Positions 1 to 64,000 of a stretch of DNA of 64,000 nt are shown here, piece after piece. The notes beneath the pieces were generated by a model. That model saw nothing but the letters and a program-made list of their open reading frames with translations, was not told the origin of the DNA and did not search any database. Location: assembly GCA_951406725.2 (NCBI GenBank), contig OX597817.1, forward strand, positions 176,452,001 through 176,516,000. The letters run 5' to 3'. This DNA is from Octopus vulgaris. Its lineage: Eukaryota. Positions within the stretch are counted from its first letter, which is position 1; each line of letters starts with the position of its first letter. The translations under genes were made by a program, and so were the position numbers.

Positions 1-28
1 CACTTTGGAAAGACTTTTTGAACACTGA

Positions 29-329
29 GTCATGCAACCACACTCCAAGTTTTCCAGCTATGCCGAGGTCACGTAGTTTAAGGCATATCATACCATGATC
101 CACCTTGTCAAAAGCTTTTGCAAAATCAAGGTAGATTACGTCCACATTTGATTTGTTGAGTAACTGCCTCAACACCCAGTCATAATGCTGTAAGAGCTGG
201 GTCAGGCAGCTCCTACCTGGTCGGAAACCATGCTAGGTATTACTCAGCAAGTTATTTTCCTCAAGGAATGCGATTAGTCTCTTTCTGACTATCCGTTCCA
301 TGAATTTGCTGATGTGTGAAGTCAGAGAG

Positions 330-333
<4 letters not shown>
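29..333 (-). pseudogene. CR1-group LINE RT fragment (family A), truncated at both ends
   Basis: The minus strand encodes SLTSHISK..., YLDFAKAFDKVDHG. Part of it is the reverse complement of 1346-1492. Confidence 0.85.
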
Positions 334-361
<28 letters not shown>

Positions 362-366
<5 letters not shown>

Positions 367-1327
367 AAAAATTGAGGGAGATAAATTAATATTAATTTTA
401 ATATCAATTTAAAACCAGTAGTCCAGCATTCAAAAAATCTGAGGAGTCAGAGAAAATTCAAGTATATGTGTATATTGGCAGGGCTGGCCTGCTAGGTAGC
501 CGGACAGAATACTAGAAGAAGATCATCAACGATCAAACTACAAGGGAAATTCTCTAGAGGAAGAATTCAGCGAACACCAGAACCAACTTTGGCGGGCAGG
601 ACATATGAAAAATTAAATAAATAACAGACTTAAATGCATACCTCGGTTTCGGTCTTAACAAAAGAATTACTTGCATAATTCAAGTGTCCGTGACTTCTTC
701 AGTACATTCGGTCCTCGTGATGCAAACCGCAAGACTAACCCCAGCTCTCTGTGTCAAGACAGACACGTGCTTAGTCTTACTGATTACATCGGGAATAAAA
801 TTTCAAATGTCTTGGTTCTGGCTCGCTGAGAGACTCCTGAAGCGAAGGACTGCAGTGAATAATTCACTGCGGATAGTGCTTACAACTAGGGAACGTATTT
901 ATTTAAATATTTAAAAATTAAGGGAGATAAATGAATATTAATTTTAATATCAATTTAAAACCAGTAGTCCAGCATTCAAAAAATCTGAGGAGTCAGAGAA
1001 AATTCAAATATATGTGTATATTGGCAGGGCTGGCCTCAGGTAGCCGGCCAGAATACTAGAAGAAGATCATCAACGATCAAACTACAAGGGAAATTCTCTA
1101 GAGGAAGAATTCAGTGTTCGCGGAATTCTTCCTCTAGAGAATTTCCCTTGTAGTTTGATCGTTGATGATCTTCTTCTAGTATTCTGGCCGGCTACCTAGC
1201 AGGCCAGCCCTGCCAATATACACATATATTTGAATTTTCTCTGACTCCTCAGATTTTTTGAATGCTGGACTACTGGTTTTAAATTGATATTAAAATTAAT
1301 ATTAATTTATCTCCCTCAATTTTTAAA
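362..1327 (-). mobile_element. Non-coding hammerhead-bearing element (PLE-derived/retrozyme-like): ~547-bp monomer, partial direct repeat and inverted arm
   Basis: 367-572 is repeated at 914-1113, and 1123-1327 is the reverse complement of 362-567. (TA)n lies on both sides, with an HHR at 633-708. Confidence 0.8.
633..708 (-). ncRNA. Type I hammerhead ribozyme motif
   Basis: Minus strand: aatgta CTGAAGA agtc...gacc GAAAC cgag GTA tgcatt (stem I, conserved core, stem II, short stem III, GUA cleavage triplet). Confidence 0.75.
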
Positions 1328-1345
1328 TATATATATATATATATA

Positions 1346-2295
1346 CATATCTCTCTGACTTCACACATCAGCAAATTCATGGAACGGATAGTCAGAAAGA
1401 GACTAATCGCATTCCTTGAGGAAAATAACTTGCTGAGTAATACCTAGCATGGTTTCCGACCAGGTAGGAGCTGCCTGACCCAGCTCTTACAGGATACACC
1501 GGTCCACAGGGAATTTCAATCCCAGAGCCTAAGTCTGTGAGGGACCTGGGTATCGACATGAGTGATGATACCTCTTTCCAAGTGCACATTACCAGGATGG
1601 CGACAAAGTGCAGACGACTGGCTGGATGGATCCTTAGAACATTCAGAACAAGAGATAAGAAAACCATGATGGTTCTCTGGCGGACTTTCGTCCTCAGCCG
1701 CCTGGATTACTGCTCACAGCTATGGTCATCCACCAGTGTAAAGTAAACAGCGGATCTTTAAGCAATCCAGAGAAGATTCACAAAGAAGATCATCTCTTTG
1801 CAACAGTTCAGCTACTGGGAAAGGTTGAAACAGCTAAGACTCTACTCCCTGGAGAGAAGACGGGAGAGGTATGCAGTAATATATGTCTGGAAGATCCTGG
1901 AAAGAATTGTGCCAAATTTTGGCATTGTAAGCTACACCAATGCTAGAACGGGACGACACTGCATAGTGCCAAAGATCCCAGCAATGACATCACTCTTCAG
2001 GACCAGCTTCTGCAACAGCCTGGGTTTCAAGGGCTTTTTAATATTCTCCCAAAGAGTCTGAGAAACTTGCACAAAGTGGATGTAGCAGTTTTTAAATCAA
2101 ACCTGGACATCTTCCTGTCAAGAGTCCCAGATGAATCTACCTCATGGCAGGAGGTGCAAATGAGAGTAGCTATATCAAACTCCATTCTTCATCAAGTGCC
2201 ACATATTAGACGAGGTTCGTCGTAATAACAGTGTAGTACAAGACGGGGGTGCATCAGCATGGCCGCAGCTCTGAGCTGAAACTAGAAAAAAAAAT
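1346..2295 (+). mobile_element. CR1-group LINE 3' portion (family A) with an internal deletion, decayed
   Basis: ORFs 1537-1746 and 1798-2061 (RDLGIDMS..., LYSLERRRERY). The sequence jumps near 1492. The 3' motif CATGGCC-hairpin-GAAAC is followed by an A-tail. Confidence 0.88.
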
Positions 2296-2462
2296 ACACA
2301 CATATATATATATATATATATATAATTTTCACTATGGAGAGACTTTTTGAATACTGTGTATATATATATATATACATATAAATTTCACTGTGGAGACTTT
2401 TTGAACAATGTGTGTATATATATATATAAAAAATTCATTGTGGAGAAACTTTTTGAACACTG

Positions 2463-2503
<41 letters not shown>

Positions 2504-2741
2504 CACTGTGGAGAGACCTTTGAACACTGTATATATATATATATATATATATATAATAATAAATATTAGGGAATAAATCCAAATTTACAGGAAAAAATCA
2601 GATTTAGGATTGGATCCAATTTTAAAGTAAAATATAATATAATATTAATTAGAGACAAAACCACTATTATGCAAATCAAACAAAGAAAGACTTAATCCAA
2701 TACATAAAAAATTTTATATAAATTAAATATAATTAAGATAT

Positions 2742-2787
2742 CCACTACGATCGTTTCTTGTCACTTCTATGGACATTCATCAGGTGG
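2742..2787 (-). ncRNA. Minimal type I hammerhead ribozyme
   Basis: ccac CTGATGA atgtc catagaagt gacaa GAAAC gatc GTA gtgg, with a palindromic stem III (ACGATCGT). Confidence 0.85.
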
Positions 2788-4394
2788 TTTCTAGACCTAT
2801 AATATAATCAATATTTTTAAGATATAAATTTGAAATGACTAATATATATAAAATATAAAATTATCAATGAAAATATATATAATCAAGAACTAAAATAACC
2901 TCTATAAACAATTGTATATAATGAAACCTAGTATTTAAATTCACATATTTAAAGATGAAATAGCTAATTTCAAAAAACAAAAAACAAAGAACAAAAAATA
3001 AAAAATATATATACACACATGCTCATGCACATATATCCATGTATGTATATAAACATATCTAAATACTTACACAAACTCACACACACATATATATATATCT
3101 ATACATACACATAAACATATAGACAAAGATAAATTTATAATGTAGCCGTATACTTCTACACATTACTTATTCATACTCCCACACACATACATACAATCAC
3201 TCATTCATTCATAAACATATTCTCTCAGCATGATAATAACACAGAGGAAATATAACATCCAGTAGCCGCAGATACTCAACCACAAACTTATAGAAATATT
3301 TCATTCTTAGTAAATATTAAATACTATATACTATATATATGTAATAACCATATATAAATACGTAAACAAACACACACACATATATATTCTATATACTATA
3401 TGCATGTAATAAACATATATAAATACGTAAACAAACACACACACACGTATATATTTATACATACACAAATACATAAAGACAATGTTTCAACACTTTAATA
3501 ATGCATACTCACACACACACACATACAATCAATCATTCATACATAACCGTATTCACACTGCAATACTCTAACACAGAGGAGGAACAAATCCAGTAGACAC
3601 AGATACTCAGCTACATACTTATAGGAATATTCCTTACTTAGTAATATATTATAAAAAAATACTATAATTACTATAAACAAATTTATGAATGGGAATATTA
3701 TCTTATATAAAATTATTCTATTATTAAACATAGCCTAAACCATTTTAAATCGAAATCTATCTATTTATCAAAGTTTGTCTAAATTATTTAATAACTAATA
3801 ACAAAGAAAAATACGATAAATAGATCACTACATAAACAACAAGATTAACATAAGGAGAATATTATTATTCAAAGGTTTATACATATTAAAAATTACAATT
3901 TGGAGATCTTAAAAAATACGTACCTTCTATGCAATTTTGAACTATGAAGTAAATTTGAATGACAAACATCTTACAGCGTTTAAGAAATTACGTTATCAAC
4001 AGAAATAGAATAAACTTTTAATAAATTCTTTGCGCGTGATGAACCAACTTTATTTTAAAGATTATGAATGGAATAATATGTTTATCATCGTAAATAGAAT
4101 GAATTTACTAAAATATTCTATAATAAAATAAGCATGATAAACGAAACCCAAACAAAACAAATATAATGATTAAAACCACCCATTACCAGATACACAAGAA
4201 CAAACCTATATAGCAATCTCCCCCATCTATACATTCACACACATATACACACACATATTTACACCCACCCACACCCATATACATATACACACTCACACAT
4301 ACATATACATACGTACAATACTCGATATATACACCAATATATTCACACCCACACCCATACAAATAAATAAATAAATACATATACATCCATAAAT

Positions 4395-4425
<31 letters not shown>

Positions 4426-5891
4426 CACATCATCAAATACACATATATATAAACACACACATTCACAAAAAAAATCAATAAATATTTATTATATGTATGT
4501 ATGAGTGTGTACACGCATACGGATGCAATCGCGCGCACATGCAAGCCTGCATGTATACATGTGCATGCACAAGCACACGCATTTACATGTGCACGCATTC
4601 ACACCCGCATCTACACATGCACTTGTACACGCGCACACGTGCACACACGCACATGCATATTCACGGACACCCTCCCATACATCTATATATACGTATATAT
4701 GGCTACATCACAAACCTACCCAGAATAAATAAATCTGCCATAATCACCATTCCCAATCTATAATACAAGGGGATTGGAAACATTCACAATATGTAGGGGA
4801 CAACCATCCAAATGTACCCCTATGCATTCAACAACATGTGGCTCCCATTCATCCAATTCAACCCATATCAGGTTATACCCATATAAGCCATAAATTAATA
4901 TTATAGTATAATATATGAATGTAAATAGACATATCTAAATACGTACACATCCACATACACATATATATATATCTATACATACACATATACATATAGACAC
5001 CGATATAATATTCATTAAAAATAACCATGATAATGAAACCCACATAAAAATTAAATAACTAAAATCACCAATTATTAAATACACAATACAAAACTATATA
5101 GCAATACCCCCACACTATAAACTATTTCCCACCCCCACATCCCCACCTAAGACTAATATTCATAACAAACCCATACTACACAAAACATTTATAGTACAAC
5201 CACACACACGCATACACAATATAATAAAATACCAAACTCACACATGCACATATATATATATACACATATACACATACACATACACATGCACAAATACGTA
5301 TATACACACACACACATCTACATACATATACATACACATATACAGACACATATGTACACACACCTACACCACACACATATACATACTCATACATACTTAT
5401 ACATACATACAATACTCGATATATACACCAATATATACACGCCCACATCATCCAAATAAATAAATATATATACATATATATGTATAAATATATATATATA
5501 TACACACACATCAACAAATACTCATATATACAAACACACACATTCACATAAATTATAAATAAATATAAATAAATGTCTATATACTACAATACATAATAGA
5601 GGTAAATAAAAACAAAAAATAAATAAATAAATAAAATAAAATAAATCTAAAATAAATCTAAAATAAATAAAATTGTAACTTACCAGACTCAATGTTCAAT
5701 AAACAGTTATATATTTAATATACATTAATAAGAAATTAATTAATACAATGAAAAACCATCTATAATCTAACTATAATTAAAACCTAAACTACATAGATAA
5801 AATAAATTATTATAAAAGTACTCTAGACACTTAAAATTTATAATACTAGAATAAAACCCATAAAAGGGAGCTATTTAATGTTATTAAATAA

Positions 5892-6668
5892 TTATTGTTT
5901 ATCAGGAAACTTATTATATAAGTAAAGTAACCTGTGTCTGCATTTTATTTTGCGCTCTTCACCTGTATTCAGTAAATTATCATACTTATAAAATAAAATT
6001 TCCTTAAACTCATTAGAGCATAAATAACAAAAATTCGCTCCTATAGTATATGATTTAGTTTTACAAATTATTTCCCAAGATAAATTATAATTAATATTTT
6101 GTGATTTAAGTCTCCAAATGTACTTGCTAAGTCCAGTAGAGTTGATTAAGTTTTTATTTTTAAAAGAATTCAGATGTTGTGCGATTCTTAATTTTATTTT
6201 AGAGGAAGTAGACCCTATATAAATCGTTTTTGGGTAATTATTATTCTTAAAATTATTATCATGTAATGTAACTATACATTTATACACTACATCATTAATA
6301 TTGCATTTGTTATTTAATTTACATTTAGATTCATCTCTACAATTACAGTTAATATATGTCTTATCTTTATTATTAGTATTATTAAATAATTTATTTTTAT
6401 AAAAATTATTCAGTTTAAATTTGTTAAATGAAGAAATGATGTTACCAACATTATTAGTGGTGGAATAACCTACTCCAAAATTATTACTAGAGAAAATGTC
6501 TTTATATTTACGATTATCTCGAATAAAAAGTTCGATAATATCTAAAATCTCTTTAATAATATTCGTTTTAACTTGATCACCATAAGGAACTATTAACCAA
6601 ATTTTATTCTTATTTACCTTCTTATTATAACTGTCATTATTATTATTGTATTTATATTTCTTTATCAT
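5892..6668 (-). CDS. PLE C-terminal region: Cys-rich linker and GIY-YIG endonuclease (RT missing)
   Basis: CNCRDESKCKLNNKC, VVYKC...IYIGSTSSKIKLRIAQH, CYLC...LLN...KCRHR. Confidence 0.85.
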   Translation of the reverse strand: MIKKYKYNNNNDSYNKKVNKNKIWLIVPYGDQVKTNIIKEILDIIELFIRDNRKYKDIFSSNNFGVGYSTTNNVGNIISSFNKFKLNNFYKNKLFNNTNNKDKTYINCNCRDESKCKLNNKCNINDVVYKCIVTLHDNNFKNNNYPKTIYIGSTSSKIKLRIAQHLNSFKNKNLINSTGLSKYIWRLKSQNINYNLSWEIICKTKSYTIGANFCYLCSNEFKEILFYKYDNLLNTGEERKIKCRHRLLYLYNKFPDKQ

Positions 6669-6736
6669 ATTAACATTATTACTATTATCAGATGTATATT
6701 TATGTAAAACATTTAAAGAATTATTAATGTTATTAA

Positions 6737-6822
<86 letters not shown>

Positions 6823-7743
6823 TTATTATTTTTATTATTATTATTATTTTTATTTTTATTATTTTTATTTTTATAATTTCTAATATATTACTAAGTAAGG
6901 AATATTCCTATAAGTATGTAGCTGAGTATCTGTGTCTACTGGATTTGTTCCTCCTCTGTGTTAGAGTATTGCAGTGTGAATACGGTTATGTATGAATGAT
7001 TGATTGTATGTGTGTGTGTGTGAGTATGCATTATTAAAGTGTTGAAACATTGTCTTTATGTATTTGTGTATGTATAAATATATACGTGTGTGTGTGTTTG
7101 TTTACGTATTTATATATGTTTATTACATGCATATAGTATATAGAATATATATGTGTGTGTGTTTGTTTACGTATTTATATATGGTTATTACATATATATA
7201 GTATATAGTATTTAATATTTACTAAGAATGAAATATTTCTATAAGTTTGTGGTTGAGTATCTGCGGCTACTGGATGTTATATTTCCTCTGTGTTATTATC
7301 ATGCTGAGAGAATATGTTTATGAATGAATGAGTGATTGTATGTATGTGTGTGGGAGTATGAATAAGTAATGTGTAGAAGTATACGGCTACATTATAAATT
7401 TATCTTTGTCTATATGTTTATGTGTATGTATAGATATATATATGTGTGTGTGAGTTTGTGTAAGTATTTAGATATGTTTATATACATACATGGATATATG
7501 TGCATGAGCATGTGTGTATATATATTTTTTATTTTTTGTTCTTTGTTTTTTTGTTTTTTGAAATTAGCTATTTCATCTTTAAATATGTGAATTTAAATAC
7601 TAGGTTTCATTATATACAATTGTTTATAGAGGTTATTTTAGTTCTTGATTATATATATTTTCATTGATAATTTTATATTTTATATATATTAGTCATTTCA
7701 AATTTATATCTTAAAAATATTGATTATATTATAGGTCTAGAAA

Positions 7744-7789
7744 CCACCTGATGAATGTCCATAGAAGTGACAAGAAACGATCGTAGGGG
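7744..7789 (+). ncRNA. Minimal type I hammerhead ribozyme (inverted-arm copy, one stem I mismatch)
   Basis: ccac CTGATGA ... GAAAC gatc GTA gggg. Confidence 0.75.
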
Positions 7790-7883
7790 ATATCTTAATT
7801 ATATTTAATTTATATAAAATTTTTTTATGTATTGGATTAAGTCTTTCTTTGTTTGATTTGCATAATAGTGGTTTTGTCTCTAA

Positions 7884-7950
<67 letters not shown>

Positions 7951-7953
<3 letters not shown>

Positions 7954-8572
7954 AGACAAAACATCTCCAGAATTGAGTAACCCCAGAGGGCATTCACTAA
8001 ACAAATTAATGGCATGGCCGCTCTCGATTATTGGGATCGCCTTAAAGCCTTGAAACTTTACTCCATCCAGCGTCGCCGTGAGCGGTACATCATTTGTACG
8101 ATGTGGAGAATATACCGCCAACTTTGCCCAAATGACCTTAACATTAGCTTCAAGGTTCATCCAAGACTGGGACCACGGGCTATACGTCCCCTGCCAAATT
8201 CAAGATCACAACATACATGTATACTGCAACATAATTTCTTTTCCTCAACAGGCCCTGCCCTATTTAACATTGTCCCGAGGGAGATCAAAGAGGAAAAGGA
8301 TCCCATCAACTTTAAACAGAGTCTGGATAGATTCCTTCAAAGAATACCAGATAAGCCACCCATAACTGGATACAACTCACCCAACAAGACCTCACTACTT
8401 GAACAAAACTTGATAGAACTTGCCCAACAAGAACTCACTACATGAACAAAACTTGACTCAAACAAAACTTGCCTTAAACAGGATTCGAATAATCCTATCA
8501 GGTGGTGCTATTAAGTTAGACATGGCCTGGACCAATCTTTGGTCGAAACATATCTAAGTTTATCTAAGTCTA
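7951..8572 (+). mobile_element. CR1-group LINE 3' fragment (family D)
   Basis: ORF 8014-8445 is nearly identical to the C-terminus of ORF 44312-47143. TCTAAGTTTA-type tail. Confidence 0.92.
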
Positions 8573-8609
8573 ATTTATAATATTCACTGTGGAGAGACTT
8601 TTTAAAGAT

Positions 8610-8644
<35 letters not shown>

Positions 8645-8720
8645 ATTCATTGTGGAGAAATTTTTGAACATTGTGTATATATATATATATAAAATTGACT
8701 GTGGAGAGAATCTTTGAACA

Positions 8721-8796
<76 letters not shown>

Positions 8797-8937
8797 CACT
8801 GTGGAGAGACTTTCTGAACACTGTGTATTTATATATATATATACATATATATGTAATTCACTGTTGAGAGTCTTTTTGAAGACTGTGTGAATATATATAT
8901 ATATAAAATTCACTGTGGAGATCCTTATTGAACACTG

Positions 8938-8969
<32 letters not shown>

Positions 8970-8978
8970 AAATTGACT

Positions 8979-9033
<55 letters not shown>

Positions 9034-9062
9034 ATATTCAATGTGGAGTGACTTTTGAACAC

Positions 9063-9093
<31 letters not shown>

Positions 9094-9117
9094 CACTGTG
9101 GAGAGAATTTTTGAACA

Positions 9118-9153
<36 letters not shown>

Positions 9154-9177
9154 CACTGCGGAGAGACTTATTGAACA

Positions 9178-9251
<74 letters not shown>

Positions 9252-9328
9252 AATTGACTGTGGAGAGACTTCTTGAACATTGTGTGTATATATATATATA
9301 ATTCACGTTGGAGAGACTTTTTTAAACA

Positions 9329-9405
<77 letters not shown>

Positions 9406-9543
9406 TCAATAAATGGTGGGGTTGTGTTGACCGCACGTGGAGAAATGATAAGTAAGGAAAATTTTCTTTTAAAAATGCAGAATGCTCAAATGAAAGAAAA
9501 TTTTAATAAAATGAGAAAATGATAAAATATATAAATGTATATT

Positions 9544-9584
9544 TATTCAACCGGTTTTCGTCATTGTATGACTTGTCAAGAATA
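9544..9584 (-). ncRNA. Minimal hammerhead, U3-A8 core variant (second copy on + at 10861-10901)
   Basis: tattc TTGACAA gtca tacaa tgac GAAA accgg TT gaata, with a palindromic AACCGGTT. Confidence 0.65.
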
Positions 9585-10219
9585 TTTATGTTTTAAGAAG
9601 TTTTTTTTTTAAATTAGAAAGGGGGAAAAAAAGAAAATTGCATTGTTTTTTGTAAAAGAATAATGATAAAAATGTACAAAAATTAAAAAATAAGTTCTCC
9701 GATACATTGTGAGTTCGTTGTGTATCTTGCGTTTTATGGTTGTTTACGAAAAAATTACCTTGAGGTGTTAAGATCCAAAGGGATTAAGAGCATGTGTTGT
9801 GTTGTGTTGTTAAATTCAGCATGTTTGCAGGACAGGAAGTAGTAGTAATTGTGGTCCTGCTTCTTCAGTTCCTGTGTTGTGAGTAAGGGGAGACAACTCT
9901 TTTGAGTTCTTCAATAAAACCCAAATTATAAAACTATCATTTTAGCTTCATTTGCATTATCTTTTTTATATAATTGCTTGTTAACTTAACTTTCAGATTT
10001 TAACACTTTATTTACATTATTTTCTAATAATATAAATCTGCATAGACAATTGCATTTCAAATTGTCATATCATTTATAATAAAAATGATAGTAATAACAA
10101 CAATAGTAAAAATGATATTTAAAGAATATAAGTTTTAGCTTGAAGTGATGAATGCATGGTATCTTTATATATTTGTGTTAGTCCATCCATGAAAAGTGAG
10201 GTAGAGAAAGGAAGTTTGA

Positions 10220-10675
10220 TCAACGAGGAGTTTGCATATTAAGTTGTGTTTGGAATTTTTCAATAAAGAGATTCTCCTTGTTAATTCTCTCCTGTGTGGT
10301 GATCCCGTCTTTACATTGGTAGAAGGGGAATATATAGAATTTGGGGTTTAAGTCTTTAGCACATGAGTCTAAGTGGTCACTCAGTGGAATTTGTCGGTAT
10401 TCCGGGAGATTTATTTGTTCTTTATGCACCGTTACTCGTTTACGTAACGGGAGACTCGTTTGTCCAACATAATTATGTTGGCAACCAGCGCATGTGAGAA
10501 CGTAGATAAGGTTCTCGGAGGAACAGGAGAAGTTAGACTTGATTTTAAACTTCGTACCTTGTTTGAAGGTAAATTCAGAGCCTTCAAGTAGAAAGGGGCA
10601 GGTACCACAGTTTGAGCGTGCACATTTTTTTACTGTTGGGGGTGGATGTGGTGTGTGAAGTTTGGCATTTGTCAA
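10220..10675 (-). CDS. Neptune-type Zn-finger linker and GIY-YIG endonuclease (fragment)
   Basis: KCARSNCGTC, NLIYVLTCAGCQHNYVGQT, RVTVH, E..FI..F...LN. Confidence 0.88.
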   Translation of the reverse strand: MTNAKLHTPHPPPTVKKCARSNCGTCPFLLEGSEFTFKQGTKFKIKSNFSCSSENLIYVLTCAGCQHNYVGQTSLPLRKRVTVHKEQINLPEYRQIPLSDHLDSCAKDLNPKFYIFPFYQCKDGITTQERINKENLFIEKFQTQLNMQTPR

Positions 10676-11195
10676 GAGTTACCTCAAGGTAATTTTTTCG
10701 TAAACAACCATAAAACGCAAGATACACAACGAACTCACAATGTATCGGAGAACTTATTTTTTAATTTTTGTACATTTTTATCATTATTCTTTTGCAAAAA
10801 CAATGCAATTTTCTTTTTTTCCCCTTTCTAATTTTTAAAAAAAACTTCTTAAAACATAAATATTCTTGACAAGTCATACAATGACGAAAACCGGTTGAAT
10901 AAATATACATTTATATATTTTATCATTTTCTCATTTTATTAAAATTTTCTTTCATTTGAGCATTCTGCATTTTTTAAAAAAATTTTTCCTTACTATATAT
11001 ATATATATATACATAAAATTCACTGTGGAGATCCTTATTGAACACTGTATATATATATGTATATATATAATTCACTGTGGATTGACTTTTTGAACACTGT
11101 GTGTATATATATATAAAATTGACTGTGGAGAGACTTTTTGAACACAGTGTATATCTATATATATACAATTCTCTGTGGAGAGTCTTTTTGAACAC

Positions 11196-11229
<34 letters not shown>

Positions 11230-11236
<7 letters not shown>

Positions 11237-12123
11237 TAATTAAGGGCTAAAGAGTGTTATTCTAAAGCCAAATACACTGTTTTATCCACTTATAATCCGC
11301 TTGTTACAGGAAAATTGAAACTGAAAACGGGCAACTAACCTTTAGAAAATTTAAATTTCGTTATCTCTATATTGAATCAATTTCGGACTTAATCTTATAA
11401 AAAAGATATATTCCTTCTTCAGTAGAACTTTCGATGGGATATAAATAAAATACTCACGTATGATCATGGAAAAAGCGCAAGCTAAAAACATAACTACACT
11501 TGAGTACATCACTTATATCTAAAAATAAAAATTCTTTGGTCAGCCTCAGAAAACAACGTCCAGACCTTTCGCCGCTACAAATTGTAATGGTTACCAGTCC
11601 TCCTGTAGCAAGCATCGAGTTTACTACTAAGCAATATAGGATGAAGTCCCTTACTCTACAGCAAAGGAATTCATTAGGAAGCGTGGGCAGTATATTTAAA
11701 AAAACCGTTACGGTTGCAATATACATCATATAATTAAGGGCTAAAGAGGGTTATTCTAAAGCCAAATACACTGTTTTATCCACTTATAATCCGCTTGTTA
11801 CAGGAAAATTGAAACTGAAAACGGGCAACTAACCTTTAGAAAATTTAAATTTCGTTATCTCTATATTGAATCAATTTCGGACTTAATCTTATAAAAAAAG
11901 ATATATTCCTTCTTCAGTAGAACTTTCGATGGGATATAAATAAAATACTCACGTATGATCATGGAAAAAGCACAAGCTAAAAACATAACTACACTTGAGT
12001 ACATCACTTATATCTAAAAATAAAAATTCTTTGGTCAGCCTCAGAAAACAACGTCCAGACCTTTCGCCGCTACAAATTGTAATGGTTACCAGTCCTCCTG
12101 TAGCAAGCATCGAGTTTACTACT
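11230..12123 (-). mobile_element. Non-coding ~494-bp tandem element (1.8 copies) with a hammerhead, retrozyme-like
   Basis: 11232.. is repeated at 11726... Each monomer has an HHR, and the element is flanked by (TA)n. Confidence 0.8.
11365..11426 (-). ncRNA. Type I hammerhead ribozyme motif (second copy 11859-11921)
   Basis: tcta CTGAAGA agga...tcc GAAA ttg att caa TA taga (AUA triplet). Confidence 0.7.
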
Positions 12124-12489
12124 ATATATATATATATATATATAATATTCACTGTGGAGAGACTTTTTGAACACTGTGTATATATATATATATATATATA
12201 TAAAATTCACTGTGGAGAAATTTTTGAATATTGTGTATATATATATATATATAATATTCGCTGTGGAGATAATTTTTGAACACTGTGTATATATATATAG
12301 AATTCACTGTGGAGAGACTTATTGAACACTGTGTATATATATATATTTATATATATATATAATTCACCGTGGAGAGACTTCTTGAACATTGTGTGTGTGT
12401 ATATATATATAATTGACTGTGGAGAGACTTTTTGAACACTGTGTATATCTATATATATAAATTTCTCTGTGGAACGACTTATTGAACAT

Positions 12490-12540
<51 letters not shown>

Positions 12541-12573
12541 AAATTCACTGTAGAGAGACATTTTGAACACTGA

Positions 12574-12616
<43 letters not shown>

Positions 12617-13519
12617 AAAAAGGAGATGTGGAACACGAGTTGTGATATATAAAAAGAGGAAATGAAGAAAATGCTGACAAAATAATTTAAGTAAGGGAGA
12701 GTGTATTTAATTAGGTGAAAGTTCTTTTTTTAAAGAAAAAAAAAGAGAAAAATTGGGTTAGAATACAATGTTCATTTTTTGTGAATGATTTCAGTGTATA
12801 AGAAAAAAAGGAAGAGTCTTTTACAGTGTTCTGTTTCAGAATAAGATATTTAGTAAAAGCGTGTAATATACAGTTTTTTTGTGGAAAATTTTAATGTCAG
12901 ATTTCAGTGTAGAATAAAATAAGTAAGAGTTTACCGGTTGCGCATCTGTTATGCTTATCAAAAGATATTTTGAGTGAGATAGAGTTCCTTTCTGATTGAT
13001 TTTTTCTCTTATCTGACTTTATGTTGGGTTTGCTGTCTCTTATATGTGAAAAAAAAGGCTCCGGAGTTGTTTGAGATTTGCTTGGTTTCGCGCCTAAAAT
13101 TTCTTGTGGACAATGGTCAATACAATTTTGATTGGTCATTATAAAGGGGTCACGTGTATGTTTGAATGGAAGTTGGTGTTGGGGTAAGAAAATAGGCTCC
13201 AGAGATGTTAAAATTTGGCTGGTATCGCGCCTAAAATTTCTTATTGGTCATAATAAAGAGGTCACGTGAATGTGGTCATAATAGAGAGGTCACGTGAATG
13301 TTTAGAATGAATTTTGGTGTAGGTGGTGTATGGAGTTTTCGAAAATAGCGTTGTTGAAAATTCTTATTGTTCAGGCTGGTCAGTAGACGTCATGTGGATA
13401 TTTTGAATAGCTTTTTAGCGCGTAGTTAAGGAGTGTATTTTCCGCTTGACTGAATTTGAGCTGGAAAAGTAAGTTCGTTTAGGACAGGAAGGGCTATATG
13501 TATGTATGTGTGTGCTCGC

Positions 13520-13569
<50 letters not shown>

Positions 13570-13853
13570 ATATGTATGTTGGGGCGCGCGCGCGTGTATA
13601 TATGTGTGCGTGTGTTGGTACAATTTTCAATATTTATAGTTCTGCTGGCCTTGTGCCTGTATCAGGAAGCAACGTGTTTGTGTGAAGTCAATATTTACAG
13701 TCATTTCCAAAAAATAGTGTTGGATGTTTTGCACCCGTATCAAATTATGTGTATGTGTGGAACCATATGTTTGCGTGTGTCATGGTGTTAATATCTGGGT
13801 AAAAGTGTGTGTAGGGTGTGTGTAGGTGTAAGTGTGTTTGTTGTGGGTTCAAG

Positions 13854-14375
13854 TTAGGGGGATGTGTTTAGAAGTGGTCTGTATTTATTAATAAGGTGGG
13901 ATTCCATGGTTATTCGCTGGGTATGAGTGGCATTGTCTTTAAATTTGTAGAGGGGAAAGATTCTAAAATTGGGATGAAGTTGTGAGGCACAGGTATCAAT
14001 ATGTGCACTAAGTGCTATTTTTCTGTATTCCTGTATTTTTATTTGGGATCTATGGACAGTCATGCGTTGGCGGAGGCTATTTTTAGTTTGGCCTATGTAG
14101 TGTTCATTAAAGTCCGAGCAAGTTAAGACATATACTAGGTTTTCTGATGCGCATGTGAAGTTGTGTTTTACTGTGAAACGTTGTCCTTGTTTAAAAAGGA
14201 ATTCCGGACCTTCTATTAGGTTGATGCATGTACCACAGTTGGGTCTATTGCATTTGTTTACTCTGGGTTTAGTTGTTGTGGTTGGCAGTACTTTGGCATT
14301 TGTTAGGATGGTTTTCAATGATTTGTGTTGCCTTTTGCTCTTTATGATTTCGTGTGTTAGGAGGATTTGGTTCAT
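13854..14375 (-). pseudogene. PLE GIY-YIG endonuclease domain (frameshifted from RT)
   Basis: KCNRPNCGTC, NLVYVLTC...HYIGQTKNSLRQRMTVH. Confidence 0.9.
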
Positions 14376-16174
14376 TCTATGGTCCTTTTTTAATACAGGA
14401 ATGTTCTGGAGGATGGTGTCAAAAGCTTCATTGTTGAGGGGGTTGTGTGTAGAGATGTATGGTAGAGTATGGGGTTTCGATGTAACAGCTTTTAGGGCGT
14501 CTAAGTTCCTGTGTGCTGAGTTTTAGGGCGCGTTGGATCCCATTGTCAATTAGTGACGTGGGGTAATCTCTGCTTGTTAATGTGTCCTTAGATTCTTGTA
14601 GACGTAAGAGACGGGTGTTTTTATTGGAAACTATAATGCAAATTCTCTTGGCTAAGTTTTAGGGAATGTTAATTTTAATGTGTCTAGAGTGGCATGAATT
14701 GGAAGGGAGGTATTGCTTGGAGTCTGTGGGCTTGTAGTATATGTCTGTTTCTATTTATTTGTTGTGAATTTTAATGAGGATGTCGAGGAAGGGAATTTGT
14801 TGAGGGCTGTATTCCATTGTGAAAATAATGTTTGTGTTGAGCCCATTTATAAGGGTGTGAAATTCTTTAAGTTTCTCGATGGTTTCGGGCCAAAGGATGA
14901 AGCAGTCATCAAGATATCTCTTCCAGTTCTTCTCTATGTGTGTGTGGAGAGTGGTGCCAAATTGGTTAAGAACGTTATTATAGAGGGTGATTTCCAGGTA
15001 TCCCATGACTAGGTTGGCATAAATGGGAGCTGTTTCCTTTCCCATTGCCGTCCCTGATTTCTGTCTGTAGAATTTGTCGTTGAAGGTGAAGAAATTATTC
15101 TCTAAGATGAATTTGAGTCCTTCTAAAATAAATTCCTTTTTGATGCGGTGTGGGAGTTCCTTGGAGTAATTATCCAGCCAGAATTGGATAGCTTCTATTC
15201 CTAGGTTGTGAGGGATGTTGGAGTAAAGATTAATTACATCGAATGTTACTAGCAGGGTTTGTTCAGCAAGAAGTGTATTGGGGAGGTGGTTGAGCATATC
15301 TAGATCGTCCCTTATGTAGCTTTTAATGTGTTTGAGGAAGGGATTAAGAAGGGTATCAATGAAGTTGCTAAGGCGGCGGGTTTCGCAAGCGGGACCTGCT
15401 ATTATAGGTCTCAATTTGAGGTCATTTGGTGAGGGGACATTGATTACAGAGTTTGTGGCTTCCTTGCATGCCTTACTTATTAATTCGCTTTTATGGATTT
15501 TGGGAATACCGTAGAAGAGGCTGGTTTTACTAGTGAAATTTGTGATGAAGTTGAATTCTTTGTTAGTGAGTTCTTCTTTGTTGGGGTTGATCAAGGTTTT
15601 TAAGTTTCTCATAATTTTCTGTTGATTGTAGTGTTCAGCCTTTTCGTAATATGTTCCATTTTCCAAGGTGGAGAGTGCTAAGTTGATATAGTATTCTGTC
15701 TCCATTAAGACTACTGCACTTCCTTTGTCGGCCTCTTTAATGGTGATAGATCTTTCATTTTTTAATTTGTTTAATTCTTCCCACTCTTTCTTGTTGAGGT
15801 TTGGTTTGGGTTTTGGTTTGTGTAAGTGTTGGTAGGGAAGTTTGTAATGTGCTCACAGAATTCGTCTAGGATTTTATTTCTACCTTTTGGTGGGGTGTAG
15901 TTGCTTTTATTTCTAGCTAGTGACTCATCCTCATTGTGCTGGTCGAATAGTTCCTCACTAAGTCGTAATTTTCTACAAAATTCTGTAATGTCTTCCTTCA
16001 TTTCGTAGTAGTTTGGACGTGGGGGGGGGGTGAATTTAAGACCTTTGGAGAGTAAGTTCAGAAGGTTGGGTTGGGTTCTGTATTGGTTAAATTGATGACT
16101 TTAATTAGTTTCTGTTTCTCTTCCCTGTCCTGTGTTATTTTGTTTGCCTGTATCTGTGTGCTGTGTCTAAAAAA
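14376..16174 (-). pseudogene. PLE reverse transcriptase (several frameshifts; main ORF 14755-15705)
   Basis: FYGIPKIHK, LRPIIAG, FDVINLYSNIPH, GTAMGKETAPIYANL, WKRYLDDCF. Confidence 0.92.
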
Positions 16175-18488
16175 TGGTTGGGGTAGAGGGGTTGTCTGTT
16201 GGTGTTAAGAGGTCCTGTGTGTTTGTTATATTCCTTGTTGTGAAATATGGTTCGGGTTCGTGGTTGTGGATAGAATGGGGTGTTCCTGTATTGCGGGTGT
16301 TGGTGTGTGTTTCTTTGTGTCATGTTGGATTGTGGTGATATGAGTGGCCTACGTGGGTGCTTGTATCGAGTGGTATGGGCTTGTTGTGTATTGTGAGAGT
16401 TGAGAAAGTGAAAATTACCTTGTTGTCTCCTCGTGGTGTGGACGTTGTTGTGTCTATCCTGGTAGTGGTATCCTCTTTTATTTGTTAATAAGGTATTCGA
16501 GTAGTTGTTGATTTGTTGTGTATAGTGTCTCCTTGAAGGGGGAAATTCGTTAATGTAATTCTGGTGGTGAGGGTTTCCAGGGTTCTTGTTCCTCCTTATG
16601 GACGTGGGTTAAGAAGGTACATCTTCAATATGCTGTTTCCTTCTTTTCTTCGAGGTTGGAGGGTTGGCGGAGTAGTTGTGTGGTTGGGTTCCTGGTTTTC
16701 CCATTTTTATGAACGGGTTATTGGAAGAGTAATCCGTTTTGAAAGTCGATTCATAGTTTAGGAACCAGGTGGCACTTTTTTCCCAGCGTTGTGGGGATTT
16801 TAGTTCCTCTTTGTTGCAGTCATCTTTCCATAACTTGGAGATCTTCTCTATGTGGAGGCTTTCGGCCTTGTTATTTATTACGAGGAGGATCTCTTCATCG
16901 ATTGTTTTGACTCTTTCCTCATTTGTTTGGGCCCTTAATTTGAGAAGTTCAATCTCTGTTTTCAGTCTCTCTAATGCCATTCTTTCCCTAAGTCGTCTTT
17001 GAGGTTCAGGTTCATTGGGAATAGCTTTTAATTGTATTTTGCGGGGAAGAGTTAGAGGGGTAGAGTTCATCCATTTTTCGTATATCTCGGCCTTGTTATT
17101 TCTAATCATTTTCCAGAAGGAAAACTTTCTGTCTCTGAGGGTTTATTCCATTCTGGGATTATATGATTTTTCAGTTTGTATGAATCAATTTGACATGGTT
17201 CTTCTTTGCTTTTGGCTGGGTTGGTGGTGGTGAAAAAGGTGTGGATCGTATCACACAGAGTTTGTAGCTTATCGCCGATTTCGGAGGGTTTGTGTCCAGT
17301 AATGGTTTCCTCATTAGTGGAGTCCAATTTGTTGACTAGTACAGAGAGGTCATCATCATCATTGTTCGACCGTGGTCGAGACAATGGAATTTACTATGTT
17401 ACGCCAGACTTCACGGTCCATCATAGCATTACGGAGGTCCTGTTGCTGATGCCTGTATCCCTGGAGATTACATCAGGGTAGGAGAGTGTGCGCCCTCTGG
17501 TATTGCGAGTAGATGGCTTCCAGAGAAGAGTAGAAATTACTTCTTTTTCAGCTCTACAACAATGTCCTGCAAACTGGACTCTCTTACCTTTCACAAGAGA
17601 TGACACAGGTGGTAATTTCCCATATATTTGCATTTTGGTTGGATGGCGCTTCCACGAGAGATTTTGAGCTCTCATAAGGAGGCGAGTGTAGGTTCCATCC
17701 AACCGCCTCTCAAGCTTCTTTGATAACGTCCAGGTTTCTGAGCCATATAGTAGAATTGGTTCGACTGTGGCTTTGAATATTTCAAGTTTGAAGTCTCTAC
17801 TTAGATTTGATGACCAGATCTTATGCATGTCATTACAGGCTGACCAGGCCATACCCTTTCTAGTTAGAAAGTCTTTTCCAGATGATGATATGTATGACCC
17901 AAGATATTTATAATCAGAAACCATATTTAAAGGCGCACTGTTGAGAGTGTGGATGATGCAATCACTGTTGGACAGGCACTTGTTTATGTATTCAGTTTTG
18001 GCCTCATTGAGGTAAAGACCTACACAATTTGAGGCTTGTTCAAGAGATTGTAAAAGAGACTGGGCATTGGAGAGAGAATCACTGATAAGAGCGATGTCGT
18101 CAGCAAAGTCAGTGTCTGTCAAGTACTCAGCTGGGTGTCTGGAACTTCTTCTTGGTTTTATTTCAAAGCCCTTGCCAGAGATGGTATCAACTGACATACG
18201 TAGCACATAATCAACAACAATGATGAAAAGAAATGGGGCGAGTGTGTCTCCCTGCAGTATTCCGGCTTTGATTGAGAAAGATGATGTTTCTCCATCAGGG
18301 GTTAAGATGGTTGAAGACGTATCTGTGTAGAGGACCTTGATGGCAGAAATAATTTTGTCTGGTATCCCATAGAGCTTAAGGATTTCAAATAGAGAGGTAG
18401 GTGTTGATGTTTTTGAGTTCCTGTAGGATTTCTTCGTTTAAGTTGATTAGGGTAGTTTCAGTTTTTGTAGGCATTTTCTGTATCTCAT
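16135..18488 (-). pseudogene. Upstream ORF1-like helical/coiled-coil protein of the PLE, interrupted by an RTE insertion
   Basis: Pieces 18385-18570, 17106-17384, 16609-17109 and 16135-16323. Homologous to ORF 34883-35818 (WMNSTP..LPRK.Q.K.IPNEP, EIELL.LR..TNEE). Confidence 0.7.
17351..18390 (-). mobile_element. 5'-truncated RTE-clade LINE nested in the PLE, with an 8-bp TSD
   Basis: ORF 17421-18206 (DFADDIAL, LLYGSETWT) and a (GAT)n tail. TSD AGAGAGGT at 17343-17350 and 18391-18398. Confidence 0.92.
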
Positions 18489-19236
18489 GCGGGGATATGA
18501 TATTTAAAAAAGGAGATGTCGAACACGAGTTGTGATATATAAAAAGAGGAAATGAAGAAAATGCTGACAAAATAATTTAAGTAAGGGAGAGTGTATTTAA
18601 TTAGGTGAAAGTTCTTTTTTTAAAGAAAAAAAGAGAAAAATTGGGTTAGAATACAATGTTCATTTTTGTGAATGATTTCAGTGTATAAGAAAAAAAGGAA
18701 GAGTCTTTTACAGTGTTCTGTTTCAGAATAAGATATTTAGTAAAAGCGTGTAATATACAGTTTTTTGAAAATACAGGAATACAGAAAAATAGCACTTAGT
18801 GCACATATTGATACCTGTGCCGCACAACTTCATCCCAATTTTAGAATCTTTTCCTCTACAAATTTAAAGACAATGCCACTCATACCCAGCGAATAACCAT
18901 GGAATCCCACCTTATTAATAAATACAGACCACTTCTAAACACATCCCCCTAACACGAACCCACAACAAACACACTTACACCTACACACACCCTACACACA
19001 CTTTTACCCAGATATTAACACCATGACACACGCAAACATATGGTTCCACACATACACATAATTTGATACGGGTGCAAAATATCCAACACTATTTTTTGGA
19101 AATGACTGTAAATATTGACTTCACACAAACACGTTGCTTCCTGATACAGGCACAAGGCCAGCAGAACTATAAATATTGAAAATTGTACCCACACACGCAC
19201 ACATATATACACGCGCGCGCGCCCCAACATACATAT

Positions 19237-19285
<49 letters not shown>

Positions 19286-20184
19286 CACACACATACATAC
19301 ATATAGCTCTTCCTGTCCTAAACGAACTTACTTTTCCAGCTCAAATTCAGTCAAGCGGAAAATACACTCCTTACCTACGCGCTAAAAAGCTATTCAAAAT
19401 ATCCACATGACGTCTACTGACCAGCCTGAACAATAAGAATTTTCAACAACGCTATTTTCGAAAACTCCATACACCACCTACACCAAAATTCATTCTAAAC
19501 ATTCACGTGACCTCTCTATTATGACCACATTCACGTGACCTCTTTATTATGACCAATAAGAAATTTTAGGCGCGATACCAGCCAAATTTTAACATCTCTG
19601 GAGCCTATTTTCTTACCCCAACACCAACTTCCATTCAAACATACACGTGACCCCTTTATAATGACCAATCAAAATTGTATTGACCATTGTCCACAAGAAA
19701 TTTTAGGCGCGAAACCAAGCAAATCTCAAACAACTCCGGAGCCTTTTTTTTCACATATAAGAGACAGCAAACCCAACATAAAGTCAGATAAGAGAAAAAA
19801 ATCAATCAGAAAGGAACTCTATCTCACTCAAAATATCTTTTGATAAGCATAACAGATGCGCAACCGGTAAACTCTTACTTATTTTATTCTACACTGAAAT
19901 CTGACATTAAAATTTTCCACAAAAAAACTGTATATTACACGCTTTTACTAAATATCTTATTCTGAAACAGAACACTGTAAAAGACTCTTCCTTTTTTTCT
20001 TATACACTGAAATCATTCACAAAAAATGAACATTGTATTCTAACCCAATTTTTCTCTTTTTTTTTCTTTAAAAAAAGAACTTTCACCTAATTAAATACAC
20101 TCTCCCTTACTTAAATTATTTTGTCAGCATTTTCTTCATTTCCTCTTTATATATATCACAACTCGTGTTCCACATCTCCTTTTT

Positions 20185-20221
<37 letters not shown>

Positions 20222-20582
20222 TGTTCAAAATGTCTCTCCGCAGTGAATTTTATATATATATATATTTACACAGTTTTCAAAAGTCTCTCCACAGTGAATT
20301 CTATATATATATATATATATATTCATAAATTCACTGTGGAGAGACTTTTTGAACACTAAGTATATATATATATATAAATATATATATAAAATTCCCTGTG
20401 GAGAGACTTTTTGAACACTTTGTATATATATATATATAAAATTCACTATGGAGAGACTATTTGGACAATGTGTGTATATATATATATATATATATAAAAT
20501 TCACTTTGGAGAAACTTTTGGAACACTGTGTATATATATATACATATATATATATATAGTTTCAAAAGTCTCTCCTCAGTGA

Positions 20583-20618
<36 letters not shown>

Positions 20619-20760
20619 TAAATTCACTGTGGAGAGACTTTTTGAACACTAAGTATATATATATATATAAATATATATATAAAATTCCCTGTGGAGAGAC
20701 TTTTTGAACACTTTGTATATATATATATATAAAATTCACTATGGAGAGACTATTTGGACA

Positions 20761-20792
<32 letters not shown>

Positions 20793-20873
20793 AATTCACT
20801 TTGGAGAAACTTTTGGAACACTGTGTATATATATATACATATATATATAGTTTTCAAAAGTCTCTCCACAGTG

Positions 20874-20915
<42 letters not shown>

Positions 20916-21312
20916 CACTGTGGAGAGACCTTTTGAACACTGTGTATATATGTATATATATAAAATTCACTGTGGAGAGACTTTTTGAACACTGTATATA
21001 TATATATATATATATATATATGCAAAATTCACTGTGGAGAGACATTTTGAATACTGTGTATATATATATATAAAATTCAGAGTGGAGACACTTTTTTAAC
21101 ACTGTGTGTGTATATATATATATATATATATAAAATTCCCTGTGGAGAGACTTTTTGAACACTGAGTATATATATATCTATAAAATTTACTATGGAGAGA
21201 TTTTTGAACAGTGTGTGTATATATGTATATAAAATTCACTGTGGAGAGACTTTTTGTACACTGTGTATATATATATATATATAAAGCTCACTGTGGAGAA
21301 ATTTTTGAACAT

Positions 21313-21359
<47 letters not shown>

Positions 21360-21383
21360 CACTGTGGAGAGAGTTTTTGAACA

Positions 21384-21435
<52 letters not shown>

Positions 21436-21529
21436 CACTGTGAAGAGAGTTTTTGAACACTGTATATATATATATATATATATATAATTCACTGTGGAGA
21501 GATTTTTTGTACACTGTATATATATTGTA

Positions 21530-24500
21530 TTGTATATATATTGTCTCTCGGGAGACAATGGAGTTGCGCATGAAGTAGTCTAGTCCGGGTTTTATATTTC
21601 ATGTCCAGATACATTTCCTGCAGTGGCTGTGTAGTCCTATCCTGGACAAACACTCCCTCTCGCAGGTACCGCAAATGTAGCGAAGACTGTTCCTGGCTGG
21701 TTGTAGTGCCATAGTCTCTATTTACGTCTCTTCCTTTCTTTCCATTTCTCCTCTCTCTCTCTGTCACTCCTTTGTATTCCCTTTTTTACGGTACGTCGCC
21801 ATTCTGCATGGTTGTCGGCAACTGCCTCCCAACCGCTAATATTGATGTTGCAGGCCTTCATGTCCCTTTTGCAAACATCCTTGTAACGTAAGATCGGTCG
21901 ACCCACAGACCTAGTACCCCTAGCAAGCTCTCCGAAGAGTATGTCCTTGGGGATTCTGCCATCTTTCATACGGCTAACATGCCCAAGCCATCTCAAACTT
22001 CTTTGTGTGAGGAGTGCAAACATGCTTGGTATTCCTGCTTGCCTGAGGACATCTTTGTTGGGGATATGATTCTGCCATTTGATGCGGAGGATTTTTCGGA
22101 GGCAGCGCAGGTGAAATATGTTTAGGTGACGCTCTTCGCGTGTGTATAGCGTCCAGGTCTCACTTCCATACGGTAGAGTGCTCAGTACACATGCCTGGTA
22201 GATCTTCATTTTCGTGGTCTTGGTCAGCTTATTGTTGTCCGAAGCCCGTTTGTAGAGTTGGGCCATCGCAGCAGCTGCCTTGCCAATGCGTATATTGAGC
22301 TCAGCGTCAAGGGATAGGTTGTAGGTGACGGTAGAGCCCAGAGAGGTAAACTTCTCCACCTCTTGTAATCTGTGGTCTCCAATATATATGTTTGGGATGT
22401 CCGATGTAGCCTGGCCCATGATGTTGGTCTTCTTAAGGCTGATAGCTAAGCCAAAGTCGTTACATGCTTGCTCAAAACAGTTAATGAGCCTTTGGAGGGC
22501 TTCTTCTGTGTGTGTTACCAGAGCGGCATCATCAGCAAATAACATCTCCTTGATCAGGACGTTTCTGATTTTGGTCTTGGCACGCAGGCGCGAGAGATTG
22601 AACAGTTTCCCGTCACTTCTACTGTGCAGAAACACTCCATCATCTGATGTCTGAAAGGCATGTGAAAGTAAGAGCGTGAAGATGCCAAACAATGTAGGAG
22701 CGAGGACACAACCTTGCTTTACCCCGTTTTTTATTTGGAAGGCGGCTGATGTTGAACCGTTGTGCTATATGGTGCCTTGCATGTCATCATGGAAAGACTT
22801 GATGATCCTCAGCAGCTCTGGTGGACATCCGATTTGTTGGAGCAGGATGAAGGGGCCTGTTATGCTTACCGATTCAAAAGCCTTTGTTAGATCAATGAAG
22901 GCCATATATAATGGCATTCTCTGCTCTCTGGACTTCTCCTGAAGTTGGCGTATGGAGAATATCATATCGATAGTTGACCTGCTTCTTCTAAAGCCATACT
23001 GCGATTCCGGATAGATTCGAGAAGCAAGTAGTTGTAGCCTGGCCAGGATAACGCGGGCAAAGGTCTTTCCGACAGTGCTTAGAAGGGATATACCACGGTA
23101 ATTGTTACAATCACCACGGTCACCTTTGTTTTTGTAAAGCGTAATGATGTTAGCATCCCGCATATCCTGAGGGACTGTACCCTCTTCCCAGCACTGACAC
23201 AGAAGCTCATGAAGGTGCCGAAGCAGGATGGTGTTTTTGCCGGCTTTGATGATCTCTGAGGGGATGCCGTTTTTTCCCGGAGCCTTATTTCTTGCTAGGG
23301 AGTCAACAGCCTTGGTGAACTCTGCTATAGATGGCGGACTGTCAAGTTCGCACATGACTGGCAAGATCTTGACGCTCTCGACTGCAGCCTCAGCCACTGT
23401 GGTCTCCCGTGAGTAGAGATCCTGCTAGTGCTCCACCCATCTATCCATTTGCTTGCCTTGATCCCTGATGAGATCTCCAGTAGTTGATTTCAGAGGGGCT
23501 GACTTGGTTGCGGATGGACCGAGGGCCTTCTTCAAACCGGCATACATCCCACGGGTGTCGCCCCTGTCAGCAGCTGACTGGATACTCTGACAGATTTCCT
23601 GCCAATACCTATTTGCACAGCGTCTGGCTGTCAGTTGAGTTTTATTTCGTGCCCTTCTGAGTTCTTCGAGTGACTTTGTAGAAGAGTCAATCTTGTATTG
23701 CACCAGAGCTGCACGCTTTGCTTCGATAACTGACTCCAGCTCTGAGAGCCCAGCATTGAACCAATCTGGGTTTTGCCTTTCTCTCATGCCGAAAGTATCC
23801 AATGATGTCGTATACAAGGCTTCCCTGATATAAGTCCCACCTACTTTCAGCAGAGGAGGTTGGGCAGCTACTGAGGGCAACCTTGATAGGAGCAGCAAAA
23901 CATTTTCGCAGTGTAGGGTCCGAGGTTCAGGCGGTGTTGATGCGTGGTCGGCCCACTTTCTTGGAGCGATGGACTTTTTTAGGCAGAATCCTCGCCCTGC
24001 TTCTAATTAGTGAGTGGTCTGTGTCACAATCTACGCTGTGGTAACTGCGGGTCAATAGAGTAGAATTTAGAAAGGATCTCCGTGTAATGATGAGATCCAG
24101 CTGATGCCAGTGGTGAGATCTTGGATGTCTCCAGGATGCCTTGTGGGATGGCTTGTTGGTAACCAATGTGTTTGTGATGCACAGGTTGTGGTATGTGCAG
24201 AATTCGAGTAGTCTCTGACCATTGTCATTCATGTTGCCAATACCAAAGTGTCCAACACAAATGGGCCACGAATCATGGTCAGATCCCACGCGAGCGTTAA
24301 AATCCCCTAGAAGGTAGATATTTTCAGTCGTTGGTATATTTTCTATGACACAGTTGAGATCTTTGTAGAACTGGTCCTTGGTCTCCTCTGAGCTGTAGAG
24401 AGTGGGAGCATAGATGCTGAGTAGATGTACTGAGCCAGAAGAAGTCGAGAGAGGCAGTGAGAGGATACGCTCAGTGCCTCCCGATGGTGGTTCTATTGAG

Positions 24501-25407
24501 GAGAGTAGTGAGTTTCTCACTGCAAAGCCAACGCCATGTTGACGAGGTTCTTCTGGATCTCTTCCCTGCCAAAAGAAGGTGAAATCCTGCTCTTTGAGTT
24601 TGCCGTTTGAGGGAAGTCTTGTCTCCTGCAGCCCAGCAATATCTATGTTGAGCCTCTTTAGTTCACGGTCAATGATGGCCATTTTCCTTGTGTCTTCAAT
24701 CCTGAGAAGATCATCAGATATTCCAGGACACATGGTCCTGACATTCCAGCTTGCCAACCGCAGAACTGGTGTTTTCTTGACTTTTAGTTGCTTGCCTGCT
24801 GCAGAGGTTGCAGGCCGCTTTTCGGGTCATGCTCTTAGCTCCAAGCACCCAATGGAGCAAACGGCTTGTGGCGGGTCAGCACCTTATTAACTGGGGGCTG
24901 CCCAGCTTGAGGTGGGCAGTAGCTAACCAATAGGACACGGAGGTCCCTCCCACCGTCAGAGGTAACCCGTAGCGCCCATATTTTACGCCAAACTGAATGG
25001 ACTTATCACTCGTGACTGTTACCTCCCGTGTTGTTTCTGCAGCTTTTCACATCAGCACTGAAGTGTCCTCTCCAGTTTTGCGCAAGCTTGGGCTATAGAT
25101 AAGAAAGTCCTGGGTAGCCCAATCGTCAGGTTTCCTCTCTCGACCTTGCTGATGTAGTCCAGTGGAGTGAAGTGCATTACGTATGGCACCAGCTTGGTTG
25201 CAGGAGCTTCCGGAAGAGTGTCGAGTCGAACACAAGACCGCCTTCGGGGCTTCATTCCGGATTTCTTTGAAGGTTGTCTCCTTTCCGTAACCCTGGATAG
25301 GGGCCCATACCGGGTGCTGTCAGCCAGAGCCAGCTGAGCCCGGAACTCGTGTCAGGCAGGGTCGTCACTCCCTGAAGTAGTGAAGAAGTTCGCTACCCAC
25401 TACCTTT
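21530..25407 (-). mobile_element. Apparently full-length RTE/BovB-type LINE (APE and RT), frameshifted
   Basis: ORFs 23927-24757 (SWNVRTM, LQETR, GDFNARVG, TDH), 23425-23898, 22765-23397 (NYRGISLLS, FIDLTKAF) and 21718-22692 (LFADDAAL). ~0.6-kb GC-rich 5' UTR and CAATA-type tail. Confidence 0.93.
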
Positions 25408-25417
25408 ATGTATACAT

Positions 25418-25492
<75 letters not shown>

Positions 25493-25772
25493 CTGTGTAA
25501 AGACTTTTTGAACAATGTGTATATATATTTATATAATATTCACTGTGGAGAGAATTTTTGAACAGTTTGTGCATATATATATATATATATAAGTCAGTGT
25601 GGAGAAACTTTCTGGACACTGTATATATATATATATATAAAATTCACTGTATAGAGTCTTTTTGAACACTGTGTGTATATATATATATATAAATTTCACT
25701 CTGGAGAGACTTATTGAACATTGTGTGTATATATATATAAAATTGACTGTGGAGAGACTTTTTGAACACTGA

Positions 25773-25822
<50 letters not shown>

Positions 25823-25826
<4 letters not shown>

Positions 25827-28405
25827 CCTTAAAATCCTTAAAAATGTTTTAGCCCGAAGGCCGCGGCCATGCTGGGGCACCACCGCTGAATGAGCTACAC
25901 TAGTTTGTGAATCCACCTCTGATACGTGGCACTTGATCAACAAGGGAGTTCGATGCTGCTGCCCGCATCCGTGTCTCCTGTCGTGAGGTAGGTTCATCTG
26001 GGACTCCCAACAAGAAGAGATCCAGTTTAGTTTTAAAGAAACCCACATCCACACCATGTAAGTCTCTCAGGCATTTAGGGAGGATGTTAAAGAGCTGTGG
26101 TCCTCTGAAACCCAAGCTGTTGCAGTATCTGGACCTGTATTTTGATGGTGATGTTGGAATCCTTGGCACCACGCAGCGGCGCCCCGTTCTGCGGTTGGAG
26201 TAACTTTGAATGCCAAAGTTTGGGACAAGACCCTCCAGGATTTTCCAGATGTATATCACTGCATATCTCTCCGCCTCCGCTCCAGGGAGAAGAGGTTTAA
26301 TACCTTCAGTCTTTCCCAGTAGCTGACATTTTGCATTGAGACGATTTTCTTTGTGTAGCTTCTCTGAGTTGCTTCGAGTTCTGCTGTTTGTTTTATATTG
26401 TGTGGTGACCAAAGTTGGGAGCAGTAGTCCAAGCGGCTGAGGACAAATGTTTTCCATAGGACCATCAGTGTCTCCTTCTCTCTTGTTCTGAAAGTTCGGA
26501 GAATCCATCCAGCTAGCCGTCTGCATTTTATCACCAGATTAGCAATATGCATTTGGAAAGATGCATCATTGCTCATGTCAATGCCCAGGTCACGCACTGA
26601 TTTTGACTCAGGGATTGCAATTCTTCCTGGGCCAGTGTATCCAGTCTTCACGTCATTTACCTTTGTGTGCCAGTAGCGCAGGGCCTGGAACTTACCTGCA
26701 TTAAACTGCATGTTGTTGTCCTCAGCCCACCTGTATATTGTGTCCAGCTCATGTTGCAGATGCGCAATATTTTCAGGGTTTTGTATTGCGTGGGAGACTT
26801 TTGTGTCATCTGCATAGCTAGCAAGGGTGGTCATCGTAGCAACTGAAGGCATGTCTGAAAGGGCCACTATGAACATCAGTGGCCCCAAGACAGTGCCCTG
26901 TGGGACACCGCTTGTTATTTGCGTTTCCCTGGAGGTGGCTCCATTGCTCACAACTGCCTGTTTTCTGTCTTTTAGGAAGTTGTGCAGCCACTCTCCAAGT
27001 TTCCCGCCTATGCCGAGACCACGCAGTTTGTGACAGATCATACCATGGTCGACTTTATCAAAGGCTTTTGCAAAGTCAAGATATATTACATCCACATTTG
27101 AGCCATTTAGTAGCTGTTTCAACACCCAGTCATAGTGTTGCAGGAGCTGTGTTAGGCAGCCTCTACCTGGTCGAAATCCATGCTGGGTGTCAGACAGTAA
27201 GTCATTTTCTTCAAGGAACATGATTAGTTTCTTACGGACTATTCGTTCCATGACTTTGCTGATGTGTGAGGTCAGAGAGATAGGCCTATAATTTTTAGCA
27301 TCTGCTCTGCTACCTCCCTTATGGATAGGGCATATTACCCCCTCTTTCAGTTTGACTGGGAGCTTACCACTTGCAAGAAAGCTCTGAAAAAGAAGCTGTA
27401 GCGGTTTTGCAAGGGCTCGTTTGCATGATTTGAGAAGGATCGCTGGGAATCCATCAGGTCCAGCAGCTGAGTTTGTGTCAATCTCATCAATGGCTAGTGT
27501 GATATCATCTTCTTCGATGTTGATGTACTCAATTTTTGTCTCTTTGGCCGCTGGTAAAGTGGCAAAGAATTCTTCTGGGTTGTTTACTTGCCTGTGTCCT
27601 AGAGGTGTAGTGAACACACTTTGGAACTGTTCGTTCAGTATTTCACTTATCCTCGTGGGATTTCCTGTGAGAGAGCCATCTTTTTGGAAGAGAGGTCCTA
27701 TTCTCTGGTGCACTGTGGCTGTCTCTTTGGCAAACTTAAAGAAAGCTTTAGGGTTTGATTTTATATTTTCTATTACCCAAGCTTCTTTATCTGCTCTCTC
27801 CTTTTCATGGGACTGATGTAGACTTTTCTCAGTTTCCATTAGCATTCTTTCGAGCCGAGACTTCTCACCACTTTTGGTGTGCTTGCTCAGGCGGTTTGCA
27901 ATCCTTGTCCGTCGTCTCATAAGAATCCTCCTTTCTCTAGGGATCCTGTTTTTATTCTTGTGTGTGCTGGCCCTGCACATTGGGACATATTTGTCACATA
28001 TGGCTTGTATTATGGACATGAAGTGTTTGTGTTTCATGTTTATGTCCGGTGTGGAGAGACATTCAGGCCAATCCTGTTTGAGGATCTCTTTCTCAATCGA
28101 CTTCCAGTTGGCTTTATGAAAGTTTAAGTTGGAGAGATGGTGGGTGCTTCGTATAGGCTGTGTGTCTGCGGGGGCTTTTGTTCCATACATAGACAGCTCT
28201 ATTATGTTGTGATCCGAGATCATTGTCGGCATCACATTAACATTATGGATAATATCCATATTGTTTGTAAAGCAGAGATCCAGTATATTATCTGCCCTTG
28301 TTGGTTGCAGAACTATTTGCTCCATGAAAGAGGTATTTGTGAGATGGAGCAGGGACTCCACCTGTGCCTGCTGATGGTGTGTCATCCCTGGGAGCATCTG
28401 CCCCC

Positions 28406-28408
<3 letters not shown>
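25823..28408 (-). mobile_element. 5'-truncated CR1-group LINE (family B)
   Basis: ORF 26256-28397 (SGVPQGTVLGP, YADDTK) plus the frameshifted C-terminus 25900-26526. TTAAGGA-type tail. Confidence 0.93.
26256..28397 (-). CDS. LINE ORF2 (APE C-terminus and RT), 1-bp frameshift near the end
   Basis: 713-aa ORF with RT motifs. The paralog at 54390 has the extra C that restores RRRERY. Confidence 0.85.
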   Translation of the reverse strand: MLPGMTHHQQAQVESLLHLTNTSFMEQIVLQPTRADNILDLCFTNNMDIIHNVNVMPTMISDHNIIELSMYGTKAPADTQPIRSTHHLSNLNFHKANWKSIEKEILKQDWPECLSTPDINMKHKHFMSIIQAICDKYVPMCRASTHKNKNRIPRERRILMRRRTRIANRLSKHTKSGEKSRLERMLMETEKSLHQSHEKERADKEAWVIENIKSNPKAFFKFAKETATVHQRIGPLFQKDGSLTGNPTRISEILNEQFQSVFTTPLGHRQVNNPEEFFATLPAAKETKIEYINIEEDDITLAIDEIDTNSAAGPDGFPAILLKSCKRALAKPLQLLFQSFLASGKLPVKLKEGVICPIHKGGSRADAKNYRPISLTSHISKVMERIVRKKLIMFLEENDLLSDTQHGFRPGRGCLTQLLQHYDWVLKQLLNGSNVDVIYLDFAKAFDKVDHGMICHKLRGLGIGGKLGEWLHNFLKDRKQAVVSNGATSRETQITSGVPQGTVLGPLMFIVALSDMPSVATMTTLASYADDTKVSHAIQNPENIAHLQHELDTIYRWAEDNNMQFNAGKFQALRYWHTKVNDVKTGYTGPGRIAIPESKSVRDLGIDMSNDASFQMHIANLVIKCRRLAGWILRTFRTREKETLMVLWKTFVLSRLDYCSQLWSPHNIKQTAELEATQRSYTKKIVSMQNVSYWERLKVLNLFSLERRRRDMQ

Positions 28409-28452
<44 letters not shown>

Positions 28453-28625
28453 CACTGCGGAGAGATTTTTGAACACTGAGTATATATATATATATATATA
28501 TATCAACAATTAAGGAACGGCCATAATAGGCCATTCACCCACTAGAAATAACAGCCAAAGCTTCTACCGCAAATAAAGATTAATTCCGTAAACAGGAGAA
28601 AATTAAAAAAAACATTTACCCTGTA

Positions 28626-28732
28626 ATTTCTTGTACGGTATACCGTTTCATCTGCTGTTTAATGGTAAACTAACCTGATTAAATTAAATCAAGCCAATCT
28701 TCCATAAGCCCTCAGATTCTTCAGCAAGAAAT
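28626..28732 (-). ncRNA. Canonical type I hammerhead ribozyme (also ~29117-29225 and ~29610-29716)
   Basis: atttcttg CTGAAGA atctg...cagat GAAAC gg tata cc GTA caagaaat (8-bp stem I, 5-bp stem II base, 4-bp stem III). Confidence 0.9.
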
Positions 28733-30561
28733 AGCTCAAATCGGAACAGATATTTACACGAGGCATCTCCAACCCTGCCAAGGCAATATCTGACCTAAAA
28801 TTTTCAAATCGTCGCACTCGCGCCAAATTTATCGGCAGCAAATAAATATAAGCCGTCGATTCCATTACGGAACTAACCAAAAAATTCATAATTAATCAAT
28901 ATAGGGTGGCAAGAAAAATTTTGTAGAATTTTTTTGCCACCAGCGGCCTAGTGGGAAAAAATTAAATAGTCATAGACCATTTTTAAGTTCAACATCAACA
29001 ATTAAGGAACGGCCATAATAGGCCATTCACCTACTAGAAATAACAGCCAAAGCTTCTACCGCAAATAAAGATTAATTCCGTAAACAGGAGAAAATTAAAA
29101 AAACATTTACCCTGTAATTTCCTGTACGGTATATACCGTTTCATCTGCTGTTTAATGGTAAACTAACCTGATTAAATTAAATCAAGCCAATCTTCCATAA
29201 GCCCTCAGATTCTTCAGCAAGAAATAGCTCAAGTCGGAACAGATATTTACACGAGGCATCTCCAACCCTGCCAAGGCAATATCTGACCTAAAATTTTCAA
29301 ATCGTCGCACTCGCGCCAAATTTATCGGCAGCAAATAAATATAAGCCGTCGATTCCATTACGGAACTAACCAAAAAATTCATAATTAATCAATATAGGGT
29401 GGCAAGAAAAATTTTGTAGAATTTTTTTGCCACCAGCGGCCTAGTGGGAAAAAATTAAATAGTCATAGACCATTTTTAAGTTCAACATCAACAATTAAGG
29501 AACGGCCATAATAGGCCATTCACCCACTAGAAATAACAGCCAAAGCTTCTACCGCAAATAAAGATTAATTCCGTAAACAGGAGAAAATTAAAAAAACATT
29601 TACCCTGTAATTTCTTGTACGGTATACCGTTTCATCTGCTGTTTAATGGTAAACTAACCTGATTAAATTAAATCAAGCCAATCTTCCATAAGCCCTCAGA
29701 TTCTTCAGCAAGAAATAGCTCAAGTCGGAACAGATATTTACACGAGGCATCTCCAACCCTGCCAAGGCAATATCTGACCTAAAATTTTCAAATCGTCGCA
29801 CTCGCGCCAAATTTATCGGCAGCAAATAAATATAAGCCGTCGATTCCATTACGGAACTAACCAAAAAATTCATAATTAATCAATATAGGGTGGCAAGAAA
29901 AATTTTGTAGAATTTTTTTGCCACCAGCGGCCTAGTGGGAAAAAATTAAATAGTCATAGACCATTTTTAAGTTCAACATCAACAATTAAGGAACGGCCAT
30001 AATAGGCCATTCACCCACTAGAAATAACAGCCAAAGCTTCTACCGCAAATAAAGATTAATTCCGTAAACAGGAGAAAATTAAAGAATCTGAGGGCTTATG
30101 GAAGATTGGCTTGATTTAATTTAATCAGGTTAGTTTACCATTAAACAGCAGATGAAACGGTATACCGTACAAGAAATTACAGGGTAAATGTTTTTTTAAT
30201 TTTCTCCTGTTTACGGAATTAATCTTTATTTGCGGTAGAAGCTTTGGCTGTTATTTCTAGTGGGTGAATGGCCTATTATGGCCGTTCCTTAATTGTTGAT
30301 GTTGAACTTAAAAATGGTCTATGACTATTTAATTTTTTCCCACTAGGCCGCTGGTGGCAAAAAAATTCTACAAAATTTTTCTTGCCACCCTATATTGATT
30401 AATTATGAATTTTTTGGTTAGTTCCGTAATGGAATCGACGGCTTATATTTATTTGCTGCCGATAAATTTGGCGCGAGTGCGACGATTTGAAAATTTTAGG
30501 TCAGATATTGCCTTGGCAGGGTTGGAGATGCCTCGTGTAAATATCTGTTCCGACTTGAGCT

Positions 30562-30668
30562 ATTTCTTGCTGAAGAATTTGAGGGCTTATGGAAGATTGG
30601 CTTGATTTAATTTAATCAGGTTAGTTTACCATTAAACAGCAGATGAAACGGTATACCGTACAAGAAAT
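30562..30668 (+). ncRNA. Type I hammerhead ribozyme (inverted-arm copy)
   Basis: Same motif, with stem II atttg/cagat (G-U pair). Confidence 0.88.
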
Positions 30669-30916
30669 TACAGGGTAAATGTTTTTTTAATTTTCTCCTG
30701 TTTACGGAATTAATCTTTATTTGCGGTAGAAGCTTTGGCTGTTATTTCTAGTGGGTGAATGGCCTATTATGGCCGTTCCTTAATTGTTGATGTTGAACTT
30801 AAAAATGGTCTATGACTATTTAATTTTTTCCCACTAGGCCGCTGGTGGCAAAAAAATTCTACAAAATTTTTCTTGCCACCCTATATTGATTAAATATATA
30901 TATATATATATATATA

Positions 30917-33900
30917 TACTTTGATACTTTGATAGGTTTCGGCCATTATTGGCCCAGGCCATGTCTAACTTAATAGCACCACCTGGTGAAGTCTTTCAAG
31001 TCAGAATTTGGGCACTATGGCCCACTCAAGTAGAGAGTTATTGTTTACAGAGACATATCCGGGTGTCGGGGGTTTATCCGGGATTTCTTGAAGGAATCTG
31101 TCCAAAGACTTCTTGAACCCTATAGGGTCAGTTTCTGTTTTAATGTGTTTTGGTGTAATGTTAAAGAGAGCGGGGCCAATTGAGGTGAAATAATTGTGCC
31201 GTATTGTTGTTATGAGATGAGAGTGCGATTTTTGTTTTGGGCGGATGGCACGGGGCCCAAGCCTTGGATGTACCTTAAAGGTGATGCCAACATCATTTGG
31301 GCAATGCTGATGGAATATTTTCTACATCATGCAGATGATGTAGCGCTCACGACGACGTTGGAGAGAATAGAGTTTTAGCTTTTCTAGTCGACCCCAATAG
31401 TCGAGGCCTGTCATGCCATCTATCTTTTTTGTGATTGCCCTTTGAGGTGCTTCAACTTTTATGATACCTTGTATTGTGTGGGGAGACCACAGTGGAAAAC
31501 AGTATTCAAGGTGGGGTCGGGCAAAAGTGGAGAAGAGAAGGATAATGGTGTGGATATCTCTCGACTGGAAAGTTCTGAGAATCCAGGAACACATTCTGCG
31601 GGCCATGTCAACTTTGGTGTTTATATGAGTGGCCCAGCTTACGTTGTTGTCCACAATTACTCCCAAGTCTCTGATGTTGTTGGACGCCGCGAGAGTTTCA
31701 CCTGAAGGAAGGGAGTATGGGAGTTTCAGGGCATCCTCTTTTCCAAAGTGGATTAGCTCAAATTTATCCTCGTTCAGCAGCATATTGTTTTTTTCTGACC
31801 ATTGGATAACAGCCAGTAGATCTGACTGAAGGCATGTCCGGTCACTCGCCTCATTTATGACCTTCTGTAGCTTGGAGTCATCTGCAAAGATTTTTATGTT
31901 GCTGTGCTTGATGATGTCATTAATGTCATTAATGTAAATGATGAAAAGAAGTGGGCCCAGCACAGTGCCTTGCGGAACGCCACTACTGACTTTGGCTGGG
32001 CTTGATTTTACCCCTTCAACTACAACATGTTGAGATCTGTCTGTCAGAAAACACTTGATCCATTTCAGTAACTTTCCAGAGACACCAATGTGGGATAGTT
32101 TTTTCAATAGGATCTTGTGATCGACCCTGTCGAAGGCCTTACTGAAATCAAGGTAGATGACATCGGTGTTGGAGCCCTCTCCCAAAGCTCTCAAAATGTC
32201 CTCAAAGTGATGCAGGAGCTGCGTCAGGCAGTCCCTTCCATTACGGAACCCATGTTGGTTGGAGATCAGCCGTCTGTTGCTTTCCAGAAATTGGGTTATT
32301 CGAGATCTCACCACCCTCTCAAATACCTTGATGATATGAGAGGTGAGTGAGATCGGACGGTAATTCACTGCAAGGGACTTGTTTCCCTTTTTGAAAACTG
32401 GGACAACAGACTGGGACAGAAGGTTTTTTGGAATATAGCCAGCATCCAGTGAGTTTCTCCACAGATTAGCAAGGGGAGGTGCAAGTTGGTGTCGACACAC
32501 CTTCAGGACACAAGCAGGGAACCTATCGGGGCCTACTGCTGAATTGTGTTTTATTTCGTTTATCGCCGCTAAGACATCAGGGGCACTAAACGTTATGTCC
32601 GATATAGTGTGTTGGGGGTTGACATCACTGATACAGCCCAGATCGGCCATATCAGGATTGCTGAAAATAGAGCAGTATTGTTTCTGCAGTATCTCGGCCA
32701 TGGATTTGGTATTATCTTGGAGAGTGCCAGTTTCGTCAATTAGAGGGCCTACAGTGGAGACAGTGACCCTGCGTTTCCTCGCAAATGAAAAGAACACTTT
32801 GGGGTTGAGTTCGATTTTTTCAATGGCCCACTTCTCCTCAGCTGATCTTTGGTTATTGATGAGGGTCTTCATGCATTGTTGGAGGTTATATTTTTTGGAT
32901 TCAAGCAGTGCGATAGCCGTCGAATGTGTGTGTTGCTGTTGGCAGTACTTTAGTTTGTTAATTTTTTTGTTTGTTCTTTTTATTTTTCTGATAATGGTTT
33001 TTCTGTTTTGGGGGATTCTGCACTTTTTGTTCACAGGTCTTGGTGGGGAGTGTTTTGCACATATGTCTGTGACGGTGTCTACAAAGATCTGCCAAGATGT
33101 TTTATGGTTGGTGGAGATGTGTGTATGTGTAAAGGACCAGTCAACATGTGTTAGCTCGTTCCTGATTGCATCCCAGTTGGCTTTATGGAGATACATGTTG
33201 TCAAATGGGTGGGCTGGAGGAAGGTCACTAGGATTAGCTTTCGGCTGGTGGAATTTCATGTTACAGAGAACCATGTCATGGTCTGAAAGAAGGGTTTTTT
33301 CCACTGTAACGTTATGTATAGTGTTAGTGTGGTTACTAAACACTAGGTCCAAAATGTTCTGATGTCTTGTTGGTGCAAGGACAAGTTGGGACAAGAAAAA
33401 CTCATTCGTAAAGTCGAAAAGTGACTCTGCTGCTTCTTTGTCAGCGGTTGAGGCGGGAGTGCTTGGTTTCAAACAGTTTGTAGTCCAGTCAACACAGGGT
33501 AGATTGAAGTCTCCCATCATGAGTATGTTGCTAGAATGGCATTGTTGAATAAAGCACTTAATGCTGTTGAGGCATTCTTTAAAGCACAGTATGGGTGTTT
33601 GGGGCGGCCTATAGAGCCCAATTACTGTCAGGTCATTGGCTTTGTTGTGCACGGTGACTGATTCACAGTAGCCGTTGGAGAATATACTATTTCCATCTGC
33701 CGTAAATGAATCATGCAGGAAAATGGCAGTTCCACCCTTCCTCCTGCCGATACGATCCGCGCGGATGGTTGTGAAATTCTTCACTCTCACTTCGGCTTCC
33801 AAGTGGGAGTTGTCAAGGTGGGTCTCAGTGAGAATGAAGAAAGGGATGTGGTGTGAATGGCTACCAACCCAGTCTTCAATGAATTGGACCTTCCATTTTT

Positions 33901-33925
33901 GTGCATTGATGGAAGGGCTGACACC
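30917..33925 (-). mobile_element. CR1-group LINE (family C), nearly complete ORF2
   Basis: ORF 31322-33958: APE (LTETHL, GDFNLP, SDHD) and RT (FADDSK), with a TGG>TAG stop near the end. (TATCAAAG)n tail. Confidence 0.93.
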
Positions 33926-34034
33926 ATATATATATATGTATATATATATAAAATTCACTGTAGAGAGACTTTTTGAATACTGTGTAAATATATATATATA
34001 TAAAATTCACTGTGGAGAGACATTTTAAACACTG

Positions 34035-34129
<95 letters not shown>

Positions 34130-34132
<3 letters not shown>

Positions 34133-34775
34133 AAATAGAAAGATGAATAATCTTGTAGTAGATTAATCAAAAGTTTAACCGATACCTTAGTAGCAAAAAC
34201 CACAGCAGTAAACAGCACGGTTGGAGGTACAACCATCTGGCGTTGCAACCGTGCGTTGGTGCGGATAATTGAAATTAAAACATTATTGGTGAATTGAAGA
34301 AATGGAGCTGAACGCAGATTGAACAGAAATCGTTTTATTTCATTCTACACGTGTTTCGAAAGGCACAAATTACCAAAATCCGATTGAATAATGGGACCAT
34401 ATTGTGTCTTTCTCTTCAGGAAGAAAAAAGGAAGTCCGTTGGAAAAACAAAAACAGAACAGAGGCGGAGCAAAAACAAATCGAACTATGCTCCTAAGAGC
34501 CCATGGCGAAACTCTCCATGGGCTCATGGCGAGCCCATGGCGAAACTCGCCATGGGCTCTTAGGAGCATAGTTCGATTTGTTTTTGCTCCGCCTCTGTTC
34601 TGTTTTTGTTTTTCCAACGGACTTCCTTTTTTCTTCCTGAAGAGAAAGACACAATATGGTCCCATTATTCAATCGGGTTTTAGTAATTTGTGCCTTTCGA
34701 AACACGTGTAGAATGAAATAAAACGATTTCTGTTCAATCTGCGTTCAGCTCCATTTCTTCAATTCACCAATAATG

Positions 34776-34777
<2 letters not shown>
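34130..34777 (-). mobile_element. Hammerhead-bearing non-coding element folded back into a ~495-bp near-perfect palindrome
   Basis: 34283-34776 is self-complementary around ~34528. It is related to 39024-39250 and 52546-53048. Confidence 0.85.
34630..34718 (+). ncRNA. Type I hammerhead ribozyme (mirror copy on minus ~34338-34426)
   Basis: ttc CTGAAGA gaaag acacaa...ttgtgc ctttc GAAAC acgt GTA gaa. Confidence 0.82.
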
Positions 34778-34830
<53 letters not shown>

Positions 34831-34852
34831 GAGAGACTTTTTGTACACCGTG

Positions 34853-34883
<31 letters not shown>

Positions 34884-34972
34884 CACTGTGGAGATACTTT
34901 TTGAAGACTGTATATATATATAGATAAGAAAGTTGGTTTGTGAAAGCACGTGGGTGAATATATAGAAAATAG

Positions 34973-35818
34973 AACATATAGAGGATAGTTGGGGGTTGTT
35001 CGTGGGTTGTTTGGTTTTTCTTTTTTATGTTTTGTAATTTTCTTAAGGAAGGGATTATTTGTACCCAATTCATTTTTGAAAGTTGCACTATATTTTTGGA
35101 AGAAGTCCATGTTTTTCTCCCAGCGCAGGAGATAATTTCTCTCTTCTTTTTCACAGGTATCCTTCCAATGATCCAATGTATTTTCGAGGGGTTGTCCCTC
35201 GGTATGTTTCAGTATTATATTGTGCATCTCCTCGTCCATGCTTTTAAATTTTTCCTCATTTGTGGAGGACCTTAGTCTTAGAAGCTCTATTTCTGATCTA
35301 AAATTGAACAGAGCTGACTTTTCCCTAATAGTTCTCTGTCCGTCAGGCTCGTTAGGAATTAATTTTATCTGGAATTTGCGTGGGAGGATAATTGGTGTTG
35401 AGTTCATCCATCCCTCGTAAATATCTGCTTTGTTGGAATTTTTTATCATGTTCCAGAAGGTGAGTTTTCTGTTGTGCAGGTTTGTATTCCAAATGTTTCC
35501 TATTTTTCTTTTTGCTGGGTTAATTTGGGTGCGTATGATGTCCTGCTGTCTTTCATTTGGTGCGTGTGTATTATTTTCGGATTTGTTGATGAAAATTGAA
35601 TTTAGTGTTGTGTATAACAGTTGCAAATCCTTACTAACCTGGTCAGTGTAGCGAGTTGTATCTGCATTGCTTTTACTTTCCCGGGCGAGTAGGTTTGATT
35701 CCTCGATTTTGTTGTTCAGGTTAAAAAGCTGTGTATTAATATTTTTCAGTTCTTTGAGTATGTCCTCATTTAAGGTTTTATCCGAGGTGTTGGTCTTCTG
35801 TGGCATTTTCGGTCTCAC
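34973..35818 (-). CDS. PLE ORF1-like helical protein, uninterrupted N-terminal ~280 aa
   Basis: Part of ORF 34883-35818, with clear similarity to the 16609-18488 pieces. Confidence 0.7.
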
Positions 35819-36005
35819 GTGTTTAATATATAGATAAGAAAGTTGGTTTGTGAAAGCACGTGGGTGAATATATAGAAAATAGTAAAGAGTGAAAAAACGA
35901 CAGAAGGCTTAAATGTTAAAAAATATATATATTTGCGTCAATATGTCTGAAGAATATTAGAAAATTTAAAAAAAAAATTTTTTTCTCTTATAATGACATA
36001 ATTAA

Positions 36006-36044
36006 AAGAAAGACCGGTTTCGCGTGTAGCTTTTCAAATTTCTT
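36006..36044 (-). ncRNA. Minimal hammerhead, U3-A8 variant
   Basis: aagaaa t TTGAAAA gc tacac gc GAAA ccgg TC tttctt. Confidence 0.6.
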
Positions 36045-36328
36045 GTGACGTTATGTTTATCTTGAATAGAGTTATCGTTGTGTTTATGTTCCAGAGAGTT
36101 CTAAATAAGGGGAGGTAGTGGGTGATTTCTTCCGGTGTAAGGGAGATAATCGCTTTAAACATTTTTTCCTTTCTCTTGATGTGAATTTCTCTGTATCAGT
36201 ATGTTCGGATGGGTGAGTCTGGGCTTGTACTTTTCAATGAAGAATGTTTCCGCAAAAATATATATTTGTTGACGCAAATATATATATTTTTTAACATTTA
36301 AGCCTTCTGTCGTTTTTTCACTCTTTAC

Positions 36329-36442
<114 letters not shown>

Positions 36443-36599
36443 CTCACTGTGGAGAAATTTTTGAACATTGTGTATATATAAATATATAAAATTCACAGTG
36501 GAGAGATATTGTGAACACTGAGTGTATCTATCTATATACACATATATATAAATATATATATATATATATAAAATTCACTGTGGAGAGACTTTTTAACAA

Positions 36600-36652
<53 letters not shown>

Positions 36653-36792
36653 TACTGTGGAGAGATTTTTGAACACTGTGTGTATATATATATATAAAAT
36701 TCACTATAGAGAGACTTTTTGTACACTGTGTATATATATATATATATATATATACATATATAATATTCACTGTGGAGAGACATTTTAAAGAT

Positions 36793-36826
<34 letters not shown>

Positions 36827-36830
<4 letters not shown>

Positions 36831-37390
36831 TTAGATAAAACTTAGATATGTTTCGACCAGAGATTGGTCCAGGCCATGTCTAACTTAATAGCACCACCTG
36901 ATAGGATTATTAGAATCCTGTTTAAGTCAAGTTTTGTTCAAGTAGTGAGTTCTTGTTGGGTGAGTTGTATCCAATTATGGGTGGCTTATCTGGTATTCTT
37001 TGAAGGAATCTATCCAGACTCTGTTTAAAGTTGATGGGATCCTTTTCCTCTTTGATCTCCCTCGGGACAATGTTAAATAGGGCAGGGCCTGTTGAGGAAA
37101 AGAAATTATGTTGCAGTGTACATGTATGTTGTGATCTTGAATTTGGCAGGGGACGTATAGCCCGTGGTCCAAGTCTTGGATGGACCTTGAAGCTAATGTT
37201 TAGGTCGTTTGGACAAAGACATTTTTGAACATTGTGTATATATATATATAAAAACTTAACTGTGGAGAGAATTTTTGAACAATGTGTGTATATATATATA
37301 TAGAATTCACTATAGAGAGACTTTTTGTACACTGTGTATATATATATATATACATATATAATATTCACTGTGGAGAGACATTTTAAAGAT

Positions 37391-37430
<40 letters not shown>

Positions 37431-37860
37431 TTAGATAAAACTTAGATATATTTCGACCAGAGATTGGTCCAGGCCATGTCTAACTTAATAGCACCACCGG
37501 ATAGGATTATTAGAATCCTGTTTAAGTCAAGTTTTGTTCAAGTAGTGAGTTCTTGTTGGGTGAGTTGTATCCAGTTTTGTTCAAGTAGTGAGTTCTTGTT
37601 GGGTGAGTTGTATCCAATTATGGGTGGCTTATCTGGTATTCTTTGAAGGAATCTATCCAGACTCTGTTTAAAGTTGATGGGATCCTTTTCCTCTTTGATC
37701 TCCTTCGGGACAATGTTAAATAGGGCAGGGCCTGTTGAGGAAAAGAAATTATGTTGCAGTGTACATGTATGTTGTGATCTTGAATTTGGCAGGGGACGTA
37801 TAGCCCGTGGTCCAAGTCTTGGATGGACCTTGAAGCTAATGTTTAGGTCGTTTGGACAAA
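36827..37860 (-). mobile_element. Two tandemly duplicated 3' fragments of CR1 family D (36827-37218 and 37427-37860) with intervening array units
   Basis: Both copies have the same junctions. The second has an extra ~43-bp internal duplication. Confidence 0.9.
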
Positions 37861-37987
37861 GAAATTTTTGAACATTGTGTATATATATATATATAAAAAC
37901 TTAACTGTGGAGAGAATTTTTGAACACTGTGTGTATATATATATATATAAAATTCACTGTGGACAGACTTTCTGAACACTGTGTGTA

Positions 37988-38067
<80 letters not shown>

Positions 38068-38115
38068 CACTGTGGAGATACATTGTGAACACTGTGTGTA
38101 TCTTTCTATATATAT

Positions 38116-38151
38116 ATAGATATGTTTCGACCAAGGATTGGTCCAGGCCAT
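38116..38151 (-). mobile_element. ~35-bp terminal stub of CR1 family D
   Basis: gatatgtttcgaccaaggattggtccaggcca is the reverse complement of the family D 3' stem-loop. Confidence 0.75.
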
Positions 38152-38293
38152 ATATATAATATTCACTGTGGAGAGCCGTTTTGAACACTGTGTGTATACA
38201 TATATATTTATATAATATTCACTGTGGAGAGAATTTTTGAACACTCTGTGCATATATATATACATAAGTCACTGTGGAGAGACTTTCTGGACA

Positions 38294-38335
<42 letters not shown>

Positions 38336-38439
38336 CACTGTGGAGAGACTTTTTGAACATTGTGTGTATATATATATATATAAAATTCACTCTGGAGAGA
38401 CTTTTTGAACACTGTGTATATCTATATCTATCTATATAA

Positions 38440-39250
38440 ATGATACCTGCACCCGGTTACCCTACTTATATGAAAATAGCTCTTGGAAATAATTTTTGAA
38501 AAAGCTTTTTAAAAGAGATATGATTAACCCTTGCAAGGGGAATTACTCCCATTAGGCGAATGGTGTTTTGTTTTGACGACATGAGGTTTTTTTTGACAAA
38601 GCATGATTAGACGAACACACGAACACATAAAATATTTTCTGCCGCCTGACGGATTTTTCAGCAGTGACCATTGTGTAGCGCTTTTTACCAACTTACGGCC
38701 GCGCGATTAAACGAACACACGAACACATAAAGTATTTTCTGCCGCCTGACGGATTTTTCAGCAGTGATCATTGGGTAGCGCTTTTTGCCAACTTACGGCC
38801 GCGCACATATAGAACAGTTCACACACACATGTTTCTAAGTAGATTTTGTCTCGCCCCATATAATACACCTAAAATATTCTTAAAATAGTCAGAACCTTAG
38901 TCTTGGTCACAAAGAACATCTACGCACCCCGTGCTCTCACCCACCGGATTGACCGCTGCCTGACCTGTAAATATCTTCAACGCACCCACCACCCGATTTC
39001 AACATACAGTGATAAACAGTTTGGCCATGGGCTCTTAGGAGCCTCCTCGTTCGATTTGTTTTGCTGCGCCTCTGTTCTGTTTTTGTTCTGCCAACGGAAT
39101 TCCTATTTCTTCCTGAAGAGAAAGACACAATATGGTCTCCTTATTCAATCGGAATTTGGTAAGTTGTGGCTTTCGAAACACGTGTAGAATACAATAAAAG
39201 GATTTCTGTTCAATCTTCGTTCAACTCCATTTCTTCTATTCACTAATAAT
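38440..39250 (+). mobile_element. Longer member of the 34130 hammerhead family; ~100-bp internal duplication; HHR ~39106-39190
   Basis: ttc CTGAAGA gaaag...ctttc GAAAC acgt GTA gaa. ~38605-38704 is repeated at ~38705-38804. Confidence 0.7.
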
Positions 39251-39261
39251 ATATCTATCTA

Positions 39262-39327
<66 letters not shown>

Positions 39328-39391
39328 GTCTCTCCACAATGAATTTTATATATATATATATACACAGTGTTCACAAAATCTGTCCACAGTG

Positions 39392-39434
<43 letters not shown>

Positions 39435-39438
<4 letters not shown>

Positions 39439-42400
39439 CCAAGCCCCCTGCAACGGTCAAAACCAGCCACTACACTAACCTCCACATTTCTACTCAATGC
39501 ACAAGGTGTCAGCCCTTCCACCAATGCACAAAAATGGAAGGTCCAATTCATTGAAGACTGGGTTGGTAACCATCCACACCACATCCCTTTCTTCATTCTC
39601 ACTGAGACCCACCTTGACAACTCCCACTTGGAAGCCGAAGTGAGAGTGAAGAATTTCACAACCATCTGCGCGGATCGTATCGGCAGAAGGAAGGGTGGAA
39701 CTGCCATTTTCCTGCATGATTCGTTTACGGCAGATGGAAATAGTATATTCTCCAACGGCTACTGTGAATCAGTCACCGTGCACAACAAAGCCAATGACCT
39801 GACAGTAATTGGGCTCTATAGGCCGCCCCAAACACCCATACTGTGCTTTAAAGAATGCCTCAACAGCATTAAGTGCTTTATTCAACAATGCCATTCTAGC
39901 AACATACTCATGATGGGAGACTTCAATCTACCCTGTGTTGACTGGACTACAAACTGTTTGAAACCAAGCACTCCCGCCTCAACCGCTGACAAAGAAGCAG
40001 CAGAGTCACTTTTCGACTTTACGAATGAGTTTTTCTTGTCCCAACTTGTCCTTGCACCAACAAGACATCAGAACATTTTGGACCTAGTGTTTAGTAACCA
40101 CACTAACACTATACATAACGTTACAGTGGAAAAAACCCTTCTTTCAGACCATGACATGGTTCTCTGTAACATGAAGTTCCACCAGCCGAAAGCTAATCCT
40201 AGTGACCTCCCTCCAGCCCACCCATTTGACAACATGGACCTCCATAATGCCAACTGGGATGCAATCAGGAACGAGCTATCACATGTTGACTGGTCCTTTA
40301 CACATACACACATCTCCACCAACCATAAAACATCTTGGCAGATCTTTGTAGACACCGTCACAGACATATGTGCAAAACACTCCCCACCAAGACCTGTGAA
40401 CAAAAAGTGCAGAATCCCCCAAAACAGAAAAACTATTATCAGAAAAATAAAAAGAACAAACAAAAAAATTAACAAACTAAAGTACTGCCAACAGCAACAC
40501 ACACATTCGACGGCTATCGCACTGCTTGAATCCAAAAAATATAACCTCCAACAATGCATGAAGACCCTCATCAATAACCAAAGATCAGCTGAGGAGAAGT
40601 GGGCCATTGAAAAAATCAAACTCAACCCCAAAGTGTTCTTTTCATTTGCGAGGAAACGCAGGGTCACTGTCTCCATTGTTGGCCCTCTAATTGATGAAAC
40701 TGGCACTCTCCAAGATAGTGCCAAATCCATGGCCGAGATACTGCAGAAACAATACTGCTGTTTTCAGCAATCCTGATATGGCCGATCTGGGCTGTATCAG
40801 TGATGTCAACCCCCAACACACTATATCGGACATAACGTTTAGTGCCCCTGATGTCTTAGCGGCGATAAACGAAATAAAACACAATTCAGCAGTAGGCCCC
40901 GATAGGTTCCCTGCTTGTGTCCTGAAGGTGTGTCGACACCAACTTGCACCTCCCCTTGCTAATCTGTGGAGAAACTCACTGGATGCTGGCTATATTCCAA
41001 AAAACCTTCTGTCCCAGTCTGTTGTCCCAGTTTTCAAAAAGGGAAACAAGTCCCTTGCAGTGAACTACCGTCCGATCTTACTCACCTCTCATATCATCAA
41101 GGTATTTGAGAGGGTGGTGAGATCTCGAATAACGCAATTTCTGGAAAGCAACAGACGGCTGATCTCTAACCAACATGGGTTCCGTAATGGAAGGGACTGC
41201 CTAACGCATCTCCTGCATCACTTTGAGGACATTTTGAGAGCTTTGGGAGAGGGCTCCAACATCTACCTTGATTTCAGTAAGGCCTTCGACAGGGTTGATC
41301 ACAAGATCCTATTGAAAAAACTATCCAACATTGGTATCTCTGGAAAGTTACTGAAATGGATCAAGTGTTTTCTGACAGACAGATCTCAACATGTTGTAGT
41401 TGAAGGGGTAAAATCAAGCCCAGCCAAAGTCAGTAGTGGCGTTCCGCAAGGCACTGTGCTGGGCCCACTTCTTTTCATCATCTACATTAATGACATTAAT
41501 GACATCATCAAGCACAGCAACATAAAAATCTTTGCAGATGATTCCAAGCTACAGAAGGTCATAAATGAGGCGAGTGACCGGACATGCCTTCAGTCAGATC
41601 TACTGGCTGTTATCCAATGGTCAGAAAAAAACAATATGCTGCTGAACGAGAATAAATTTGAGTTAATCCACTTTGGAAAAGAGGATGCCCTGAAACTCCC
41701 ATACTCCCTTCCTTCAGGTGAAACTCTCGTGTCATCCAACAACATCAGAGACTTGGGAGTAATTGTGGACAACAACATAAGCTGGGCCACTCATATAAAC
41801 ACCAAAGTTGACATGGCCCGCAGAATGTGTTCCTGGATTCTCAGAACTTTCCAGTCGAGAGATATTCACACCATTATCCTTCTCTTCTCCACTTTTGCCT
41901 GACCCCACCTTGAATACTGTTGTCCACTGTGGTCTCCCCACACAAAACAAAGTATCATAAAAGTTGAAGCACCTCAAAGGGCAATCACAAAATGATAGAT
42001 GGCATGACAGGCCTCGACTATTGGGGTCGACTAGAAAAGCTAAAACTTTATTCTCTCCAACGTCGTCGTGAGCGCTACATCATCTGCATGATGTGGAAAA
42101 TATTCCATCAGCATTGCCCAAATGATGTTGGCATCACCTTTAAGGTACATCCAAGGCTTGGGCCCCGTGCCATCCGCCCAAAACAAAAATCGCACTCTCA
42201 TCTCATAACAACAATACGGCACAATTATTTCACCTCAATTGGCCCCGCTCTCTTTAACATTACACCAAAACACATTAAAACAGAAACTGACCCTATAGGG
42301 TTCAAGAAGTCTTTGGACAGATTCCTTCAAGAAATCCCGGATAAACCCCCTACACCCGGATATGTCTCTGTAAACAATAACTCTCTACTTGAGCGGGCCA

Positions 42401-42500
42401 TAGTGCCCAAATTCTGACTTGAAAGACTTCACCAGGTGGTGCTATTAAGTTAGACATGGCCTGGGCCAATAATGGCCGAAACCTATCAAAGTATCAAAGT
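39435..42500 (+). mobile_element. CR1-group LINE (family C), frameshifted copy
   Basis: ORFs 39628-40776, 40691-41902 and 41992-42417 are nearly identical to 30917-33925. Confidence 0.93.
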
Positions 42501-42669
42501 ATATATATTATATATACAGTGTTGAAAAAGTCTCTCTGGAGAGACTTTTTGAACACTATGTATATATATATATATATATACATATATAAAATTCACTGTG
42601 GAGAGACTTATTGAACATTGTGTGTATATATATATAAAATTCACTGTGGAGAGACTTTTTGAACACTGA

Positions 42670-42723
<54 letters not shown>

Positions 42724-42751
42724 CACTGTGGAGAGACTTTTTGAACACTGT

Positions 42752-43573
42752 ATCATCATCATCGTTTAACGTCCGTTTTCCGCGCTAGCACGGGTTGGAC
42801 GGTTCGACCGGGGTCTGGGAAGCCAGAAGGCTGCACCAGGGTCCAGTCTGATCTGGCAGAGTTTCTACAGCTGGATGCCCTTCCTAACACCAACCACTCC
42901 GCGAGTGTAGTGGGTGCCTTTTACGTGCCACCTGCACAGGTGCCAGGGGGGACCGGCATCGGCCACGATCATTTGGAGCTTTTAACGTGCCACCGGCACG
43001 GAAGCCAGTCGGGGCGGCGCTGGCAACGGCCACGTTCGGATGGTGCTTTTTATGTGCCCCCGGCACAGAAGCCAGTCGGGGCGGCGCTGGCAACGGCCAC
43101 GTTCGGATGGTGCTTTTTATGTGCCACCGGCACAGAAGCCAGTCGGGGCGGCGCTGGCATCGGCCACGTACGGATGGTGCTTTTTATGTGCCACCGGCAC
43201 GGAAGCCAGTCGGGGCGGCGCTGGCATCGGCCACGTTCGGATGGTGCTTTTTATGTTCCACCGGCACGGAAGCCAGTCAGGGCGGCGCTGGCATCGGCCA
43301 CGTTCGGATGGTGCTTTTTATGTTCCACCGGCACAGAAGCCAGTCGGGGCGGCGCTGGCATCGGCCACGTTCGGATGGTGCTTTTTATGTGCCACCGGCA
43401 CAGAAGCCAGTCGGGGCGGCGCTGGCATCGGCCACGTTCGGATGGTGCTTTTTATGTTCCACCGGCACGGAAGCCAGTCGGGGCGGTGCTGGCATCGGCC
43501 ACGTTCGGATGGTGCTTTTTATGTGCCACCGGCACAGAAGCCAGTCGGGGCGGCGCTGGCAACGGCCACGTTC
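42752..43573 (-). mobile_element. SINE-like element with an RTE-type 3' tail and an internal 67-bp GC-rich minisatellite
   Basis: The minus strand ends ...GGTGTTAGGAAGGGCATCCAGCTGTAGAAA...GGACGTTAAAC(GAT)n. About 9 copies of the 67-bp unit lie at 42989-43573. Confidence 0.75.
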
Positions 43574-43633
43574 ATATATATATATATAAAACTCACTGTG
43601 GAGATATTTTTGAACATTGTGTATATATATATA

Positions 43634-43701
43634 AGTTGCGGTGCCCCAGCATGGCCACAGCTCATTAGCTGAAACTGGAAAAATCAAAATCAATCAAAAT
43701 C
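43634..43701 (+). mobile_element. ~68-bp terminal stub of a CR1 family E-like element
   Basis: gcggtgccccagcatggccacagctcattagctgaaactggaaaaatcaaaatc matches the 3' end at 56208-56277. Confidence 0.8.
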
Positions 43702-43894
43702 ATATATATATATATGATGATATAAAATTCACAGTGGAGAGACATTGTGAACACTGAGTGTATCTATCTATATACACATATATATAAATATATATATATA
43801 TATATAAAATTCACTGTGGAGAGATTTTTGAACACTGTGTCTATATATATATATATACATATATAATATTCACTGTGGAGAGACGTTTTAAGAT

Positions 43895-43943
<49 letters not shown>

Positions 43944-43967
43944 TCATTGTGGAGAAATTTTTGAACA

Positions 43968-44003
<36 letters not shown>

Positions 44004-44031
44004 CACTGTGGAGAGACTTTCTGAACACTGA

Positions 44032-44075
<44 letters not shown>

Positions 44076-44154
44076 CACTGTGGAGAGTCTGTTTGAAGAC
44101 TGTGTGTATATATATATATAAAATTCACTGTGGAGAGACATTGTGAACACTGTG

Positions 44155-47100
44155 TAGCGAGCTATCACCAACCATCTATGCAAATCACAAGGACCACTCA
44201 CCCATTACCAACTTCCCTTACCTCGACATTCCTGTTAAATGTACGTGGCATCAACCCATCAATTATTGCCCAAAATGGAAGATCCCATATATAGAGAGTT
44301 GGCTCGCCGAAATGGCACATTGCTTCCCTTTATTTATCCTTACCGAGACTCACCTGAACAACACCCATATGGACGCAGAGGTGAAAATAAAATATTTCAC
44401 CATTGTTTGTGCGGATCGCACAGACCGAAATAAGGGAGGGACAGCCATCTTTATCCATGACTCCTTTTCACTTGATGCCAAGGACATATTTTCCAATGGC
44501 TACTGTGAATCGGTATCACTATACAACAAAGCCAAGGACATAACCATTGTTGGTCTTTACAGGCCTCCCCAGGCACCTCTAAAGTACTTTGAAGAGTGCC
44601 TTAGCAAAGTCAAGTCCTTCCTTCGGAAGTACAACTCCGGAAACATACTAGTGATGGGTGATTTTAACCTCCCTCATGTGAACTGGCCCACAAATACTCT
44701 GAAGTTAGGCAAGTGCTCTACATCAGATAGAGCACCAGCAGAACTGCTCTTTAATCTGATGGATGAGTATTTCCTGACTCAGCTAGTGCTTGAACCAACG
44801 AGACAGAATAAAACGATCTTGGATCTGGTATTGACCAATCACTCTAGCTACGTTCACAGCATTTCAGTCGAAAAAACTCTCCTCTCAGACCACGACATGG
44901 TACTCTGCAATCTTAATTCCCGACATATAAAAACCAAACCAGCCAATCCCACTCCATGGCACCCATTTGACAACATAAACTTCCACAAAGCGGACTGGGG
45001 AACAATCAGAAAGGATCTGTCTTCCATCGACTGGTCTTTTACTCTCAATTCCTCTCATATTGAGACCGCGTGGCAGCACTTTGAAAACATTGTCACCTAT
45101 ACGTGCTCTAAACACGCTCCCAAGAAATCTACTAACACAAACAGAAACCGGCTCCCTAAAAAGAAAAAAATACTCATCAGGCGCATCAAAAGACTCAACA
45201 AAAAAATCAACCAATTAAAATATTCCCACACACAACATCCACATTCAACAACAATGAAAAGACTAGAGCTGGAAAAACTTCATCTGCAGACTAACATGAA
45301 AACCTCTATTGAAAATCAAAGAGCTGTGGAGGAACAATGGGAAATCAAAAACATCAAACAGAACCCAAAAGTGTTCTATTCTTATGCAAATAAGCATAGA
45401 ACCACTGTCTCACCCATTGGGCCATTGATTGATGATAACGGCATTCCCCAACACGATGCTAAAGAAATGGCAGAAATACTGCAGAAACAATACTGCTCTG
45501 TCTTTAGTGTTCCCACTGATATTGACGTAAGGAAAACGAACGAAGTTGACGCCCAACACAAAATCTCAGACATAACCTTCACTGCCACCGACATCGTAGC
45601 AGCAATAAATGAGGTCAAACATTACTCTGCTGTAGGCCCTGATAGATTTCACGCTAGTCTCCTGAAGGAATGTAGATATCAACTTACAGTCCCTCTGACC
45701 AACCTCTGGAGAAATTCGTTAGACGCAGGTTATATACCGAAAAAGTTTCTATCCCACTCGGTCATCCCGGTTTTCAAACAGGGAAACAGATCCCTCGCAC
45801 TCAACTGTCGCCCAATCTCACTCACCTCCCACATCATTAAAGTGTTTGAAAGAGTGTTAAGATCAAGGATAGCTGACTTTCTGGAGACCCACAAACTCCT
45901 AAATTCAAATCAGCATGGCTTTCGCTGTGGCAGGGACTGTCTAACACAGCTCTTACACCACATTGAAGATGTACTCAAAGCCTTGGGAACAGGTTCGAAC
46001 TCTGACGTCATATATCTTGACTTCAGTAAAGCGTTCGACAGGGTAGACCATAACATCCTACTCTCAAAATTGGCAAATGTTGGAATCCGTGGAAAAGTTC
46101 TACACTGGATTAAGTATTTCCTGGCGAATAGAACACAACATGTTGTAGTTGATGGAGTCCACTCAAACCCAGCAAAAGTCACCAGCGGTGTTCCCCAGGG
46201 AACTGTTTTGGGTCCGCTACTCTTCATAATTTACGTAAACGACCTTTCCAGTGTCGTACATTACTGCAAAGTGAAAATATTCGCTGATGACACTAAGCTC
46301 CAGCAAATCGTCAATGAAGAAGCAGACCGAACTCAACTCCAGTCTGATCTATATGCTGTGAGTCAATGGGCAGACAGAAACAAAATGCAACTGAATGAGG
46401 GAAAATTTGAGCTGATGCATTTTGGAAGAAATACCTCACTAAAACAAGCATACTCTATTCCTTCAGGGGAACCGCTCACAGCCTCTAACAATATCAGAGA
46501 CCTGTGTGTAATTGTTGATGACGATCTCAGTTGGAGTGCACACATCAACAAGAAGGTCGATATAGCTCGTAGGATGAGTTCCTGGATCTTAAGAACTTAT
46601 CGGTCCAGAGTAAAAGGTGTCATCATACCACTTTTTTCCTCCTTTGTACGGCCACACCTTGAATACTGCTGCCCACTGTGGTCTCCTCACACAAGACAAA
46701 ACATCTCCAGAATTGAGTCACCCCAGAGGGCTCTCACTAAACAAATTGAAGGCATGGCTGCTCTCGATTATTGGGATCGCCTTAAAGCCTTGAAACTTTA
46801 CTCCCTCCAGCGTCGCCGTGAGCGGTACATCATTTGTACGATGTGGAAAATATACCGCCAACTTTGCCCAAACGACCTAAACATTAGCTTCAAGGTTCAT
46901 CCGAGACTTGGACCACGGGCTATACGTCCCCTGCCAAATTCAAGATCACAACATACATGTACACTGCAACATAATTTCTTTTCCTCAACAGGCCCTGCCC
47001 TATTTAACATTGTCCCGAGGGAGATCAAAGAGGAAAAGGATCCCATCAACTTTAAACAGAGTCTGGATAGATTCCTTCAAAGAATACCAGATAAGCCACG

Positions 47101-47268
47101 CATAATTGGATACAACTCACCCAACAAGAACTCACTACTTTAAAAAAAATTGACTTAAACAAAACTTGACTTAAACAGGATTCGAATACTCCTATCAGGT
47201 GGTGCTATTAAGTTAGATATGGCCTGGACCAATCTTTGGTCGAAACATATCTAAGTTTATCTAAGTTT
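44155..47268 (+). mobile_element. CR1-group LINE (family D)
   Basis: Long APE-RT ORF, 3' stem-loop and TCTAAGTTTA tail. The 5' end abuts an array unit. Confidence 0.93.
44312..47143 (+). CDS. LINE ORF2: APE endonuclease and reverse transcriptase (943 aa, nearly intact)
   Basis: LTETHL, GDFNLP, SDHD, YLDFSKAFD, SGVPQGTVLGP, FADDTK. Confidence 0.9.
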   Translation: MAHCFPLFILTETHLNNTHMDAEVKIKYFTIVCADRTDRNKGGTAIFIHDSFSLDAKDIFSNGYCESVSLYNKAKDITIVGLYRPPQAPLKYFEECLSKVKSFLRKYNSGNILVMGDFNLPHVNWPTNTLKLGKCSTSDRAPAELLFNLMDEYFLTQLVLEPTRQNKTILDLVLTNHSSYVHSISVEKTLLSDHDMVLCNLNSRHIKTKPANPTPWHPFDNINFHKADWGTIRKDLSSIDWSFTLNSSHIETAWQHFENIVTYTCSKHAPKKSTNTNRNRLPKKKKILIRRIKRLNKKINQLKYSHTQHPHSTTMKRLELEKLHLQTNMKTSIENQRAVEEQWEIKNIKQNPKVFYSYANKHRTTVSPIGPLIDDNGIPQHDAKEMAEILQKQYCSVFSVPTDIDVRKTNEVDAQHKISDITFTATDIVAAINEVKHYSAVGPDRFHASLLKECRYQLTVPLTNLWRNSLDAGYIPKKFLSHSVIPVFKQGNRSLALNCRPISLTSHIIKVFERVLRSRIADFLETHKLLNSNQHGFRCGRDCLTQLLHHIEDVLKALGTGSNSDVIYLDFSKAFDRVDHNILLSKLANVGIRGKVLHWIKYFLANRTQHVVVDGVHSNPAKVTSGVPQGTVLGPLLFIIYVNDLSSVVHYCKVKIFADDTKLQQIVNEEADRTQLQSDLYAVSQWADRNKMQLNEGKFELMHFGRNTSLKQAYSIPSGEPLTASNNIRDLCVIVDDDLSWSAHINKKVDIARRMSSWILRTYRSRVKGVIIPLFSSFVRPHLEYCCPLWSPHTRQNISRIESPQRALTKQIEGMAALDYWDRLKALKLYSLQRRRERYIICTMWKIYRQLCPNDLNISFKVHPRLGPRAIRPLPNSRSQHTCTLQHNFFSSTGPALFNIVPREIKEEKDPINFKQSLDRFLQRIPDKPRIIGYNSPNKNSLL

Positions 47269-47334
47269 ATATATATATATAGATATATATCTATATATAT
47301 ATATAATTCACTGTGGAGAGACCTTTTGAAAACT

Positions 47335-47382
<48 letters not shown>

Positions 47383-47455
47383 CACTGAGGAGAACATTTT
47401 GAACACTGTGTATATATATATATATAAAATTCATTGTTGAGAGACTTTTTGAACC

Positions 47456-47509
<54 letters not shown>

Positions 47510-47620
47510 CACTGTGGAGCGACTTTTTGAACACTGTGTAAATATATATATAAAATTCTCTGTGGAGAGACTTTTTGAACACTGTGTATATATCTATATA
47601 TATACATAAAATTCACTGAG

Positions 47621-47652
<32 letters not shown>

Positions 47653-47828
47653 ATTCACTGTGGAGAGACTTTTTGAATACAGTGTATATATATATATTTA
47701 AAATTCACTGTGGAGAGACTTTTTGAACACTATGTATATATATATAAAAATTCACTCTTGGGAGACTTTTTGAACACTGTATATATATATATATAAATAG
47801 AATTCACTGTTGAGAGCCTTATTGAACA

Positions 47829-47872
<44 letters not shown>

Positions 47873-47896
47873 CACTGTGGAGAGACTTATTGAACA

Positions 47897-47938
<42 letters not shown>

Positions 47939-47962
47939 CACTGTGGAGAGACCTTTGAACAC

Positions 47963-48039
<77 letters not shown>

Positions 48040-48063
48040 CACTGTGGAGAGACCTTTGAACAC

Positions 48064-48102
<39 letters not shown>

Positions 48103-48283
48103 CACTGTGGAGAGACTTTTTGAACACAGTGTATATATATATATAAAATTCACTGTGGAGAGACCTTTGAACACTGTCTATATATATATATATATATAAT
48201 TCACTGTGGAGAGACTTTTTGAATACAGTGTATATATATATATTTAAAATTCACTGTGGAGAGACTTTTTAACACTATGTATA

Positions 48284-48351
<68 letters not shown>

Positions 48352-48377
48352 CACTGTGGAGAGACTTTTTGAACACC

Positions 48378-48417
<40 letters not shown>

Positions 48418-48538
48418 CATTGTTGAGAGACTTTTGAACCCTGTGTATATATATCTATAACATTTACTGTGGAGAGATTTTTGAACACTGTATGTTTATA
48501 TATATATATGAAATTCACTGTGGAGAAATTTTTGTACA

Positions 48539-48599
<61 letters not shown>

Positions 48600-48602
<3 letters not shown>

Positions 48603-51600
48603 AGTAAAACTGACTATCCTTATACCGAAAAGGATGGAAACAAACAGCGCACACGGGTGTGTAGGTTCTACCTGAGAGGTACCTGCTGGCATGGAGAGGA
48701 AGTTGCAGGCTGCCGTTTTGCACATCGGGGACCCTGCCGCAGAGACACGAAACAGATCAGAAACAAACTAACAAAAGGAAAAGGGATGGAACACGCACCA
48801 CCTGTCCCAAAACGGAGGTACGCAGATGTGGTGCGTGCCACAAACCGCCAACATGATGTTGTTGAAAGGGCAGCTGCTGAACAAGAATCTTTTTTGTACA
48901 TGGCACAAAAGATTGTACAGCAGCTAACCTGGCTTAATCAAACCCAAGCTCGCAGATGGGTCTCCCCATACAAGACCACCACAGCAAATAGACCCAGGGT
49001 GGACACCGCCGGCAACAGCGTACACCTCAACTCGATGCTCCTACTGAACATCAGAGGACTGCAAACACTCAGTAGCAGGACAAAAATCCCGTTCTTGAGA
49101 GACTTTGTTGCATGCAATCAAGCCTTATGCATAGCACTTACGGAAACGCGCCTGAAACCGGACATAACAGATGCGGAATTACACATACCACAGTATGTTG
49201 TACTACGGACCGACAGAAAAGAAAGGAGTCATGGAGGAGTTGCTATGTACATCCGTGAGGACCTCACACCCCAGGTCCATTTGTCATACTCAAACTCGGT
49301 GTGTGACACACTAATTGTACATATAAGGCAACTTGATGTAGTTGTGTGTGCTACATATCGCCCTCCAGATGCCCCAAGCCATGTAGGCAAGTTTGAAGAC
49401 TGCCTTATAAAAATAGAAGAAGTTCTAATCACATTAGAACAACACATAAGTATACTTCTTATGGGAGACTTCAATCTGCCCAATGTCAGATGGCCCGAGG
49501 GCCTTTCTCTCCCAGAAATGATAAGATGTGAACGAGGTCAGGCGAGGTCCCTCCTGAACCTCATCAACACCCTGTACATGGAGCAAGTAATACTCCAACC
49601 AACCAGGGCAGGTAACACACTGGATCTCTGCTTCACAAATAATATGGATCTCATCCATAATGTGAAAGTGACACCGACAATACTCTCGGATCACAACATC
49701 GTAGAGCTGACCATGTACGGGCCAAAGGAAAGCATGGACATGCAGCCTACAAGAAACTCCCAGAATCTTTCCAGCATGAACTTCCATAAGGCAAACTGGA
49801 AACAAATTGAGAAAGAGATCCTCAAACAAAACTGGCCTATATGTCTGTCTTGGCCAGACATCGACGTGAAACTTCAACAATTCATGTCTGTAATGCAAGC
49901 CATATGCTACAAATGTGTCCCAGAGAGAAAGGCCACTGTACACAAGAACAAAATCCCCAGAGAGAAGAAAATTTTAATGAGACGGCGTACAAAAGTTTCA
50001 AATCGCCTAAACAAACAAATTGAAAGCAGTGAAAAGTCCCGCCTGAAAATGAAACTGTTGGAAATTGAAAAATGTCTGCAACTCTCCCATGAAAAGGAAA
50101 GAGCAGACAAAGAAGCCTGGGCTATAGACAACATAAAATCTAACCCCAGAGCTTTTTACAGGTATGCCAAAGAAACAGCTACGGTGCACTGTAGGATAGG
50201 GCCACTCCTTGTAAAGGATGGCACACTCACAGGAAAACCAATGAGGGTAAGTGAAATACTGAATGAGCAATTCAAGAGTGTTTTCACTCCACCCCTTGGG
50301 CATTTCCAAATCATCAATCCAACTGACTTCTTTACCACTGCAGATATAAAATCAGAGGCGGCGACGATAGATTACATCGATATAAAGGAAGACAATGTAA
50401 TAAAGGCTATAGATGAAATGAAAACAGACTCAGCTACTGGCCCCAATGGATTCCCGGCAATCCTCCTAAAAGTATGTAAGAGAGTCCTAGCAAGACCACC
50501 GCAGTTCCTCTTTCAGAGCTTCCTTGCAGCTGGCAAACTTCCAAGAAAACTGAAGGAAGGTAAAATATGCCCTATTCATAAAGGAGGTAGCAGAGCGGAG
50601 GCCAAGAACTACAGACCTATCTCTCTGACCTCACACATCAGCAAGGCCATGGAACGAATAGTCAGAAGGAAACTGATCACCTTCCTTGAAGAAAATGACT
50701 TGCTACCCGACAACCAACATGGTTTCCGACCAGGGAGAAGCTGCTTAACTCAGCTCCTACAACGCTATGACTGGGTGCTGAAATGACTGCTCAACCACTC
50801 AAATGTGGAAGTCATATATCTCGACTTTGCAAAGGCCTTTGATAAAGTCGATCATGGAATGATATGTCACAAACTGCGTGATCTTAGCATAGTTGAAAAA
50901 ACTGGGAGAATGGCTTCATGACTTTCTGAAAGATAGAAGTCAGGTGGTAGTAGCCAATGGGGCCACTTCCATTAACACGCAAATAGTGAGCGGTGTTCCG
51001 CAGGGCACTGTTTTGGGACCACTAATGTTCATAATGGTCCTCTCAGACATGCACTAAGCCACGCAGAGAGCCACGATCACAAGTTATGCAGATGATACAA
51101 AAGTTTCACACGCAATACAGAACCCTGAGGACACTAAACGCCTGCAATGTGAGCTGGACAAAATATACAAGTGGGCTGAAAAGAATAGCATGCAGTTCAA
51201 TGCTGAAAAGTTTCAAGCTTTATGCTATCAGCATGCAAAACTAAATGCAATACCCAATGAATACACTGGACCCGGAGGAATTGCAATCCCAGAGGCACAA
51301 TCAGTGCGTGACTTGGGTATTTACATGAGTGATGACGCAACCTTTCGTGTACATGTTGCTAAATTGGCAATGAAATGTAGACGACTGGCCGGATGGATTC
51401 TCAGAACCTTTAGAACAAGAAAACAAGAAACCATAATGGTCCTCTGGAGGACACTTGTCCTAAGCCACTTTGACTATTGCTCTCAGCTATGGTCACCATC
51501 CAGTGTCAAGTTGATCACAGAACCTGAGGCGATCCAACGTAGCTACACGAAGAAGATAGCCTCTGTGCAGAATATAGCTACTGGGAAAGACTCAAGAGAT

Positions 51601-52081
51601 TAAAACTCTATACCTTGGAGCGTAGGCGAGAAAGATATGCCATAATATATATCTGGAAGATCCTGGAAGGACTTGTCCCAAACTTTTGCATCGAGAGTTA
51701 CACAAATGCCAGAACTGGGCGCCACTGCGTGGTGCCTGGGACTCCAAATTTGCCATCAAGATGTAGGACAAGATACTGTGATAGCCTGGGCTTCCGAGCC
51801 CCACAGCTCTTCAATATCCTCCCGAAGAATCTAAGAGACCTGCATGAGGTGGATGCAGATATATTTAAAGTGAAACTGGATCTCTTCTTGTCAGGTATCC
51901 CAAATGAACCAACTTCACGGCAGGGGGTGCAGATGAGGGCAGCTGCATCGAACTCTCTCATGCACCAAATGGTAGTTGCTAAAAAGCATTCGTGAAGTAA
52001 AACTATGTAGCAACACCAAATGGCGGTGCCACAGCATGGCCACAGCTCGTGAGCTGAAACTAGAAACAATCAATCAATCAA
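48600..52081 (+). mobile_element. CR1-group LINE (family E) including the ORF1 C-terminus with a CCCH zinc finger; ORF2 has stops
   Basis: ORF 48492-50786 (CRFYLRGTCWHGEEVAGCRFAH, APE, RT start), plus 51190-51603 and 51615-51995. (AATC)n tail. Confidence 0.92.
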
Positions 52082-52117
52082 TATATAATATTCACTGTGG
52101 AGAGACTTTTTGAACAC

Positions 52118-52154
<37 letters not shown>

Positions 52155-52236
52155 TTCACTGTGGAGAGACTGTTTGAACACTGTATATATATATATATAT
52201 ATATATAAAATTCACTGTGGAGAGACTTTTTGAACA

Positions 52237-52292
<56 letters not shown>

Positions 52293-52318
52293 TTCACTGT
52301 GGAGAGACTGTTTGAACA

Positions 52319-52402
<84 letters not shown>

Positions 52403-52426
52403 CACTGTGGAGAGACTTTTTGAACA

Positions 52427-53075
<649 letters not shown>

Positions 53076-53077
<2 letters not shown>

Positions 53078-53777
53078 CTAAGTAATTAAGGGTTTAGCAA
53101 CGATTTGCCTCACCACACACCGAATTTAGAAATAGCAGTCAAATAGTTATAGCTATTCTTTCTACTAAAAGGAGATCTCAGTAAAACCACAGCACTTGAA
53201 AGGCAAACACAGACAGGCACGAGAGAAAGAAATGACGACAATCGATCATACAATATTAAGTCACCTACGGACGTACGTTTCGAAATTAAGTTTTAGGAAA
53301 GCATAAGAATTAGATAATTATGTCTTACCCAACTTTTTTCTCATCAGCGTAGGACACTACAATTATGAATAACTGTATATTAAATTTCGAGGTACTAGAA
53401 GACATCATCTCAACTCAGTATCAGAGCAAGCTAAAGCCGTTACCAGTATCACCAAATTCAAAGTGTGAATGAAAGTTTGTGTCACCAACCCCTCCCACCA
53501 GCGTGCAGCCAAGACAAGATGTTGTGGTCATTTACTGGGATGAAATATGGTTATCAGTAACAATATAGGGTGAACTTAATTAATTTGGAATAATCATTAA
53601 TTTCACCAAGTAGATTTCGGCATGTAAAAGCCCCATTCGAGGAAAGTTTAAGTAATACTAAGTAATTAAGGGTTTAGCAACGATTTGCCTCACCACACAC
53701 TGAATTTAGAAATAGCACGAATGGGGCTTTTACATGCCGAAATCTACTTGGTGAAATTAATGATTATTAATTTCACC

Positions 53778-53785
<8 letters not shown>
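53076..53785 (-). mobile_element. Non-coding hammerhead element: ~580-bp monomer, partial repeat and inverted arm
   Basis: 53076-53137 matches 53656-53717, and 53718-53785 inverts ~53563-53639. Confidence 0.8.
53264..53353 (-). ncRNA. Type I hammerhead ribozyme
   Basis: cctacg CTGATGA gaaa...tttc GAAAC gtac GTC cgtagg. Confidence 0.88.
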
Positions 53786-53868
<83 letters not shown>

Positions 53869-53907
53869 CACTGTGGAGAGACTTTTTGAACACTGTCTAT
53901 ATGTATA

Positions 53908-53944
<37 letters not shown>

Positions 53945-53948
<4 letters not shown>

Positions 53949-54479
53949 CCTTAAATCCTTAAAAATGTTTTAGCCCGAAGGCCGCGGCCATGCTGGGGCA
54001 CCACCGCTGAATGAGCTACACTAGTTTGTGAATCCACCTCTGATACGTGGCACTTGATCAACAAGGAGTTCGATGCTGCTGCCCGCATCCGTGTCTCCTG
54101 TCGTGAGGTAGGTTCATCTGGGACTCCCAACAAGAAGAGATCCAGTTTAGTTTTAAAGAAACCCACATCCACACCATGTAAGTCTCTCAGGCATTTAGGG
54201 AGGATGTTAAAGAGCTGTGGTCCTCTGAAACCCAAGCTGTTGCAGTATCTGGACCTGTATTTTGATGGTGATGTTGGAATCCTTGGCACCACGCAGCGGC
54301 GCCCCGTTCTGCGGTTGGAGTAACTTTGAATGCCAAAGTTTGGGACAAGACCCTCCAGGATTTTCCAGATGTATATCACTGCATATCTCTCCCGCCTCCG
54401 CTCCAGGGAGAAGAGGTTTAATACCTTCAGTCTTTCCCAGTAGCTGACATTTTGCATTGAGACGATTTTCTTTGTGTAG

Positions 54480-54482
<3 letters not shown>
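53945..54482 (-). mobile_element. CR1 family B 3' fragment
   Basis: ORF 53951-54457, near-identical to 25823-26360. Confidence 0.92.
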
Positions 54483-54527
<45 letters not shown>

Positions 54528-54554
54528 ATTCACTGTGGAGAGACTTATTGAACA

Positions 54555-54591
<37 letters not shown>

Positions 54592-54601
<10 letters not shown>

Positions 54602-54900
54602 GTCAAATGCGATACAATAAAATTAATTATTATCGCTGGTGTTCTAGGACACGCCATATATTATTAATATATAAGTACATTAAAAGGCGAAGTGTGTACT
54701 AGATACACAAAAGCTGGATAAATTTAATGAGATGAAAATTAAAAACTTTTACAAACTTAGTTCTTCTTCGACTGCAGTTTCGCCTATTTCAGCAATAAAA
54801 ATAATATTTATTTACTCAGGTAGGCTCTTCAGTAAGATTCCTGTTATTATGGGAAGCGCATATCAATAGAGGCACATGCGTCTATTAAATTGCTCTTTCT
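54592..54900 (-). mobile_element. Short non-coding hammerhead element; HHR 54765-54837
   Basis: tctta CTGAAGA gccta...taggc GAAAC tgca GTC gaaga. Confidence 0.75.
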
Positions 54901-54990
54901 ATATAAAATTCAGTGTGGAGAGACTTTTTGAACATTGTGTATATGTATATATATATTTATAAAATGCACTGTTGAGAGACTTATTGAACA

Positions 54991-55051
<61 letters not shown>

Positions 55052-55054
<3 letters not shown>

Positions 55055-55333
55055 TTTGATACTTTGATACTTTGATAGGTTTCGGCCATTATTGGCCCAG
55101 GCCATGTCTAACTTAATAGCACCACCTGGTGAAGTCTTTCAAGTCAGAATTTTGGCACTATGGCCCACTCAAGTAGAGAGTTATTGTTTACAGAGACATA
55201 TCCGGGTGTAGGGGGTTTATCCGGGATTTCTTGAAGGAATCTGTCCAAAGACTTCTTGAACCCTATAGGGTCAGTTTCTGTTTTAATGTGTTTTGGTGTA
55301 ATGTTAAAGAGAGCGGGGCCAATTGAGGTGAAA

Positions 55334-55338
<5 letters not shown>
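55052..55338 (-). mobile_element. CR1 family C 3' fragment
   Basis: Matches 30917-31195, with a (TATCAAAG)n tail. Confidence 0.92.
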
Positions 55339-55398
<60 letters not shown>

Positions 55399-55437
55399 AT
55401 CTATATAAAATTCACTGTTGAAAGACTTTTTGAACAC

Positions 55438-55468
<31 letters not shown>

Positions 55469-55547
55469 AATTCACTGTGCAGAGTCTTTTTGAACACTGT
55501 GTATATATATATATATAAAATTCACATTGGAGACACTTTTTGAACAC

Positions 55548-55600
<53 letters not shown>

Positions 55601-55606
<6 letters not shown>

Positions 55607-55836
55607 ATATTTCGAATGGTCATATTGCCAGTTTAGCCAATAAAAACACACGCACTATATATTTGGTGTTATTTTGCTTCAGTGATAATAAATATCACTG
55701 AAGCAAAATAACACCAAATATATAGTGCGTGTGTTTTTATTGGCTAAACTGGCAATATGACCATTCCGAAATATAACAATATCTGTTTCAACACACGACT
55801 TCACATAAAAAATCTTGCACAACAAATATTTAAACG
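55601..55836. repeat. Fold-back insertion with ~88-bp inverted arms
   Basis: 55601-55688 is the reverse complement of ~55692-55780. (TA)n flanks; no ORF or HHR seen. Confidence 0.75.
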
Positions 55837-55869
<33 letters not shown>

Positions 55870-55941
55870 TACTGTGGAGAGACTTTTTGAACACTGTGTG
55901 TATATATATATATGAAATTCACTGTGGAGAAACTTTTTATA

Positions 55942-56056
<115 letters not shown>

Positions 56057-56207
56057 ATATCACTGTGGAGAGACTTTTTGAACACTGTGTGTATGTATAT
56101 ATATATATATATATAAATTTCACAGTGGAGAGAATTTTTGAAGACTGTGTGTGTATATATATATATAATTCACTGTGGAGAGACTGTTTGAACACTGTAT
56201 ATATATA

Positions 56208-59200
56208 TGATTTTGATTTTTGATTTTTGATTTTTCCAGTTTCAGCTAATGAGCTGTGGCCATACTGGGGCACCGCCATTTGGTTTGCTACACGATTTTA
56301 CCTCACGGATGCTTTTTAGCAAACGCCATCTGATGCATGAGAGAGTTCGATGCAGCTGCCCTCATTCTGCACCTCCTGCCGTGAAGTTGGTTCATCCGGG
56401 ACACCTGACAGGAAGAGGTCCAGTCCTACTTTAAAGACATCCGCATCTACATCATGCAGGTCCCTCAGGTTCTTTGGGAGGATATTGAAGAGCTGTGGGC
56501 CTCTGAAGCCCAGGCTATCACAATATCTTGTCCTACATCTTGATGGCAAATTTGGAGTCCTTGGTACTACGCAGTGGCGCCCGATTCTGGCATTTGTGTG
56601 ACTCTCGATGCAAAAGTTTGGGACAAGTCCTTCCAGGATCTTCCAGATATATATTATGGCATATCTTTCTCGCCTACGCTCCAGGGAATAGAGTTTTAAT
56701 CTCTTGAGTCTTTCCCAGTAGCTCATATGCTGCACAGAGGCTATCTTCTTCGTGTAGCTACGTTGGATCGCCTCAAGTTCTGTGATCAACTTGACACTGG
56801 ATGGTGACCATAGCTGAGAGCAATAGTCAAAGTGGCTTAGGACAAGTGTCTTCCAGAGGACCATCATGGTTTCTTGTTCTAAAGGTTCTAAGAATCCATC
56901 CAGCCAGCCGTCTACATTTCATTGCCTGTTTAGCAACATGTACATGAAAGGTCGCGTCATCACTCATGTGAATACCCAAGTCACGCACTGATTGTGCCTC
57001 TGGGATTGCAATTCCTCCGGGTCCAGTGTAGTCATTGGGTATTGCATTCAGTTTTGCATGCTGATAGTATAAAGCTTGAAACTTTTCAGCATTGAACTGC
57101 ATGCTATTCTTTTCAGCCCACTTGTATAAGCAGGTGCTTAGTGTCTTCAGGGTTCTGTATTGCCTGTGAGACTTTTGTATCATCTGCATAACTTGTGATC
57201 GTGGCTCTCTGCGTGGCTGAGGGCATGTCTGAGAGGGCCATTATGAACATTAGTGGTCCCAAAACAGTGCCCTGCGGAACACCGCTCACTATTTGCGTGT
57301 TAATGGAAGTGGCCCCATTGGCTGTTACCACCTGACTTCTATTCTTCAGAAATTCATGAAGCCATTCTCCCAATTTTCCAACTATGCCAAGATCACGCAG
57401 TTTGTGACATATCATTCCATGATCGACTTTATCAAAGGCCTTTGCAAAGTCGAGATATATGACTTCCACATTTGAGTGGTTGAGCAGTTGTTTCAGCACC
57501 CAGTCATAGTGTTGTAGGAGCTGAGTTAAGCAGCTTCTTCCTGATCGGAAACCATGTTGGGTGTCAGGCAGCAAGTCATTTTCTTCAAGGAAGGTGATTA
57601 GTTTCCTTCTGACTATTCGTTCCATGACCTTGCTGATGTGTGAGGTTAGGGAGATAGGTCTGTAGTTCTTGGCCTCCGCTCTGCTACCTCCTTTATGAAT
57701 AGGGCATATTTTACCTTCCTTCAGTTTACTTGGAAGTTTGCCAGCTGCAAGGAAGCTCTGAAAGAGAGACCGCAGTGGCCTTGCTAGGACCCTCTTACAT
57801 ACTTTTAGAAGGATTGCTGGGAATCCATCGGGGCCAGTAGCTGAGTTTGTTTCCATCCCATCTATAGCCTTTATTACATTGTCTTCCTTTATATTGATGT
57901 AATTAATCATCGCCGCCTCTGACCCCATATCTGCAGTGGTGAAGAGGTCAGTTGGATTGCTGATTTGGAAATGCCCAAGGGGTGGGGTGAAAACACTCTT
58001 GAATTGCTCATTTAGTATTTCACTTACCCTCATTGGATTTCCTGTGAGTGTGCCATCCCTTTCAAGGAGTGGCCCTATCCTACAGTGCACCGTAGCTGTT
58101 TCTTTGGCATACCTGTAGAAAGCTCTGGGGTTAGATTTTATGTTGTCTATAGCCCAGGCTTCTTTGTCTGCTCTTTCCTTTTCATGGGAGAGTTGCAGAC
58201 AGTTTTCAATTTCCAACAGTTTCATTTTCACGCGGGACTTTTCATTGCTTTGTTTGTTTAGGCGATTTCAGATTTTTGTGCGCCGTCTCATTAGAATTTT
58301 CCTCTCTCTGGGGATTTTGTTCTTGTGTACAGTGGCCTTTCTCTCTGGGACACATTTGTAGCATATGGCTTGCATTACAGACATGAATTGTTGAAGTTTC
58401 ACGTCGATGTCTGGCGAGGACAGACATTCAGGCCAGTTTTGTTTGAGGATCTCTTTCTCAATTTGTTTCCAGTTTGCCTTATGGAAGTTCATGCTGGAAA
58501 GATTCTGGGAGTTTCTTGTAGGCTGCATGTCCATGCTTTCCTTTGGCCCGTACATGGTCAGCTCTACGATGTTGTGATCCGAGAGTATTGTCGGTGTCAC
58601 TTTCACATTATGGATGAGATCCATATTATTTGTGAAGCAGAGATACAGTATGTTACCTGCCCTGGTTGGTTGGAGTATTACTTGCTCCATGTACAGGGTG
58701 TTGATGAGGTTCAGGAGGGACCTCGCCTGACCTCGTTCACATCGTGTCATTCCTGGGAGAGAAAGGCCCTCGGGCCATCTGACATTGGGCAGGTTGAAGT
58801 CTCCCATGAGAAGTACACTTATGTGCTATTCTAGTGTGACTAGAACTTCTTCTATTTTTATAAGGCAGTCTTCAAACTTGCCCATATGGCTCGGGGCATC
58901 TGGAGGGCGATATGTAGCACACACAACTACACCAAGTTGCCTTACATGTACAATTAGTGTGTAACACACCGGGTTTGAGTATGACAAAAGGACCTGGGGT
59001 GTGAGGTCCTCACGGATGTACATAGCAACTCCCCCATGACTCCTTTCTTTTCTGTCGGTCCGTAGTACAACATACTGTGGTATGTGTACTTCCGCATCCG
59101 CTATGTCCGGTTTCAGGTGTGTTTCCGTAAGTGCTATGCATAAGGCTTGATTGCATGCAACAAAGTCTCTCAAGAACGGGACTTTTGTCCTGTTACTGTG

Positions 59201-59632
59201 TGTTAGTAGTCCTCTGATGTTCAGTAGGAGCATCGCGGTGAGGTGTATGCTGTTGCCGGTGGTGTCCACCTTGGGTCTATTTGCTGTGGTGGTCTTGTGA
59301 ACTGCGGGTAGTCCCATCTGCGAGCTTGAGTTTGATGGAGCCAGGTTAGCTGCTGTACAATCTTTTGTGCCATGCACAAAAAAGATTCTTGTTCAGCAGC
59401 TGCCCTTTCAACAACATGTTGGCGGTTTGTGGCACGCACCACATCTGCGTACCTCCGCTTTGGGACAGGTGGTGCGTGGTCCAGCCCTTTTCCTTTCGGT
59501 GGTTGGTTTCTGCGGCAGGGTCCCGGATGTGCAAAACGGCAGCCTGCACCTTCCTCTCCATGCCAGCAGGCACCTCTCAGGTAGAACCTACACACCCGTG
59601 TGCGCTGCTTGTTTCCATCCTTTTTGTATATG
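56208..59632 (-). mobile_element. CR1-group LINE (family E), decayed, with a CCCH ORF1 remnant
   Basis: ORFs 59221-59748, 58826-59377, 58268-58807, 57113-58231, 56827-57189 and 56316-56867. (AAAATC)n tail. Confidence 0.92.
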
Positions 59633-59678
59633 GATATATATATATAAAATTCTCTGTGGAGAGACTCTTTGAACACTG

Positions 59679-59709
<31 letters not shown>

Positions 59710-59758
59710 GTATATATAAAATTCACTGTGGAGAGACTTTTTGAACACTGTCTATATG

Positions 59759-59835
<77 letters not shown>

Positions 59836-59977
59836 CACTCTGGAGAGACTTTTTGAACACTGTGCATATATATAAACATATAATTCACTGTGGAGAGACT
59901 TTTTGAACGCTGTGTATATGTATATATATATTTATAAAATGCACTGTTGAGAGACTTATTGAACACTGTATATATAT

Positions 59978-60283
59978 GCCGCGTGCATACGTGCATATGT
60001 ATTTATGTATGGACGTTCGTATATGTAAGTATATCGTTTGTTCTGCATATATATATCTGTATTTATGTACTCTTGATATATTCAACCGATGACGGTAAAG
60101 CTTATTTAAAGCAAAACCAGAAATCCTGGATCTTGAATTATTAAATAATTTTTGCTTGTATATTTTGTCCCTCTGTCTTATCTCATGGTGCGATACGAAC
60201 ACTTAACGTGGTTTTTATAGTCAGAGTTTCGACTGCTATTTCGGCATGTTGGTGTCTCTTAGACACCCTCATTTTTAATTATA
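59978..60283 (+). mobile_element. Short non-coding element with a hammerhead-like motif (60080-60138, U4>C)
   Basis: attcaa CCGATGA cggt...acca GAAA tcc t gga TC ttgaat. The 3' GACTGCTATTTC is shared with the 53076 family. Confidence 0.65.
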
Positions 60284-60384
60284 TATGTATATATATATAT
60301 ATAACATTCACTGTTGAAAGACTTTTTGAACACTGTGTGTATATATATATATATAAAATTCACTGTGTAGAGTCTTTTTGAACA

Positions 60385-60464
<80 letters not shown>

Positions 60465-60490
60465 CACTGTGGAGAGACTTTTTGAACACC

Positions 60491-60536
<46 letters not shown>

Positions 60537-60667
60537 TCATTGTTGAGAGACTTTTTGAACCCTGTGTATATATATATATCTATAAAATTTACTGTGGAGA
60601 GATTTTTGAACACTGTGTGTATATATATATATATATGAAATTCACTGTGGAGAAACTTTTTGTATAA

Positions 60668-60734
<67 letters not shown>

Positions 60735-60759
60735 CACTGTGGAGAGACTTTTTGAACAC

Positions 60760-60800
<41 letters not shown>

Positions 60801-60879
60801 TTCACTGTGGAGACAATTTTTGAACACTGTCTGTGTATATATATATATAATTCATTGTGGAAAGACTGTTTGAACACTG

Positions 60880-60910
<31 letters not shown>

Positions 60911-60989
60911 CTCTGTGGAGAGACTTTTTAAACACTGTGTGTATCTATATATATATATAAAAATTCACTGTGGAGAGACTTATTGAACA

Positions 60990-61067
<78 letters not shown>

Positions 61068-61103
61068 CACTGTGGAGAGACTTTTTGAAAACTGTACATA
61101 TAG

Positions 61104-61806
61104 TGTTATGAATGGTTCTATTTAAGGACAGTTGGTTGCGACCTACTTTTGGAATAAATCTATGGTCCTGTCAGATTCTGGTTGATTGATTAGTTCTGGG
61201 GGGACCTCCGACCCCTTACAGGTTGTAGTGGATGCGTGGATGTATTAATAAATACATAAGTGCTTTGTAATAAATTAAAGATTTATTATCACTACATCAA
61301 TTTGTAAGCAATGTTACACATCGCTTGTACAAAATGCATATTAAATAGTGGTTGCAAATAATACATATTAAAGGAATGCATAATACAGGATACACATTAA
61401 AGCAGAATATGTTTGATGGTGTGTGTGTGTGCGTGTGTGTAAATCATGCATGACAGAGTCACCTTTCTGAATATTCTTTCGTCGTTCTCATAAATGCGTG
61501 ACGTTCTCTTCAACGTTGATTCGGGTTCTCCCAGATACCTATTTCTCCGTTCTATTTATAACATCTCAAATAGCCAGAAAAATAGATATACCGCAAGAGA
61601 GTTATCATTAAAGTAGGTCGCTGGTCGTCCTGTTAAACTTCGCCTGACCTGCTCGGGTCAGAGGTCGAAGGGAGACGATCCATCATTTTTTGTCAGAACA
61701 AAGAGATTCTGATTTCGCGCCTTTTTGTGCATTGGTATTTTACGACCAATGATTCTTGGGTCTGATTTCGAATCCAAGCTTTGAGAAGGAAGTGCTAATT
61801 CTTACA
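61104..61806 (-). repeat. 3' LTR of a Ty3/gypsy element
   Basis: TGT...ACA termini (TGTTA at 61104, TTACA ending 61806) and an adjacent polypurine tract GAAGGGGGGTAG on minus (61807-61818). Confidence 0.75.
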
Positions 61807-62381
61807 CTACCCCCCTTCTAGTGAGAAAGCCACAGAGATCGAACGATATTGGAAATGTATTATTATTATTATTTTATTATTATTTTTTTTTTTTTTTTTG
61901 ATTGTGTGCATGTAGAAAAAAAAAATTTTTTTACACATTGAACGATAAAAATATGCATGAAAGGTTTACAATTTGTGTGTGCTATATGGTGGGCAATATG
62001 TATATGTGCCCAGGCAGAATTATGTTGGCGCGTTGAAAGAGATGTGCGTCTATTGATTACTCGACCTACTAGAGGTCTAATAGAGGCAAGGTGTCTTTCA
62101 GTGGCGAAAAAATATCGAGTGATAGCACGCATGAGAACAAGATTTGTAAATGTGTGTGGATATACAGTTAGCAAAAAAATATATTTATGAGAAAGCAAAC
62201 ATTTTGAAGAGAAAACAAAAAATATGTACATGCAAAAATGAAAGAAATGTTCATCGGCAAAGTTCGATTTTGAAATGTTCCGTAAAAGTTCATACAGACA
62301 GTTTTTGTTTTCATTTTTTTTTTCTTTACGTACACAAATGTTCTTTGATTTCTCTGGGTGGGTGATGCAGTTATGTGTTCA

Positions 62382-64000
62382 TTAGGAAGATGGATACGTT
62401 AGGAGTTCAGAACTTACCCGAAAAACTTGCACAAACCTTGCTGGCCATCGAACTGTTCTTCCTGATTTGGTGTGTCGGGGTTGTGCAGAATCTGTGGTGT
62501 TCGCTGGAGTTGCCGAGTCTGTTTGAGGAAAAGAGGGGACTGAATGTAAGTCCTCTTCGATGAAAGCTTTTTTTAAACGATCAATCGAGACCATATTTCG
62601 TTTACCTCCAATATCGAGGACGAAATACTTGGGTTCTCTTTTGATGACCTTGTAGGGCCCGGAATATGGTGGTCGAAGTTGAGAGGGTATCCCATCATTC
62701 CTCACGAAGACATGAGTCCATGTGTTGATATCTTTTGGGACACGTGAAACGACGTTCTGTTGTCTAGGGCCTGAGGGTGATACTTGCGACATGGATGTTC
62801 GTAATCGGTGCACATATTGTTGTGGGTCAGGGAAGTTTTGTGAAACAGGTTCGATCATCTGCCCAGGTAAGGTGAGTGTTGTGCCATAAACGAGTTCGGC
62901 CGGAGTATATCCCAGTTCTTCCTTAATCGTGGATCGAATTCCAAGGAGGATGAGAGGGAGATGTTCCAACCAGTGAGAACTGTCTGGAGCTGCTTTTATA
63001 GATGCCTTGAGTTGGCGGTGAAAGCGTTCCACCATGCCATTTGCTGCAGGGTGGTAAGCTGTAGTGCGGGTGTGTTTACACCCGAGGAGACGAGTCAGCT
63101 CGGTGAAAAGGTGGGAATCGAACTGACGTCCTCTGTCGGTGGTAATTGTTGCGGGTGTGCCAAAACGCGAAACCCATTGTGATATCAGTGTTTTAGCGAC
63201 CGTTTCTGCTGATATATCAGATAAGGGCCAGGCTTCGGGCCATCGCGAGAACCTATCTACGCAAGTTAGCAAATATGAATAGTTCTGCGAAGGTGGTAGG
63301 GGTCCAACGATATCAATGTGAACGTGCTGAAATCGTGCATCGGGCTGCGAAAATGAACCGATTGGTGATTTTATGTGCCGGTGGATTTTCGCTTTTTGGC
63401 ACGCAACACAGCACTTGGTCCATTCTCTGATATCCTTGTTGATACTGGTCCACACAAAACGGGTCGATATTAGCTTTTGAGTGGAGCGAATACCAGGATG
63501 TGACAGAGAATGTAGAGCGGAGAAAACTTCTCGACGATATTTCTGTGGTACATAAGGGCGTTGGTAACCAGTGGAAATATCACACCAAATATGGGCTGTG
63601 GATGATGGTAGTGGAACATGCTGAAATTTCAGAGATGACGAATTCCGGAGCTTTAGAAGTTCTTCGTCATTCTCCTGGTCAGCTGCTATACGTGCCAGAT
63701 CAATTGTAGACGTGGTGTGGATAGCATTGATCTGCGCACGTGAAAGTGCATCGGCTGCCACGTTGGTCGTCTCTTTGATGTGGCGTATATCCGTCGTGTA
63801 CTGCGATATGAAGTCGAGGTGACGAATTTCTCTCGGCGAATGGCGATCCGGTTTGGTGTTAAATGCGTATACTAATGGCTTGTGGTCGGTATATATGGTA
63901 AAATTGGTACCTTCTAGCATATGACGGAAATGCTTAACGGCCAGGTATGCCGCCAATAATTCCCGACTGAATGTGCTGTATTTGGTTTCCGCGGGTTTTA
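62382..64000 (-). CDS. pol: Ty3/gypsy Pol C-terminus (RNase H and integrase), running off the window edge
   Basis: YTDHKPL, ADALSR, HHCC (HSLSH...CVAC), DDE (HIDIVGP, TTDRG, MVERFH) and GPY/F. The ORF is uninterrupted. Confidence 0.93.

Follow-up and report, generated by a model that had tools for sequence, protein, structure and literature searches.

Introduction

Endonuclease-positive (EN+) Penelope-like elements (PLEs) are the sister group of telomerase reverse transcriptase (RT). A second class of system relevant here is HIV-1 gag-pol, which uses a -1 frameshift on U UUU UUA; tandem tRNA slippage on UUU UUA/G is known from lentiviral gag-pol, and in the canonical heptamer X XXY YYZ the base Z is not G. 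In the portions of PMC8557442 that deal with them, EN+ PLEs are described as single-ORF elements. For Athena/Terminon and Coprina, the Fig. 1 legend of the same source and of its preprint mentions that a frameshift with a pseudoknot can set ORF1 apart, and an excerpt of PMC13159263 gives two ORFs for Athena and for one fungal Coprina.

The window analyzed here is a 64,000-nucleotide stretch of Octopus vulgaris DNA (contig OX597817.1). An earlier note had proposed that a PLE on its minus strand joins ORF1 to RT by programmed -1 frameshifting. Family-level tests on relatives failed to refute this reading and support it, with frameshifting itself as the inferred step.

Results

Anatomy of the window element

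The element comprises the following features, listed from its 5' to its 3' side in window coordinates.

18768 to 20268, plus strand: the element's 3' end (12522-14039) repeated in inverted orientation, 97.9% identity
18495 to 18766, minus strand: direct pseudo-LTR copy just 5' of the ORF1 ATG, 98% identity to 12606-12879
18391 to 18474, minus strand: 5' piece of ORF1, ATG at 18474, cut by an RTE insertion; it matches the N-terminus of the second ORF1 at 62% across 32 aa
17351 to 18390, minus strand: 5'-truncated non-LTR retrotransposon with a (TGA)n tail, within ORF1; RVT_1 E 7e-12, RTE-like by our own reading of motifs
16135 to 17350, minus strand: ORF1 body, a helical core followed by an N/Q/R-rich low-complexity tail ending HFLD...
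16168 to 16174, minus strand: candidate slippery heptamer T TTT TTA, made up of the final base of a His codon and the Phe and Leu codons, from the sequence and relatives
16135 to 16137, minus strand: ORF1 0-frame stop of this copy, 10 residues past FL
16105 to 16107, minus strand: second 0-frame stop, 20 codons past FL
16058 to 16204, minus strand: -1-frame overlap plus linker, carrying the K-V-I-N-L of the RT N-terminus (KVIN at 16091-16102); a frame break near 16063 ends it
15786 to 16061, minus strand: RT N-terminal segment with an L-SKGLKF-TP motif; tblastn 52-60% to P0170, P0171 and P0176
14491 to 15843, minus strand: PLE RT core and thumb with in-frame stops; RVT_1 E 1.5e-7, 56-60% to intact relatives
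13854 to 14510, minus strand: C-x4-C-x2-C linker, then GIY-YIG endonuclease (Pfam, E 9.1e-8)
12522 to 14039, minus strand: 3' end of EN, then 3' UTR and pseudo-LTR, with TA-rich satellite at its end

The pseudo-LTRs thus form 275-bp direct and 1.5-kb inverted repeats of 98% identity, and the non-LTR insert is flanked by an 8-bp target duplication (18391-18398 and 17343-17350). No hammerhead ribozyme was found in the pseudo-LTR of this decayed copy, either among 60 Rfam matches across 10000-21000, which were all sub-threshold and mostly miRNA-like on TA repeats, or as a CTGANGA core in 12522-14039. The other frame breaks that the earlier note had mentioned are present near 17140 (within the ORF1 body, which also has a stop at 16609-16611), 16063, 15815 and 14495, together with several stops. 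By this reading the copy is dead, and because it has decayed, it offers little proof when taken alone. ORF1 and the RT core share one frame in this copy by happenstance of the breaks.

Slippery site and reading frames in the window copy

Direct reading of the minus strand places TTTTTTA at 16174-16168 in X XXY YYZ phase, as first noted. The 0 frame reads AAC CAT TTT TTA GAC (N-H-F-L-D) and ends at TAA 16137-16135, and the -1 frame leads from the heptamer to the KVINL motif at the RT N-terminus, both as previously described. This -1 frame begins after TAA 16207-16205, reads F-F-RHSTQIQANKITQDREEKQKLIKVINLT and ends at TGA 16060-16058. Between 13850 and 17150 the sense strand has no other T6A; it holds 11 XXXYYYZ heptamers, and T6A occurs 47 times across both strands of the window. 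By our own arithmetic, the chance of an in-phase match within the roughly 22-codon overlap is about 1% if only T6A counts and about 7% if any heptamer does.

The stop at 16135, given earlier as the end of ORF1, is real in this copy but is probably not the stop of its subfamily, since seven close relatives have Trp there. Five of the seven (P0001, P0002, P0005, P0006 and P0012) end at the position of the second stop, 16107-16105, which is therefore probably the stop of the window's subfamily.

A stand-alone helical ORF1 family

The window ORF1 belongs to a family of stand-alone helical proteins of 350-470 aa (531 matches; about 30% median identity among scorable members). The predicted structure of the relative P0038 has helices at 71-256, with pLDDT mostly over 90, and a disordered tail. 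A scan of 53 members yielded no common Pfam family (four singleton matches), Foldseek against PDB and viral models returned nothing at E<=0.001, and VIA-align gave generic helical-bundle matches only (best Z 8.9, rmsd 5.0, 147 aligned). The ESM Atlas provided no usable match for P0001 and, for P0010, two unnamed clusters at 0.79 and 0.75 that serve as leads only. No homology to the in-frame N-terminal domain of single-ORF PLEs was detected by hhalign (probability 0.2%, shallow template), and tblastn found no match for P0038 in plasmids or for P0171 in phages. The ORF1 tree comes from a quick IQ-TREE run.

Conservation and codon phase of the site

Phe occupies the site column in 80 of 90 aligned ORF1s, 78 of which are scorable; it is missing in the other 10, some of them truncated or misaligned. 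Scorable members read FL (69) or FF (4) in 73 of 78 cases and FR, FI or FN in the remaining five; P0033 has H-F-V. The members with F-R include P0098, P0104 and P0035. In a 53-row alignment, Phe is invariant and Leu reaches at least 90% at a column that follows an otherwise unalignable tail. The ORF1 rows are related, so these counts overstate independence. The site is thus kept in relatives with the phase signature T TTT TTN, and the refutation foreseen for a non-conserved heptamer did not materialize.

The residue before Phe is never K, E, Q, M or W at the site (0/78), compared with 60/231 at other upstream Phe residues and a background of 18.7%. Codons of these five amino acids cannot end in T. 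The exclusion of residues incompatible with T|TTT, set against the control, points to a constraint on nucleotide phase. Six T's are in phase in both DNA loci available, the window and a second locus, L001, and both read T|TTT|TTR; from the codon usage of each, the chance of this is 0.024 and 0.10, jointly 0.0024 for the two copies. The last heptamer base varies between TTA and TTG, with TTY indicated by protein evidence. Separately, the -1-frame stop potential falls after FL from 0.093 to 0.060; within-tail shuffles equal this fall in 276 of 1000 cases, and it was dropped as evidence.

The fixed phase bears on RNA polymerase slippage, by which a U added on the T run would bring RT into frame at the RNA level. 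One extra T yields the same fusion, and the ORF1 protein P0075, which reads F-F-F and continues in frame into an RT N-terminus (79% over 29 aa to P0234), looks like an insertion of this kind, fixed either in the DNA or in an assembly. However, slippage by the polymerase would not depend on codon phase, which holds without exception among the 78 members, and six T's are a short run for it. We consider this explanation extremely improbable.

The residue past FL raises splicing instead. Introns are known in PLEs, and TTTTTAG could be a 3' acceptor, with ORF1 intronic and RT translated from spliced mRNA. A residue with a G-initial codon follows FL in 54/78 (background 21%), giving TTA|G; F-R could be TTY AG; and in the second ORF1 a donor-like CAG|GTTAGT lies after codon 56, the point at which 14 database proteins diverge. 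The G is nevertheless absent in 24/78, the upstream pyrimidine tract is lacking (F/L/P residues make up 5-11% at positions -2 to -8), and in L001 the nearest AG past the site is 14 nt away. Moreover, this phase-0 donor would enter the +1 frame and not the RT frame, and the window sequence has no GT at the matching place. Splicing is accordingly very unlikely in our judgment.

Two-ORF layout in relatives

L001 carries T TTT TTG at 1202-1208, and its -1 frame opens two codons before the heptamer as an unbroken 771-aa RT-EN, with no AUG for about 140 codons; its ORF1 has an internal stop. Among 18 genome contig loci, ORF1 is found only in L001; four are not long enough to cover the junction, and L006 and L008-L012 read as single-ORF PLEs. 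Roughly 1.09 million tests per frame of ORF1 ends against RT starts revealed two compatible -1 overlaps of 10-11 codons (P0004/P0176 and P0012/P0171, both pairs listed on 13,692-nt contigs) and, in the +1 frame, one 6-codon match. At 13/78 ORF1 stops, [PT]-K-[IV] can be read in the -1 frame, versus 0 for +1; counted over sequence windows, the -1 rates are 35/1343 downstream and 22/3198 upstream. Among the matches listed, none of 120 RT-EN relatives (640-810 aa) matches the ORF1 profile, the longest RT is 810 aa in a 640-2000 search, and no ORF1-RT fusion occurs in 150 ORF1 representatives or the 120 RTs.

Could the frame change simply be decay of a single ORF, with FL an ORF1 protein motif or a chance run? 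The four other frame breaks in the window copy would agree with this, as would the single-ORF PLEs among the fetched loci (for example, L006 and L008). The absence of fusions among the listed matches speaks against it, as do the preceding-residue rule and codon choice, which point to nucleotides. So does the -1 overlap, which L001 and two protein pairs show independently of one another. We regard this explanation as largely refuted and highly improbable. The single continuous ORF that the earlier note had named as a possible refutation is not what the family has; ORF1 stands apart from an RT read in the -1 frame. The relatives show a two-ORF layout with a -1 overlap, a site conserved in sequence and phase and, in L001, an RT ORF without an early AUG.

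How might such an RT ORF be reached by ribosomes? Termination-reinitiation would restart translation at a -1-frame AUG about 30 nt past the U-run, through an AUGA or UAAUG overlap and with the U-run or the FL peptide aiding restart, and would yield a separate RT-EN. The ORF1 stop falls exactly 10 residues past FL in 25/78, and these stops plus the seven Trp (A|TGG possible) at FL+11 fit this proposal, as does a final residue compatible with A|TGA in 21 of those 25 ORF1s. In the window's RT subclade, a Met 11-13 residues before INLS, at that place, starts 5/7 database RTs. However, the Met position differs among close relatives, the window has ATA there, and L001 is devoid of AUG for the length given above. 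Predicted RTs among the matches listed take in the INLS Asn in 48/120 and start past it in 72/120, although these starts are gene-caller choices and some contigs may be cut. Against frameshifting, FF lies upstream in only 1 of the 48 heads, and some heads run 34-59 aa without FF. Reinitiation, for its part, leaves the T|TTT|TT phase unexplained. We judge it quite unlikely as the general explanation; it could act beside frameshifting in some subfamilies.

Placement among PLEs

PLE-type RT followed by GIY-YIG identifies the element as EN+ (Pfam RVT_1 and GIY-YIG; 56-60% to intact RT-EN proteins). As in Neptune-clade EN+ PLEs in the parts of PMC8557442 that describe them, the RT precedes a C-terminal GIY-YIG and is accompanied by a CX2-5CxxC linker and by GLKF and ADKGG-type motifs, which by eye are closer to the Neptune than to the Nematis rows of its supplement. 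The linker is C-x4-C-x2-C in the window and relatives, and CX2-5CxxC is also common to Nematis and Naiad. For the CCHH of EN, all of 35 relatives keep both Cys that lie between GIY and YIG, and His reaches at least 90%; the window copy has lost one Cys. Direct and inverted pseudo-LTRs and insertion among TA repeats are further shared features. Unlike Neptune-clade elements, and unlike the single ORF of RT, EN and N-terminal domain expected of EN+ PLEs, the element has a separate 350-470-aa ORF1 with RT in the -1 frame. In a FastTree RT tree that includes no reference Neptune rows, 121 rows, among them the window and L001, are separated from three single-ORF loci plus P0288 by a branch with 99% SH-like support.

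Discussion

We propose that programmed -1 frameshifting at U UUU UUN is the best model for this family, and we hold it to be likely. An in-phase heptamer is present at both DNA junctions, its protein signature appears in 73/78, and the -1 ORF is open from the site without a conserved start of its own. The passage of P0075 in frame from F-F-F into RT also favors it. The stand-alone helical ORF1 would overlap the -1-frame RT-endonuclease ORF at the conserved site, where ribosomes would step back one base and make a minor ORF1-RT-EN fusion beside abundant ORF1. The step may occur by tandem slippage of tRNA-Phe and tRNA-Leu on UUU UUA/G; the L001 heptamer ends in UUG, outside the canonical Z rule. 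ORF1 may be a Gag/ORF1p-like RNP protein that is needed in excess over the enzyme.

What would stimulate the shift? The absence of an obvious hairpin, already remarked upon, was confirmed: in the decayed window copy, three foldings of the RNA that follows the site yielded no stimulatory structure (z +0.40 to +1.33). The folds in L001, the second of the two junction DNAs, are weak (z -0.97 to -1.77). The stimulator may consist of RNA elements that differ between subfamilies, or of a ribosome held in a queue at the 0-frame stop. In the latter case, while one ribosome terminates at the ORF1 stop, the one following it would be halted on U UUU UUA, 10 codons being about one stacked-ribosome length, and ribosome load would set the ORF1:RT ratio. 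The stop lies 10 codons past the slippery codons in one large subclade, whose intervening peptides have no sequence likeness, and 20 codons past them in the window's subfamily. Such a structure-free shift timed by queueing is an unlikely, though possible, refinement of the frameshifting model.

The coiled ORF1 5' of RT resembles Athena/Terminon and Coprina PLEs in architecture as described. In contrast to those elements, which are EN- and associated with telomeric repeats, the mollusc clade is dispersed and has GIY-YIG, and the window element is flanked by TA-rich satellite. HIV-1 gag-pol shares the heptamer and its phase, often a following G, and, on this model, a structural ORF product that outnumbers the RT fusion; unlike HIV-1, the element is neither an LTR element nor a virus, no protease or zinc knuckle was seen in it, and no stem-loop was detected past the site in the window copy. 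SART1 LINEs and caliciviruses, with their stop-start mode, have a similarly short -1 overlap near the ORF1 stop, and one subclade here has an AUG at that place, but across the family it is the slippery site and not the AUG that is conserved.

On sequence grounds, these elements constitute a new two-ORF, endonuclease-positive, Neptune-like PLE clade, with hosts named by the sources as Octopus, Mytilus, Pinctada and Saccostrea. Its ORF1 represents an unannotated protein family of hundreds of clusters without a Pfam match, and the ORF1/RT overlap would explain why predicted RTs start at scattered internal methionines. The clade offers a large natural collection of variants of a single slippery site, apparently with no stimulator common to all. 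A widespread clade with a retrovirus-like ORF1/RT overlap would alter the single-ORF picture of EN+ PLEs and provide an architectural link between EN+ elements and the telomeric Athena/Coprina type.

The ORF1/RT junction of the window element

The window element is a decayed Penelope-like element (PLE) in which ORF1, a stand-alone helical protein, lies upstream of the reverse transcriptase (RT) and the GIY-YIG endonuclease (EN).

Features of the PLE in the window
18768-20268: inverted copy of the element's 3' end, 5' of the element, 97.9% identity to 12522-14039
18495-18766: direct pseudo-LTR, 275 bp, after the inverted copy in minus-strand order
18474, minus: ORF1 start ATG; ORF1 is split by a 1,040-bp truncated LINE
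17351-18390, minus: truncated LINE inside ORF1; tail (TGA)n, target duplication of 8 bp, RT piece open over 338 aa
about 16100-14491, minus: RT, 3' of the ORF1/RT junction
between RT and GIY-YIG, minus: C-x4-C-x2-C linker
from GIY-YIG to 13854, minus: GIY-YIG, then 3' UTR

The earlier note proposed that a -1 frameshift on T TTT TTA joins ORF1 to RT, and the junction is arranged as it described. On the minus strand, the TTTTTTA heptamer occupies 16174-16168 and is phased CAT TTT TTA. A 0-frame stop follows at 16137-16135; the -1 frame is open from 16204 through the RT N-terminal motif KVINL to a stop at 16060-16058. The caveats raised with that proposal also hold, as random frameshifts and stops interrupt the copy and no stimulatory hairpin was found in it. 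The junction signal is weak in the window copy alone because the sense strand of the element carries 11 slippery-type heptamers, nothing folds downstream of this one, and 4 further frame breaks and several stops are present.

Conservation of the slippery site

A phmmer search of 1.84 billion representatives returned 531 ORF1 matches at E<=0.001. Among the 150 listed, all are shorter than 500 aa except one of 644 aa, which aligns over residues 1-68 only; word searches added 33 near-length matches and one longer match of 325 aa. From 168 fetched proteins, 90 of 290-520 aa were aligned, excluding the host-gene chimera P0030, with a median pairwise identity of 30%. Domain and structure searches matched ORF1 to no Pfam family or specific fold, and in the predicted structure of one member, residues 71-256 form long helices with high confidence and the tail is disordered.

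On the sequence evidence, the site is conserved family-wide as in-phase nucleotides. In 53 rows chosen partly for full length, Phe is invariant, the following Leu is at least 90% conserved, and the tail that precedes them is unalignable; in the unselected 90 rows, Phe occupies the site column in 80. The 78 scorable ORF1s (Phe at the column and at least two residues after it) comprise 69 FL, 4 FF, 3 FR, 1 FI and 1 FN. The residues K, E, Q, M and W have codons that cannot end in T. They directly precede the site Phe in 0 of 78 ORF1s, versus an 18.7% background and, as a control, 60 of the 231 Phe residues elsewhere upstream, although such conservation figures overstate significance because the ORF1 rows are related. 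T TTT TTR is present at both DNA junctions available, in the window and at a second locus (L001); the codon usage of the two gives a joint chance of 0.0024, and 40 different tetrapeptides occur among the 73 FL/FF rows. The stop potential of the -1 frame drops after FL, but no better than in shuffles, and was excluded as evidence.

F-R replaces F-L in ORF1s P0098, P0104 and P0035, and also in P0145 and P0160; P0098 and P0104 have kept the motif D-H-N-W found in their F-L sisters. UUU CGN is a +1 frameshift signal motif, and the F-R members could be a switch to such a signal.

Linkage of ORF1 and RT

Among 156 RT relatives matched in the range 640-2000 aa, the best 120 are all 640-810 aa; the ORF1 profile matches 0 of these 120. 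The single continuous ORF that the earlier note set against a frameshift was not encountered: RT is in the -1 frame, and no ORF1 fusion occurs among the 120 RTs listed. A genome-contig scan yielded 18 loci, with ORF1 in L001 only. In L001, ORF1 is interrupted by one internal stop and terminates 17 residues after N-F-L-F; the heptamer reads T TTT TTG. RT-EN occupies the -1 frame without a break for 771 aa, opening two codons upstream of the heptamer, and its first Met is near residue 140. Comparison of all ORF1 ends with all RT starts gave two overlaps compatible with -1, of 10 codons and 11 codons, and a single +1 match of 6 codons, and in the database protein P0075, F-F-F is followed by an in-frame run into the RT N-terminus. 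In 13 of 78 ORF1s, the stop is so placed that [PT]-K-[IV] can be read in the -1 frame; this holds for the +1 frame in none. ORF1 and RT are thus physically linked in five cases, and presumably in the rest.

The 18 loci (L001-L018) are animal-type PLEs on contigs assigned to bacterial genome bins, and three protein matches carry the name Candidatus Thiodiazotropha; both are probably host contamination.

Mechanism at the junction

A programmed -1 ribosomal frameshift fits the junction best and, judged from sequence comparison, is probable. The earlier reading is upheld in that the site is family-wide and in phase and RT lies in the -1 frame; the frameshifting itself we infer. Slippage at the heptamer would yield a minor ORF1-RT-EN fusion, and unshifted 0-frame translation would yield abundant ORF1.

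The main rival is reinitiation, in which RT starts at an AUG near the ORF1 stop. Eleven codons after FL, a stop is present in 25 of 78 ORF1s and Trp in 7, and within the window's subclade a Met start is at that place in 5 of 7 database RTs. However, only 48 of the 120 predicted RTs listed begin far enough upstream to cover the Asn of the RT motif INLS, L001 lacks an AUG there, and the window reads ATA. Splicing to a 3' acceptor at TTA/G of the heptamer conflicts with 24 of 78 ORF1s, with L001 and with the missing upstream pyrimidine tract (pyrimidine-rich residues are not enriched upstream of the site in ORF1 rows), although TTA/G is possible in 54 of 78. Polymerase slippage would act at the same T run but leaves the fixed codon phase unexplained.

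As to how a programmed frameshift would be promoted, no stimulator was identified. Subfamily-specific motifs follow FL (D-H-N-W, G-G-G, H-G-Q-G-A) and may reflect local RNA elements. Of 26 rows with a 10-residue tail after FL, the window included, 24 fall within one 41-row group (97% SH-aLRT, quick tree), and shared descent therefore explains part of the spacing. Even so, the spacing is kept across long branches and among unrelated peptides. This leads us to hypothesize that a ribosome queued behind another at the ORF1 stop might pause on the slippery site; stacked ribosomes are spaced by ~10 codons.

Neighbouring elements in the window

The window is eukaryotic sequence with much TA satellite and many retrotransposons.

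Other elements in the window
34886-35908, minus: second ORF1, divergent and 3'-truncated, ATG 35806, 52% over 145 aa
21718-24826, 26256-28451, 31322-34006, 39436-41902, 44147-47143, 48438-51995, 56316-59392: LINE-like RT elements

The second ORF1 is open for ~280 codons and is cut off before the junction; a direct repeat of 57 bp (34916-34972, 35826-35882) and inverted flanks bound it. The N-terminus of a related ORF in the window matches proteins named as Octopus, at up to 88%, and an octopus is therefore the probable source of the window. The second ORF1 has a donor-like CAG/GTTAGT after its codon 56 (~35638, minus). Its first 56 residues are shared by 14 database proteins, which diverge thereafter; 8 of them carry the name Octopus vulgaris, one contains a DGCR6 domain and one is 644 aa long. 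Gene models therefore adopt the start of the transposon as their first exon.

A GIY-YIG fragment of a related PLE (10238-10690, minus; 53-58% identity) is accompanied by a 316-bp inverted repeat (9451-9766 and 10681-10994). The LINE-like RT elements number at least seven, most with AP endonuclease, and two have unbroken 894-998-aa frames. Between nearly all retroelements lie satellite arrays of a ~50-bp unit (a TA run and a CACTGTGGAGAG-type core), for example at 8600-12500, 20200-21500 and 47500-48550; TA-seeking elements may target this satellite or carry it as a passenger. Near-perfect tandem arrays occupy 28502-30083 (491 bp x 3.2, 99%) and 42913-43573 (67 bp x 9.9, 93%).

Relation to known PLEs

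Canonical EN+ PLEs are described as single-ORF in the accessible part of PMC8557442, as they are in the earlier note. The Fig. 1 legend of PMC8557442, whose figure may draw ORF1 for an EN+ clade, states that ORF1 can be frameshift-separated, with a pseudoknot, and the legend of its preprint has Coprina organized as Athena. The accessible supplement contains no 'KGLKFTPT' and mentions ORF1 for two Chara Chlamys only. Two ORFs are reported in Athena and one Coprina (PMC13159263, accessible part). The accessible parts of PMC3846280, PMC6431247, PMC5408684, PMC6515669 and 10.64898/2026.07.22.740005 do not mention programmed frameshifting in EN+ PLEs. The literature searches listed no paper describing the ORF1/RT overlap of this clade; prior notice in the Terminon and 2007 Athena papers, in bioRxiv supplements or in Repbase is possible.

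The ORF1/RT arrangement of the window element resembles those of Athena and retroviral gag-pol, and the element has Neptune-like motifs and a C-terminal EN. Unlike the single-ORF PLEs with C-terminal EN, it has a separate ORF1 with RT in the -1 frame. The window element is a C-terminal-EN PLE that lacks the single-ORF feature of that group, and its junction feature is real and family-wide and is most likely a programmed -1 frameshift.
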